Shown here: positions 1-64,000 of the stretch, piece by piece
Layout: every line of letters begins with the position of its first letter
Numbering within the stretch: the stretch's first letter is position 1
Assembly (NCBI RefSeq): GCF_002113885.1
Contig: NW_018405607.1
Coordinates: forward strand, 117,329-181,328
Length of the DNA: 64,000 nucleotides
From: Mizuhopecten yessoensis
Lineage: Eukaryota
Reading direction: 5' to 3'
Position numbers and translations under genes: made by a program
Notes under the pieces: model-generated
The model's input: the letters and a program-made list of their open reading frames with translations, nothing else
What the model was told of the DNA's origin: nothing
Databases searched by the model: none

Positions 1-197
1 ACCACTTGTGTTTACTGCCTAGTCAGGTGACGTTATCGGCGCTATTTTTAGCAGGGCTTTCCCGAACAATTCAAGTGGTCAAACTGGACATTTGGAACGG
101 ACTATGAATATGGGGATAGCGTGGTAACATAAGTGGAAGTGCATACAATACATACATTCATTAAAAAAAAACGCCTTTTCACGTGATGTCCCTTTAA
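1..197. mobile_element. Right end of a Kolobok-like non-autonomous element
   Basis: Ends in cacgtgatgtccct-TTAA, a CT-TTAA terminus. The other end lies outside the window. Confidence 0.3.
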
Positions 198-1156
198 AAA
201 TAAACATACGTCAACAAAGTAACCATAGAACCATTCTCAATTCACCATTGATCTTTGTAAAATATTTACTGCACGTTTTTTGTAAAACCATCTTCCAATA
301 GCCATGGTTGATTGATTTTTGCTCACTCTGTTCATATAATTAATGAATGCATGCATATAGAAATTATTTGTGGGTATCTGAAGATGCTAAATAATATAAA
401 TGATTGTCTAAGTTCATATGGAACACATTAATATATTTTTGTCTATACAAAACATAACAATTGCAAAACTGCACATGGGTATACATTAAAAAATGACCCA
501 AATTGAAAATGGAATGTATAATTTTTAATGTATGATTAAAGAATATTTCTATAATTTTTCTGTATTTTTTTTATCAACCAAAAAGCCAAAAATGAAATGT
601 GTTGAAAGAAGTGCAAATAAAAACATGAACACTTTTATTGTTTCTCATTTTCTCTTTCCTTTTTGGTGTGGTTGTGGATGGAGGGGGCATATGGGTGAAT
701 AACCCTAAAACATATTTTTTTAACCAAAATATCTTTTTGGTACAAAAACATAAATCAATTGATATGTAATTGAATGAACAACTCCAGAATTTTCTCCTCA
801 ATAAAGAATCTAAGACAAATAATGATACCTGCAAAAGCTGAATGAGTAAATATTCCTTGTTTTTTTCCATAAAAAGTGGGAAGTCTCTTGTTATTTTTCT
901 CAAAATTTTCCTTTGTGATAATCAAATTATTGACATGTATTTCACCTCCTGGGTTTAATCCTTTTCCATTAGTTTTATTCTTAATTTTCATTCGTTGAAA
1001 ATGTCAACATGACAACCTATATAAAATCCATTTTCAAAGCTTATTGATGTGTTTCTGTTTAATGCTGTAAAGAATTATAGGCAAGATTGTGGAGTTCTGA
1101 GTATCTATTCATCGTAATAATGTGAGCAAATGAGAATCTTACTTCATAAATATGCA

Positions 1157-1227
1157 TGAATTATCTAAAATCTACAATTTAAAATACATGTTGAATTATC
1201 TAAAATCTACAATTTAAAATACATGTT
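1157..1227. repeat. 35-bp tandem duplication
   Basis: tgaattatctaaaatctacaatttaaaatacatgt x2. Confidence 0.9.
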
Positions 1228-1504
1228 ATCATATTTAAAACATTATATCTTATATATGATAAAAATATATACAAGTTATTTTAGAAATACATCTGTAAAT
1301 GAGAATCCATAGTTGAAATTAAGTACAGGTTGCTTCCCCTTAATCAAAGTTTTACTTACAATTAATTAAGTAGGTCCTCATTAATTAATTTATTACATAT
1401 TAGTGATTTTTGGGGCTTCAGTAAAAACAATTTGGTAAATTTGAGACTACTTTTTCAATGAACAGATCACAATAATTTGATTGTGATGTCATCATCAAAT
1501 ATTA

Positions 1505-1801
1505 AACTGATAAACATTTGAAAGTACACACAAATAATGACACATCTGAAAAGTACAAAAGAACTGATGGCACATTTGAAAGGTATGCGAGAACTGATGA
1601 TATGTTTGAAGGCCAAATAAAAATTACTAACACATTTTAAAGGTTCACGGGAACTAATGACACATTTAAAAGGTACACAGTAAGTGATGACACATTTGAA
1701 ATGTACATTGTACAAAGGAATTGATGACACATTTGAAATGTACACAGGAATTGATGACACATTTGAAATGTACACAGAAATTGATGACATATTTGAAATG
1801 T
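1505..1801. repeat. 30-bp minisatellite, about 10 copies
   Basis: Consensus gaattgatgacacatttgaaatgtacacag, most homogeneous at the right end. Confidence 0.9.
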
Positions 1802-3347
1802 AGCATACAACTTTAATATAGCGTGTAATATACCTTTCACTGGAAATCACTGTTAACTGTAACAACAGCAATGAAAGGAGCATTTGAATGTTTCTTCTGT
1901 CAACATCGTGGAATGTTGTAATGATTATACAATTTCTGATAACAAAGTATATTTACATATGTTAAATTTTTTCTGTGATATGCTGACAGTCACATGGCAG
2001 TTTATAAGAACGGCATTGACTTAAAATGTTCGGTCTCATAGACAATATTGCTATTTATGAACTGGTTGTTTCTAAAAATAGAACTACATGTAGTGTTGCA
2101 ATCAAATATACATTCGACCTACAAAAACCAGTCATCCACCTTTTAAAATTAATTAATCAATTGCAGCTTTTAGCTTTAATCAATACAAGGGTTCATAATT
2201 AAAACTCCAATATATTATTCTGACTTCAGAATACATCCTCAGTCAATACTGGTATATTTTTCCTTGGTTTAAAAATCTATGTACATATGTATTATGATTT
2301 AGGCAAAGCTTATAACTATATAAAATATATAACTCAATTTTTTATAATTTATAATCTTTCTCTTAAAAATATATTTTCAACAACATTGATTTTAAAAACT
2401 AAGTTATTATATATAAAACATTTCCATTTATAATGGTTTTCTGAGTAACATATTAATAATCTTGAAAAAATACAAACATTGCCAACACCAATTAAAAGTT
2501 TTAAGTAAAACAATTGTATATAAAATGTAAATAAAAACATATATACTAAATCTAGATCTTAAATATTGGATGGAATGTCCTGATTAAAATAACACAATTG
2601 GAATCACCAATGCCTTATATCATGTCATATTCAAGGTAAAATAATACAAATAATTCAAATAGTCCTTAACCTCAAGACAAATATTGTCATCTAAATTATA
2701 CAAAGAACCATAACTCTTGGCATGAAACCTGATTTAAGTATGTGACACTACAGCTTCCATAGAGATTTGTATACCCATTTGCAACATTTGGCAATTGTGT
2801 AAGAGTACATGAGATATGCCCCATACCATACTATGTAGTGTGACACCTTGACTGACTACAGATGGGGGTGTAAGCCATAATTTATAGCCCGTACAAATTG
2901 GGGACTAATTAATTTAACCATATAGATAGCATTCTGTTACAATTTTCAGCAATATGATTTTGGCATGTTTTGACGTTTTAAAAAATGAAAATTTAATCAG
3001 CCTGATAGCATCCTTCATGTACTTCTTTTCTCACCAAATAAAACTGATACCTTTAATATAATGTTGAAGAATTTGTAAAAACGTTTTTAGATATAGCTGG
3101 TGGGAAGAAATGCCTTAAAAAATCTTACAAAAAATATCAAAAATATTTTTGAAACCTCTTTTCTATGATAGCATAACCTATTAAACTTCAAATCAGTGAC
3201 TTGTTTCTAGAATTTAAAAATTTGAATAAAAACAAATTTAGTTAGAAATATGATTTAGTTATCAAACTCCTACACCATATGAGTGTGTGCATTTAAGTTC
3301 ATTTTCACATCTAAATACAATAACATTTTGCTAACATCACACAATCA

Positions 3348-3710
3348 TTATAACTTTGCGTGAAGACGGACATCAGGCGAGCGTCCATTTTTGCTGAGGC
3401 GAATAGCCAGCTGTACACATTTGCAGATTTGATCGAGGACGTGGAATGGGACGGACTTGTTCACAGGCAGGTAGACAACGTGATTGATGAGGTAGCGCGC
3501 CTCATGAGGATAGCTTCTGTTCAAGGCCTCATAGGGATAGTTCTGGTTCCCGTCTTTGTGCATGTCGTCGAAGCTGCTGGCAGATGTAGCGTGTTGATTG
3601 TGAAGCTCGACACTACAGTTTTCTGGTTCGATGAGATTTAGCTGCGTAGCTCCACGGTAAGCATCTATCCCCATGGCATTCAGTATTTTAACAACTGTGT
3701 CGGGATTATC
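3348..3710 (-). CDS. DegT-like aminotransferase, last coding exon, ends ...VRLHAKL*
   Basis: ttctctccag acceptor at 3712-3711, phase 0. Encodes GIDAYR...ARYLINHVVYLPV, matching the DegT C-terminal small domain. TAA at 3350-3348. Total CDS 1359 nt = 452 aa. Confidence 0.9.
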   Translation of the reverse strand, partial: DNPDTVVKILNAMGIDAYRGATQLNLIEPENCSVELHNQHATSASSFDDMHKDGNQNYPYEALNRSYPHEARYLINHVVYLPVNKSVPFHVLDQICKCVQLAIRLSKNGRSPDVRLHAKL

Positions 3711-3982
3711 CTGGAGAGAAAGAAAGCAAGCAAATATGAAAAATAGGACTGTACAAGGTTGAGTGTATGGCTTTAATTATTATGGACCTTTGAGCGAGGG
3801 TATATTTTATCTCCCCAAAATAAGATTTGGCTTTTAAGTAATTTTAAAAGACACATGTACTTGACATGACTCTTTCGACCCTTCAAAATTCGGGGAAATG
3901 GGATTCGACTTCTGAAATTGATATATGTCAAGAGTTAACAGAAATCCTTGTTAAATATAATTTAAGGGTCGTGTTTATAGAA

Positions 3983-4330
3983 GGCTTGGTAGTCTAGTGG
4001 TAGGACGCCGGGCTCTTGACCGAAGGTTTGCGGGTTTGAGTCATGTCACATTATTGTGTTGCATCCTTGAGCAGGATTAACTTCACTCCGATTGTACCAG
4101 TCTACTCAGCTGTAAATTAGTATGTTGTTGGGCAGTGCTAGAATTGTTGAATGCTAGCTGTGAGTGCCTAAATGGCAGCACCGGCTGTATGCTCCCCAGG
4201 AAGTTGAGAAAGATGTTGGCTGGTTGCATGGCCCTATATCCACAGATAATAATTTGTGAACCGCTTTGAGACGAACTACGAACTAGGTTGTGATAAAGCG
4301 GTATATAAAAACCTTGATTTATCATTGTTA
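3983..4330 (+). mobile_element. tRNA-derived SINE with CORE-like middle and L2-like 3' tail
   Basis: A box (tagtctagtgg), B box (ggtttgagtc), tccttgagcagg segment, and tail tgtgaaccgctttgag...aaagcggtatataaaa. Confidence 0.7.
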
Positions 4331-4539
4331 TGATATAGTGTTTATATAGTTCTGCTTTTGATATCCTGTGTCTGCTATGCAACTTTGGATTTTTGTCCAT
4401 GTACAGTCTGGTAGCATTAAGGAATTCTACAAATAATAATGTACTTGAACATAAAAGTAAATTGTGTAGCAGTGTAATGTTAAAATTGACCTGCATTTAT
4501 CTTGGAGTAGCTCTTTGAATACTCTTCAAAGTTCAGGTA

Positions 4540-4845
4540 CCATTGTCTACAAGCCTTGTGATTGGTCAGAATTTACCGGTATAGCTGGAATCACTTGTCC
4601 CTTCACTCTCGTCATGAGAAAACCAGAGTCAAGAGAAGATATATGTATATCCGAGAGCATAAACCCATGGATTTCACAAATACTTTCTGGAATGAATATT
4701 CTGTATATTTGTAGCCTGAGTCATACTCCTGTTTATCAGCTAGTCTGTGTGTATATATAGACAATAATTTCTTCACGCTTTCAATTGGGAATTTGAATTG
4801 TGAATCGTATAATTTCATTGTTCAATTATATACGTTGAATTTTGT
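4540..4845 (+). mobile_element. Degenerate Crypton-like non-autonomous element
   Basis: Short IR attgtcta / tagacaat, TGATTGG after the left IR, and a degenerate terminal hairpin. Confidence 0.35.
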
Positions 4846-5029
4846 TTGCCTGTAGCAAAGGATATGGCAACTTATTGGTTTAAATATTTATTCTGTATGT
4901 CGATCACTAGATGTTTTACCAGGTTTCTGTAAGATGACCATTAAAAATTAACATGAAAATAAACATCAACATTTATATATATGTTATTGATATTAAACAT
5001 CTGAAAATAGCATTTTCATGTCAACTTAC

Positions 5030-5734
5030 CATCAATATTGGGAAAAGCCAGTAGTTATTGACTTCTGCCTGCATCCCCACCATCGTGACTTCCTCTGGTA
5101 GCCTCTCTTTCACATACTCTGCCTTTACTTGTGAGGCGTTGAAGTCTGTCTGATCAAAATTATCCAGCCTCCGTTTCATTGTGGCAAGTAGGGCGTTTGA
5201 TGGTTGTGCTCGTATTCTTTCTATCATCCGATCGGGGAAACCCCGGAGAAGTTTGATCACAACCTTTTTGTGGTCAATGCTTAAGGTTCTTGTCAATACC
5301 ATTAATGGTTTGATGATCGACGGACAATCTAGGAGAATATAGACCCCAGAATATTTCAGAATTTTTTTCAGATATTCAGAATGTTTCTGTATAGGATATT
5401 TCAAATAAGTTTCTCTCATCTGTGCATATAATTTCTGATCTTTGATTTTTGCAATAGCACCTCCAAACGCTGTTGAATATTTGATGACGCCAAAACTGAA
5501 AAGTGCAAGATCACTTCTAGGGTTTCCAGTCCTCTCAAAACCGCAAAAACACTCAGCACAATCCTCGATGACATAAATGTTTTTCCGTTGAGCGATGTCG
5601 ATAATAGCTTCAATGTCGCACCATTTGCCGTAGATGTGAGCGATGAGGATGGCAACAGTTTTGTCGGTGATCAGAGATTCGAGGAGTTCAACTTTAGGCC
5701 CAGTTGTTTCTATACTCACATCAAAGGGGACAAC
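5030..5734 (-). CDS. DegT-like aminotransferase, coding exon 3 (PLP-binding core)
   Basis: ttgaag acceptor and ATG|GTAAGT donor. 705 nt, phase 0/0. Contains motifs ITDKTVAILIAHIYG, VIEDCAE (PLP Asp) and FSFGVIK (Schiff-base Lys position). Confidence 0.93.
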
Positions 5735-5951
5735 CTTCAACAGACAAGACAAAATGTTCTTAATTGCGTTTTTATTTTCGCTTTTATTTAAGGAATACCC
5801 AAGATTATTTTGAGGTTATATTGAATATACCTAAATAAAGTTGTGTGCGTGTTGTGTTGTGAAATCTGTGAAACTGAAGTTTAAATAACAGACCAATGAT
5901 TTGTTTATGTTTTTACATTATATGATCCTTATGCATTTGGGAACTTAATTA

Positions 5952-6810
5952 AACAAGAGGCACATGGGCCTTACCGGTCACCTGATATATTTATACAGAG
6001 AGTTGATTTTGTTTTTAACATGAACAGAATTATTATTCAAAGTGACAAAAAACAATAAAACCACCTTATTCAATATCTAGCATACAGATTTAAGAATAAA
6101 AAGAATTTGAAACTAGCACCTCTGATTCTAAACAAGGAAAATGAAGAAATTTTAGCACACTGACTCCTTTGGGCCCCACCCTACAGCCCTTGGGGGTAGG
6201 GCTGGCTCAAAATGTAATATTCAAAGTATCATTTGCAATTATAAACCATAATAAATTTTGCCGCCCCCCCCCCCACCCCCACCCCCCCGGGGGTCAGTCA
6301 GGGCTGATTTGTGCATACTATCAAACTGCTACCTAATACTGATAATGCTAACCTAAGTTGAATTACTTCCAATGGAAATTAAACAAATGTTGGTCCAAAA
6401 TGTGATTTCCCTATATAAACTATAGTAAAGTTTACCCCCTCCCCAGGGGGAAACGTGAGACCCCAGGGTCAAGAAATTCACAATTTTGGTAAAGCACCTT
6501 AAGATCCTTCCATCTATGAAGAGTATTTGACTCTACCATATCTGGGTCTTGAGAAGAAGATTTTTGAAATTTTAGTCAATTTGACCCTTTTTGGCCCAGC
6601 CCCTCAGGCCCCTCGGGGCTTAGGAGTAAACCGGCAACAAATTTTATTGACCTTTGTCCATGGAAAGTTCCTGCAAAATTTCATTGAAATTGGTTCATTG
6701 GTTTTGGAAAAGAAGTCGAAAATGTAAATTGTTTACGGATGCACGACGGAGGACGGACGACGACGAACAAAAGGCGATCACTTGAGACTTTGTCTCAGGT
6801 GACCTAAAAA
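5952..6810 (+). mobile_element. Non-autonomous Helentron (HINE-type)
   Basis: 5' aacaagaggcacatgggcc...ggtcacctga, GACG microsatellite near the 3' end, and 3' hairpin tgagac-ttt-gtctca followed by ggtgacctaaaaa. Confidence 0.8.
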
Positions 6811-6986
6811 CTGGGAACTTATTCTTTAACTGAGACTATATACTATATGTATCATTTTAAAACTGGGACTATGTATGGAGAACTGTTTTTCCAGCATAAA
6901 CTATAGTTTTGATAAATCATTTCTTAAAAAAACGCAATAACTTGTAGGACTTTTATGGAAAATAATGAAATTAAACAAAATATAAT

Positions 6987-7086
6987 CAACAAACAGTGGT
7001 CAGAGTGTAAAACAAAACATGATCAACAAACAGTGGTCTGAGTGTAAAACAAAACATGTTCAACAAACAGTGGTCTGAGTGTAAAA
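6987..7086. repeat. 37-bp tandem repeat x3
   Basis: caacaaacagtggtctgagtgtaaaacaaaacatgat at 6987, 7024 and 7061. Confidence 0.9.
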
Positions 7087-7122
7087 GATCAGCAGGATTA
7101 ACTAGACTGGGATTTGAACCCT

Positions 7123-7376
7123 GGACCCATATTCATGAAACTGTTCTCATGCTTAAGTGTGGATATTGTGCTTTTGAAAGCTGAATTTCTTGTTCTCTTT
7201 CTAAATTGAAAAAAAAATCATATGTTGTCAATGATTTTAAAAACATTTAAGAGTGGCCGAAAACTGTTTACATTTGACTTTTAAATCATTTGATATGATT
7301 TAAGCAAGTTTTAAGAAAGTTGGTTTGAGCACAAAATCCGTGCTTGAGCATGAGAATGTTTTCATGAATAAGGGCC
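7123..7376. mobile_element. MITE inserted into a tRNA-like sequence
   Basis: TIRs ggacccatattcatgaaac..ttctcatgct / agcatgagaatgttttcatgaataagggcc. It separates the B box (7107-7121) from the A box (about 7405-7422) of a minus-strand tRNA-like head. Confidence 0.75.
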
Positions 7377-9083
7377 GAGGACTGTGATACTGTACCCTGA
7401 TATCTAACCGACTGAGCTATACCTAGTCAACATATAAGTGCCCAAGTCAAACTGTCCTACAGGTATATCCAACATCGTATTTAAGGGGAGGTTTACGAGA
7501 GTACATACGAAACTACCACAGTGCAGTGGGACAGGGATCCTAGAATCAATATACTGTTTATTATTGCCTGTTCTATTTTATCTATGACTAGGTTCATGTA
7601 TTTTAACATACTTAAATGTTGTCAAACCTGAATAAACAAAATGATTATGTTTAAGGCTTATTGACACTTCTTCAAGTACATACATGTACAGGTAATACAC
7701 ATGTGTATTTAATTTTGGTTGAATACCTGCCACACTTCATGTATACATATCTATATAAATCTACATTTCCTACATGTGTTGTTTTTAAATCCACTCAAAA
7801 TGTTCACCTAAGTTACCTACAATGTACCTTCCTATATACCCTTAATGTTTCGTGCAGCTGGAAACAAACTTTTTTAATACTCAGTAACTTAAATCGATAA
7901 ACAGAGAAATACAGTTTGAATGGAAAAATTATCAGACGTTATCAATCTTCTAGTTTGTTGTCATGATCAATTGATTAGTCATAATCAGACGTAAAATGAC
8001 TGGGCATTGTCAAAATAACTACCCATAGACAATTATCATGAAAAACACTGTAGATCTATGGGAATCGTTTACTTTATAGACCAAGTTGTCTAGGAAGTTA
8101 TTTCCTATGGTGTGTATGATTCAATGATGGGTAGTGAGAGAGAAAAAAAAGGAGTTCTGTAAAATTACATTTCTTCTTTTATTATTAAATATTTCTTAAC
8201 TTCACATTATAAAGCACTAAATACTAAGTAAAATTTTCATGGTCAAGGTCTTTACAAATTCCAGCAGATTTATAAGAAGACAGTATAATTGAATTGTCTA
8301 AGTACTAGTGTGTCAAGTTTTAATTCTGAGACTACTTTGCTTAATTTAATTCTAATTTTAATGGGAACATCTCTACTGGAAAGAAAACAAGTAAATAGTT
8401 GTGATCGGCATTAAACAACCAGATATCGATTCATTTAAATCAAATAATTGCAGCAACACCACCAGACAACCCAAAACTATTTGCCATATGCCAAGGCTGT
8501 GCGGGCCCTTTGGGTCTGTTGAACTGTTATAAGGAGCCGATTGCAAATCATGTTTGAAAACATTTATCAGGTACACGGTATCAACTTTTTATGCGATGTG
8601 TCTACATTGATATTGATTCAGCTATGGTTTATTGCATCAGTCAGGACAGGAAGGTTAATGTAGCGAATAATTGAACATTTTCACAACATAACTCGACTAT
8701 CAATGAAGCTGAACACTGCTCTATTGACATTTCATAATGGCCTCAGTCTATATATAGTACTCGGCAAGCATACAGCTGTACCCATTATAAATTAATACAG
8801 TTTGTGTCTGAACCAGCTAGATCGCGCCAAATAATGAATCTCAAATTTTGCCAACTTTTCACCTGTACAGTACATGCATTAGCACATCTAGGCCCAGTTA
8901 CTCTGTCCAATAACCTTACCAAAGTCAACTAAAGCAAAGTTTTACCTAAAGCTGTCTTTCAAAATTTATTATTTTTTTCCGTTGTTTGAAAGATGATTAT
9001 TGTGGTTCTATATAGTGAACATATAGTTTCCTTATATTGTCAATTGTAGCTTTCAATGAGTATAGATGCCAATTATTATAATC

Positions 9084-9830
9084 ACAGTCAAACCTGCTCA
9101 AGAGACCAATATTAAGAGACCATCTGTGTGTTGAGACTATTATTCAAATTTCTCCATTGTTGTTATATTCATTTTAAAGTGAACTTGTAGTATAATACTG
9201 CCTTCAATAAAATCCACTTTCAAAAAACTAAACTTTTGCCGTTTTTTTTTTTTGTGTAACATGAACCTGAACAACTTCTAATTATAACAGGGACTGTTCC
9301 ATAAGTTCCCAAACTTTCCGGGGCTATAGTCGTAAATGACGCATCTGTTGAAAGGATTTGTTGCTGGTGATGATGCAGGGGAAATAATTTGCACAAATAC
9401 CCATACTATTAAAATCAGAGCAAAATCCAATCTAATTAAAATTATATCTTCACATCGCTCCCGTTTACTGATATGTCGCATTGAACGTGTCGTTCAACGC
9501 GACATATCAGTAAACGGGAGCGATGTGAAGATATAATTTTAATTAGATTGAGCAAAATCGGACAAAAGAGGGGGACCATTAACAACTCCTTGGTGTACAC
9601 CGATAAATATGTGAATCAATCGTAGGCCACTGCGGCCATGTTTGATGATTGATTGGGAATAGTCTAGAAACTGTTTGGCAGATGAAAATAATGAGAAAAA
9701 GTATGAAGAAAAATAAAAATAGTAAGAAATGCAGCAAGCACAGTAAGTCCCCCAATTCATTTCAGGGACTTAATTAAGAGACCACCTGTAATAGGAGGGC
9801 ACTTTATTATGGTTGTTTTTAGCCGTACTG
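9084..9830. mobile_element. Degenerate CAGT-terminal (Tc1/mariner-type) MITE hosting younger insertions
   Basis: cagtcaaacctg start, internal aagagacca(c/t)ctg repeats on both sides of the insert, and an actg end. Confidence 0.4.
9428..9550. mobile_element. 123-bp palindromic MITE with 9-bp target-site duplication (Mutator-like)
   Basis: 60-bp arms with 1 mismatch and a 3-nt loop. agcaaaatc flanks it at 9419-9427 and 9551-9559. Confidence 0.85.
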
Positions 9831-10912
9831 TGAATATGTACTCATTAAACTGAAAAATGAACAGCTGGTCATGTACCTGAAGTAAAATTGCATTCTTTGA
9901 CATGAACATTCCACCTAAAGGTCGATGCAAGGGGTGTATCTCTGAGTGCCAACATTTTTAATTTACCTATATGGCAACTTGTTTAGATAGGGGTTATAGT
10001 CTTTTTCTTAAAAAGTGTCAGAGTTTCAACAAGTGAATCTACCTGTAAAACTTACCTATTTGAACTCAAGCACATATGTTGTTGATATAAATATATATAT
10101 ACTTTTTTTGACTTTTTAAATTTCCTAAGTTTCACATTTTTGAAAATGTTAACAAGCAGATCCATATAGTATTTGAGATAATATTAACTGAACTGATCTT
10201 TCAATAACAGATAAAAACTTAATTATAAAGCACAATTAATTAAAATTTATCAATACTCGAATTAGTATATACCTTAGTCATTTAGTGAGGAAACCAAATC
10301 TGTAGGTATTTATTACTGTAGTACCTTACAAGTGTATAAGTGATAAAATAACATTTTTTAAAGAATCAATAGGGGACCTCAATGCAATAGGTTATATTTG
10401 ACTGATTATGAACATGTTGTAAAGATGAACTATTTTCTTGTTACAGATTCCACTGCCCTGAGTGCATAACGTTAAGCTGTTTGGTCAGAATATGTTTTAT
10501 GGTCTAGGTCATGCATGCCTATATTTTTTTCGAAAGATTCATGTTTTACTGGTCTTTATTGTGGTGGGAACTTCCAACGACATATATCATATTGCCAAAT
10601 TATATATTGTCATTTCACTTCTATAATGCAACATAGACATCATAGCACCCAGCCCACACCATTTTACACTTCACTTGTGTTATAAGAGGCAGGAGGAAAA
10701 CACATTTTCTGAAAAATACATGCTTCGATGACTTTGAGAATGGGACCCATATCTTTCTGTGTGAAGAAGTGTAACCATTAAATGTTGTCTGTAAAGTTGA
10801 CACAAGGGATCCACATTTTTAACACATTTGAAAAGGGGGGAGTAGTGTGTCAGGTTTTAATTGTACATAAGATTAAGGTCGCCTTCTAGCTTCGATCTAG
10901 AGGGAATTTCTC

Positions 10913-10980
10913 TTAAGCTCTGTGGTAGAGTGTCCGACTAGGAACCTGGAGAGAGGGTTCAATCCCCAGTGCAAGCACAC
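10913..10980 (+). mobile_element. tRNA-like SINE head fragment
   Basis: A box aagctctgtggtagag and B box ggttcaatccc. Confidence 0.5.
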
Positions 10981-11427
10981 TATTCTCTTTCCTGTTACAA
11001 ATATATAAGTATTTTTTTCCTTGAGCTTGTGGTGTTTGACAATATATCGATCGCCTGTAGCAATTTTGTCGGAAACTAGCGACCAATTCTTTAAGCATCA
11101 TCTTCTTTTGGTATTGCCTTAATAACCCCCTTTTCCCATCGCAACCTCACTAAAGTCACCAACATTTGACGAATGTTGACAGCAGACTACATAAACAAAA
11201 CAGCATGCGACAAAAAGCGTATGAAAAAAGTTGTCAAGTCAAGGTTCATCTTCTCGACCAATCAAAACTACGAAAGGTCATATACCAGGTGTGGTGTATA
11301 ACTCATATCTATTCAACAGTCTGCATGTGTATACAATGATCTGAGAGTGGAATAACACAGCATATTGTGGTTGAAATATGTATAATTTACTTTGCCAAAA
11401 TTATAAAAGAACAAATAAAAAACAAAC

Positions 11428-11684
11428 CTTGAGCTTGTGGTGTTTGACAATATACACCATGTCTGGAATGTTGATAGCAGACATGATGACCTCTGAACCT
11501 GGAGGATAGTCCTTGACCTTCAGGTATAGGTCAAGGCCAGATCTGACAGAGAGGCAGGGCAACACCGAGTTCTGATTGGTTGGATTTGACCACATTGCCT
11601 GTAGCTCCTTTACTATTGGCTCCCTGTTTGCTGTACGGTTGATACATTGTGAGGCACTGAAAAGCAGGTCACGCCAGTCTGCGT
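11428..11684 (-). CDS. DegT-like aminotransferase, coding exon 2
   Basis: tttcag acceptor (11686-11685) and AAG|GTTTGT donor (11427). 257 nt. Encodes CLSVRSGLDLYL...PPGSEVIMSAINIPDM, equivalent to the SGTxAL...GDEVI region of DegT-family enzymes. Confidence 0.9.
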
Positions 11685-12209
11685 CTGAAAGATCATATTT
11701 AGAAATAAAGTCCAAATGAACTTAAGTACTGATTGTATCAGAGATAAAGTTCATAAATCTTGGACTTTTGTGGATTGCGTTTCACTTACAATTAGTAGTG
11801 TGTAAATTCTTAAGGAGTTCTGGGAAATATTTTCCATTTTTGTAACTCTAATATTAATAGTTTTCAATAGATTAACAGGTACTTTCCCATTATTATTGAT
11901 GGTGAATGTCAACTCACTGATTAAGAAGGTTCCAAACCAAAAAATTCAGCTTAACATTTTTAGAATACTTTAATTTATAGGAAATTAATTAGTTTTATCA
12001 TTTAACTTGGCATTGAGATAAAATGTGTGTATTTATAACATACAATGTATGGTTGATTAAATATGATATACCTTCCAGGGAAGATCAGTGTCATTCAATA
12101 TTATGATTGAGACATTTTAAGAATGATGAAGTCAACGATTGGGCACAATTGCTTTCATAGGGCTATTGCATGTCAATAAGTACAATTGAATCAGTGTCAT
12201 TTTTATGTT

Positions 12210-12580
12210 TAGTAAAGTTTACCCCCTCCCCAGGGTCAAGAATTTAACAATTTTGATAAAGCACATTAAGACTCTTCCATCTAAAAAGAATATTTGATTC
12301 TACCATATCTGGGTCTTGATAAGATTTTTTTTGAAATTTCAGGCAATTTGACCCTTTTTTGCCCCGCCCCTCAGGCCCCTGGGAGCCAGGGACCAAACCG
12401 GCCACTGTTTTTGTTGACCTTTAGCCATGGAAGGTTTCTGCAAAATTTCATTAAAATTGGTTCAGGGGTTTTGGAGAAGAAGTCGAAAATGTAAATTGTT
12501 TACAGACTCACGCCGGACGACGCCGGACAAAAGACGATCGCAATAGGTCACTTGAGACTTTGTCTCATGTGACCTTAAAA
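12210..12580 (+). mobile_element. 5'-truncated Helentron of the same family as 5952-6810
   Basis: Colinear with 6423-6810 from tagtaaagtttaccccctcccc to cacttgagactttgtctca. Confidence 0.85.
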
Positions 12581-13434
12581 GCTGATCTGGGACCTGTGTG
12601 TATTCCCCTGTAAATATTGATCAAAAGTGTAAACACTATTGATTAACTATACATGTGTATATACATAGAGTGTTGGTGCGCTAGCATGGCTACAATGTAG
12701 GTCATCAAAAATAATCTGCTTATGTGCTTATACAGAAACGAATTCAATTAATCCACCCAAATAATGAATAATTTATCGCCATATTTTGTTGTATACAGAG
12801 ACACCTGCTAAGTAACCTATATTTGTGTATTCAGGCCGTCTGTGAAAAGACTATACATGTACATGTTTACTTAAAGACTTTTGGAATTTTAATACCAAAA
12901 TGGAATGAAGCTACCAAATATTCTTTTTACATTTTATAGGAGAACCAATTTGACATTAGCAAATCCTGGCCCCAGTTCCTCCAAAATTTAAATTTACCTC
13001 TTTAAATTTAAAATTTAAAGTTTAAAATTAAACTGACCTCCGCTCAGAGATTTCCATAGAAACCAATGCTTAAATGAATGAAAATGGTTTTGCTTAAACC
13101 CAACAATGCTTTTCAATTAAAACTTTGAAAAATGATAGCACATCTGAGACAGTTTTTTCTAGCAAGGGGAAAAACATTTTTTTAAATTAATAAAAATCAT
13201 AATGAATTTATGAATTTTTGCATGAGCTGATAGTGGAAACATCTAAATCTCATTGACAAGAGGTGTGTGGACAAATGTAACCCCCCTTTGTGGTGGTGCA
13301 TGTCAATGTCGTGAATACACTTTGAAATGAAATACTGTTTATTCAGTCGTTTTTCTTTTCAAATATAATTTTTATTGTAATTTAACTTTATCTATAGGAA
13401 AACATAAAATAATCTCAAAAAAAACAATTGTTTA

Positions 13435-13990
13435 CCATCTTCGAAATTCTTGGGGTTACGCTCACTTTTATATATGTTCTCTGCACCCCTGGGATATGTC
13501 ATGACAAAATTGATGCCATACAGCTAGCTATTTGATTGGTTTCAGGAAAAACTAACTGATGAATCGCTAAGGCTGATACACTGTACCTGTCCTTTGAAGA
13601 TAACAGAAGAGCTACACATGACTTCCTGTTAGTTTTACTGTTAGGCTGCTGCGCTATTCTTTTAATGTATCCCATCTTTGCGTATTGCAGAGTTATCTTC
13701 TCTTGTGAGCAGGTATTGATTGTTACGTCATTTGTTTGTGAGAGAAAGTCATCAATTTTTTTTAGAAAAAGACGTAATTTTCTCACACAAACCAATGACG
13801 TAACAATCAATTCCTGCTCTCAAGAAAAGATAACTCTGCAATACGCAAAGACGGAATACATCAAAGACCAGATTAGTCTATACATAATCCACAAGTTGGT
13901 GCATACAGAGCCTATTATTTCGTCACGACCTTTACCAAGGGAGCAGAGAACGTTAGTGATCGAATGAAACCTTGACATTTCGAGGATGTC
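13435..13990. mobile_element. Degenerate MITE (also at 42630-43140) carrying a nested palindromic MITE
   Basis: Shares ggggttacgctcac..tctctgca.ccctgg.atatgtc, tacctgtcctttgaa and tcgaggatgt with 42630-43140. Confidence 0.55.
13670..13856. mobile_element. Palindromic MITE flanked by TA
   Basis: About 60-bp TIRs (tctttgcgtattgcagagttatctt...tgattgttacgtca). A second copy lies at 35576-35750. Confidence 0.85.
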
Positions 13991-14173
13991 TACATACTTT
14001 AGCATTAAACGAAATGAAAAAAAAATAGAATCCTTAAATCAATCTTTTGGGGGACATACCAAAGGGAAGTAATCCCTCAGTGACAGCACTTCGGACTATA
14101 GTGGTAAGCTTAATTGTGTAACACCAGAGACGTTTTGACGAAGAGAGGGCAAGTAAATGTAGTTAATATTCAC

Positions 14174-14207
14174 CAATATAGACACAAGTGTATGGTAAGA
14201 CTGGCAT
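14174..14207 (-). CDS. DegT/DnrJ/EryC1/StrS-like aminotransferase, coding exon 1 (MPVLPYTCVYI + G, phase 1)
   Basis: ATG at 14207 with an in-frame TAG 10 codons upstream. A G|GTGAAT donor at 14174/14173 gives phase 1, matching the phase-1 acceptor at 11684 and yielding ...CVYID-ADWRDLL. An acceptor (tttcag) at 14375 bounds the 5' UTR part of the exon. Confidence 0.7.
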
Positions 14208-14586
14208 CGTAACTGATTTTCTATGCCGTCTCGTCTATGCGTCACATCTTCACAAACTGTGCTCAGTCCATCTTCAAATTCTAGAGGGTGATGTTTCAAA
14301 TTCTATCTTGATGATTTTCAATCATTTCGGAGCTGGGTTTTTTCCTGAAACTTCTGATATAAGTTAGCTGCTATCTGAAACATAGAGAAATATTCACAAA
14401 ACTTACAGGGCATAGAAGCAGATAAATGTATAATACTAGAATTACTTAAAGTCAAACTCTGTATACAGGGATAACAAATTAATCAGCATCTGTCAATGTT
14501 GACTATATATATGCATTGCCTATGAAGTAGATTCCTGGGCTGGGATGATTTCAAATGACCTGAGGCGGCTAAGTTAGAGTTTGAAG

Positions 14587-16172
14587 GTCATGCATAAAAA
14601 GTACCCCCCTACCAAAAAGTATCCGGATACTTTTTATACCTGCATAAAATGTACCCCCNNNNNNNNNNNNNNNNNNNNNNNNNNNNNNNNNNNNNNNNNN
14701 NNNNNNNNNNNNNNNNNNNNNNNNNNNNNNNNNNNNNNNNNNNNNNNNNNNNNNNNNNNNNNNNNNNNNNNNNNNNNNNNNNNNNNNNNNNNNNNNNNNN
14801 NNNNNNNNNNNNNNNNNNNNNNNNNNNNNNNNNNNNNNNNNNNNNNNNNNNNNNNNNNNNNNNNNNNNNNNNNNNNNNNNNNNNNNNNNNNNNNNNNNNN
14901 NNNNNNNNNNNNNNNNNNNNNNNNNNNNNNNNNNNNNNNNNNNNNNNNNNNNNNNNNNNNNNNNNNNNNNNNNNNNNNNNNNNNNNNNNNNNNNNNNNNN
15001 NNNNNNNNNNNNNNNNNNNNNNNNNNNNNNNNNNNNNNNNNNNNNNNNNNNNNNNNGAGTCATGTAAAAACATTTACAGTTATGTTATAGTCATTACCCA
15101 ACCTATATTCAACTCCCCACCCCCCCGGATACTTTTTATACACCCGACCAAAATGTCCCCCCGGATACTTTTTATACCCTGACCAAAAAGTACCCCCCTA
15201 TGAAAAATCTCATATTTCTGTGTTTTTTTTATACAATTGAGTTCAGAACTTGAACAGGACATCACAGGGGAATATTTATCCACCCCTACCCCACCAATTT
15301 ATTAAAGACTTTGTTTCTGTTAAACATGAATAAATATTAAAACACTTAATTGCATTGGTTTGTTTTATATGCTGTTTTTAATCAGGTGGTGAAACCTTAT
15401 CCTTATTAGCAATATTCATTCAATTTCAAATATATCATAGTTGTATTAGTTTTTAAATAGATTAATTATATGTGTTGATAAAGAAAAATGGTCGGGTTGT
15501 ATAAAAAGTATCCGGGGGGTGGGTAATGACTATAACATAACTGTAAATGTTTCTACTTGACTCTCCAAACGTAATTGTGTCCAGCGATTGAAAATTATTT
15601 TGGCATCATTTCCTGGCCCCGGGGGTGGGGATTGGTGGGGTAGGGGTGGATTAATATTCCCCTGTAATGTCCTGTTCAAGTTCTGAACTCAATTGGATAA
15701 AAAAAAAGAAGAGAAAAATCATTTTTTTATAGGGGGGTCCTTTTTGGTCAGGGTATAAAAAGTAACCGGGGGGTACATTTTGGTTGGGTGTATAAAAAGT
15801 ATCCGGGGGGTGGGGAATTGAATATAGGTTGGGTAATGACTATAACATAACTGTAAATGTTTCTACTTGACTCGATCCCCAAACGTAATTGTGTCCAGCG
15901 ATTGAAAATTATTTTGGCATCATTTCCTGGCCCCGGGATGGGGATTGGTGGGGTAGGGGTGAATAAACATGCAACTGTAACGTTCTGATCAACTTCTGAA
16001 CTGTTCTTGATTAAAAATTTTGAAACATTTGGTTTTTTCATAGAGGGGTACTTTTTATACAGGGGGGGTACTTTTTGATAGGGGTATAAAAAGTATCCGG
16101 ATACTTTTTATTCTGCATAAAAAGTATCCGGATACTATTTAAGCAGGAGGTACATTTTATGCATGACACCGG
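14587..16172. mobile_element. Foldback element with long modular inverted arms, spanning an assembly gap
   Basis: Termini gtcatgcataaaa / ttttatgcatgac-accgg. 15057-15298 is the reverse complement of about 15630-15873. Repeated aaaaagtatccggatacttttt palindromes. Direct repeat 15490-15650 vs 15780-15960. Confidence 0.8.
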
Positions 16173-16699
16173 GTTCAAATCCCAAGTCTAGCCATTGTAG
16201 TTTTCCATGGGACACCATGCATTCCACAGCCTGCTTGCCGTGGTATATACATATTGTTTATTATACATGTTAGGTACATGAAATCAGAGGTTATCACATG
16301 GTATGCCGTTCTCATGTGCACCCCCACATGCATTAAAAACTCTGTTTTCACAGAGTTAGTGCACTTCAATTGTACATGTAAGAATGAATTAATCAATGAA
16401 GTGTAACTCGCTCAAGAGAAAAAATCATGCTGACAACATATACTACAATGCAGCGCAGGCACCATTAGGGGTAATGTTAGCGTTGGGTGCTCTGTATCAC
16501 TTATTTAAAGAAATGAAAATAATGCAAATTTTATTAATAGAATAAGTCACCAATGTAGAAGGTTTATTTATGACTTGCACGCATCCCATGCATGTGTTCT
16601 AGAGGTAATTGATGTGTAGCTTGCAATGATGACCACTTGCGGAGATGGGAACTTGTGAAAGTCTAACACCAACAAGACCCAGTCTTAGTTGTGGATATA

Positions 16700-17222
16700 T
16701 ATTTCTCCCACCCTTCCTAGGTGTCCCCCTTTTAAGCTGGGAAAGATCCGCTTGTCACCCCCTAGGGGAGATAGCCTCAAGCAGAATAGCGCTATCTAAG
16801 TCATTACAATAGCATGACGTCACGTCATCAGTGTCAGACCATGGAAGACAACTCTGGATTCGCTTGTCGCGCCCTAGGGGGAGATAGCCTCGTGCAGAAT
16901 AGTGCGATCTAAGTCATAAAGATAGTATGACGTCACGTCATCAGTAGCAGACCATGGAAGCTTCTAGACAATTGCGGATTTGTTGGAAAAACGTGCAATC
17001 AATTTCATGCAATCACTGCTTGTCAGCGAATTTGTCAATGAAACAGGATAAGAGAAAAACAATCATCCCCTTCCTTGAGGGTGTGACAGAGAAATCTCAA
17101 ACCCTCGGGATGATATTCTCGAATGTCTTACCTTCAGCAAAGCCACGGGTAACACAATGAAGAATATCATCCCTCAGGTTGGAGATTTATCTGTCACACC
17201 CCCAAGGTAGGGGGATATTCTA
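16700..17222 (+). mobile_element. Crypton-like non-autonomous element with terminal hairpin and internal ~112-bp duplication
   Basis: Hairpin at 17065-17215 (gggtgtgacaga...ctcggc/cttcagc-aaa-gcc...tctgtcacaccc). Tandem copies at 16749-16848 and 16861-16960. Confidence 0.55.
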
Positions 17223-18465
17223 TAAGTGAAAATATCTCCTTTAAGGACTTAAGGCCTACCAAGGATTATGATTCATACATCATTGAGTTTTCAATAAATA
17301 TACATTGACATTTTAGAATTATTCTTTGTCATCTGTAATTATAGGTTTCACTGCAGCACAGAAATGAATTTTATACATATTGAAAAGTGAAACAATATTT
17401 AGAAATCTATTTTTGTTGTGATGGAGTGAAGACAGATCGAATTAGCACGTGACACACCATTTTATCAATTAAGGCAATTTTCGAGGTTAACCTGCATGGC
17501 GTTGTATATACAAACATCAGCTGAGAGGCACAGAGTTTCAATCCTATAAAACATGTTCATATATAATTAAGTTGATGTTAGGCTGCATAAATCTCTTTAC
17601 TTCCAGTCTATTTATCAGTTTATCACTGATCTCCTGTTTCCTGAGTATGATCGAACAATACAGCAAATATTCCCATTAAAGTGTCACCTACAATGTACTT
17701 ATCTATCGCCATGACAATCATGCAGTAGTTACTGGTAATCCGGTATAAAATACACAAATGTAAGTCATAACTGGTATCTGCATGAACAACAACATTTTAT
17801 TCAAACTTAATTTGCATAAAGCTGAACTGTATCAAATAGCTTTTTTAAATAAATTCAAATATAATGGTGCTTATAACTAACTATAAATATTTAATTTGCA
17901 CAATTTAAAACCTTTTTAACAACATTATAGAATCATTATTCAATCTAACATATTTTTTTACCTTTCTTAACAGCTGAATTCATTTACACCACAAGACACA
18001 TTTGAACATTTGAACTCTTCCCATTCAAAGGGAAGAAGAGTTCATTATGAAATTTTAGGTGTGAATGAGTTAATGCTCTTTCACCGATCCGATTCCCTCA
18101 CAAAATCAACTTTAATCTGACAATTATTCATGAAATGTTAAATCTCAAAATGTCATATCATCTGATTTTGCTGTGGTATTTTGAAATTAAAATCATCAGT
18201 TATGCAGACATAATTAATGTGGAATGAGGAAGAGTTGACAAGCTAGTTTGATTACAATCTGGTATAACTTTTGAACGCATATATCCGATCTGTATTCATC
18301 ATCTTTCAAAAATGGATACTGTACTACATGATATTTGATTGAAAAAAAAAATATAGAAATGCAACAGTTTAAAAAGTAAGTTTAAAAAAAACATGCTATC
18401 ATTGTACAATATATACTAGCTGCAAAATTTTGCTACTTCTCTTCAGCTCAAGTGGAAATATCTAA

Positions 18466-18492
18466 CTAGTAGTAGTAGTAGTAGTAGTAGTA
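18466..18492. repeat. (TAG)n microsatellite
   Basis: Direct read. Confidence 0.95.
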
Positions 18493-19058
18493 AATCCCTC
18501 CTCTTGTAGGATAATCTGGCACCAGAATGAACATACAGCTTCACGAGCTGATAAACTATATTTGTAGCTAGAGACTTTGAAAAACTAATGACCTCTGTAG
18601 CATCATGGACTAAGATAATTCCGTGGTTATATGTATAATTTAATTATCATGCATAGAATTTATATTTATGTAGCATATGTGGAATGGAATTATATTTTAA
18701 GAATTGTCTGATACCGTTATGGCGGTCAGGTTAAACTAAAATTCTAGGCCTACTCATATAATTTTCTGACATTTTCGACGTTGAAAAAGTACCGACGATA
18801 TCATTAGATCTGATATTTACTTCCCGAATGTGAACAAATCAATGTCACTGCTGAACACGTAAAAATCAATAATTAATCACAAGTTGCAAAATATTCCACG
18901 TAGCCTTATCTAAGACTAGGGGTGAAACAACGCTGGCAAACAACGTACGCCGCGAAAGGGGGTGTGTCATACGTAAAAAAGTTTTTTTTTATAAGATTTC
19001 AATAATTACACAAGTTTAAAAATTGAATTTCCTGACGAGTTTTGAATATAATACTTAC

Positions 19059-19137
19059 CTAAATATACCACAGTTAGACAATCATGCATAACTCGGCGAC
19101 AGGTGTGTTATCATAGGTAAGCCGATTGAATATGCAC
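19059..19137 (-). other. Upstream exon of the DegT-like gene (5' UTR exon, or alternative first coding exon MHDCLTVVYL+G from 19089)
   Basis: Strong acceptor (tgcttttacag) and donor (TAG|GTAAGT) 79 nt apart. The phase-1 end is compatible with the 11684 acceptor. Confidence 0.55.
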
Positions 19138-20409
19138 CTGTAAAAGCACAGACAGGTAATTTAAATCACCCTTAAGTTTTTTACCTTGAAGCTAGAGAGC
19201 GGTATAACAAGAACAGTAACTCCGTATGACACTATATATATATGATGTAGTCTACATGAAAATAATGCAAACATATCGAATGCGTTTTTTGTTTTGTTTG
19301 ATTTATTTATTTGTTTATTCCTTTTTAATTAAGATATTTTCACAAATTCTAGCAAATCAGAACCATATATATACCTGAACACGAACTTTCAGTGATGCTA
19401 GAATATTCATCAAAAACAAAGTTGTTCGATCACCGTCTATTTAATTAAAATCGGGCAATTAAAATCCTGCATAACCAGTAAATCTGTATAAACAAGACAT
19501 GATACACAATACGCCTGTTCATGTGTAGGTAATTATAACGTTTCTAAGTAAAGTATAACCAGTGTTGATTTAAACTAGACGTAGCGACATCTAATTCCGT
19601 GATATACGTCTATAGTGATAGGCCTACATGTAGATGTACCGTTACATATTGTACAAGTACAAATGTTTAGCCTTATTTAATTTAAAGATTAACATTTGAA
19701 AACACTTGTGTATTTTACACATACAAAGTATTGTTATGAAATCATTTTTTCACAGGTCGACAAGATCTTATACAAACTTATCCTACATTAGGAAACCGCT
19801 TTAATAGCCTACTTTAACTCGAGCACATTTCACAGAAGTTATCATTTCTTCTTGATAAAAAGTACATAAATGTCACACGAGTGATAAATTCCACAAATAC
19901 ATTTTACAATATATAAATATATATGAATTAGCAGTTGCATTCTGAATTATTAGTCAACTTACTTGGTAAAATGTAACAATTAAAAATACATACGTAAAAC
20001 CACGGAATTAGATTAGAAAGTCCGTGGTAAAACTAACCATACTTTTGCGGTTGATAGCGTAATACGGTATAATTGTAATATGATCACCAGGGTCAAACAC
20101 TAGGAATTAGGCCTAACACACTACAGAAAATGTAAGTGTGAGTCGATCGACTGGTACAAACATATGTAAATATGGTCCTAAACAAAACTGAGACAAGTAA
20201 AAACCGTACAGGTTTATCAAGGTACGTTGGGTCGATCGTTGGGTTGAAGATAAGCGACCTATTGAATTGGTCGATGAGACATCACGTACATTGTAAGTAT
20301 TTCTTTCTTTTTTTACTTCCTCAGTATAGTTTATATGATAAGCCGCACAGGGACATGAGAATTATATTAGAAGATTAACACATGAAATATATGGCATTTT
20401 ATAACTTAC

Positions 20410-20500
20410 CCGTTTAACGACTCATGTCTCTGTAGTTCAATAACTCTAATCTACAGTGTGCTCTCGAACTATCACAGGGGCCTCGGGAAATGGAATTGGC
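20410..20500 (-). other. Candidate non-coding first exon of the DegT-like gene
   Basis: Consensus donor CGG|GTAAGT at 20410/20409 upstream of the 19137 acceptor. The 5' limit is not determinable. Confidence 0.25.
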
Positions 20501-20880
20501 ACTCTTATTTATGTGAGTTGGATGTTTCAACCGATAATGACACTTTTATTGTCAATTTTATTTTATTAACGATATCAATCCCGTCTCTCGCCCAAAATTG
20601 AAAAAAAATCTCATTCAAGACTAATTCGGAATGGCCATAGCACAATTCCTTGAACACAGGGACGTGAGAATCAAGACATGCTGTAGGATAAACTCATCTT
20701 TGTACAATATTAAATTATGACAACACTCTTTCGTAAGTAACAGTAAGATATTTGTGTGAGGTAAGTTCAAACATTATTTTTATGTTTAATATATATATTA
20801 CTTTGTCCACAGTTAACAAAAATACACATTGATAGACTGGTATTAAGAACGAACCCCCAAATTGCTTTATTTCACTTGTT

Positions 20881-21661
20881 AACAAGAGGCACAGATGGCC
20901 TGTATCGCTCAGCTGGATATCTAAGCAATCATGGCAAAACATTCTCAAAATAAGATCCAAGGGAATTGGCCAGACCGCTAGGCCAATCCTTGTAGCATAT
21001 CTGTATTAGATTTTTCATACCCAACAATTGTATGTATGGTTATAGGGTCAGGATCTCAAATGTTTCAAAGCTGTGACCCATGAACTAGGTCCATAGGGTT
21101 GTGGCAAGGGGTTAAGTCTGCAAGGGTGGGGCAGACTCCGGGGTCAATTATAATATCATGAATTCATTCATCTCTTTATATTCAGCAATTGTATATATGG
21201 TTATAGGGTGGGGATCTCGACAATTTCCAAGTAATCAACTATTTTTGGCCCCATCCCTTAGCCCGGGGGGTCAGCCCCATCATTTGTACACTTTTGAATC
21301 ACTGCCTCCAATGGATGCTTCCAACCAAATATGATTGATATCCAGTGCAAAGTTCTACAGAAGAAGTCGTTTATAGCAATGAAGCCAAATTACCCTCTTT
21401 TAGACACGCCCCTCAGCCTCCTGGGGGGTCAGCCCCACCATTTGTACAATGTTGAATCCCCACTACCTAGGGATGCTTCCAGTCAAATATGGTTGATATC
21501 AATCTCTTAATTCCAGAGAAGAATTCCGGACGGACGACGGACGCCACGGTATGGCATAAGCTCACCTTAGTCCGTCGGACCGGTATGGCATAAGCTCACC
21601 TTAGTCCGTCGGACCGGTATGGCATAAGCTCACCTTAGTCCGTCGGACCCGGTGAGCTAAC
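20881..21661 (+). mobile_element. Non-autonomous Helentron (second subfamily) with ~160-bp internal repeats and a triplicated 3' end
   Basis: 5' aacaagaggcacagatggcc...gctcagctgg, internal repeats near 21245 and 21400, GACG microsatellite, and 3' ggtgagctaa. Confidence 0.8.
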
Positions 21662-23179
21662 AATGAAAGCTCCAGATTGCAATACATCTATTGAGTTTTG
21701 AAACTTGATATGGCGCTTAGTTAATTAGCCATGTCTCGTGACTTGTAACAGGCAAACAATTACACAATTTTGTTTCCTTATGGCAATGTCACACATGATT
21801 GAATGGTCTACTTAAGCGACGAGAAATCCCTGCGCTCTGTAGATATTATACATAATATGTAAAAGTTTAAATTTTAGTTTTGATAGATACGAATAAGACA
21901 ACAGGGTACGACCTTCCATTAATCCTGAGGATATATGCAACATTGAGTTTTACGAACGCTTAATTCCAAATTATGCAAAGAATTATGATATTCGGGGTAG
22001 CACGCACTTCCAAGGACTTGTCCGCGAAGTTTCGGCCTTCAAACCATAAATTGTATCTATTTATTAATCTGAGTTATAGTTGAAATAGCAATGCATTTTG
22101 ATTCGATTTTTTTCAAAAATGTAATTCTCAGAAAATACTAATGATTTTGAGTTTATTAATACAGGTAAATTTCAAATACGAAATTTTCTGTTTAAATTTT
22201 ATTTTCCGATTGCCCCCCTTTGGATAGTAAAATATCACACACGGGACACTGCGAACGTGCGATTGGTCAATAACGGAGTGCGTACCTGTGTGGTACGTGT
22301 ACCACTTCCCTGATCTATGTATAATTCATGGTAGATCAATCCCTGATAGATTTATCAACAGGTCTCAGCGCCAGATTGACCTCGGCTGTCAGCATGTTTA
22401 GCTTCTCTTGATCATGAAAATCAATGGGTAGCAGTAGAATAAAGTGAGTTATTTAGCATAGTGCAGGCCCCACTGGACCTCCTAGACCTCTCCCACTTCA
22501 CCCCGCACGCCACAACCACAATCCAACCCAAATCGCCAACTTCCAACCCGCACCTTAGAGGGGAAACATATTCTGACTCAAATACACTATATGGTCAAGG
22601 TGACGCTTCCCAACTTCAATACTTGATTGGTTCTCAACTTCGCGTTACAGGAGGCAATACTTGATTTAGTGCATCATATAAAGTTCCATTTTACGCAACT
22701 ATAACGTCCGGTGCAACGAAGGACCTGGATTCAGAGATATTTGTGTATCATTTTAAAATAACACATACAAACAAGATCGATTATTGCAGGCATCCTCCAA
22801 AATTCCTACTAACCCGTTATCATTCATTTCAAGTTATCAGGGGTGGATCCAGGGATTCCGAAATCAATCCTTCCCGGAATTGTTTGCGTTACACTCCATC
22901 TCACCTCAACAGACGTATCACTGACTGTATCAACTGACCCCCTGAGACACAAAACAACAGAGGTCAAATGGAGGCTAACCCAAGAAACCCTAGGAGAGAC
23001 TTATTGCGAAAGGTGGGGATACTCCTTATTGGGGCATCCAAATGTTAGTTCACATTCTTCCCATTTTATTTCAAAAGGAGGATGGGGTGTTTCTGGACAC
23101 CAAAGTCCATTAATCTTTGACATGCAAATAAGTTATTATTATCATAAGACATGATATTGTTCTTAATTGTCTTAAACAG

Positions 23180-24181
23180 ATCATCAGCACAATGATGTCA
23201 AACATGTCACACGGTGTTGAACATAATAAGGTCATGCAGGGTCACAAGGTGGTATTGACAGTCTATTAACCAAATAACGTTATACATGGTCACACGTTAG
23301 TCTTAACAGACTATTAACACAATAACGTTATACAGGGTCACACGGTAGTCTTAACAGTCTATTAACGCAATACGGTTATACACTGTCACGAGATTATTTT
23401 AATGGTCCATCAACGCACAGGGATCATACAGGGTCATACGTTAGTCTTAACAGCCCATCAGCACAATCAGGTCATTCAGGGTTACACGATAGTCTAATTA
23501 ACGGCCCATCAACACAATCAGGTCATACAAGACCACACGGTAGTTTTATTGGCTCATCAACACAATAAGGTCATACAGGGACACACGGTAGCACTAACGG
23601 CCAATCGACACAATAAGATCATACAGGGTCTTACAATATTATTAACAACCCATTTACACAAGTAGGTCGAGGTCATACAGGGTCACACAATATTCTTAAC
23701 GGTCCATCTACGCAAGGAGGTCATACTGGGTCACACGGTAGTCTGAACGACCCATCGACACTATCGGGCCATACAGGGTCATACGGCCCATCTACACAAT
23801 GAGGTCATATAGGGTCACATGATAGTTTGAACGGCCCATCGACACAATACTGTCATACAGGGTCACAAGGTAGTCTTATTGGCTCACCGACACAATAACG
23901 TCATACAGGACCACATGGTAGTCTGAACGGCCCACCAACACAAAGCGGTCATACAGGGTCACAAGGTAGTCTTATTGGCTCACCGACACAATGACGTCAT
24001 ACAGGACCACACGGTAGTCTGAACGGCCCACCAACACAAAGAGGTCATACAGAGTCACATGATTGTTTTAACAGCCCATCAAAATCGATGTGATCATACA
24101 ATAACAGCCCATCAATACAAAAAGGTCATATAAGGTCACATGATCTTCTTAACAGCCCAACAGCACAATGAGGTCATACAA
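23180..24181. repeat. 48-bp satellite, about 20 copies, with a local ~96-bp dimer
   Basis: Consensus ggtcatacagggtcacacggtagtcttaacggcccatcaacacaatxa. Period 48 (23521, 23569, 23617). Confidence 0.95.
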
Positions 24182-24732
24182 TAACTGCCAATCAACGCAA
24201 CGGTGTATTATAGTGCCAAGGACTACCTTGAATTGCTGAGTGACTATAAAAGACAATTACAAATTCAAAACAGGGAATCATAGACAGGGAGATGGAATGA
24301 TACTTATTGAGAGTCAAAACAGATTCTGTATTTTCCGTGATAGCGAACAAATAGGAGATGATCATGAATTCCACTGCTTACAAAACTGTTGATCGCTCTG
24401 CGATTATAGAAGTTATTTTTAAGTAAGACCAAACATTATTAGATTTATTGAACTTCTTATTTCAAGAAAAATACGAACTCTGATAATTGAAAATAATTTT
24501 AAAAGAATCTGTACTCTTTAAGAAGGCGGAATTGTTGACGTATCGAAATTTACAAATTACCTAGTGATTAGGACATTTTTTAAGCAGACCAAGCGCTGGG
24601 CACCAGCTAGCACATGGAACTGATTTTCAAAACGAGGCCACCGTAAAGCAATATTGGCAAAGCTATAAATTACGAAAATTCACCAAGGTGGCGAACACAA
24701 AAAAATATCTATAATTAAATGTACAAGTAATT

Positions 24733-25357
24733 ATAAATAACACTTTCTATTACCCCTTTGAAAAAAATCTAGGAATCTAATTGGTTAAAAAACTACAGTG
24801 TACCAAACCGCATTCGTAAATCTCAGGGGGTATACGAAAATATCATGGTTATACGGTCATGTCACGTGATTCTCAGCAGTAATACGGTGGAATCACGTGA
24901 TTTTACAAGGGGTATACGGGTCACGTGTTTTTGTATCTTCCGACCGTGCATCGGGAGACAACTCGCATTCGTCGTCAGTTTCGCTGTATACAAAATGGCA
25001 AAACGTTTCGCTTCGCATACTGATGAGGAAATACTCGCCAAAAGGGCTAACTATGTGCCACATAACACACAAAAGTCGAACAGACGAGCGTCAAACATGC
25101 TGAGGACGTATTTAAAAGAAAAGAATCAGGAAGAACAGTTCGAGGAATTTGATAAAACGAAACTAAATGAGGTACTGCGCCTGTTATTTTTCTTTGCTTT
25201 TATTGTAAAAGACTCAAAGGGGTAATACTATTAGTTACACGGACTTTTGGCAGGGTATACGGGATGGTATGACCCTACAGGATTTCGTATTTCCGGAGGC
25301 CGATAGGCCGAAGGAAATACGAAACCCTGCCAAAAGTCCGTGTAACTAATAGTATTA
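24733..25357 (+). mobile_element. Internally deleted Crypton-type (tyrosine recombinase/DUF3504-related) element
   Basis: IR tattacccctttga (24748) / tcaaaggggtaata (25214) and terminal hairpin 25223-25357. The truncated ORF from 24995 resembles the N-terminal region of DUF3504/KCTD1-like Crypton proteins. Confidence 0.7.
24995..25225 (+). pseudogene. Truncated Crypton recombinase N-terminus
   Basis: MAKRFASHTDEEI...VPHNTQKS...MLRTYLKEK...FEEFDKTKLNEVLRL. The RFA / PxNTxK / YLxxK / LNxxL pattern was recognised from memory. The catalytic domain is absent. Confidence 0.6.
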
Positions 25358-25364
25358 CACGGAG

Positions 25365-25500
25365 AAGTCGACAGCTATTTTCCGTAGGTCAGTGGTTATT
25401 CTCCTGGTGCTCCGAATTTTCCTCCACCCTTAACCTGACACGTCCTGAAACGACCTTAGTAGAGGGCGTAAAGCGCAAATAAACTACCCCAAACAAATTA
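25365..25500 (+). mobile_element. V-domain-like SINE fragment
   Basis: gtcagtggttattctcctggtgctccg..ttcctccac followed by the family tail. Confidence 0.5.
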
Positions 25501-25589
25501 TCTGTTGACTGATTTGTGAAAATATAATAAACTGAACTTTACCGAACTAGCTGCTCACATTAGTCGCCTCATGCGATCATGCACTTAAT

Positions 25590-25930
25590 AGAATCTTTCA
25601 CTTCTGTGTGATATAGACAAAGAAATCTTAAGGAGGGGTAAGAATTTTACCCTTCAGGTTGATATTTCGCTGTCTGCATAGCACATGAAATATTTATTAT
25701 TTTTCTCCAACACTTTCCTATACCTCCATCACCAAGGCCCCACGACATGTGTGACAAAACTGGTGACGTTTCCCTGGTAACGCTACATAAAGTGATGACG
25801 CGATGGTGACGATTTTAGAATAATACCGCATGTGAGTTATAATTATCTTCTATATGTATAATTCTGTAGGTAAAGACATGTTAAACTTTTCTCTTGCGGA
25901 ATGCACCTGTGAAGTGAGGGAGAAACAAGA
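25590..25930 (-). mobile_element. Degenerate Crypton-like hairpin element, reverse orientation
   Basis: Imperfect hairpin at 25590-25695 and short IR tttctcc / ggagaaa. Confidence 0.35.
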
Positions 25931-26175
25931 GTTTTATTCTTGCACAGAACTTCCACTGTTTGTTACCAAGGCAATCGATCTTGTTTCAACTAAAGCTCGC
26001 AACTTTAAAGTCATTTCTCTGTGTGCGCAGATGGTGTGAGATTTCCAAGTACATTAGACGGGAAATATTTTCTTGGGCTTCGGGAAACCTTTATTGCTAC
26101 CCTGTCACTTTACTTTAAAACTGCGCATTTCTCTGACAAACCTGGAGACTAATTCGGGAATGAATTGTATGTAAG

Positions 26176-26564
26176 AATTTAAGGGTCCCCTTACCACTAC
26201 CAAAAACCGTAATTACATTTTTGTAAGCATTGGAAACTATATTTCTCGGTTTTGATCAATCATTTCCGAAAAGAAATTCATACCTTGCAGGGCTTTTGTG
26301 AAAAATTAATAAAGATAAAGTATAATCGAAACAGTGTTTTGAGTGTAAAAACTCAGCAGGATCAGACAGGATTCGTAGCCTGGACTTCAGATTGCTATCC
26401 TGTCGCTCTAATTAACTAAGTTACCGAGTCACCGGAAGTGCTTTTGTCCAATTGCAGTTACAGTTGTATCCAAAATGAAATTAATGTGGGCCTACTTTAT
26501 ATACGATAAACAAAAGCGGGATCTCTATTGTTTGGTCTACGTCGGGATAGGAATCCTTAAGATT
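26176..26564 (-). mobile_element. TIR-bounded element containing an internal tRNA-like cassette
   Basis: aatttaagggtccccttacc ... gggataggaatccttaagatt, with minus-strand A/B boxes at about 26367-26426. Confidence 0.55.
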
Positions 26565-28069
26565 ACTTGTTCTTTAGTAAACTACCCTCCGATCAGGGGA
26601 GAGAGGGTTTTTACTGAAGTACCGGACAGGCGTCCTGTTTTTCCTGTTCCTAATTCAATACTTCACTAAAATCAGCAGAAAGCACTATACCGGCATTTAT
26701 CGGAAATGGGCCATTACGAATAAACATCAATCGATGAATATGTGATTGCAAATGAAGAGAACACAATTCAGTTACCGTAAACTCAACTCTTGTGTATTCT
26801 TCCAAGAAACGAAAGACACATTTTTGTTGTAGAGTTATTTATTATTTATCGCTGATGAACGATATGATGGAAGAAAGGACCACCGCGGTGAATACAGAAT
26901 AGTGATGCGGCACGCTAGCCTTCGGGTTATACTGGGCTGTTTACAGATTTAAATCTAGTTTCTTTTTATTTCCTATTTTATCTTATTTGATTATTGCGGG
27001 GTTAAACGTAGGGCTTGAAGAATATGTGTGAAAAGGACCATTTCTCACTAATATTGGTAATGTTGTTCATGTGTTTTCTCGTCAAATGTGAGTGAGTTTT
27101 CATAATAGATGGATTGATTGCGACATAAACAGCAGTGTATAGGGGAGTACTGCACATTTGTATAAAGTATTGTTATGCTTTTAACATGTATTAAAGATAA
27201 TGGCCAATCTGTAAAATATCAACAATGTAAGATTTTGTTATCAAATAAATCTATGAAATACAGTGCCAAAATGACACACGAAAAAAAAAAGAGGAAGAAT
27301 TTCAAATTTCAAAAGAAAAGAAGGCAAAATGAGTATTTAAAGATATATCAGAAACAATACCACCATGGTAAACCGTTGATCTCAATCGCAGCTTCTTTTC
27401 AAACCGAAACGAAAGACAGTCTAACGTTATGTCTTGGATATCTATTTATACAATGGTCGTTGTCCAATTTTTTAGATTCCAATTTTGTGCAAAATATCTT
27501 GACTTTGAAAGTTTGAGTTTTTTTTTTACTAAATTCAATGAAAAGTATATTTAATGATCTTTCTGTAAAGGCCACCTGTCTATAGCGGCCATCTTTGTAA
27601 TAATTAACTCTCGTTTATTTTGACATTTTCCGCTAATTACACTAATCAGGTGTGCAACTCATACGAATTCTTCAATTAGAAACGGAGCTTTAACCAACGA
27701 ATGTGAAAACTACCTACTAATTGTTATAGATGACTTGGGCTCGGGCACTCCGACGAGATTTCTGCTCCTGCCAGCAATTATTTTGACCTTAAAAGTTACG
27801 CTATAAAGTAGCATGAATTAGTCCATAGATTGAATTGTCTTCAGTGGTCTAGGATAAAGTTACACTTGCTCGACGTTTGATGTATTTTCGTGACGTTGAC
27901 CTTTAGATCACGTTTCTGAGATGGTGGGCGCTGTACCATCTAAGTCGGGATTGACTCCGTCATTCGACCGGAAGCAACCCTTAAATTACTCAAGGCATGC
28001 CTACGCACCTGTCCAAGGAGACAAAATAAAACTGTCCGCTAACTTTGGTTTTGCCATCTCGTCTCTTAG

Positions 28070-28785
28070 TTATTTCGCGTTATAATGGACGATAAATAGA
28101 TGGTAAAGGGACGATAAATCTTAGCCTAACCTCGTTCCATGTCTCTCAAAACACGAAGTTAAGTTACTTTTGGCTCTTTGTCACGCTATTTATTGGAAAG
28201 CGCGTCTTCGTTCCATCGCCTCTTAAAACACGAAGGTGAAGAAAGAAAAAGAGGAGACGAAACGAAGATAAGACGACGCTAATTAACGCCCTGTTATCTT
28301 CGTCCCTTTGGGTATTTCCCTTACTATCCGGCAAGGCGACAAAATGACGAAACGCTAATTACTACAACTTCCCCGCGAAGGGACGATACTTATCGTTCTT
28401 TCGCCCCCTCCTAACGCGAAACAAAGAAGGAGTGACATGTCATATATAAGCCACCATATTTACTTATGGTGCCTGATTTGTTATTCAATTACATGTACGT
28501 ATCCCTTTGCGTTACTTTGTTCAATCATCACAACACACGAAGTAATGCTATGTATCGTCCCTACGCCACAAAGGGACAATAATTAACGTGGCTTTGTTCC
28601 ATCGCCTCTTAAAACACGAAGTCGAAGGAAAGAAAAGGCGAAGAAATGAAGGCGACGAAACGCAAATGTTAGGTCGCCTTCAACCTGTGGCGAGGCGGTG
28701 AAAGAACGAACGCTAATTATCATTTCTTAGCTGAGAAGGGACGATAATAAGCGCTCCTTCACCCCTTTATATAACACAATACTAA
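28070..28785. repeat. Modular CpG-rich repeat, probable TE remnant
   Basis: Recurring gggacgata and cgctaatta motifs. The block gttccatcgcctcttaaaacacgaag occurs at about 28210 and 28596. Confidence 0.55.
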
Positions 28786-30244
28786 ATAGTCGAGTTCTAT
28801 TTTCCTTAGTTTAAATTTACTTTTAGATCTTTCAATCAAAGGTACCGCTACATAAAAATCGAACGCAGATTTGATGACATTTTTAATAACTTGAGATCAT
28901 ACAGTAGGAGATCGACAGAAGTTTATATGATCGAAAGTTAATGTCCATATGAAGTCCTTCACAGTGGACGTGTAAGGGCTATATCCTATGACGACTGGTA
29001 ATTTAGGTCCATATTACAAATCTCGTTATTTACTTACCTCGACCTGAAAGCGAAAATCTGAAATACGTAGGAAAACTATCTTAAACTCACCGACATCTCT
29101 GCAAAAATGTCACAATAAAAATATCTCAAGGCTATATGTAAAATATCAATATATATATATATATATATATCAAACAAACACGTTTAAAACAAACTAAACG
29201 AGAACTACGGTAGTTCAAGCACCAAGCCTGTATATATTGTAACTATAGATCTCCGTGAAATTGTGTCTGACTGTTTTACGAGATTGGTTCCCCTGTTATT
29301 CCCTCTGCTCATAAATGTCTAAACTCAGGTCGTGTCACCAGGAAAAGCAAGGTTAAACACATACGATCGACCGTCTTCATGTGCAAATACAAATGTGCTG
29401 AACAACCGTTTTACCTTGAAATGTGATATTTGTTGACTTTCTATTTGAAAGCCAAACATTTTCTGATATATGTACATGTAATGTGGTAATCGCTACAAAG
29501 CTTAACGAACGTGATTTGCTTTGACAAGATAAGATGCTTTGTTTTGATCAGCGTTTACTGACCCTTCCTACAGACAAGGTCATAAAAATACGGGCTCCTG
29601 TGGAGACTATACGAACAAAAGTAGATTGGAGAGAAAAAAAGTGTTTCTATTAGGGAAGATGGTCAAATTTTGTTTCTTCAGAAGACACAAAAGAAAATCC
29701 CCCTTTTTTTAGGGTAGGAATGAACACATTAGTCTCCTCATTCGATAACAATGCAATGTATATAGCAGATCTATAATCTTCCCGAAGGAATAAGGGTTGT
29801 AAAAATAATATAAAGTAAGGCCTCCTCGCCTGTTTGACATGTGTTTTGAGCGGAGAATTTTAAATATACTGAGTGCTTCGAATTCATGCGGAGCAGGAAA
29901 TGCTCACCTTGGTTTTTGGTCCCTAACTTTTTGTTAGCCTATTCGACGCTATGGGTTGTCTCCCGTATGGATTATGTGTCCCGTCGTCCCAAGGGACCTG
30001 ATAATCAAGACACAAGATGTATTCTGAGGCTAAGATTTGTGTACTACTGTTAAACAGGTCTAGATCATTAACACCTAGCAACATTTATATAAACTACGCA
30101 TGTTTGAATCTATTTGTCATTCCACTGTAAAAGTCTCTGACTTGAGCAAGGCTTCATTTACATTTTTTATTGAATAGTCTTTCTCAAGAGCGATATTTGG
30201 GCAGTCTCTTCAAGTACCTGTGATTTTAATCTCTAATTCTTTTC

Positions 30245-30407
30245 GACACAAACAAAAGAAATTGTACTAAAATGTATATTGTGTCTTAATTTTCACGCCC
30301 CTGTGATGCATGCAGGTATTAACCCCTAATACTTTTTGACACAAACACAAGGAATTGTATTAAAATGTATAGTGTGTCATAATTTTCACGTCCCTGTGAT
30401 GCATGCA
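30245..30407. repeat. ~93-bp tandem duplication
   Basis: gacacaaaca..aattgta.taaaatgtata.tgtgtc.taattttcacg.ccctgtgatgcatgca x2. Confidence 0.85.
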
Positions 30408-32427
30408 TGGGGTTCAAATACGTGTTCGAACGAATTATTGTGCTCAATCGATGGTACATACACGTTAATGCATTTTTCATTATGCGTGTAAAATTGAATC
30501 TTATTAATAGGAAACGTTTGGTTTCCAGCAAAATCTGTCAGGGATTCCGGAAAAAGACAGAAAACGATTTGTTAGTGTAATAGTCCCTGGTAACCTCTGA
30601 TCCTACCAACAGGTAGTGATAATGTTAATTTTCTTGGCTCTATAGATTGCATTGATGGTATCAAAATTAACTCAACCGTCCGTGCCAAAATTGAGATATT
30701 TCGTTATTGTGGCACTCGTAAATGACCTTTAAATTGACTCCAACGTCGACATGTGACCCGCTGTGTGTAATTGCGTGGGTTTTGTTCGGATTAGAAATAT
30801 TCTTATTTATTCTACAATTATCGTTGCAAGCCCCTGTGTGATCTTAATAGTTACAAAGACGTTTAACCTGTTAGAAATGAACTTAAATGATCTGCATAAT
30901 TGCCGATCTAAAGGGCTTTATTTGACCTTCAGGATCTCCCAAATCCCCACCGAAACCCCACCTCTTACTCCACTCACGCAATTTTGGATATTTCTAAGAC
31001 AAGTATTTCTCCAATTTCGGAATACCCAATGGAAATTTGCTCTAATTCCCCACACACTCCCTACCAACCACCACCACCACCACCACCGACAAAGCTTCGT
31101 TTCGTTTCTGAATCCGTCACTCGATCATATATGGGGAAAAAGCCCATAATGATCGGGAACTATATCAAATTACCAACGAATCTGACAAGTCAGGAACATA
31201 TATGGATTTCCTTTGTTATAGAAGGTACAAAGAAATATAACAAAGAGTACATATATATATGCAGTTGAGCGTTTTGAATCAATACACAAATAAGTAAGTA
31301 AAGTTGATCAGTTAGATTGTAGATAGGCCTGATGGGGTCTGGATCCCTCGGGACTTATAGGTGAAATATTGATGAACCCCCAGTAAGGTATAACAGTACC
31401 TATATACCTTGGTATGTTGAAACTATAGAATTCACACCAAAGGACGGTATACTCTGCAACGGTATCATTAGTGGGTGTACGAAACTTCTCTTGTCGTCAA
31501 TGTAGATCCGGGTACTGTTCGAGAAATGTTTGAAGCTTTTCCTCCCGCCTCGATTAACATGAGACAACCGCGCGCTAGAACAAACATTTTGGTGACGTTA
31601 GGCTGTTCCATGAATCTTGTTTGCGCTTACGATACAAACACTTCAATATCGAAAATATACGGGAATATCTATATTTAGTTCATTTTTAACTCAATATTTA
31701 GAAGGTAAATATAAGGATTGATCGGGGTTTTTTTTAATATTCATGCCAGTATGAAATTGAAAAACTGCCTTTCAGTTCTTATGCAATCAGGCATTTGAAA
31801 ACAAAATTATTATTGTTGATTGTGTAAGCAGATCAAAGATTCTTGATTTTACTTGGTAGATCTGGCGATTAGACAAAATTATGAGGTAGCAAAATCAGTT
31901 GGATATTTCCTGAGAAATTATGAAGTTCCTGTATATAATTATATTTAATATTCAAAAAGTTGGAAATATCAGGTTGAAGGCAATACATTTGAAGTTGTAA
32001 GTTCGTCAAAAAGTAAAATGAATTTCAGATATGCACAACTTTTGATATATAAATTTCATATAACATAATACAAATAAAATTATTTGCTTTCTGTTACCTT
32101 AACTTAAATGGTAAGTTAATGTGATTAAATGTTATTTGTTCAACTTGCAGTCTGTAAGATCTGGTTTAAGGGACCTCGTTCCAATGTCAAAACCTATAAC
32201 CATGAATCGGATATTTTGCCCGGCATGGCAGTAGCTTTGATAAGTAATTTCTATAAAGAATCCCAATACCTTGCGAAACTTTTATTACAAAAAATAATAA
32301 GGATAAAATAAACAAAAATATATCAACAACGGTATTCTGAGAGTAAAGATGCTTCGGGGCAAAGCTGCGATTCGAACCCTGCACCTTAAACGGAGGAAGT
32401 CTCCAGCGTTTTGCCTGGGACAGGGAC

Positions 32428-32748
32428 CTTAATGATCCCCGTACCACTGTAACCACGCATTGGAAACTGTGTCATGACGACGGCATTGATAAATTAATTA
32501 ATAACAAAATATAAGATCAACCACATTGTTTTCAGAAAAAAAGAGAAAAAAAAATCAAGCTAAACAATGAGTAAACCTGAAAACGTCATAATGTTATAAT
32601 ATTGCTCTATCCGATTGAGCTATCTGGCCAAAGAAAGTGTCTTGGCCCGACTTTACTACAGTTATTACCAAAACGAAATTAAAAGGAGGGGGTTCACTGT
32701 ATATACGAAAATAACCCAGAGTGCAATGGGACAGGTATCCTTAAAATC
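32428..32748 (-). mobile_element. Same TIR + tRNA-like family as 26176-26564
   Basis: ttaatgatccccgtaccactg ... caatgggacaggtatccttaa, with an A-box remnant ctatccgattgagcta. Confidence 0.55.
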
Positions 32749-33389
32749 CAACGAATTGAATGATTTTTGACATAAACCTTTTATTTAGCACAACCTGTAT
32801 CAATTATAATAGGAAACAGTAGCGCATCGTTTATACACGGGAACATTATTCTATACGAAAACGCCAAATCAGGGACTTAATGAACACTGGATAGAAATAA
32901 ATTACATTACTTCTCAGCATCCTATGTATGTTAAAGCGGCAAAGTAAGGAAAATATTTAAAGAAAAGGAGACATGAAAAATGGAATCAAAATTTCAAAAC
33001 AAGGTCAATCACTTTTAATTATTCATTAAGCGGACAAATCAGCAGACATTCGGGTCTTTAGAACTAAACCCAATCACCATTAGTCAAGTTACTAATCTGA
33101 GGTGTTTTTTTCAACAAAATTAATGAGGAACGATACAACTGGAGCCTCTTCCCCGTCTCTATCTTTCGTGTGTGAAATGTTGATTATTAACTATCCTCAG
33201 TCCGGACTCCCTCACTTAAATAATTTATTGTGTTAGAATACCAAGTGTGACGTCCCCTGGCTAAGATCATTAAAGTATTTCCCTTATACCAAAGTTCCAG
33301 TACATTATCTGACCATATATATTTAACTGATCATTCAAGTGCCCATGGTATGGTTTATTTTACGTCTTCGATACTGCAATAGCTGTGCA

Positions 33390-33695
33390 TTCCGCCCGAA
33401 CAAGCAATATTCGCCCAGCTCACGTCATATCCGCCCGAACAACCAATATTCGCCCAGCTCACGTCATATCTGCCAGTGCGGATATGATTGTTTTCTTTAT
33501 TAATATGCAATACTGCTAGCCGTTTACAGACAGTTTCCCGGACTGACTCATATCTGCCCAGTACGTGCCATATTTACCCAGTGCATGCCATATCTGCACA
33601 GTACGCACCATATCTGCCTAGCACGAGCTATATTTGCCCAGTACGCGTGAAATCTGCCAAGTACGAGCTATATCTGCCCGACACGTGTCATATTT
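33390..33695. repeat. 20-bp minisatellite (catatctgcccagtacgxgc) in two blocks
   Basis: About 7 units at 33549-33694, plus a related ~39-bp dimer at 33392-33476. Confidence 0.85.
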
Positions 33696-33842
33696 GTTGT
33701 ACTTCCAACTTTACACATATAAAAAACACGCTTCAAGTACGCTCTTTTTGTGTCTCTGTTTTATGATTTTGAATTTGTAATAAAACATTAAAAAGTGTTG
33801 TTTAAGCTAAAACGGTTATAATATGATCCTCCCCCATTTCAC

Positions 33843-34212
33843 CTTGAAAAATCTCCGTCCCACCGGCCTTTATTCAGTAACCACATCTAAAGTTCCGGTT
33901 TGATATAGATGTAGCTCAACTTGGCCAGCACACTTCCGTTGACTAGGTAGCACAATCGGTTAGAACGGTAGTATAACAATCTGAAGACCTGGGTTCGAAC
34001 CCCAGTCTAGCCCTGTTNNNNNNNNNNNNNNNNNNNNNNNNNNNNNNNNNNNNNNNNNNNNNNNNNNNNNNNNNNNNNNNNNNNNNNNNNNNNNNNNNNN
34101 NNNNNNNNNNNNNNNNNNNNNNNNNNNNNNNNNNNNNNNNNNNNNNNNNNNNNNNNNNNNNNNNNNNNNCACTAAGTTACAGATTTGAACAGTGGTACAG
34201 GGATCCTTCAGA
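33843..34212 (+). mobile_element. Same TIR + tRNA-like family, plus orientation, spanning a gap
   Basis: ttgaaaaatctccgtcccaccg ... cagtggtacagggatccttca, with A box tagcacaatcgg and B box ggttcgaaccc. Confidence 0.55.
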
Positions 34213-34839
34213 ACTAGTTTTAGCAGTAGCCTTGCTCAAGCCCGATATTCTTTAGAAACAAATTGATAAAAGTAACGCCGTCAAGTGAGAAGAAAAGCCA
34301 TAAACCATGCATTGTTGCCCATGACGACGGCGAAAGCGGAATACGAGTAGTAGCCTTGCTCAAGCCCGAGACATTTTTATGGATGCTGGGACCAATCGAT
34401 AAAAACACCTGCGGCCGTGGCCATCTCCACTGGAACTTTTCGATGTCTCAAGTGACTGTGAAAGCCTCGGTCAGACAATATTTTTTGCCAAATACCACGC
34501 AATTAGGACTTTGTGATCTGTTTACGGCTGTGTGATGTTATTGGGATGAGAAGAAAACTAATCAATGGAACAATTTCCTTTACGAGTCAACAGGAATGTC
34601 ACCAGAAGTGGCGCACGAAGAGTTAAAACATTGGGGATCATGCAGGGTATTGCCGTTATGATTGGATATGTATGTATATAGTTGGATTGACTAATGAAAT
34701 AGTGACTAGCAAGCATTTCACCGTTTAAAAATGACCTCAATTTATGTCCCTTGTTGGTAATCTAAGTATAGTAAAACCTCGATATAATTCCCAACGTTTT
34801 AGTTGCCACCTCGTTTTCTGCTACAAATTGTAACATATA

Positions 34840-35255
34840 TCATTGTTACACCTCAAGTGAATTTCTAGCTATTTGATTGGTTGGGAGAAAATTAAACCAA
34901 AATCTCTGTCACCCTCCGAAAATCCATTGGTTTTAAGGGGCGCGGGTGATATTGCCATAAGCCAGTGACAAATATCACATGCGCAAAAAATGTGCGTGCA
35001 CCGCTTCGTTTCCCCACCGTGATGGTCACAAGAACGTTTGACGGCAAAAGCCAATTTCATCAGGCGCCGGTGCGATAGCGATTGTAAACAGCAGACTATC
35101 AACAAACAAGATGTCATTATCGAGGTTTGCGGCCGTTTCTGAGCTACATTGACATTTGGTGTAACAAAATAGATATTCCATTCATTAGCAGGTGACAGTG
35201 AATATTTTCAACCCTCAAAAACCCATTGTCACCTGCTAATGAATGTAATATTTAT
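34840..35255 (+). mobile_element. Crypton-like non-autonomous element
   Basis: IR ttgttacacc / ggtgtaacaa, TGATTGG after the left IR, and terminal hairpin cattcattagcaggtgaca...tgtcacctgctaatgaatg. Confidence 0.6.
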
Positions 35256-35575
35256 ATATTGTCCCTTTTTCTTAAGAATTCCTTTATAGATTTCCTTCAA
35301 TTTGTCGCCAAACTGTTTGATAACTCCAACATTTCCCTTGACAAATGGTGTCAGTATAACGACGCTTTACTGTACAGTATAGTCTCGATATGATGCAATT
35401 TCTTCCATATCGCCACCTCCCTTACCGCCAATTCATGTGAAGGTCCAATGTTTTTCTTCAAAATTCCTTTAAACATCTGTCTAGATTTAAAACCATTTAT
35501 AACGCCGGTACTTTCTTTAGACACATGTTGGCAGTATAACAAACTTTTACTGACAGAATGATATTGTTACATGTA

Positions 35576-35750
35576 TTCCGTCTTTGCGTATTGCAGAGTT
35601 ATCTTCTCTTGGGAGCAGGTATTGATTGTTACGTGTGAGAAAATTACGTCGTTTTCTCAAAAATTGATGACGTTTCTCTCACAAACAAGTGACGTAACAA
35701 TCAATATCTGCTCCAAAGAGAAGATAACTCTGCCATACGCAAAGACGGAA
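35576..35750. mobile_element. Palindromic MITE, second copy of the 13670-13856 family
   Basis: TIRs ttccgtctttgcgta... / ...tacgcaaagacggaa. Confidence 0.85.
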
Positions 35751-38700
35751 TTGGGTATGGCGTCTTTGGCAAAGGCTAAGGTCATAGGACGAAAGTATTG
35801 TCAGAGTAGGCGGTACAGTATGTTTCTCAAAGGTTACTTTACAAGTGGAATTGGACAGTAGTAATGACACCTAAACTGGTCAAATCAATCTGACAACTAT
35901 GGTTATAGACAGCGTTCATGACGGAAAGCGTTCAACTATGTGAGAAACTGAAAAAAAATGAAAATGTCAACTGAATTGAAATGAGTTCAGCAGATCGGTT
36001 TTGATCTTTTAGTCGTTCCCACTTACAGGGCACAAAATAAACAGGGCCCACATAAGTCGCCTCATGCAACCATTTTGTGGGATACAGCAAACCCCCACCC
36101 CAACCCTCTATCCACCACCACCGACAATCAAACACACACCTCATACCCNNNNNNNNNNNNNNNNNNNNNNNNNNNNNNNNNNNNNNNNNNNNNNNNNNNN
36201 NNNNNNNNNNNNNNNNNNNNNNNNNNNNNCCCACCCAATACATTATACATTTTATTAACTACTTCATTTTAAAATAAAATCATGCATTTAGCCCGCTAAC
36301 ACAAACATATAATACAGACAGCGCCGCGCTCACCATCACAATATGACTGTTTTCCCTTTCTCCTGGGGTATGTTCACTGTTCCATCACTCTGAACGGTAG
36401 TTGGTAATGCAGGCGATAGAACGTAAAATATTTAGAAAGGGCATACCTGATGCAAATATGAGAAACCTAAATGGTTGCACCATGTAACCGGAACCAGCAT
36501 GGGTTATTGATAGGGGATACATAGGCTAGCAAGAACCAATATATGGAACATACCACTCTGTAGTTATACTCGCCTTCCTGATTAAAATGGACTGACCCAA
36601 CACCAAACATGTTCTCATAATTATTTTGCCTGGAACATGTAACATTGACCACAATCTGTCAATGACCTACATCTATTTGATGTATTCATTCGCTTGCTAT
36701 ATATCAGAATGTTATGAATTATAGAACGGTTTATACTGCTGTCAGTGGTAAATAAGTTAGTTGCTGGACCTCATGAACGATCAACTTACTATATCATCTA
36801 TCATTTATTTACTGTTATCATCATGCGAAGCTATATTGATTACCATTGTCAATGTTTGTCCTATCTATTTTGCGATGCATGCTGGAATTAGGGCATTCAT
36901 TTTGCAGTGAATGCCTCGAGCTTACTCGCTGTTCTGGTCGAAGTTACGGCTGAATAACAGCACACAGCTCCCGGGCTGTGACAGTGAAAAACCGTTAGCG
37001 CATGTAAAACAGACATAACCAATCACCCTGCTTTCGTCTGCTTTCTCCAATCCAGGACTCCGCATCGATATAGACTCTAGCAGTGATGCATTTGCCTACA
37101 GTGAAAATCGGATCGGACGATGGACCCAGGTAAGTTTCACTTTCCTATTCCTATTACATGTTTTGGTAATTTCTTATTGCTAACATTTCTTCAAATTTCA
37201 CAAAACCATCGTTGTTTGTTTGCAAAGTTTTCTATTGATCCGTTAGCATGTTGTGGTATATACATGAAGGATCTACTTTATTCAGGTTTTCTTACCTCAT
37301 CTCTCTTCATATGAGAAGCTCTAAATAAATGTCAGCGAACGTTTATCTAAGGTAATTCAATTGATAGACCCGTTGATTTCTTAGTTTTGATAATTTTTGA
37401 TTTGTAACCTTTTCGTAATTCATTTGTGATAAAACCATGAAAAGTATTAAATTTACGACAAGGGAATTGACAACTGGCTTGGATTAGAGAAAAATAATGT
37501 CAATAGATGACCACAACTCGGTTGTGTGTTTGTTTGTTTACGTTTAACGGCCCATCGACGGCTGCGGTCATTTAGGGTCATGGTGATTTTTTTTAACAAA
37601 CATGTGAGTAACGAAGATAAGATCAGATAAAAAGGTTCATTTTAAAAGCATTCGCATTGTATGTGTAAACTCGAACAAAATACATAATTTGCATATATTT
37701 GTACTAATAAGAACTATAAGGTAGCCGTCGCGTGCTATCTTACATGTAATTTACATCATCAACGCAGTGTCCGTCACCAGACCGTTTCAATTTCATCAGC
37801 TTCGATCGAGAATTGAATCTCTTTATTAATGAATCATTTTCGTGATCCATTTCAGATAAATTTCATAGTGTGTTTGGTTCAAACAGCCAAGCATGTGTAT
37901 GTAGATAGTTTATTGATTGAAATGTATTCCTTGGCGGATGCAATTACTTAATGACAATGCGACTACGTTCTGGAACAAGTGCCGATCAACAAGGCGTTCC
38001 ACAAGCACGACCACCAAACTGTTTAACCACTAGAGAGTAAAAGCATAAAGGCGAACGCGGGTTGTAGTTTAATGATTATTGTCAATTTCTAAACCTCTAA
38101 CCTCTTAAAGCGGAATTTTGTTTATGATGACATTATTTTTTCTGAATAAACCTACACAATTTACTACTGAATAGATATAACAAAATTGTTACGTAAAGAA
38201 ATCAAGCGCTGAGACACCTGGTGACCGGATTACATCGTAAACCTGGATAATTAAACAGGAATCAGTGTCAACGCTCGGGAACCTGACTTAATTTTGGAAT
38301 AATTAGAAAAACAACAAATAAATAAAAAAGTGATCTAGAAGTGTTTGTGTCGCTCGACCGTAGTGTATTGCTAGAATGATACTTTGAGCCTCTTTCAAAA
38401 ATCTTGTATGATAATGGAAAATCAATTAAAATCATATATATGTTGATTGTGTTCATATGGACTTTATGAGGGAATAATACCCATTCTATAAAACTTAAAA
38501 GCCGTTTTCTATAACGAATGCGATGTACAGGATAAGAGTTGGAGTCATTCGGTAAACGTCGACATTTGCAATTACGCATAGTATAACTTTGTTTGCTATG
38601 CGATAAATCATATCGAACTATTTGGTCTCTAAAATCAAAACTTCAAGATTCTCATTTCAATTTTAGGCTGATTTATTTTGATAACGGCACATCAGAAAAC

Positions 38701-40374
38701 ACTTTTAAAATATATCGGTCGTAATAAAAAAAAAACAACAAAAAAACCCAACAGTTTATGAAATGTTTAAATTAGACACTGGAATGATACGCTTTTAGAT
38801 GCTGGTTGTTCGATCTGGCAATATATTTATTATTTCGTCAAAATGATTCATTCGAATATAGTATCACAGGATCCAATTAAAAAGAAAATCCTTGTTACTT
38901 TGTGCAAACGTACTGTTGGCGTTAAATGACATCCCGTCCCCTCGCAGCTGCGTGTTTCCCCGTTTAATTTCAACACATACTATATAATGGTGGTAAGGGA
39001 ATCGAACGATTGAAACCCATCCGGGTTGTTCTCCAATGTCAGCCTTTTATCGCGTATCTCTACCACAGCACCAATGCTCAGGAGTAAAATCAACGAGGAG
39101 ACGTTTTGATTTTTTGATTGATAACACATCTATGAGTTTGTTAAAATGTTCATGCAATTATCATTTGGACACCACGTCCTCTCCAGAAATCAAGCTTTAG
39201 TTGTATTCGTTCCATCGGATGAGTTGCGCCATTATACGGTCGTAGAACTGGAAACCCTGAGAGACTTTAGTCCGCCAAATCATACAGTACCGGGGGCTTT
39301 ATAAGTAATGGATGTTATTGAAACATTTAACTGCTTGGGTTGGTATCCAAATACACTGTGATTGCCAAATATGCATCATTATATACATGGCACGGGTCCA
39401 GAATGTCGTGTTTGCTGGATAGAGAGGTCGATGGTAGCCAGCACTAATATTGCAATTTAAAAGCATTTAAGGAGTTTAACAAGAAACCAATTTTAGAGAG
39501 AGAGAAAAGCGGAAACGGAGATAGAGAAGTTTGATTTTAATGATCTCATACAATAGTTGTGTATCAGATTTAAATAGAATATATGAATAGTTTGTTAAGG
39601 CTTTATTTCAATGCAGTGTTCTTTACATAATAAATATGTAAATATAATATATGTATGTATGTGCAAGGAAAACATGACCAGAAATAAACCCCAGCGTCAA
39701 CACGCAAAGACAAAAAAGGATACACAACAATAGATATCGAACTGATTCCATGTTGCTACTGTCATGATGTTGAATCTACCACACCGTCGAGCGACTCGCT
39801 CACGAAATACCCTATCGATAAACCTCTAGCGAACTGATCAGCAGCGAAATGCCGTCACAAAAAAATACTGAGAAATGGTAAAGACTGAGAAAAAGACATT
39901 CAATAAATTCTGCGCAAATTATCTACAACCAAATTGCTGTTTTTGAAAATTCCAGCAAACTCATCGATAAGAAACTACTAAATTCAAAAAACAAAAATAA
40001 CCCCCAAAAAACCACACGAAATTGGACAGCTTAAAATTTGAATATGAATAAGTATCAAAATGTAACAAGGTCATTTCAGATGATATTTTTAATGAAAAAA
40101 CTTTCTTCATTGGCTAAACGAAATACCGTTATACGTAGAATGTCGAAGTCGACATGATCGGTTGCTGCCAATGCTTTTTCTCTCTCAATGTAGTTAGGCT
40201 TACAAAACGTCAAAATGTAGGCCAGTGAAATTTGATAAAGTCTCACAGAAACTCACACTTTAGCATGTAAATTCACTATAGTAAATATTTTATATCTGTA
40301 AAGTTGTAACTAATTCAATGGTTGTGTCTTAAAGATACACAAAAAATAAAATTTGCGCTAATCACTGATTAATA

Positions 40375-41448
40375 CGATGGCCGATAGCAGCCGACACAAA
40401 ACAACTACAATATAAGACTTTGATGTACATGTACACTTTTTAAAAACTGTTCATGTACACAATACAACTACAATATAGGACATTTGTGTACATGTACCCT
40501 TTTTAAAAACTGTACATGTACACAATACAACTACAAGTGCTATTAGCATTCCTTAACGGTTCGGATCAAATTGATATTTCACACGTGTCTGATACGGCGG
40601 CTAATAAACGACAAGGAAATTACTAGATTCCCCAGAAGTCAAACAGTACTAGACGGTCACAAATCAGAGGTATACCAAATATCATATAATTTGTATGTGA
40701 TTTTTGGAGTAATGGTTGGAGACAAAACAAAAACATGTAGTTACTTAATTTGTATATATAATTATAATGTTAACTCAATAACCCAAAATACGTAACTTAA
40801 AGTGTTCCATGTGACATATTCACAAATTTGAAGGCTATTGCCTTTGGTATAAAACACTAGTTATTTCTCTCAGAACAATCTACATACAACTTTTGTTACA
40901 GTAAGTATTATATTATATTTGGTTTTAGCACTCAACTATTCACACTGAACAAGGCAACGTTCTACTTTATGACTCCAATCCATACTTTAGGTAAAGCCCA
41001 CATAGATATGCATATAACGATGGCTTATGTCTGTTACATTTCTTTCAAATTAAAAATAGGACATAAGACCTATCAACATACAAAGAAAAAATTAAGAAAA
41101 TTAAACACTTGATAATTACTTATGTCAAACTTTTCTAGTATATCCATTTTCAGGTGATGAGATTAAGTCGTCTTCAAGCATCAACTAGTGAAATATTACG
41201 TAGCAACACGGTGTGGTGACCTCTATCGCATCTTCGCTGATTTATGAACATATTCCCTTTCCTTGTTGTTTGGTCTTTAAATTCACCGCCGCATCAGGCA
41301 TGTGTGAAATATCAAGTTGACCCGAACCGTTAAGGAATGTTAATAGCACTTGTAGTTGTATTGTGTACATGTACAGTTTTTAAAAAGTGTACATGTACAC
41401 AAATGTCTTATATTGTAGTTGTTTTGTGTCGGCAGCTATCGGCCATCG
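40375..41448. mobile_element. 1.07-kb non-autonomous DNA transposon with ~130-bp TIRs and TA flanks (Tc1/mariner-type)
   Basis: TA|cgatggccgatagc...ccttaacggttcgg is matched by ccgaaccgttaagg...gctatcggccatcg|TA. The left TIR has a ~62-bp internal duplication. Confidence 0.88.
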
Positions 41449-41744
41449 TAGACTAAGCTAATCACCTTTTGAACAACTGGGCCCTGGACAGTGCATGTAA
41501 GTAGCACTTAGGAACATCGATACCATTTGGGGACAGTTGTGCGAGGTCTGGAGCTAATTTTTCCGATTTTATACGGGTTATTTTCTTTAGTACTTGACCT
41601 AGGAGGTCAAGGTCGGTAGTTACTATATTTTTTCCCCCAGTGCTGTTAATAGACACTCAGGTTTGTAGCACATTATTAAACTACCAGCGCACCGATGAAT
41701 TTTCATGTCTACAATACACAAACGAGTACAATTTAATAAACACT

Positions 41745-41830
41745 TCAATTATTTGTGCACGCGCGATTTCCCAAATTATGTAAGTGAATTGACTTGCTAG
41801 GTCTATTGGATTTAGTATGGTTGATTTCCT
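41745..41830. repeat. Dispersed repeat fragment with an inverted copy at about 62913-62990
   Basis: tgtgcacgcgcgatttccc.aattatg.aagt..attgacttgctaggtctat is shared. Confidence 0.7.
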
Positions 41831-42629
41831 GTACCTCCGAATAAGCAAGATGGACGTTGCTTGAAACAACCGTCGACTTTCGCACTTAAAGAAGGCCAGC
41901 AGGCCGAAATATAAGAACTTACAGTGACATTTGTTGTAGATTTTTATCTTTTTTTCCCTTTGGAAATCATCTGTTGTTTATTACTTCAATTATCGTAGTC
42001 GTAACTTAGGACAATACATTCTAGCGTGAAAGGCGCTTAAAATATTACCACTAAATATGTCCGTATGCAGTATAACAATGAAATACGACCATCTCACAAT
42101 CAAACTACTCTATCTCAGAAAGGAAGCTGCTAGATAAATAAAGCCCTGTTCAGTTTTTCCATAAATATTGACAACTACATTCAAAACGAAACTGATAGGC
42201 AATTGAAGTTGATTGCAGTTAGAATAAAAAGACAACGAAAACGACATCAAATGAATTTTAACGTATTTCTGTTAACTTGACTAATGACATCTTGCGTGAC
42301 CTCTCTACATTTCTGTTTAATTTGAACATGAACATACAAGAAAGAGGTTATTAAATCCAATTCTCCTGATCTGCGCTGTCTGTGTTGCGGAAACACTATG
42401 ACTAAATCCCTTTACCGTACTCTGGGGTAATCCCAATGACAGGACCGTTTATATTTATTTATATTAGTCGGATAATACACGTTGCGGCTTGAATTCTTTT
42501 TTGTTTTTGCATGTTTTTATAAAAGTGCCACAAGTTGTTAGAGCTTCTCTGTGTTTGTCATTAAATACGACCTATTCTTACACACTGTCGTGCGCTTGTG
42601 TAACGTTATACAAGTTATACAATGTCAGT

Positions 42630-43140
42630 CGGTACTTCGACGAATATCCTCGATACTCAAGGGGTTACGCTCACCTTTGGTCTCTGCAGCCCTGGAATAT
42701 GTCGTAGTTTGGTTTAATTTTGTTTAACAATATATTAACAGCTAAGGTCATTCAAGGACGTGCCTCCATGTGTGCGGTGTATGCGTGCTTGCGTGTGTGT
42801 ATGCGTGCTTGTGTGTGTGTATGCAGGAGACAGGGGGGAACTAAAGGCACACGAAAAACAGTATGATTTATTTTAGATGAATAAAACCCTAACCAATCGC
42901 TAGGCTGGTACCTGTCCTTTGAAAATTACAAAGGAGTGACACCCGACTTCAAAGCCGGTCAATTTTTACCACTACGCGACCGCGTGATTATTTTGATGTA
43001 CATTAAATGATCGTACTAGTCTTCTTGACTCTTCAACAAGGTGGCGTCCACTGAACATTCAATTTTGCTATGAGGTGTTCCAGGGGCGGAGAGAGCGAAA
43101 TTGAGTGTTGTCCCTGGATATCGAGGATGTTCAACGAACT
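42630..43140. mobile_element. MITE (family of 13435-13990) with nested SINE tail at about 42706-42835
   Basis: TIR atcctcgata..caaggg / ccctggatatcgaggat. Inserted tail gtttaac..tattaacagctaaggtcatt.aaggacgtgcctcc. Confidence 0.6.
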
Positions 43141-43281
43141 GTATGATATTCTGGTGACAGTTTTAAAGATTGAAATGGTGAGTCTAGTTGTGATCCCAAC
43201 GAACCGCTTTGAGGCGTTAAAATGATATATTTTAAATGCTTGCTTATTACGATAAACAGTACCGCTGTACCAGCTATTATG

Positions 43282-43545
43282 TTAAAGGAGGTTACTATTT
43301 AGAAAGATGAACAAAACACAAACAAATGATTTCACCTTTAAAGTTTGGTAACAGTTACAGTATGTCAAAAATATGTCACTGCACAATACAACTAGTTCGT
43401 CTGTCGATGACTCATCGGTGATGCCAGGGGCCAAAAAGTTCGAAAAACAGAAGGAGACGTTCGTTAAAACTCTTAAATATATAACTTTGAAAATAGAGAC
43501 ATAAAGAATAAAGCAACATACTTGCCTGGCTTAGTAATACCTTAA
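43282..43545. mobile_element. Kolobok-like MITE
   Basis: TTAA-agg...ttacta / tagtaata-cc-TTAA. Confidence 0.45.
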
Positions 43546-46465
43546 TCGGCAAAGTATTCATCCTTCACTTTGATGCTGCGTATTAATAATGCATGTATTG
43601 AAACCATTGGTAAGGCGTAGGATGAGCAAAAGATAAGTCTCGAGTTCGGCCCCTAGATTGTATGTGTTTTTGTTTGTTTTTGTTTTGTTTCCTAATACTC
43701 AAAATGCAACTCTGTAAAGTGCGCAGCCAGATGGAATTTATATCGAATAGATCTGTCTAAAAGGAATTAAATTAATATCTTATGGTAATACATGCGGTGA
43801 AAGTTTATTTTAAACGGATGGCAATCTTATACTCAAACGTCAATATTTTGTATCAGGAAAGATTGTGATGTAAAATCTACAAAATTAAACAAATAAAAAT
43901 AACTCATGCATCCGTACGTGTCACACAGGCAATTACGTTACAAAGATCTCCCCGTAAGACTGTACATGTATAAACACATGCCATGCGAAATTTGCATATA
44001 TATGTTGGGTTTGTCAACTTTCAACTATAAAATAATAATACATTGTAATAATGAAATCCTGCAAGATGACTAAATTGAGGGTTGACTTATGGCACCACCA
44101 CACAAATGTTTATAATTGTTATTTATATGTTCCTATCCTCGTACTGTGAACGACAATTGAGTCTAGAGTTTTTCATGACGTTATTTGTGACTGGGTAAGT
44201 CAAAACGTCAGACAAATGTAGACTTAAGATCGTTATATGATCCTAGGGCTTTCGCCATATGTATAAACGCAGGAACAGTGTAAGTCTACGTTCTTTGCAG
44301 TCAGCTGAGAAAATGAAATGAAACAGAAAACATATTACAGGCTTTTATTATTAGGATATCAACGCTTTATTTTACATGATGTTACTTTTGCGTAATAACG
44401 GATTTGTGAAAAAAAAATGGCGGTACGGATCATTGTGCCAGAACTGTTTATTGTGTGTCCTATCCTTACCCACACTTCGTCACCTTTAAATTTACGCAAC
44501 TGGATCAGCATACACCAGTTCCGTCTGAGGGATATTCCAAAGCTCTCTGTACATCATTATATAGCACTATGAAGTCGGCGTTAGATCCGCGCTATCACAA
44601 GGAGGATAATATACCAACATACCCTGTCTCCTGCACACACTCACGCAAACACGCATACACAATACGCATGGAGGCACGTCCTTAAGTGAAAGTGATCTTC
44701 GCTTGTGATAGGACGTACAAAAATCCCCCCCTCCCCCCCGTGTACATCATGTGTTGATGGAATTATAATATCCAAGTAAATACAAGTATGGACAGTCCTA
44801 GTGCTGTACAAATGAACGTCTCATTGTCACTGTAACAGTAACCGACGTTTGATTAAATTTGATCGAATCGAATTGGCTTGTTTCTTGCCACTGCTTTAAT
44901 AATTCAAGTTCAAAACTATTGGAATTACAGGAGACCTAATGCCTGTGTCTTTTTCCATTTGTGATTTTGAAGTTGTAGTTCGTCCGTTTAAAGATTTCTT
45001 ATTCATTGGAACACAGTTGTTCTGTGTGGCTGGCAATTACATGTGTATATCTACAGCGCGTTGTTCAGGCAGCGTTTTTGCGTCTAAGTCCGCGATTACG
45101 CGTTAGTAAATATTCTTTGGTATATTTTGATATCGCCGACTTCAGACGTTGAACATTTTGCGGCCTTTTTGAGATCAGAAATTCGTTGCTTGTTGGCTTG
45201 TTTTTACTGTCCGCTATCATTTAAAGCTGATTCCATTATTGTTCCTTAAGTAAAGCGATGCGTGCATGATTGTCGAAGTGTTCCCACAAGCAACAGGAAT
45301 AGCAAAGTACAACAATACAACATTTTCGAGGTAACAGTTATATTTAGAATGTACGCACAAGGTGTTAGCCTTCGGTTTTATGACATACTGATGAAATGGG
45401 ACCCTACAGTCTTCAGCAAATATACATTACGTATATAATATATTTGGTCATAGGACATTTTAAACATGAATTGCGAGGTATTTTAGCATACAGACTTTTA
45501 GATTTTAGTGATTATTTACAGTCAAACTACCTTGTGGTAAAATGGTCCAAAAATATATAACTTACGATTCGTAATGCTTAAGTTACAAAAAGTAAAAACA
45601 AACTTCGAGAAAAGGGAAAATTCGTCATATCCGAACGTTTAAAAACGTTCAGGAAATTAACAATAATTATAGCAAGGAACGGAAGTTTGCTTCTTCCAGA
45701 AGAGTACAAAAATATACAATATGCATTGTTGTTTCACGTTCAACTTCGAGGTGAGGAATGTGAAAACAAGTGATTATGGGGGAAAATACTTACTTCGACA
45801 CAGAAAGCCTTCGGCATAGCCCTATTAAAAACCTTAAAATTAAACTGCCAAAGAAACCCATAAACGGCCACGAATTTTGCTTGTGTCCTATTAACAGCTA
45901 AGGTAATTTAAGGACGTGCCTCCATTTGTGTTGTGTATGCGTGCATGTGTGCCGGAGGCATTTGATATATCGTCATTAAATGTTACTGTCGAGGACAATG
46001 TCGGAAAGGAGTTATTTCAATTGTGTTTTGCATTAAAGCACAATATAAGTATGTAATTTCTACTGTTTTGTTGTTGAGGATTCATACTGTGACATTCGAC
46101 ACACATTCATAAACACAGGCAATGGTGGTTTTGTCACTGTCATGGGAAAATCAAACACACAACATGCTGATGTTTGAGTCGACATTGAATCATATTGTGG
46201 AAGGTTGATCGACGGGGAGATACTTTAAAGGTCAGAACGGTACAATAGCAGCAAAGACAATAGCAGCACAGACTTAGTGCTTTTCTCTGTCGTGATAAGA
46301 ACGCCGTACGAAAACCTGTCGGTGTGACCGGCCTACTGAACTTCAAATACTTGTGTAGAGTATACTATGCTGTTGAATTCCCATGACCGTTTTAAAAAGG
46401 TTCTGGGTCATATTTTATCAGTATGTTTAAAACAGACGCATATACCTTGTTAATACATTCTAAAC

Positions 46466-47572
46466 ATGAAGGCTTTCACCTCGAACATGCTGTGGTTCTG
46501 GTACTTTTCTACCTGTCTTTCTGCCGTTTGCGGCCAGACTTTGGACAATGACCACGCTGACACCGTTGTACAGAACACTGACCGAGACATAATGCCGAAC
46601 GTTCAACGCCGTTTAGTTACCATTGAATCCCAACACGCTGACAGTTTATCGCGTATTGCTGTTCTAGAAGAACAACAACAGCATCAACTTCAGATAATAG
46701 CAGAACTTGTAAACTACCGACAAACTGACAAGCAACGAATTTCTGATCTTGAAAACCACCGCGAAAACGACCAGCGGCATATTTACGACCTTGAAAACAG
46801 CATAAAATTTGCTCAACGTCAAATTTCTGAGTTTTCCAAATACCAAAACATTTACAAACGCCGAATCACGAACTTTGAAAAACGGAGAGACAACGACCTG
46901 AAGCGAATAACAAACCTTGAAAAACTCAGCCAAAATGGTATACACCGAATGGCTGCCATGGAAATACAGAGGAAAAATGACCGACATCAAGTTCTATTAG
47001 TGAAAAGACTATTAAAGCAGCTTGAAAAACAAACGATGAATGATAATTTGCCAGACAAACAAAAGGATGCTCTGTCAACGGATTCTGTTCCCATGGATAA
47101 GATATTTTCTTGGACGGAGCGAACCCAAATGAAACACCAACCAATGACAAGAGTGACAGAAACTAAGCCAACTGTTATTGCGTTCCGTGCTTCTTTATCT
47201 CACGATATTGATAGAGCATCGATAAACATGCCAATTCAGTTTGATCAGATATCCCTAAACGTGGGTCGTTGTTACAGTGGTAATACTGGAGTATTCACCT
47301 GTACATCGCCTGGAATTTACATGTTTTCATGGACAGTACAAATACATACACACATGATGTACACAGAACTCGTCCGTAACGGTGGGAGAATCGCAGTTGG
47401 CTATGCCGGAGACACGAGTTATGACTCTGCAGGAACTGGTGTAGCGCTAATTGAGTTGAACCAAGGGGACGAAGTATTGGTTAGAGTACATTCTTTCAAC
47501 CACGTGTCCGAAGCAGGCCATATGTTGGGAACCTCTGGTGTGACATCTTTTTCTGGATTTCAAGTACAGTAA
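46466..47572 (+). CDS. Secreted C1q-domain-containing protein (signal peptide, coiled coil, C-terminal gC1q), intronless CDS
   Basis: 368-aa ORF. Hydrophobic N-terminus ending VCG-Q. C-terminal motifs IAFRASL, IQFDQISLNVGRCY..TGVFTCTSPGIYMFSW, LNQGDEVLV and SFSGFQV are typical of gC1q. AATAAA at about 47640 and 47756. Confidence 0.93.
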   Translation: MKAFTSNMLWFWYFSTCLSAVCGQTLDNDHADTVVQNTDRDIMPNVQRRLVTIESQHADSLSRIAVLEEQQQHQLQIIAELVNYRQTDKQRISDLENHRENDQRHIYDLENSIKFAQRQISEFSKYQNIYKRRITNFEKRRDNDLKRITNLEKLSQNGIHRMAAMEIQRKNDRHQVLLVKRLLKQLEKQTMNDNLPDKQKDALSTDSVPMDKIFSWTERTQMKHQPMTRVTETKPTVIAFRASLSHDIDRASINMPIQFDQISLNVGRCYSGNTGVFTCTSPGIYMFSWTVQIHTHMMYTELVRNGGRIAVGYAGDTSYDSAGTGVALIELNQGDEVLVRVHSFNHVSEAGHMLGTSGVTSFSGFQVQ

Positions 47573-48129
47573 AAAGTGAAGTTCACCAGGACTAATTCAT
47601 TTCAATAATAATAAGTATGTTAAAATAACTGTAATTCTAAATAAAATAACGACTGCAGTCTGACAATTTAAAAATATTCATAATTGTCTAGTGATCATTC
47701 CAGTCAAGTAATTCCAACACTGTGGCCTTAAGCATTGTTGATGTTCTGGTAATACAATAAAGCTTTTCATATGATTTCTGTATTGTGTCTTTTTTTTTTG
47801 TCCCTCCAATGACATTTCAATTTATCTGTTGTTTCTGTAAATATTAACAATAACAACAAAATGCCATTGCAAAAAGAAGTCAAGCTGAATTAGTTCGACA
47901 ACAGTTTGTGTTTTATAAATCAGTAATAAGAAAATAAGTTTAAAGAGTTTAACTTATTACTTGGATTCCTAAAAGTGACATTTCTTTATTTTTTCGAACA
48001 TTTAACCTAATGTTTTCCCTTAAAGATAACAAAAGAATGTAGTTTTCTTTGGATGAACGAGATTACACTTTTATACTGTTGGCTAATGTCTATAGTAATG
48101 AGACATGTTGTACTGATGATGGTTTGTCG

Positions 48130-48430
48130 ATTGGACAGGGTTCAACGTCCTATTAACAACTAGGACACGCCTCTCTGTGTATTGTGTATGCGTGCATGTG
48201 TGTATGTACCGATGATCTGATGCCGACCTGATAGTGCTACCTCAGTGAAATACCATGTCGACGACACCCAGCACAGCATTCCGACGGTCGCATTATATTG
48301 GTAACGGATGAACCAGTTGTTGCCATAAGTGCTAAAGGTTCAGCAGGGAATGACTTATATTAAGTACTTTGGTATGTCCCGGCCTGGGGACAGAACCCAT
48401 TGCCTTCCTTACCTGGGCTATCGTTCAACA
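48130..48430 (-). mobile_element. tRNA-derived SINE (Meta-SINE-like tail). Related fragments at about 37520-37580, 44610-44720, 45880-45960, 49800-50080, 60645-60720, 61900-62055, 62780-62835
   Basis: Shared tail aacgtcctattaacagctaaggtcatttaaggac, body gtgcta..tca.tgaaatacca.gtcga.g.cacccag and cccggcctggggac. Confidence 0.7.
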
Positions 48431-49762
48431 TTAAAACCAAAAGTGAAGTATTGCCAATACTTCACTAGGAAACAAAAGGTGGTAAGAATTAGAAAGAAAT
48501 ACAAAGAACCCAATATTGCTATGGGTGGAGCAGATATATTTTGGTTGCTGTTGTTTCCATAAGCAGAGGGTACAAACGCATGTCCCCAATTCTGAAGTGA
48601 GTTCCCACATATATCGACTCTTACGATCATGCAGTCGGTAGCAGCAGGTATATTTTTTCAGTATCCGCAGTGGTGCTTTACTGGTAATTTTATTTACCGT
48701 ATTAACGATGTCTTAAAATATAATGAAACGCATGCGACTCCTTTTAATCAAAGTGTCCGGATTTAAGAGTATCCACGCTGCGTTTCTCTTAACCGGAAAG
48801 AAAAAGCATACAAATACGGAAAAAACAAAGAAACTATAAAAAAAATCAAATATATATAAACAATATAAATCGCTCACTCTGTCATAGCTTGACAAAAGGA
48901 AGAGTCGTACTTGAAACGTTACGCCACATACCTGTTAATTCCTGATACACTTTGTAAACTATCCGGATTTCAGCGGAACTCTTTCGTTGTTATTTAGCAG
49001 GTGTTTATGTAGATTTTTCAATAAACTGAAACATCTGCATACAAAAGCTTCCATACTGCTAACATATTACGAATTTAAAAAATTAGCATTCATGTAGATT
49101 TCCAGTCATCAATATACCATAGGTTACTTAATACCCATCAAATTTCCCTTAAAAGTATGTTTTCGTTTTATTTTACTAAATTTGTAATCGTTCAATTACC
49201 ATTTCTTCAAATAAGATGGATTTTTGAACAACTCTATACTAAGGAGTGTACTTTTTTGTTTGTCTTAAAAAGTAAAACCTGTATATTTAAGACTTGAAGA
49301 ATGATAAAACAAGGGCCGCTAGAGGATTACACATGAAAAAAGTTAAATAATGGATTGTATTTCCAAATGTTTATCTAGTACAGAAATTAACTTTTCAGAT
49401 TGAAATGTGTGTGCTGTCGCAAAGACATTCAAATTACACGTCTTGCAAATTAACGGAGAAAAATCGATACCCCGTTTCCGTTCCGATTTAGAAAGTAATT
49501 CTACCTTTGCAAACAAGTTCAGGGCTGTATGCGACATTGTCACACCTCAGCTCGCGTGGCTATATCAAGGCGGTAAAAATTGGGAGAGACAATCGAGTTA
49601 CCGTAAAACTTCTGTCAAGCAAGCAAGGTTTCATTACGTTTCTCATATGTCACTTTCAAACCTTCTCTCAATTAGAGGGGGGGGAAAAGCAATTCTCTGC
49701 GTTCTTTTTATTTGGAAGTACGAACAGGAATAGACAAGATGAGCAAGCAAAGGGATAAATAA

Positions 49763-49763
<1 letters not shown>

Positions 49764-49798
<35 letters not shown>
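49764..49798. repeat. (TG)n microsatellite
   Basis: Direct read. Confidence 0.95.
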
Positions 49799-49800
<2 letters not shown>

Positions 49801-50509
49801 TTAATTTAATTTGGATTAACGTCCTATTAACAGCTTAGGTGCTTAGGTAATTTAAAGACTGGATTTCATGCAAGTAATTTAAGCGCTTAATTGGATAGAC
49901 CAAATACCACTTTAGAGTGCTATTTCAATGAAATACCAAGTCGAAGTCACCCAGTTTAGCATTTTACCTTACAGACGTAGCGATTAGCCTAAATGCTAAA
50001 CGTTTAGCAGGTAACTGCAACTATCATTTAGCTTACCCCGGCCTGGGGACGGGACCCATTGTCTTACACATCTCGCTTCATTATGAATATTTCGTTAATA
50101 AAAGCATAAATGTCCTTTCTTTATGCATTAAAACATTAGCTATATTTTTAGTCATGTTATAAGGAACTACCAAGTTTGTTGGGGTTATAACAAAACAAAA
50201 ACTGTGTGTACGTTTTTGTATAATTATCTGCGAAGTGCACACAGGTTTTGCGGAACATACCATATAAACCCACAATAATTCTTAATTTAAAAAAGACGAA
50301 TTGGAAACTCTTTGTTAAAAGTTAATTGCACTGTAGTTTCAAACCACTGTTATTTTTGTTTGTTTCAGGTGATTTGTTCCGCTGAACAACAAGCTGCAGG
50401 CCAACGGGATTGTACGGATATCTTCGTAAAATGCCGGGAATATAAACAACGCCATGTGTTATAAAACACCACCTCTTGGTTTTCATCAGTTTCAGTTTTA
50501 AGAAAGAGT

Positions 50510-50714
50510 GAAATAATCTATTTCATTGCCTGATGTCGTAGATCGTGAGAAATAATCTATTTCATTGCCTGATGTCGTAGATCGTGAGAAATATTCTATT
50601 TCATTGTCTGATGTCGTAAATCGTGAGAAATAATCTATTTCATTGCCTGATGTCGTAGATCGTGAGAAACAATCTATTTAATTGCCTGATATCGTAGATC
50701 GTGAGAAATAATCT
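50510..50714 (+). repeat. 39-bp tandem repeat, about 5.2 copies, immediately upstream of the glycosyltransferase ATG
   Basis: Unit gaaataatctatttcattgcctgatgtcgtagatcgtga recurs every 39 nt. Confidence 0.97.
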
Positions 50715-50720
50715 GGGAAA

Positions 50721-52424
50721 ATGAGGGCAAGTAGATTCAGATGGCGTCGCTTTTTCTTTCTTTCTATTGGTTTGTTTCTTTTGAGTGTCTTCATGTTTTA
50801 TCAGTCCTTGTCGATCGAGGGTGTCACGTGCTTGGACCGGTTTGTCTCGCCGAGGATAACAATGGACCTTGACGATCAATTGGTTGCTGGACACGGCGTA
50901 AGGAAAACAGCTAGCACAATTCGAAAATTTGTAGATAACAAATTAATTTCAAGTTTTGAATCGGATCTAGAGGGAAACATTATTCCTAATAGCATTCATT
51001 ATGTGTGGTGCCATAATCGTAGTCTCCATTTTGAAAATTATCTGAGCATCTTAAGTGCCTGGAAGGTTATGCAACCTGACATTATTGAATTACATACAAA
51101 GTATGATATACATGGTGGGGCGGATAAATATAATTTCTGGCTTGAGGATCTCAAAAAAACTATCCCTGGTTTCGTTGTGAAGGCGATGCCTAACTACAAC
51201 AATGATCCAGCTTGTGGTGTTTGGTATGGTATCGATGTCCTGATGGATCGTGGTGGAATATACTTCAGTGAAAATCTATTTCTGATGCAATCGTTGCGTC
51301 ATTTACGACGCCAAGAGTCATCGGTGGGTGTTACCGATGGTGATTGGACAGTCAGTCACGTGATGTCTGTTGACCATAACCGTCACGCGCTAGTGACTTT
51401 AAAGCAATTGTTGACAATGAAAAATACAGAAGATGCAGACAATATCATTCCAGATCATTATTCTCACTGTGAACAATTAGGAAGCGATTTAACAATTGTA
51501 TACGAAAATACGACATGTATTGAAATACCAGCTTTATATCCAAAGGATATTATGTATTCAAACACTTCATTTGCATATAATGTTAGGCTAATACTTTATG
51601 GTGAATCGGCAATTGTTGCACCTAAGGCAAATCTGCCAGGTGTAATACCAAAAATCATTCACCTTGTTTGGTTCAACAGAAAAACCATGGATTTTATGAT
51701 GTATCTAAGCTTACGGAGTGCTCTTACATTTTTGAAACCAGATAAAGTATATATCCATGGCGACAAACTACTGGAAGGAAGATACATGGACAAATTCAAA
51801 AAGGATCCAAGGATTATTATGGTTTATAGGGAAGTTCCGAGATATGTTTTCGGAAAAGATGTGCTTTATACACAGCACAAAAGTGATATAATACGAGCAG
51901 ATGTTTTGTTAAAATACGGTGGGATCTATATGGATTGGGACGTTCTCTGGCTTCGTCCTATCGACGATCTGATTCAAACCGGATATGACGCCATAGTCAA
52001 CTTTGATCACATGCCATGGCCTGATTTTCCAGATGCGTTCAATTTGGGCGTTCTTATGGCAAAGCCGGGGTCAGAGTTTATCAAAAGATGGCAAGCGGCC
52101 TTAGTGGATTACAGATCGTGGGATTTCTTTTACAACGCCATTTTGTTGCCTTACAAGATATACGAACGCCATCCTCACAGTGTACACATAGAGAAACACT
52201 TACAAGTCATGTGTTATCAACTTAAGTGTCATCCTACATTTCAACCCGGATACAAGAATTTCAACCGCGAGCAGGACTTTAATTGGAAGATGGATACTTA
52301 CTCCGTCCACTTCACATTTCCGGACCCACCAGCCTTGACCAACGCCTCCACGCTACGAAAAAGTCACGGAATGTTTGCAGACATTGGCCAATACATCCTA
52401 GACCAGCCTTATGAGTTTGATTAA
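50721..52424 (+). CDS. Type II membrane glycosyltransferase, GT32 / alpha-1,4-GlcNAc/Gal-transferase (A4GNT/A4GALT)-like, two tandem domains
   Basis: 567-aa ORF. Basic cytoplasmic tail followed by a TM helix (FFFLSIGLFLLSVFMFY). Motifs IPKIIHLVW, HKSDIIRADVLLKYGGIYMDWDV (DxD) and NLGVLMAKPGSEFIKRW. An acceptor tttgtttcag at 50368 suggests a spliced 5' UTR. Confidence 0.92.
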   Translation: MRASRFRWRRFFFLSIGLFLLSVFMFYQSLSIEGVTCLDRFVSPRITMDLDDQLVAGHGVRKTASTIRKFVDNKLISSFESDLEGNIIPNSIHYVWCHNRSLHFENYLSILSAWKVMQPDIIELHTKYDIHGGADKYNFWLEDLKKTIPGFVVKAMPNYNNDPACGVWYGIDVLMDRGGIYFSENLFLMQSLRHLRRQESSVGVTDGDWTVSHVMSVDHNRHALVTLKQLLTMKNTEDADNIIPDHYSHCEQLGSDLTIVYENTTCIEIPALYPKDIMYSNTSFAYNVRLILYGESAIVAPKANLPGVIPKIIHLVWFNRKTMDFMMYLSLRSALTFLKPDKVYIHGDKLLEGRYMDKFKKDPRIIMVYREVPRYVFGKDVLYTQHKSDIIRADVLLKYGGIYMDWDVLWLRPIDDLIQTGYDAIVNFDHMPWPDFPDAFNLGVLMAKPGSEFIKRWQAALVDYRSWDFFYNAILLPYKIYERHPHSVHIEKHLQVMCYQLKCHPTFQPGYKNFNREQDFNWKMDTYSVHFTFPDPPALTNASTLRKSHGMFADIGQYILDQPYEFD

Positions 52425-54409
52425 AAACACGCTTCATCCGGATTTTTTGTTTTCCCCGATGTCGGTGTTTTGATGGCAATCATATATTGTTTGAGATTAT
52501 TTTTGAACTTTGTATTTCCGAACATATTCTATCACATGACTATAGTGTTATTTAGTGCATACACATATGTCTTATGTTTGCGTGTGTACCTATCTGATAT
52601 AACCCATTGTAATGTTGTCAAATTATAATTAAATTATACACCGAGAGTCACATACTCCCGGTGTATATAATGGCGTCACAATGCAAACGATAGCTGCTCT
52701 TGTGATAAAAAAAAATGGCCTTTAATTCTTTATTTTAGACAAAGAATCTCCAGAGCTTGATTCTTGAATACCTGGAGGTTCAATATTTCCTTGTCAAATG
52801 CTATTTAAAATGACGTCATTCAATTGTTTTCATTATGACGTCGTATGCACGTGTAGCTTGTCTCGTCATCACTTGTTTGGCACATCTGGCGACCAGGCCA
52901 GCAGTGGTAATTGCACGTTCAATCTGAATAATGCATCAATTATTGTAAACTTTCTTAGTTAGATTGCCTTTGAGGTGCTACATTTTTTTGTATATACGGA
53001 GTGATTTAATTTTTATGCACATGATGTATGAACCATGTATATATTATTATTATGATATTTACATTTTTGAAAAAAATACAACGAATACTCATTTCACCGG
53101 TATTTTTCACATGTGGGAAACGCAATATAATGATGACTTTTTATTAAAGTTTTGTTTCCAGTGTTTCCAGTGTTTCCAGACAGTAACTATAAAAGGACTC
53201 TCCGAAAACAATTGCATTTGGAGTTTGAATTATGGTCCAATAATGAAGGTGTTTTCTGAACAAATGTACCCTCCAGAGCCGACCTCACTTTAAAGCTACA
53301 GTAGAAAAATATAAGCGAATATACATATTATTTTAGTCAATCAGTTCTCATAATACTGCTTCCGGTGCAAGATAAACGTAACACATGCATAGGTAATTGC
53401 ACCGAAACAAATTTGGTCAAAACCACAATATGCGAAAAATGAAATACAGAATTGTACACTACATCATACAGCTGTTTTGTCCTTCCAGGTTAATAAAACC
53501 ACTTATTCTTAAGAATTTCAAAATTTTGAAAGTATAGGTTAATTTGAAGCAGAAGAATACTGTCATAATATATTTATTGTATTGGGAAATTATAGTTATA
53601 GTGAAATCTCGTTTGTATGCCACCTAGTCCCTTATTGCCAGCATTTTACAAGGTCCCCGCTACTTTTCATCTGAACGATTCCCCTTAAAAGCTTCCCTCA
53701 ATATAGCGCCACACCTCTTAATAAGCTTAAAAAACAAATGACGCAATTGTTGAAAACTCCATTACTTTAAAAATCAGAAACATTCTGAAAGATTTCAGCT
53801 ATTTTGGTACTTCGTCTCTTTAGAATTCCTTGTTGATATACACAAGTACTCGATCCTTAAGTATAAGGATAAAAAAGTCGAAAATAAAATAAAATATAGT
53901 CAAGCTAACAAGACATTGAACATTCGGTTCCTGACAGTTAATTTGTATTGAAATGTTACTGTATTGATTGCTGTATTGATTATAACTTTGCTATTCCGCT
54001 TGTATCAAAGTTAGTTCGGGATTCCTTGGGCTTTTTTTAATTGATATTTATATGCATTTATAGATTATACAGTCTGCATATTGTCAAAACTTCTTGTTTC
54101 GATTTGTTTATTTACTGGATAAAGTCGAAATGATTTCAAGGTATAAATTCACGTATATCATATTTGTCATAATCAGTCATATAATGAAGAAATACAGTAT
54201 TCCTCAAGCTCTTTGTTGTCTGTTATCATTCAAACCATTGTTTCTACCAATTTTGAGGGTTTTCCTAAATGTAATAATATGTACACTGCAGCATTCATAA
54301 ATTGCAATAACATGATGGCATATATGACACAGTAACAAATACAAAAAACAACTTATTATTTTAATTTAGACGCATCGTTCAAAAGGGCTATTTGGCATAA
54401 CAATAAAAA

Positions 54410-57400
54410 TCAGTATAGACCTTTCGACTGTAGCTTATCTCATTAAAGACATTTCGACCATAATTTACCTTAGTGTAGACATTTCGACCGAAGATTATCT
54501 TAGTGTAGACATTTCGACCGTAGCTTACCTCATAATAGACATTTCGACCGTAGCTTTCCTCACAATAAACATTTCGACCGTAGCTTTCCTCGTTATAGAC
54601 ATTTCGACCGTAGCTTATAAGTATCTCAGTATAGACATTTTGACCCTAGATCACCTCAGTATAGACAATTCCACCGTAGCTTACCTCAGTGTAGTCGCGA
54701 TCATTTCGACCGTACAATGTAGCTTACCACAGTATAGACAATTCCACCGTAGCTTACCTCAGTGTAGACATTTCGACCGTAGCTTACCTCAGTCTAGACA
54801 TTTTGACCGTAGCTGACCTCAGTATAGACATTTCGATCCTAGATCACCTCAGTATAGACAATTCCACCGTAGCTAACCTCAGTGTTGTCTTTTCGACCGT
54901 AGCTTACCTCAGTATAGACATTTCGACCGCAGCTTACCCTAATGTAGACATTTCGACCGTAGCTTACCTCAGTGTAGACATTTCGACTGTAGCTTACATC
55001 AGTGTTGACATTTTGACCGAAGCTTAACTTAGTATAGCAGTTCGACCGTTGCTTACCTCAACATAGACATTTCGACAGCAGCTTACCTCAGTATAGAGAC
55101 ATTTCGGCAGTAGCTGACCTCAGTATAGGGACATTTCGACCTAGCTTACCTCAGCAAAGTGACATTTCGACCTTAGCTTATCTAAGCATTGTGATATTTC
55201 GACTGTAGCTTATCTTAGTATTGTCACATTTCGACTGTAGCTGACCACAGTATACTGACATTTCGACCTAGCTTACCTCAGCATAGTGAAATTTCGACCC
55301 TAGCTTACCTCATCATAGTGACATTCCGATCGTAGTTAACCTGAACAGCTTAGTGAAATTTCGACCCCAGCTTATCTTGACATAGTGACATTTTGCCCCT
55401 AGCTTACCTCAGCATAGTGACATTTCAACCCTACCTTACCGTAGCATTGTGACATTTCGACTGTAGCTGACCACAGTATAGTGACATTACGACCTAGCTT
55501 ACATCAGCATAGTGACATTTCGACCGTAGCTTATCTTAGTATTGTCACATTTCGACTGTAGCTGACCCCAGTATAGTGACATTACGACCTAGCTTACATC
55601 AGCATAGTGATATTTCGACCGTAGCTTATCTTAGTATTGTCACATTTCGCCTGTAGCTGACCCCAGTATAGTGACATTACGACCTAGCTTACCTCGGCAT
55701 AGTGAAATTTCGACCCTAGCTTACCTCATCATATTGACATTCCGATCGTAGTTAACCTGAACAGCTTAGTGAAATTTCGACCCCAGTTTATCTTGACATA
55801 GTGACATTTTGAACCTAGCTTACCTCAGCATAGTGACATTTCGACCCTAGCTTAGCTCAGCATAGTGACATTTTGATCGTAGCTGATCATAACATAGCAA
55901 CATTTCGACGCTAGCTTACCTCAGCATAGTGTCATTTCGACCCCAGCCTATCTTGACATAGCGACATTTCGACCCTAGCTTTACCTCAGCATAGTGTCAT
56001 TTCGACCGTGTATAGCTAATTACCTCGGTATGTAGACATTACGACCATATATAACAAAGTAAGAAATCAGTTTGACCCTTTATTATCCTAGTAGGTAGAC
56101 AATTCGACCATAACTTGACATAGTGACATTTTGACCCTAGCTTACCTCAGCATAGTGACATTTCAACCCCACCTTACCGTAGCATTGTGACATTTCGACT
56201 GTAGCAGACCACAGTATAGTGACATTACGACCTAGTTTACATCAGCATAGTGACATTTCGACCGTAGCTTATGTTAGTATTGTCACATTTCGACTGTAGC
56301 TGACCCCAGTATAGTGACATTACGACCTAGCTTACCTCGGCATAGTGAAATTTCGACCCTAGCTTACCTCATCATAGTGACATTCCGATCGTAGTTAACC
56401 TGAACAGCTTGGTGAAATTTCGACCCCAGCTTATCTTGACATAGTGACATTTTGACCCTAGCTTACCTCAGCATAGTGACATTTCTACCCTACCTTACCG
56501 TAGCATTGTGACATTTCAACTGTAGCTGACCACAGTATAATGACATTACGACCTAGCTTACCTCAGCATAGTTAAATTTCGACCCTAGCTTACCTCATCA
56601 TAGTGTCATTCCGATCGTAGTTAACCTGAACAGCTTAGTGAAATTTCGACCCCAGTTTATCTTGACATAGTGACATTTTGAACCTAGCTTACCTCAGCAT
56701 AGTGACATTTCAACCCCACCTTACCGTAGCATTGTGACATTTCGACTGTAGATGACCACAGTATAGTGACATTACGACCTAGTTTACATCAGCATAGTGA
56801 CATTTCGACCGTAGCTTATGTTAGTATTGTCACATTTCGACTGTAGCTGACCACAGTCTAGTGACATTACGACCTAGCTTACCTCAGCATAGTGAAATTT
56901 CGACCCTAGCTTACCTCATCATATTGACATTCCGATCGTAGTTAACCTGAACAGCTTAGTGAAATTTCGACCCCAGATTATCTTGACATAGTGACATTTT
57001 GACCCTAGCTTCCCTCAGCATAGTGACATTTCAACCCTTCCTTACCGTAGCATTGTGACATTTCGACTGTAGCAGACCACAGTATAGTGACATTACGACC
57101 TAGCTTACATCAGCATAGTGACATTTCGACCGTAGCTTATCTTAGTATTGTCACATTTCGCCTGTAGCTGACCCCAGTATAGTGACATTACGACCTAGCT
57201 TACCTCGGCATAGTGAAATTTCGACCCTAGCTTACCTCATCATAGTGTCATTCCGATCGTAGTTAACCTGAACAGCTTAGTGAAATTTCGACCCCAGATT
57301 ATCTTGACATAGTGACATTTTGACCCTAGCTTACCTCAGCATAGTGACATTTCGACCCTAGCTTAGCTCAGCATAGTGACATTTTGATCGTAGCTGATCA

Positions 57401-57640
57401 TAACATAGCAACATTTCGACCCTAGCTTACCTCAGCATAGTGTCATTTCGACCCCAGCCTATCTTGACATAGCGACATTTCGACCCTAGCTTTACCTCAG
57501 CATAGTGTCATTTCGACCGTGTATAGCTAATTACCTCGGTATGTAGACATTACGACCATATATAACAAAGTAAGAAATCAGTTTGACCCTTTATTATCCT
57601 AGTAGGTAGACAATTCGACCATAAGATACCTCAATATAAT
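54410..57640. repeat. 3.2-kb satellite with 30/32-bp monomer and higher-order repeats
   Basis: Left part gacatttcgaccgtagcttacctcagtata (30 bp). Right part gacatttcgaccctagcttacctcagcatagt (32 bp). Confidence 0.98.
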
Positions 57641-58769
57641 GGCAATTCATTGAAAGTTATGCTTTACCTCAAATAATCTGACCGTATATTACCCCATTTA
57701 AGAGACTACTCAACATTTGACCGTACGGAGGCAATCCGGCCAAATATTAGATTCAATCGTAAGTTACCTCAGTATGGAATGTAATAAGAATTTAAAACAG
57801 AATAGCAAATCCAGTATCAAAAGACTAGATATAATTGTGTTTTATCTGTGCACTGGTACAGGTTACAAATCATATTGTTGAATGCAATTTTGATATAAAA
57901 ATCGATATTTCCCGTCTCATGTCAATTTGTAATTACCAAAAGGAATCTCTCAAATTAACGAAACTGGTTTCAATTTCGCTGTAGCACGTGCAGGGTTATA
58001 TGGTTAATACAAGACATGTTATACACCCGAGCATTATGAACAGAATTTCATAAAATCTGAATTGCGGTGCAATTACAAAATCGGCTATAACCTCATAAAC
58101 ATTGTGCTAAATCGACTCATATAACTTCTACACCAAAGCCAACGTGTACGATAAAAGACACGCCAGTGTGACTACAGTGGAGGTAACACAAATATCTGAG
58201 AACCTACTGGCATGTTTTTTGGACCTGACAAGCGTTCACCGATAAAGTAGGTACAATATGACGATACAAGCGTGCGCAAAACTGTGCGATAGCTATCGCG
58301 CAGTTGTTCGATAGGTATCCTGGTTGATATATATCAAAGAATGACATGTGAATGAATACGAATTTCTTACATTAATGGACACATCACTTACCGAAATTGT
58401 CTTCTTCCATCAACTCTTTTCTTTGTTCTCCAACAGTGTGGAAAACGATTACACCTCGCTTACATTTACTGGTATATCACTTATAATGTCTCTGACCATT
58501 CCTCATTTAAGACGCAACCGGCATCCTTTTGCTGAAATCAAAATTGATATTTTGTCACATTCTAATGAAGGTTCGGGTTTTGGATGGTGACATGCTTTGC
58601 AACAAAAAATCAATTTGGACAAAAGTATAAAGTTTATTTTTATCATAGCATGTATTTACAGTTTGAGTCTAAACTAAGCTGAGTGGTTACGTGAGTTAAA
58701 TTTACACGGAGTTAAAACAACGGTTTTTGCTGTGACCTGATCAGGGATTCTTACTAATCAAGCTAAAAC

Positions 58770-58945
58770 TATTTGGTAAGGACAGTTGACAGCGGAGTTC
58801 GATTCCTCGAGCAGACATAAACAGATTTTGTCACCTGCCCGAACACGTGATTTTTCTCCGGTTTCCTCCCCATTAATACAAGACCGCGTTTGCGCTAATA
58901 TCCGCGCCAAGGAAATGATTAATATAAATTGAATAACTTTTACAA
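58770..58945 (+). mobile_element. V-domain-like SINE
   Basis: B box gagttcgattcc and ttttctccggtttcctccca. Confidence 0.55.
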
Positions 58946-60888
58946 TTGTTGTAATATATATATAGTTTACACTATGTATTAAGTTATCGATCGGTTTTGT
59001 AAGTGGATCCTTGGAATGGTGTAGAGTCGATGATTTACCGCTGTTGCAAAGAGAAATGAATCTTTGGATATGTTCTAGCAAATCGATACATTCAAAATAT
59101 ATTTCATGGCCGTATCTGTTTTGATGTAGCTTATTGCACAAATCGTAATTCTACACGATACTGCGTTAGCTTAGACATATTTATCATACACCTTTACATG
59201 TAACTTATACGAAACCGTCACTGTGAAAGGTATTTCGCACACAAGGTCTTTCAATATACTGAAACTAAAATAAAACATTTGCTCTGCCAGTTACTACAAA
59301 ATTGTTTACAAGTAATGAGAACATGTATAAACTCTGTTACTTGTAGGAAATGGAAAATTATTAGTTCTACAGAGCCGAATATAATTACCTTATCCATCGG
59401 TTGTCTTAATATCGAGACGCTACTTGTTATTTTGATCTTTCCTTTTCCTTTTGTTTATACATCTGAATTCGCTCTTGCTACTCGCGTATAATTAAATAGT
59501 TATCTACTGCGATGTCATGAACTACGTCATTGAGACATTGAGAAATTATCTCGGTGTTTTGGTGAAAGGAGAGTGCGCTATCCACTGCACCACCCTATCG
59601 CTCTGTTCTAATAGTATGTTTAAAACTTGAATCAAGCCGTCTGCATAATAGAAACACCCATACATTCACAATTGTCATTATTATAAATTTACATCAAGTA
59701 GATCACAAAGTAGATAATGACGAAGGACCTGTAGCACCGTAAGAACATGTCACCTACACTTATGAACAAGTTGCAAGATTTTAACTTATTTTGACGTCTG
59801 CCTAGCAGCTTAGCCATATGAAAACAGATTCAAATGTAGACACAGCCGGAAACAAAAGAGTAGGTAACAGAGGTTCAACAGTTTCGATTGGGGGACAGCA
59901 GATCAAGTTTGGCTTGTTCAATTTAAGCAAAAGACACCAAAGAAAACCACTGATACTGCAGGCAGCACCACATTAGATGCCTCATTTGTTTAATTCTCGA
60001 CATTAAATGAAAAGAGTATCTAGAAATATTCCATATCTAACTTTAAAGTGAAAATTATCAGCTATAAAAAAGTACTGTGTTATATATTTATAAAGACACT
60101 GGCTTCCATAGACAGGTAATACTTCTCCGATGAAAACAAATGTGCAGACACAAACACTCTGTATTGTAACATCACAATAAGAAAATTATAAGGGCTATGG
60201 TCTCGTTACAGTTGTGAATACTCATAATTGGTAAGAATAAAACCAGCGGTGTTTTTTTTCGTCACAGTAGAAAAAATCACCATTATTTTTTCTGTAAACC
60301 TTATGTTTTACTGTTGGAAATGTACATCTGTAAGTAAGTAAATAGTTTGTGTCATGTTGAGTTGACGCTCAGTTATGTTGTTTTGTTTTCACTTTAAATT
60401 GATATTGTCATAACCACATGACACCAAGTGTGTGCTGACGTCACGAGAACAGAGGCTGATCAACAAAGTCCCAGTCTATGACGTTTCGGGAGTAGGGACA
60501 TCTTATACACTAATAAAACGGAATTGACACACAATTCAAGTATGGGGGAAAATCTACTATAACGGAAATCGCCAATTACAGAGGACCTACATACAGTTTG
60601 AACGTCACTATTGGTGCGCACTAAACATAGGCTGTGATGACTCACTGGTTTTGTTTGTTTGGGGTTAAACGTCCTCGCAACAGAAAGGGTCATATATGCG
60701 GACGGGTGCCTAGGAGACACCACCGGAAGGGAAAAAAAAGATAGAAACAAAAATATACAAGAAATTGCGAAAATGAAAAAGAAAAGTGTTTCATTGGGAG
60801 CGTCTAATCGACTTTGGTCTCTTTAATGTCCACTTAGTAGAAACCTCCGATCAGGCAGTGGGATACAGCAGGTCTATTCAGGTATAAT

Positions 60889-61200
60889 TGTAATTGACAT
60901 ACTATACAGTCGGTCATCTGGACCCGTATTCATGAAACCGTTCTCATGCTGAAGCCGAAATTCTGTGTAATTGACATACTATACAGTCGGCCATCTGGAC
61001 CCGTAGTCATGAAACCGCTCTCAACCTGAAGCCAAGATTCTGTGTAATTGACATACTATACAGTCGGTCATCTGGACCCGTAGTCATGAAACCGCTTCCA
61101 TGCTGAAGCCAAGATTCTCTGTAATTGACATACTATATAGTCGGCCATCTGGACCCGTATTCATGAACCCGTTCTCATGCTGAAGCCAAGATTCTGTGTA
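60889..61200. repeat. 77-bp tandem repeat x4 made of flank plus MITE left TIR
   Basis: taattgacatac at 60891, 60968, 61045 and 61122. Each unit contains ctggacccgtattcatgaaaccgttctcatgct, as at 7121. Confidence 0.92.
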
Positions 61201-61449
61201 CAAACCCAATTACTTTTGCCAGTGATAAATTGAGAAGAAGAAATATGATTTTTGTGGGTGTAATGTAAGAAATTTGGAAACACTTTGATACTGTTTTCAA
61301 TGTTTACACTTGACTTTTTGACCTTGTTACATGATTTTATGAGAGTTTCAAGCACAAATCGGGGCAAAATGACCGGATTAAAACTGCTTCACCCATGGCA
61401 ACGTTTTTAGAATTTAGGAAACAAAAAAGATCCGAAATGTTGCAATGGA

Positions 61450-61600
61450 GACAGCAGATCAATTCTGGTCCCTTCCATTTCCCCTTTATAGAAGACACGG
61501 ACGAAAAACCCCGATTATTTAAATAGGCCCCACATAAGTCGCCTCTTACGATCATGCCGTGGGTGCAGCAGGCCTATTCTATTCCCATACAGAACGGGTT
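61450..61600 (+). mobile_element. Retroposon 3' fragment. Relatives at about 35985-36090, 48590-48655, 60820-60880, 61750-61895
   Basis: Shared ccccacataagtcgcctcttacgatcatgc..tggg..cagcagg.ctattct. Confidence 0.6.
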
Positions 61601-63519
61601 GACTAAAGTGTTTAACGTTCACACAGGTAATGGAGTTAATGGGTTCAGTCCAAAGGTCAGTACTTACCAAAATCCTAAAAATGGTAGTTGTCATTTCCTA
61701 TTTTAGGTTCAACTGGTAACAACTGGTCCACCCGTTGTAAGTACAATGTGAGACAGCAGATCTTTGTTTAGTTTCTTTAATGCTCCCTTATAATTAGAAG
61801 ACACAGGAGGAAACGCCTTATTTTGCATGGGTTCTACGTTAGTCGCCTTTTACGACATTCAGTTGGATACAACAGGAGAATTCTTACCCAGAATCTGCTA
61901 CCATCGCAAGGAGGCAAATACACCAGCATACAACCACCAGCACACAAACACACATACATAACACACATACATAACACACATGGAGAAACGTACTTGAATA
62001 ACCTAGCTGTTACTAGTATTAGAACGCTTAACAATATAAAACCAAACCAAACTTCGTAATTTTACGTCGATTTAGTTGTTATTGTTATCTCCGTCTGAGT
62101 GGTGATATTTTATTTTTGTTAATTTACATCACTTGAGTTTTCTTTCTATTTTTTATAGCAGTTGTTGAAGTCAAATGTTCTACTTACACGAATCCTTCTA
62201 GTGTTATATTGAACAATATACTTTCGATCATGACTCTCCCGACGGCGGCTGTAGATATCAAAGATCAAAATCATAAACATAGTACAGGGTAACCTCTAGA
62301 CACAAGGTAAATACCGCACTAAATCTTAACTTGTGAGAAGATAAACTCATACATCTGCTATATCTTGGCTTTGGGAAAAATAAAAATCGTTTTCAGAATA
62401 CAGTACCTATTTTGACAGGTGTCATTTTCATGTAAAACTTACATTTAAGACATTTCATATGCTGCCCATGCTGAACATTTTTGCTAAGTTGCTTATAATT
62501 GGTTTCTTACTGTTGGGATGATGACACGGTCTGTATTAAAGGTATTTATCACAAATATATTTCCAAGATATTATGTAACATAATATTATCTAAAATTCAA
62601 AATTTAACATGTATTATTTCCAAATATTTGATCTTAATTATCGGAAATAAAAAAGAGTGCAATGTGATTAGAATTAGGACTACTCGATATTATTTTGCAG
62701 TTTTGTTTTAATATCTATGTATGTGAGGGGGAGGATGGGGGGGGGGATATACCATGCGAACTCTTACTATGAACCTGCTACCAACGCAGGGAAGCAAACA
62801 TACAGAACACACATGGAGACGCGTCCTTGAATGACCTAGCTGTTAATAGCGAACGCTCGTGTGTGAGCTTCATATGTAACACGTTCACGTACACGTAAAA
62901 GAAACCCCAGTCAAAATCTACCATGAAATCCCATAGACCTAGCAAGTCAATCTACTTGCATAATTAGGGAAATCGCGCGTGCACACATTCTGTTTATGGA
63001 ACCCGCCATTTTGGATCCACCGGATGTAGAATAATTTCCAATAAAAGCTATCTATTTTAATACAGAAACATACGGTCTCAAATAACGTTTCTTTTTCTTT
63101 TTCAATTTTAATGATTTATTTGACATTACGCCGATTTTCTTGCCCATACGTTTCTGTCGAGACCAAACCCAGCATAAACAGATAAAACCAGCGTTCAACG
63201 TCATCAGTCATTATGATGCGTGTATTTTAGGTTGTAAAAATAACAACACAATTATCATAGAAAAGTATCATATTGTGTGTGTGTAAGAAATCCGGTCATG
63301 GGTCCATGTAAAAGAGCAAAATTACGTAAGATACATGTTTTTGTCAGGAGTAAGGATGGAGGTTGTATTTATTTTTCATTTTCGTAGAGTCTACACACTC
63401 GGGTTCTACTTAGTGTTTCAAGCTACTGTTGCATTGAACAATATATTTCAGATCATGACTCTCCCGACGGCGGCTGTATATATCAAAGATCAAAATCGTG
63501 AACATAGTACAGGGTTAAA

Positions 63520-63680
63520 TACCGCACTAAATCTTAAATTGTGGGAGGATTAACTCATACCTCTAGACACAAGGTAAGTACCGCACTTAATCTTAACTTG
63601 TGGGAGGATTAACTCATACCTTTAGACACAAGGTAAGTACCGCACTAAATCTTAACTTGGGGGAGGATTAACTCATACAT
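63520..63680. repeat. 59-bp tandem repeat (about 2.7 copies) within a ~300-bp segment duplicated at 62175-62440
   Basis: accgcactaaatcttaacttgtgggaggattaactcatacctctagacacaaggtaagt. Confidence 0.9.
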
Positions 63681-64000
63681 CTGCTACATGTATGTCTAGG
63701 TTTTGGAAAATACAGGTCATTACTCAAATACAGTGACAGGTGTCATTTTCATATAAACATACACACACAAATGTTATATAATTTCCATGGTATATACCAG
63801 TGCTGCATTGCCTGTAATTGGTATTATTACTTCATCTCTGCATGCAACTGTGAAGATTGGAAGACTGACAAATATCATCGAAAACCACGATAACTATAAA
63901 GACAAGTTTGTTTTACTTGTAAGTGGTTTTATATAAATGCTTTTTTTTGGTTTAAATTTTCACAAGAATTATTGTGCGTATTCTGAATTAAATAAAAAAA

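Follow-up and report, generated by a model that had tools for sequence, protein, structure and literature searches.

The usual route to ether lipids relies on a short-chain reductase to convert the C2 ketone of alkyl-DHAP (or acyl-DHAP) to an alcohol. The acyl/alkyl-DHAP reductases DHRS7B and Ayr1 are described as NADPH reductases giving this alcohol (PMC13256971). The scallop protein analysed here would use their substrate and act at their step, once the acyltransferase and alkyl-DHAP synthase have done their work, but its fold is unrelated to theirs. The proposed chemistry resembles that described for the N-terminal domain of Bradyrhizobium elkanii RtxA, which aminates DHAP at its C2 ketone and so forms serinol-phosphate (PMC3222319); RtxA works in rhizobitoxine synthesis with free DHAP as its substrate, whereas the scallop enzyme is proposed to act on radyl-DHAP. 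CuyC is described as belonging to PF01041 but using a small C3 amino alcohol, not an NDP-sugar, although it is a racemase of cysteinolate in a bacterial sulfonate pathway, unlike the lipid transaminase proposed here (PMC12814064).

FARAT and related ether-lipid fusions place a reductase and an acyltransferase in one peroxisomal-pathway protein, as do the diatom homologues described below (PMC13012113). The diatom protein adds an acyl-CoA-binding domain (ACBP), a PLP domain and alkyl-DHAP synthase, and the main text of the FARAT paper contains no occurrence of "aminotransferase", "DegT", "diatom" or "ACBP". Serinol lipids are reported in tunicates, their main reported source, and in a sponge (PMC6264260, PMC12228663, PMC3222319). 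Among the literature matches listed, none dealt with the subfamily, with its PTS1 or with the five-domain fusion, though an earlier mention is possible, and no listed match reported alkyl-serinol lipids in molluscs or diatoms.

Gene structure and transcript

The gene lies within the window, a 64,000-nucleotide stretch of Mizuhopecten yessoensis DNA. A sequence-only reading had proposed four exons with consistent phases encoding 452 residues. Splice reconstruction joined four coding exons into 1359 nt, encoding 452 aa plus a stop codon, with GT-AG introns in phases 1, 0 and 0 (Table 1). The product is identical at every residue to the NCBI protein of LOC110449309 from M. yessoensis.

Table 1. 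Features of the scallop gene, in positions of the window.
Feature	Position	Strand	Evidence
5' untranslated part of first coding exon	14208..14374	-	contigs X1 record 7 and X4 record 19 continue past 14376
Coding part of first coding exon (start codon ATG at 14207; encodes residues 1-11; phase-1 donor)	14174..14207	-	splice model; exon 1-exon 2 junction read in contigs
Intron 1, 2489 nt, GT-AG	11685..14173	-	splice model, contigs
Coding exon 2, with subfamily motif LSVR	11428..11684	-	splice model, contig joins, alignment
Intron 2, 5693 nt, GT-AG, contains dispersed repeats	5735..11427	-	splice model, contigs
Coding exon 3: PLP Asp155, Schiff-base Lys182, enlarged helical segment ~206-275 with conserved RGF motif	5030..5734	-	splice model, contigs, fold model, alignment
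Intron 3, 1319 nt, GT-AG	3711..5029	-	splice model, contigs
Coding exon 4, encoding the small domain, a loop modelled at low confidence (~365-395) and the stop codon	3348..3710	-	splice model, contigs, fold model
C-terminal PTS1 (AKL)	3351..3359	-	sequence; conservation among homologues

All three introns were skipped in public contigs. Those that join whole exons come from four runs in four studies; the runs are presumed to be RNA, none of those listed as carrying the gene being recorded as such. Exons 2, 3 and 4 were joined in contigs X10 record 9 and X4 record 14, exons 3 and 4 in X1 record 4 and X7 record 20, and exon 1 sequence was read behind 11685 in the unaligned ends of X7 and X13 contigs. 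We count these joins as splicing because they fall on predicted splice sites and the gene is single-copy in the genome. Together with the database identity, they bear out the proposed structure. Among 96 open combinations of splice choices, just one has consensus sites, equals the database protein and agrees with the contig joins. Contamination or a processed copy was ruled out by the introns, the single genome copy and orthologues in other bivalves: the intron-containing scallop gene is real.

The first coding exon continues upstream of the ATG, where in-frame stops occur, to an acceptor (ttcag) near 14374-14375. The two contigs that extend past this acceptor run into sequence absent from the adjoining DNA, implying one more upstream exon. 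At the other end of the gene, 72 fragmentary homologues end just after one shared motif, at the position of intron 3, which suggests that this intron position is conserved among homologues.

Family, fold and distribution

The scallop protein matched Pfam PF01041 (E 1.3e-26; 94.1 bits versus a gathering cut-off of 19.8) over residues 53-205 only, and no other Pfam family was reported. In a structure model with pLDDT 92.8, the DegT/sugar-aminotransferase fold type I spans the whole chain. The best 24 rows of the structure comparison were all of sugar-aminotransferase type (Z 26.4-33.1), whereas other fold-type-I enzymes reached at most 24.9, and an atlas search with the scallop protein returned DegT-named clusters only. 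The profile match and the fold model uphold the assignment of this spliced animal gene to the DegT-type aminotransferases. The fold is common to the scallop protein and the PF01041 sugar aminotransferases (perosamine synthase, ArnB, WecE, PseC, NtdA/KabA) over residues 1-440, but identity is 14-20%. The scallop protein has about 30 extra helix residues with RGF where canonical members have GxNxRM, and it carries a PTS1 and has relatives with lipid partners, unlike the sugar aminotransferases with their sugar partners.

All three motifs named in the sequence-only reading were found in the protein: IEDCAE (D155), FSFGVIK (K182) and SVRSG. D155 and K182 are invariant in 114/114 aligned sequences and align in register with the PLP Asp and Schiff-base Lys of canonical DegT members, so both catalytic residues are retained as claimed. 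That reading had also called the three motifs deviant, which holds for one of them. The LSVR motif is a real departure: its Arg, R59, occurs in 113/114 aligned homologues, where canonical members have the GTxA phosphate loop. SFGVIK is ordinary because its Lys aligns with that of SFFGNK in perosamine synthase, as is DCAE because canonical members have EDCAQ or EDAAE. The proposal of a distinct subfamily was confirmed by the branch dividing it from canonical members (SH-aLRT 100).

Membership of this fold favours an NDP-keto-sugar aminotransferase making amino sugars for glycans, the best Foldseek matches being all sugar aminotransferases (E about 1e-19). This role would also fit the GT4 glycosyltransferase genes seen on the opposite strand of the DNA retrieved for 7/80 bacterial loci, 5 of the 7 from Planctomycetota. 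We nevertheless consider it very improbable. Against NCBIfam models of named NDP-sugar aminotransferases (ArnB, WecE, PseC, LegC, DesI, RfbH), the scallop protein scored 44-55 bits over its N-terminal half only, versus cut-offs of 375-650, while a canonical control scored 170-349 bits over its length, likewise below its cut-offs. By these profiles, no named NDP-sugar aminotransferase family fits the protein. Genomic context gave no support either: none of the 115 scanned neighbour ORFs, picked mainly from 238 same-strand neighbours, belonged to an NDP-sugar dehydratase, epimerase, nucleotidyltransferase or hexapeptide acetyltransferase family. An amino-sugar role would also leave the PTS1 unexplained, NDP-sugar synthesis being cytosolic.

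Named homologues occur in cnidarians, spiralians (other bivalves, molluscs and annelids among them), a tardigrade, a myriapod, a sea spider, echinoderms, hemichordates, amphioxus, tunicates, Chromera and diatoms. No vertebrate-labelled match was present among the homologues found by sequence searches, in keeping with the earlier statement that the family lies outside standard vertebrate metabolism. In a tree built from 83 of about 500 sequences, animal sequences were not nested within bacterial ones, and a single eukaryotic clade was not rejected (p-AU 0.815). This tree, from a quick search, set the diatom domain beside bacteria with support 99; that placement was set aside because a tree holding all eukaryotes together scored 39.6 log-likelihood units higher, so that the quick search had stopped short of the optimum. 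The nesting, the wide range and the eukaryotic clade give no support to a recent transfer from a bacterium into animals. Ancient transfer and patchy retention had both been offered as origins; the wide eukaryotic range fits retention better, and the gene looks old and vertically kept.

Peroxisomal tag and glycerolipid partners

The scallop protein ends in AKL. A PTS1 of the form [SAC][KRH][LM] was present at the end of 52/58 named animal homologues with a complete C-terminus and of 0/78 bacterial homologues. A further 21 rows of "other eukaryotes", a status that is inferred, were chosen partly for PTS1-like ends and were excluded as PTS1 evidence. Both tunicate proteins lack the signal. The conserved tag suggests that the scallop enzyme is likely imported into peroxisomes. 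The sequence-only reading had overlooked both the C-terminal AKL and the partner domains of diatom and bacterial relatives.

Among 30 long homologues, the PLP domain was fused to a fatty acyl-CoA reductase-type domain in 27, to an acyltransferase in 26, to ACBP in 26 and to a FAD oxidase in 3. The FAD oxidase matched alkyl-DHAP synthase at E 6e-128 versus 2e-25 for the next family. Named members of the fusion cluster are Chaetoceros proteins, and one of these (2479 aa) holds all five domains in a single polypeptide: acyl-CoA-binding, fatty acyl-CoA reductase, acyltransferase, alkyl-DHAP synthase and PLP domain. The Asp and Lys motifs were intact in 29/29 fusions. All four catalytic domains were found in 23 of 41 metagenome loci retrieved via reductase and acyltransferase patterns. 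In 29 of these loci the DNA extended upstream of the reductase, and 28 of them had the PLP domain. An atlas search with the fusion protein gave scores of at most 0.83, which serve as leads only. The diatom fusions are about 30% identical to the scallop protein and come from a single lineage, so they were counted as one event.

Similar partners were seen in bacteria. In an Opitutaceae locus (L065), consecutive genes for a reductase, an acyltransferase, a HAD phosphatase and an alkyl-DHAP synthase (E 3e-124) were followed by the aminotransferase, and the last ORF before it overlapped the start of the aminotransferase match. This five-gene operon was seen once. In another case (G191) a short-chain reductase occupies the slot after the synthase in place of the aminotransferase, and in a further one (G171) the same four-gene operon has no adjoining aminotransferase. 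Glycerol-3-phosphate dehydrogenase lay directly downstream in 4/80 bacterial loci, with an acyltransferase directly upstream in three of them. Dehydrogenase fusions (P0251, P0267) and acyltransferase fusions in both orders (P0206, P0288) were also found. A DHAP-type ketone is made or used by all of these partners.

Seventy of the 80 bacterial loci had neither a glycerolipid gene nor a FAD oxidase adjoining, and five loci paired the gene with a DprE1-like oxidase. An alkyl-DHAP-synthase-like match (E<=1e-30) was present in 6/80 carrier genomes, which are drafts, so an alkyl ether cannot be the family-wide substrate. Across the 201 genomes of one bacterial class, the gene occurred in 3, the synthase in 8 and both in 2, including the starting genome, too sparse for co-occurrence. 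The scallop genome itself holds alkyl-DHAP-synthase-like exons.

The loci silent on lipids, and a scallop protein that stands alone and unfused, would suit an enzyme that aminates a different carbonyl in the peroxisome: free DHAP, a fatty aldehyde or a small sulfonate ketone on the way to cysteinolate. The lipid partners would then mark a specialisation of diatoms and a few bacteria. Cysteinolate is present in both algae and invertebrates, and the paper describing CuyC states that the way it is made is unknown (PMC12814064). This account seems distinctly unlikely: several associations of different build all lead to glycerolipids, namely the five-domain fusion, the operon, the dehydrogenase fusions and the acyltransferase fusions in either order, and no HpsN/CuyB-type family occurred among the 115 scanned neighbours.

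Candidate reaction and its meaning

We think it likely, with moderate confidence, that the enzyme takes the reductase's slot and transaminates alkyl- or acyl-DHAP at the C2 ketone, yielding a serinol-phosphate lipid. The PTS1 and the fusions make peroxisomal DHAP-lipid chemistry the likely setting for the substrate, which the sequence-only reading had left open. The PLP enzyme with its AKL would enter the peroxisome and aminate 1-O-alkyl-DHAP (or 1-acyl-DHAP) to 1-O-radyl-serinol-3-phosphate by an ordinary ping-pong mechanism at Lys182, the amino group coming from an amino acid such as glutamate. An amine would be made where the short-chain reductase of the ordinary pathway would make an alcohol, and phosphate loss and N-acylation may then yield an ether-linked, ceramide-like lipid. 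The PTS1 distribution supports the peroxisomal location; the five-domain fusions, the L065 operon, the dehydrogenase and acyltransferase pairings and the scallop synthase-like exons support a DHAP-lipid substrate. The bacterial loci without a lipid neighbour, the rarity of the synthase among carriers, the G171 operon and the DprE1-like pairings argue against it, as does the missing PTS1 of the two tunicate proteins, although tunicates are the main reported source of serinolipids. That the diatom fusions are one event and the five-gene operon a single case weakens it further.

Transamination is reversible, and the dehydrogenase pairings fit either direction. The enzyme could thus salvage dietary serinol lipids by the reverse reaction, or racemise or eliminate on a serinol-type substrate, with the same lipid skeleton. 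The 74/80 bacterial carriers without a synthase match suit scavenging, and CuyC offers a PF01041 precedent for racemisation of a C3 amino alcohol (PMC12814064). We regard this as fairly unlikely, since the combinations seen, with a fatty acyl-CoA reductase, an acyltransferase and the synthase joined by fusion or operon, are biosynthetic ones. Also against it is Lys182, invariant in the alignment, where the known DegT-fold dehydratases ColD and E1 have His.

If the enzyme instead aminates radyl-DHAP, a broader and more tentative view, which we hold at somewhat less than even confidence, is that a fourth ether-lipid enzyme of the peroxisome persists in most invertebrate phyla and many protists but disappeared from vertebrates, and that it draws alkyl-DHAP off into a class of ether-linked serinol lipids, the whole route being encoded in one diatom five-domain synthase. 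The formula of 1-O-hexadecyl-serinol is that of d19:0 sphinganine (C19H41NO2), so these lipids may have been recorded under odd-chain sphingolipids. Database labels of the kind "perosamine synthetase" or "UDP-Ara4N aminotransferase" would then be incorrect for the family. Serinol ceramide look-alikes would form without serine palmitoyltransferase, and the serinol of marine serinolipids would have this enzyme as a candidate origin. The family, spanning molluscs, annelids, echinoderms, cnidarians, amphioxus and diatoms, would then matter for marine lipidomics and for the paring-down of the vertebrate peroxisome, and would give animals a branch of ether-lipid synthesis, unrecognised so far, at its peroxisomal step, along with a second route to ceramide-like lipids.

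The scallop gene and its window

Joining the four predicted coding exons gave 452 residues identical to P0001, a database entry that NCBI labels an uncharacterised protein of Mizuhopecten yessoensis. Contigs from public runs skipped all three introns (2489, 5693 and 1319 nt, each GT-AG) at the predicted splice sites, which bore out the spliced structure proposed in the sequence-only reading. The genome holds one copy. In-frame stops lie upstream of the ATG, and a further untranslated upstream exon is probably present, because contigs extended beyond the acceptor near 14374, 5' of the ATG.

Features of the window and bacterial operons (positions within the window or the named locus)
Feature	Position	Strand	Detail
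Coding exon 1	14207-14174	minus	GT-AG splicing
Coding exon 2	11684-11428	minus	GT-AG splicing
Coding exon 3	5734-5030	minus	GT-AG splicing
Coding exon 4	3710-3348	minus	GT-AG splicing
Stop-to-stop frame	24773-25222	plus	150 aa
C1q-domain ORF	46454-47569	plus	C1q E 8.2e-22
Glycosyltransferase ORF	50712-52421	plus	about 567 aa; Gly_transf_sug E 3.8e-11
Verrucomicrobial operon L128 (G171:C19)	3192-7869		
Verrucomicrobial operon L065	2831-9212		
Verrucomicrobial operon L129	5646-9640		

By eye, intron 2 contained a near-perfect long palindrome (about 9430-9550). Dispersed intronic repeats at about 6100-6800, 12220-12570, 13660-13870 and 3980-4300 showed very high contig depth in public runs; the third had inverted arms and the fourth a tRNA-derived appearance, both judged by eye. 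The glycosyltransferase ORF combines a hydrophobic anchor at its N-terminus with a DxD domain; its N-terminal half resembles a further, degenerate copy of this domain. The C1q ORF has a signal-like start and a coiled-coil-like middle before the C1q domain. The second half of the 150-aa frame presumably resembles Crypton-type tyrosine-recombinase relics. Tandem repeats were seen at about 1545-1800 and 54370-55060, the latter with long open frames on both strands.

Subfamily, taxonomic range and peroxisomal signal

The scallop protein is a PF01041 member by score (E 1.3e-26, residues 53-205), fold and catalytic residues. Its AlphaFold2 model, built from 114 sequences, had a mean pLDDT of 92.8, and the closest structures were sugar aminotransferases (Foldseek E about 1e-19, identity 14-20%; structural Z 26.4-33.1 across the top 24 rows). 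Named NDP-sugar aminotransferase families scored the protein at 44-55 bits versus cut-offs of 375-650; it lies outside every named sugar aminotransferase family, and an NDP-sugar substrate is highly improbable.

D155 and K182, already read as the PLP residues, were in register with the canonical Asp and Lys and invariant in 114/114 aligned homologues. SFGVIK and DCAE, which had been called deviant, are therefore ordinary. The departure of SVR from canonical GTxA held, with R59 in 113/114, and the proposed distinct subfamily split from seven canonical members with a support of 100. Further marks were invariant W326 and about 30 additional helical residues between 206 and 275, where R261 occurred in 107 and F263 in 111 of the 114. 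R59 and R261 may bind phosphate, and the extra helices may bind a lipid chain.

We found 744 matches at E<=1e-30 among 1.84 billion representatives. Named matches included sequences from molluscs (bivalves, gastropods, cephalopods), other spiralians (annelids, nemerteans, a rotifer), panarthropods (a tardigrade, a centipede, a sea spider), deuterostomes (echinoderms, hemichordates, amphioxus, tunicates), cnidarians (sea anemones, a soft coral) and Chromera. No vertebrate, insect or nematode label occurred among the matches listed (120/134, 30/30 and 120/345), many of them unnamed; loss in these groups is likely. The bacterial branch spanned at least ten phyla in 80 loci, those kept from 536. 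Animal sequences were not nested among bacterial ones, and a single old eukaryotic origin was not rejected by the tree analysis, since holding all 48 eukaryote-assigned rows together improved on the tree from the quick search (p-AU 0.815).

The scallop protein ends in AKL. A strict PTS1 terminated 52 of the 58 animal homologues with a complete C-terminus (60 named in all) and 0/78 bacterial homologues with a stop codon. The six exceptions were Capitella (SQL), one Branchiostoma model, two tunicates, a crinoid and an oyster model (P0121) fused to innexin, which may be a merged gene model. Four sea-urchin-type proteins (P0122, P0123, P0158, P0352) still ended in SKL despite about 300-380 aa of low-complexity sequence inserted at a loop that has low confidence in the scallop model (about 365-395).

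Domain fusions and candidate chemistry

Thirty homologues exceeded 791 aa, and 27 of them were fusions of ACBP, PLP domain, fatty acyl-CoA reductase-type domain and acyltransferase, in that order. Three ran on into an FAD oxidase matching alkyl-DHAP synthase (E 6e-128). Cluster members carried the labels Chaetoceros neogracilis and C. debilis, and the C. debilis protein has all five domains in 2479 aa. Catalytic motifs of the PLP domain were intact in 29/29 fusions. Among 41 metagenome loci found by reductase and acyltransferase patterns, 23 held all four catalytic domains; the reductase was present in 33, and apart from four that begin within it, all but one of these (28/29) had the PLP domain. 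These diatom fusions are one lineage and were counted as one event. Unnamed proteins included fusions of the PLP domain to acyltransferase and to glycerol-3-phosphate dehydrogenase. A Chromera homologue (P0253) was fused to a Redoxin domain and may be a merged model.

Reductase, acyltransferase and synthase together yield 1-O-alkyl-DHAP, whose ketone is then reduced by a short-chain reductase (PMC13256971, PMC9244630). Besides the fatty acyl-CoA reductase type, no reductase domain was reported in the diatom fusion, which has the PLP domain. DegT-fold enzymes aminate ketones flanked by oxygen-bearing carbons, often on phosphorylated substrates; NtdA/KabA were among the Foldseek matches. Among the available compounds, the sole ketone of this kind sits at C2 of acyl- or alkyl-DHAP, so amination there by the PLP domain would give 1-O-radyl-serinol-3-phosphate, which would then lose phosphate and gain an N-acyl group. 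An alkyl-DHAP substrate is plausible in the scallop, because its genome holds synthase-like exons (E 1e-8 and 7e-4). We lean towards a biosynthetic radyl-DHAP aminotransferase. It is unlikely that the enzyme runs in reverse or performs some other PLP reaction on this skeleton; CuyC, of the PF01041 family, racemises a C3 amino alcohol, which leaves room for other chemistries (PMC12814064).

Bacterial neighbourhoods and serinol lipids

The Opitutaceae locus L065 ran reductase, acyltransferase, HAD phosphatase, alkyl-DHAP synthase, aminotransferase; a convergent acyl-AMP ligase-ACP gene was also seen there. In genome G191 the synthase was followed by a short-chain reductase in place of the aminotransferase, which adjoined a second short-chain reductase on a separate contig. 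Acyltransferase, aminotransferase and glycerol-3-phosphate dehydrogenase stood in that order in L025, L026 and L029 (Rhodothermota, Thermomicrobiota, Chloroflexota); L036 had the dehydrogenase alone. At 70/80 loci no glycerolipid gene and no FAD oxidase flanked the aminotransferase, a synthase-like gene (E<=1e-30) occurred in only 6/80 carrier genomes, and the four-gene operon of G171 had no aminotransferase alongside. The enzyme is thus an optional extra in ether-lipid gene sets. In most bacteria it must act on a different compound from the alkyl-DHAP that the synthase makes; acyl-DHAP and DHAP are examples. A carbonyl of another kind is a slightly weaker candidate than reverse chemistry. A DprE1-like oxidase, present beside the aminotransferase in 5/80 loci, could supply a lipid-linked ketone.

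This FAD oxidase lay directly upstream in L011, L044, L048, L068 and L069 (Planctomycetales, Nitrospirales) and was fused in P0202. GT4 genes occupied the opposite strand at 7/80 loci. In L132 (G023) and L133 (G055) an alkyl-DHAP-synthase-like gene directly preceded glycerol-3-phosphate dehydrogenase, with the aminotransferase elsewhere in both genomes. Opitutae-related bacteria may make ether lipids by an aerobic-type route, judging from the operons of L128, L065 and L129, which combine HAD phosphatase and a Dictyostelium-like alkyl-DHAP synthase with fatty acyl-CoA reductase, acyltransferase or both.

A survey of ether-lipid genes across eukaryotes, published in 2026 (PMC13012113), nowhere mentions aminotransferase, DegT, diatom or ACBP in its main text. 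A literature search, covering subscription papers only in small part, found no publication that deals with the subfamily or its PTS1, or with the five-domain fusion. Tunicate serinol lipids are ether-linked at serinol. Reported sources of serinol lipids are didemnid tunicates and a sponge (PMC6264260, PMC12228663, PMC3222319). RtxA carries out on free DHAP the amination proposed here (PMC3222319), and the scallop enzyme is most likely its functional counterpart for lipid substrates.

What the first reader, a model, noticed from the sequence alone, without database searches (positions are those of the whole stretch)
3348..3371. The DegT-like protein ends in a canonical peroxisomal targeting signal (…VRLHAKL*)
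Seen: the last codons give AKL-stop on a short tail beyond the conserved domain, with a basic residue upstream. Known: [SAC]-[KRH]-[LM] is PTS1, and nucleotide-sugar amination is normally cytosolic. Inference: a sugar-aminotransferase fold repurposed for a peroxisomal reaction, such as acyl, aldehyde or lipid amination. This would point to an undescribed invertebrate peroxisomal pathway and is my best candidate for new biology in the window.
Basis: partly seen in the sequence, partly recalled or inferred. Interest (0 to 1): 0.8.

Follow-up and report, generated by a model that had tools for sequence, protein, structure and literature searches.

The report
Conserved peroxisome tag on DegT aminotransferase
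A scallop gene for a bacterial-type (DegT-family) vitamin-B6 aminotransferase ends in the peroxisome import signal AKL, and almost every relative in other animals and in some protists ends in SKL or AKL, so this looks like an undescribed peroxisomal enzyme whose substrate is unknown.

Summary
On the minus strand, 3371..3348 reads V-R-L-H-A-K-L-stop. This is the end of a spliced, expressed four-exon gene: 14207..14174, 11684..11428, 5734..5030 and 3710..3348. Its 452-residue product is identical to Mizuhopecten yessoensis 'uncharacterized protein LOC110449309'.

- 40 of 46 terminal-exon homologues end in SKL or AKL.
- 37 of 42 named species end in [SAC][KRH][LMI]. They include molluscs, annelids, nemerteans, a rotifer, a nematode, a centipede, a sea spider, echinoderms, a hemichordate, cnidarians and oomycetes.
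- The linker before the tripeptide varies freely, from 22 to 90 residues.
- 0 of 69 bacterial relatives carry such an ending.

In the structure model the last 13 residues form a flexible coil after the final helix. There is no N-terminal targeting extension.

The enzyme keeps the PLP lysine and aspartate. It is nevertheless far from every characterised sugar aminotransferase and carries extra family-specific invariant arginines.

Bacterial cousins are fused to GlpD-like, DprE1-like and PlsC-like domains. This suggests a keto group next to a phosphoester, such as DHAP or acyl/alkyl-DHAP, but that is inference only. I found no paper linking this family to peroxisomes. Localisation and substrate are untested. 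The scan had already noted the gene itself on this window (s1-556669).

The parts
3348..3350 (-). TAA stop codon directly after AKL
   Evidence: Sequence; end of the ORF
3351..3359 (-). Codons GCA AAG TTA = A-K-L, the C-terminal PTS1 tripeptide (residues 450-452)
   Evidence: SKL or AKL ends 40 of 46 terminal-exon homologues and [SAC][KRH][LMI] ends 37 of 42 named species
3351..3389 (-). 13-residue flexible tail NGRSPDVRLHAKL (residues 440-452) that carries the signal
   Evidence: In the AlphaFold2 model of P0347, helix 421-439 is followed by coil with block-mean pLDDT 60 (441-450) and 44 (451-452). Position -5 is hydrophobic and -4/-6 are basic across the family
3348..3710 (-). Coding exon 4 (last): residues 333-452 plus the stop
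   Evidence: Acceptor ctccag|GAT. Joint to 5029/5030 in contigs of 4 runs. 100% identical to P0347 residues 333-452
3000..3347 (-). 3' UTR, at least 348 nt; it reaches the edge of the stretch that was laid
   Evidence: Spliced contigs of runs X12 and X4 continue from the exon down to 3000 (table 8)
3711..5029 (-). Intron 3 (GT..AG); contains a tRNA-derived repeat at about 3970-4357
   Evidence: The joint skips 1319 bases with CT..AC ends on the + strand. The repeat is covered by many unrelated contigs at very high summed depth (table 2)
5030..5734 (-). Coding exon 3: residues 98-332, with the DegT PLP-binding core
   Evidence: Pfam PF01041, E = 2.8e-20. Splice sites. 100% identical to P0347 residues 98-332
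5480..5482 (-). AAA = Lys182, the Schiff-base lysine in the motif S-F-G-V-I-K
   Evidence: This column is invariant K in both the family and canonical DegT proteins
5561..5563 (-). GAT = Asp155 in I-E-D-C-A-E, the aspartate that pairs with the PLP ring nitrogen in this fold
   Evidence: Invariant D in the family and in canonical DegT. The role is assigned from general knowledge of fold-type I enzymes
11428..11684 (-). Coding exon 2: the last two bases of codon 12 plus residues 13-97, including the family motif L-S-V-R-S-G
   Evidence: Acceptor tttcag|AC and donor AAG|gtttgt. The translation sits at P0347 residues 13-97. The loose end of an RNA contig at 5737 matches its 3' end (table 7)
14174..14207 (-). 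Coding exon 1: ATG plus residues 2-11 (MPVLPYTCVYI) and the first base of codon 12
   Evidence: donor G|gtgaat, phase 1, which fits exon 2. It equals the first 11 residues of P0347

Best explanation
The gene encodes a 452-residue PLP-dependent aminotransferase of a divergent eukaryotic branch of the DegT/DnrJ/EryC1/StrS family. Its C-terminal AKL is a genuine type-1 peroxisomal targeting signal kept by selection.

Inferred mechanism: the folded, cofactor-loaded enzyme is recognised in the cytosol by the PEX5 receptor through the flexible 13-residue tail and imported into the peroxisomal matrix. There it transfers an amino group between an amino donor and a carbonyl compound.

Shown here:
- The gene is intact, spliced and expressed.
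- The tripeptide is conserved across phyla behind a free-running linker.
- The signal is absent from the bacterial branch.
- There is no N-terminal targeting extension.
- The catalytic Lys and Asp are kept.
- Four invariant arginines not conserved in canonical DegT enzymes are present.

Inferred only:
- Import itself.
- The substrate. My best guess (about 0.2) is a ketone next to a phosphoester, namely dihydroxyacetone phosphate or the peroxisome-specific ether-lipid intermediates acyl-DHAP and alkyl-DHAP. The product would be a serinol-phosphate (2-amino-2-deoxyglycerol phosphate) backbone.

The confidence given below refers to the PTS1/peroxisomal reading, not to the substrate.
For: Gene model and expression:
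- Four exons with canonical splice sites.
- The exon 3-4 joint appears in contigs of four runs from four studies, and those contigs continue into the 3' UTR.
- Each exon translation is identical to P0347, Mizuhopecten yessoensis LOC110449309, 452 aa.

Conservation of the signal:
- Among 46 terminal-exon homologues: 36 SKL, 4 AKL, 1 SKI, 1 SNL. Two more read SKL and then run on with W where a TGA stop may have been read through (my inference).
- 37 of 42 named species end in [SAC][KRH][LMI]. They come from cephalopods, bivalves, gastropods, nemerteans, annelids, a rotifer, a nematode, a myriapod, a pycnogonid, echinoderms, a hemichordate, cnidarians and oomycetes.
- Entropy is 1.0-1.5 bits at -1 to -3, against 3.1-3.9 bits at most positions further upstream (2.7 at -5). 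Position -5 is hydrophobic and -4/-6 are basic. Linker length ranges from 22 to 90 residues.
- 36 of 60 eukaryote-type representatives carry the ending, against 0 of 69 bacterial-type ones, p = 3e-16.
- Eukaryotic and bacterial rows separate at one branch, SH-aLRT 93.

Accessibility and competing signals:
- The last 13 residues are coil with block-mean pLDDT 60 and 44 after helix 421-439 in the scallop model. The Octopus model behaves the same way.
- There is no PTS2 motif. The N-terminus aligns with the bacterial N-terminus without an extension.

Enzyme:
- PF01041 scores 94 bits.
- DegT fold, Z 32-34 to many solved DegT structures.
- Lys182 and Asp155 are invariant.

Substrate hint:
- Bacterial members are fused to GlpD/GlpO-type glycerol-3-phosphate dehydrogenase (9e-55), DprE1-like FAD oxidase (5e-23) or a PlsC/GPAT-type acyltransferase.
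- A 93-member DegT+FAD_binding_4 cluster is the best structural neighbour in the ESM Atlas.
- Arginines R59, R261, R272 and R286 are invariant in the family sample but not in canonical DegT enzymes.
Against: - No localisation experiment and no PEX5-binding data exist. No dedicated PTS1 predictor could be run here.
- Five of the 42 named proteins lack a canonical signal: Capitella (SQL), three tunicates (LPS, IFP, NML), and one truncated Aphanomyces model. A small clade with long Ser/Thr-rich tails also lacks it. Peroxisomal residence is therefore not universal, or some gene models are wrong.
- S-K-L also fits a class I PDZ-ligand pattern.
- The substrate guess rests on fusions found in a minority of bacterial cousins that are only about 35% identical. 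80 bacterial loci showed no conserved operon partner. All solved DegT structures tie in similarity, so none points to a substrate.
Confidence: 0.85

Rival explanations
1. The PTS1 is real, but the substrate is unrelated to DHAP. The enzyme would transaminate the carbonyl product of a peroxisomal H2O2-producing oxidase or of another matrix pathway, for example a 2-oxo acid, glyoxylate, an aldehyde or a 3-oxoacyl-CoA. It would be placed in the peroxisome to be near that oxidase.
For: The commonest fusion partner in bacteria is an FAD oxidase of the DprE1/alditol-oxidase type, which points to a generic alcohol-to-ketone-to-amine logic. Peroxisomes concentrate flavin oxidases (general knowledge). 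The extra invariant arginines would suit carboxylates or CoA as well as phosphate.
Against: The GlpD-type and PlsC-type fusions point specifically to the glycerol-phosphate scaffold. No companion oxidase was identified in any eukaryote.
Confidence: 0.35
2. The enzyme is still a nucleotide-sugar aminotransferase, as database auto-names imply ('GDPPS-like', 'UDP-4-amino-4-deoxy-L-arabinose aminotransferase', 'perosamine synthetase'). It would make an amino sugar, either in peroxisomes or in the cytosol.
For: Best PDB matches by sequence and fold are sugar aminotransferases such as GDP-perosamine synthase, QdtB and ArnB. Names given by sources appear.
Against: - NCBIfam equivalog scores are 44-55 bits against cut-offs of 375-650.
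- Pfam covers only profile positions 43-197 of 360.
- Canonical positions are replaced in the whole family: T/H becomes R59, Y/H becomes G179, E/D becomes G188, H becomes W326. There is also a helical insert with invariant R272.
- About 90 of 433 residues do not superpose on any solved DegT structure.
- No nucleotide-sugar dehydratase or glycosyltransferase partner is conserved next to the bacterial members.
Confidence: 0.07
3. The conserved terminal [SA]-K-L serves another purpose, such as a PDZ-type ligand or a contact needed for folding or oligomerisation, and the enzyme is cytosolic.
For: S-x-L at a C-terminus also matches class I PDZ ligands (general knowledge). Localisation is untested.
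Against: - AKL, ARL and SRL variants do not all fit a PDZ ligand, but all fit PTS1.
- The extended pattern (basic at -4/-6, hydrophobic at -5) matches PTS1 context.
- The tail is unstructured and follows a linker of 22-90 residues, so a structural role is unlikely.
- The motif is also kept in oomycetes and a picoeukaryote.
- The bacterial members fold without it.
Confidence: 0.06
4. The AKL ending is a chance tripeptide, or the gene is a bacterial contaminant or a pseudogene.
For: None beyond the prior that roughly 1 protein in several hundred ends in such a tripeptide by chance.
Against: Conservation statistics. Three spliceosomal introns and spliced transcripts in four studies. Intact reading frame identical to the RefSeq model.
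Confidence: 0.01

Closest known systems
DegT/DnrJ/EryC1/StrS sugar aminotransferases (Pfam PF01041), e.g. GDP-perosamine synthase, ArnB, PseC, QdtB, WecE
   Same: Same fold-type I PLP fold: Z 32-34, rmsd about 3 A over about 337 residues. Same Schiff-base lysine, the aspartate to the pyridine nitrogen, and the S-F-x-x-x-K and H-x-x-G motifs. Pfam hit of 94 bits.
   Different: - 13-20% identity, and sub-threshold for every NCBIfam equivalog.
- Family-specific invariant residues R59, D63, H94, G179, G188, R261, R272, R286 and W326 replace canonical ones.
- About 90 extra, mostly helical residues after the lysine.
- Eukaryotic and intron-containing, with a C-terminal PTS1.
- No nucleotide-sugar pathway partners.
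Bacterial sister clade of stand-alone DegT-like proteins (N-terminus M-W-x-R-K-R-L-D-I-G; Planctomycetota, Acidobacteriota, cyanobacteria, Chloroflexota, proteobacteria), including fusions to DprE1-like, GlpD-like and PlsC-like domains
   Same: 30-36% identity over the full length, with the same family-specific invariant residues. TM 0.87-0.91 to the Octopus orthologue in the Atlas.
   Different: No PTS1: 0 of 69. Uncharacterised as well. Usually stand-alone, without a conserved operon.
Alanine-glyoxylate aminotransferase (AGXT) and other PTS1-bearing peroxisomal aminotransferases
   Same: A PLP fold-type I aminotransferase carrying a C-terminal PTS1-type tripeptide (general knowledge; not tested here).
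   Different: AGXT belongs to aminotransferase class V (PF00266), not DegT. Its substrates are alanine and glyoxylate. There is no detectable specific relationship beyond the shared superfold.
Cj1437 of Campylobacter jejuni, the dihydroxyacetone phosphate to (S)-serinol phosphate transaminase
   Same: A characterised precedent for a PLP-dependent transaminase that aminates DHAP to (S)-serinol phosphate (PMC11800397, read). This is the chemistry proposed here as the best substrate guess.
   Different: No specific relationship was shown. My recollection that the top PDB sequence hit 7N63 was this enzyme proved wrong: 7N63 is HCAN_0200 of Helicobacter canadensis. Cj1437 serves bacterial capsule synthesis and has no targeting signal.

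Membership tests
DegT/DnrJ/EryC1/StrS aminotransferase family (PF01041) | Significant match to the family profile above the curated cut-off | tested here: met
   P0347 scores 94.1 bits against a cut-off of 19.8, E = 1.3e-26, but only over profile positions 43-197 of 360. Exon 3 alone scores 73.3 bits.
DegT/DnrJ/EryC1/StrS aminotransferase family (PF01041) | Catalytic Schiff-base lysine and PLP-binding aspartate in register | tested here: met
   Lys182 (5482..5480) and Asp155 (5563..5561) align with invariant K and D of canonical members.
DegT/DnrJ/EryC1/StrS aminotransferase family (PF01041) | Fold-type I aminotransferase architecture matching solved DegT structures | tested here: met
   For the Octopus orthologue model: Z 32-34, rmsd 2.7-3.2 A, 331-345 residues aligned. 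The scallop model has pLDDT 92.
Nucleotide-sugar aminotransferase equivalogs (ArnB, PseC, WecE, DesI, RfbH, LegC) | Score at or above the curated equivalog cut-off | tested here: not met
   Best score is 55.3 bits against a cut-off of 631 (ArnB). The others score 44-52 bits against cut-offs of 375-650.
PTS1-targeted peroxisomal matrix proteins | Extreme C-terminal tripeptide of the [SAC]-[KRH]-[LM] type | tested here: met
   A-K-L followed by TAA at 3359..3348.
PTS1-targeted peroxisomal matrix proteins | Tripeptide conserved in orthologues while the preceding linker diverges | tested here: met
   40 of 46 terminal exons. 37 of 42 named species. Entropy profile and linker length of 22-90 residues.
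PTS1-targeted peroxisomal matrix proteins | Favourable upstream context (basic or hydrophobic, no acidic residues at -4 to -6) and an accessible, flexible C-terminus | tested here: met
   The tail reads R-L-H before AKL. The family prefers K/Q/R at -4, L/V/I at -5 and K/R at -6. The tail is coil with block-mean pLDDT 60 and 44.
PTS1-targeted peroxisomal matrix proteins | No competing N-terminal targeting signal | tested here: met
   The N-terminus is co-linear with the bacterial N-terminus, its first 30 residues hold 2 basic and 3 acidic residues, and there is no PTS2 motif. No dedicated signal-peptide or presequence predictor was available.
PTS1-targeted peroxisomal matrix proteins | PEX5-dependent import into peroxisomes | not testable with these tools
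   Needs a tagged fusion with and without AKL, PEX5 binding assays, or organelle proteomics.

The most novel reading that the evidence does not exclude
The enzyme aminates the C2 keto group of DHAP, acyl-DHAP or alkyl-DHAP inside peroxisomes. This would divert ether-lipid intermediates into 2-amino-2-deoxyglycerol (serinol) phosphate backbones. It would be an unrecognised lipid or metabolite branch present in most animal phyla and several protist lineages. No vertebrate, insect, yeast or plant protein appears among the roughly 45 named hits, so the branch may be missing from the usual model organisms, but absence was not tested.
Probability: 0.17. Interest if true: 0.9.

Novelty: new variant of a known kind. 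Interest (0 to 1): 0.62.

Why it matters
The peroxisomal enzyme inventory has been worked out mainly in mammals, yeasts and plants. This protein is a conserved, expressed enzyme with a textbook import signal. It is present from cnidarians to echinoderms and hemichordates and in oomycetes. It is annotated everywhere as 'uncharacterized' or with a misleading bacterial sugar-pathway name, and I found no paper that connects its family with peroxisomes.

If the localisation holds, animal peroxisomes in most phyla perform an amination step that is not part of the known peroxisomal pathways. Among the named hits retrieved here I saw no vertebrate, insect, yeast or plant protein, but I did not test absence directly. 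If the family is truly missing from those groups, that would explain why it was overlooked.

The finding also gives a handle on a large, unstudied bacterial DegT branch, which includes fusions to DprE1-like and GlpD-like oxidoreductases. The claim is directly testable with standard localisation and enzyme assays.

Tried and rejected
1. A lead from memory held that the best PDB sequence hit, 7N63, is the C. jejuni DHAP transaminase Cj1437. This is rejected: the entry title says HCAN_0200 of Helicobacter canadensis. The paper that characterised Cj1437 is not held.
2. Gene neighbourhoods of bacterial relatives gave nothing. Across 80 loci from GTDB genomes, no neighbour family occurs in more than 12 loci. 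The ones most often close by are a GT4 glycosyltransferase (9 loci) and an SDR (7 loci). Nothing is operon-like.
3. Longer eukaryotic members of 510-813 aa were checked for extra domains, and none was found.
4. Contexts in an oomycete and in a marine picoeukaryote were uninformative.
5. Fold comparison was tried to pick out a nearest characterised enzyme. All DegT structures tie at Z 31-34.
6. I tested for independent gains of PTS1 in separate eukaryotic lineages. FastTree suggested three eukaryotic groups, but IQ-TREE puts all eukaryotic rows on one side of a single branch, so no convergence claim is made.
7. Literature searches for DnrJ or DegT with PTS1 or peroxisomal, for perosamine with peroxisome, and for serinol with ether-lipid terms found nothing relevant.
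A narrower one worked.

Full report
**Observation.** Window 3371..3348 on the minus strand reads GTC CGT CTT CAC GCA AAG TTA TAA, which is V-R-L-H-A-K-L-stop. This is the end of ORF 3348..3674(-).

**Gene model.** The ORF is the last exon of a four-exon minus-strand gene:
- Exon 1, 14207..14174: ATG, MPVLPYTCVYI, then G|gtgaat.
- Exon 2, 11684..11428: tttcag|AC ... AAG|gtttgt.
- Exon 3, 5734..5030: ttgaag|GTT ... ATG|gtaagt.
- Exon 4, 3710..3348: ctccag|GAT ... TAA.

Each exon translation on its own is 100% identical to the matching part of a database protein that a later search returned. That protein is P0347, 452 aa, named by NCBI 'uncharacterized protein LOC110449309 [Mizuhopecten yessoensis]'. 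P0347 therefore served as the referenced full-length protein. The window evidently comes from the Yesso scallop or an identical sequence.

**Expression.** Contigs from four public runs, belonging to four different studies, were laid on 3000-5900. All four carry the joint 3709->5029, which skips 1319 bases with CT..AC ends (GT..AG on the minus strand). Two of them continue to position 3000, so the 3' UTR is at least 348 nt. One contig's loose end at 5737 matches the 3' end of exon 2. No run shows a variant letter in 3348-3371. The runs are only guessed to be RNA, but the intron-less joint shows spliced transcripts. I saw no isoform that avoids the AKL exon, although contigs cannot exclude rare ones.

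1. A search with the last exon alone returned 46 homologues at 37-60% identity. 36 end in SKL, 4 in AKL, 1 in SKI and 1 in SNL. Two more read SKL and then run on with W, where I suspect a TGA stop was read through. One ends ...RSK and then runs on, and one ends in sequence that looks unrelated.
2. An exhaustive search with the Potamilus orthologue, followed by a word search with the Octopus orthologue, gave named full-length proteins from 42 species or paralogues. 37 of them end in [SAC][KRH][LMI]. They cover:
   - cephalopods, bivalves and gastropods
   - nemerteans and annelids
   - a rotifer and the nematode Romanomermis
   - the centipede Strigamia and the sea spider Pycnogonum
   - a starfish, a brittle star and a crinoid
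   - Saccoglossus
   - Nematostella and Exaiptasia
   - oomycetes

   A marine picoeukaryote from Tara metagenomes also ends in SKL.
3. The exceptions are Capitella (SQL), three tunicates (LPS, IFP, NML) and a truncated Aphanomyces model.
4. Anchored at the C-terminus, 88 unique tails have entropy of 1.0, 1.5 and 1.5 bits at positions -1, -2 and -3. Most positions from -4 to -20 have 3.1-3.9 bits, and -5 has 2.7. Position -5 is mostly L/V/I and positions -4/-6 are mostly K/R/Q, which is the extended PTS1 context. The distance from the last conserved domain motif to the end ranges from 22 to 90 residues.
5. 36 of 60 eukaryote-type representatives carry the ending, against 0 of 69 bacterial-type ones (Fisher p = 3e-16).
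6. In an IQ-TREE analysis the 32 eukaryotic and 30 bacterial rows fall on either side of one branch (SH-aLRT 93). The signal is therefore most simply ancestral to the eukaryotic branch.

**Accessibility and competing signals.**
- An AlphaFold2 model of P0347 (pLDDT 92) ends with helix 421-439 followed by 13 residues of coil, with block-mean pLDDT 60 for 441-450 and 44 for 451-452.
- The Octopus model (pLDDT 94.9) behaves the same way.
- The N-terminus is co-linear with the bacterial N-terminus. It has no extension, no PTS2 motif and no excess of basic residues.

**What the enzyme is.**
- Pfam places it in PF01041 at 94 bits, but only over the first half of the profile.
- It has the Schiff-base lysine (Lys182, 5482..5480) and the PLP aspartate (Asp155, 5563..5561).
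- Every solved DegT structure superposes about equally well (Z 31-34, about 337 residues). About 90 mostly helical residues after the lysine are left unmatched.
- All NCBIfam equivalogs for nucleotide-sugar aminotransferases score 44-55 bits against cut-offs of 375-650.
- Compared with 18 canonical DegT sequences, the family, bacterial cousins included, has its own invariant residues. R59 stands where canonical enzymes have T/H. G179 stands for Y/H, G188 for E/D and W326 for H. R261, R272 (inside an insert) and R286 are also invariant.
- Four extra arginines suggest an anionic substrate.

**Hints to the substrate (inference only).** The closest relatives are stand-alone bacterial proteins of about 400 residues, mostly from Planctomycetota, Acidobacteriota, cyanobacteria, Chloroflexota and proteobacteria.

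Eighty loci show no conserved neighbour. Some members, however, are fused to other enzymes:
- GlpD/GlpO-type glycerol-3-phosphate dehydrogenase, E = 9e-55 to PDB 3DA1.
- DprE1-like FAD oxidase, E = 5e-23. A 93-member cluster of such fusions is the best structural neighbour in the ESM Atlas.
- A PlsC/GPAT-type acyltransferase.

GlpD and DprE1 both oxidise a secondary alcohol on the carbon next to a phosphoester, and PlsC-type enzymes acylate glycerol-phosphate backbones. The common denominator is a ketone beside a phosphoester, that is DHAP or its 1-acyl or 1-alkyl derivatives.

In eukaryotes, acyl-DHAP and alkyl-DHAP are made inside peroxisomes (general knowledge). [quoted passage not shown] That distribution resembles the one seen here.

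A DHAP-to-(S)-serinol-phosphate transaminase exists in Campylobacter (Cj1437; PMC11800397). I could not show any specific relationship to it, and my recollection that PDB 7N63 was that enzyme was wrong. I rate the DHAP-scaffold idea at about 0.2.

**Comparison with the known.** The enzyme works like a DegT aminotransferase and is a member of that Pfam family. It is not a member of any characterised nucleotide-sugar subfamily. It shares its targeting logic with PTS1 enzymes such as AGXT but is unrelated to them beyond the superfold. Searches of about 8.4 million papers and preprints found none that holds DnrJ or DegT together with PTS1. The single paper holding DnrJ and 'peroxisomal' is titled 'Horizontal gene transfer in chromalveolates'; I judged it unrelated from its title and abstract and did not read it.

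**Verdict.** The protein already sits in databases as an uncharacterised entry. What is new is the recognition of a conserved, apparently peroxisomal branch of the DegT family. Localisation and substrate remain to be shown experimentally.

Noticed in passing
window 3970-4357 (inside intron 3): A tRNA-derived repeat (SINE-like; it starts with a tRNA-like ggcttggtagtctagtggtagga...). Many unrelated contigs from all four runs lie on it, with summed depth in the thousands, so it is a highly repeated and transcribed element.
   Followed up: partly
window about 1130-1230 and about 1500-1800 (downstream of the gene's 3' end): Tandem duplications. A unit of about 45 bp ('gaattatctaaaatctacaatttaaaatacatgtt') occurs twice. 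A run of degenerate units of about 30-40 bp ('gatgacacatttgaaatgtacaca...') produces long spurious ORFs on the minus strand.
   Followed up: no
The exon at 14207 is the one that matches the RefSeq protein. I did not test whether the upstream copy is an alternative first exon or a relic.
   Followed up: partly
window about 14650-15050: An assembly gap or masked run of N just upstream of coding exon 1.
   Followed up: no
window about 3510-3625 (-), residues about 362-400 of the protein: A scallop-lineage insertion of about 20-30 residues in a surface loop of the C-terminal domain. It is predicted disordered (pLDDT below 50) and is absent from the Potamilus, Mya and Lymnaea orthologues in the alignment.
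   Followed up: partly
P0213, P0245, P0224, P0266, P0300; L052:9947-12577; L080:6515-9229: Bacterial members of the same DegT branch are fused to GlpD/GlpO-like, PlsC-like or DprE1-like domains. This is an uncharacterised family of bifunctional enzymes, probably converting an alcohol to a ketone and then to an amine; one Atlas cluster alone holds 93 members.
   Followed up: partly
P0386 (Ciona), P0377 (Phallusia), P0180 (Clavelina): The three tunicate orthologues lack a PTS1 (they end in LPS, IFP and NML). This is either a lineage-specific relocation of the enzyme or wrong 3' gene models.
   Followed up: no
P0187, P0194, P0206: A small eukaryotic sub-clade carries long Ser/Thr/Arg-rich C-terminal extensions in place of the PTS1. 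Its taxon was not determined.
   Followed up: no
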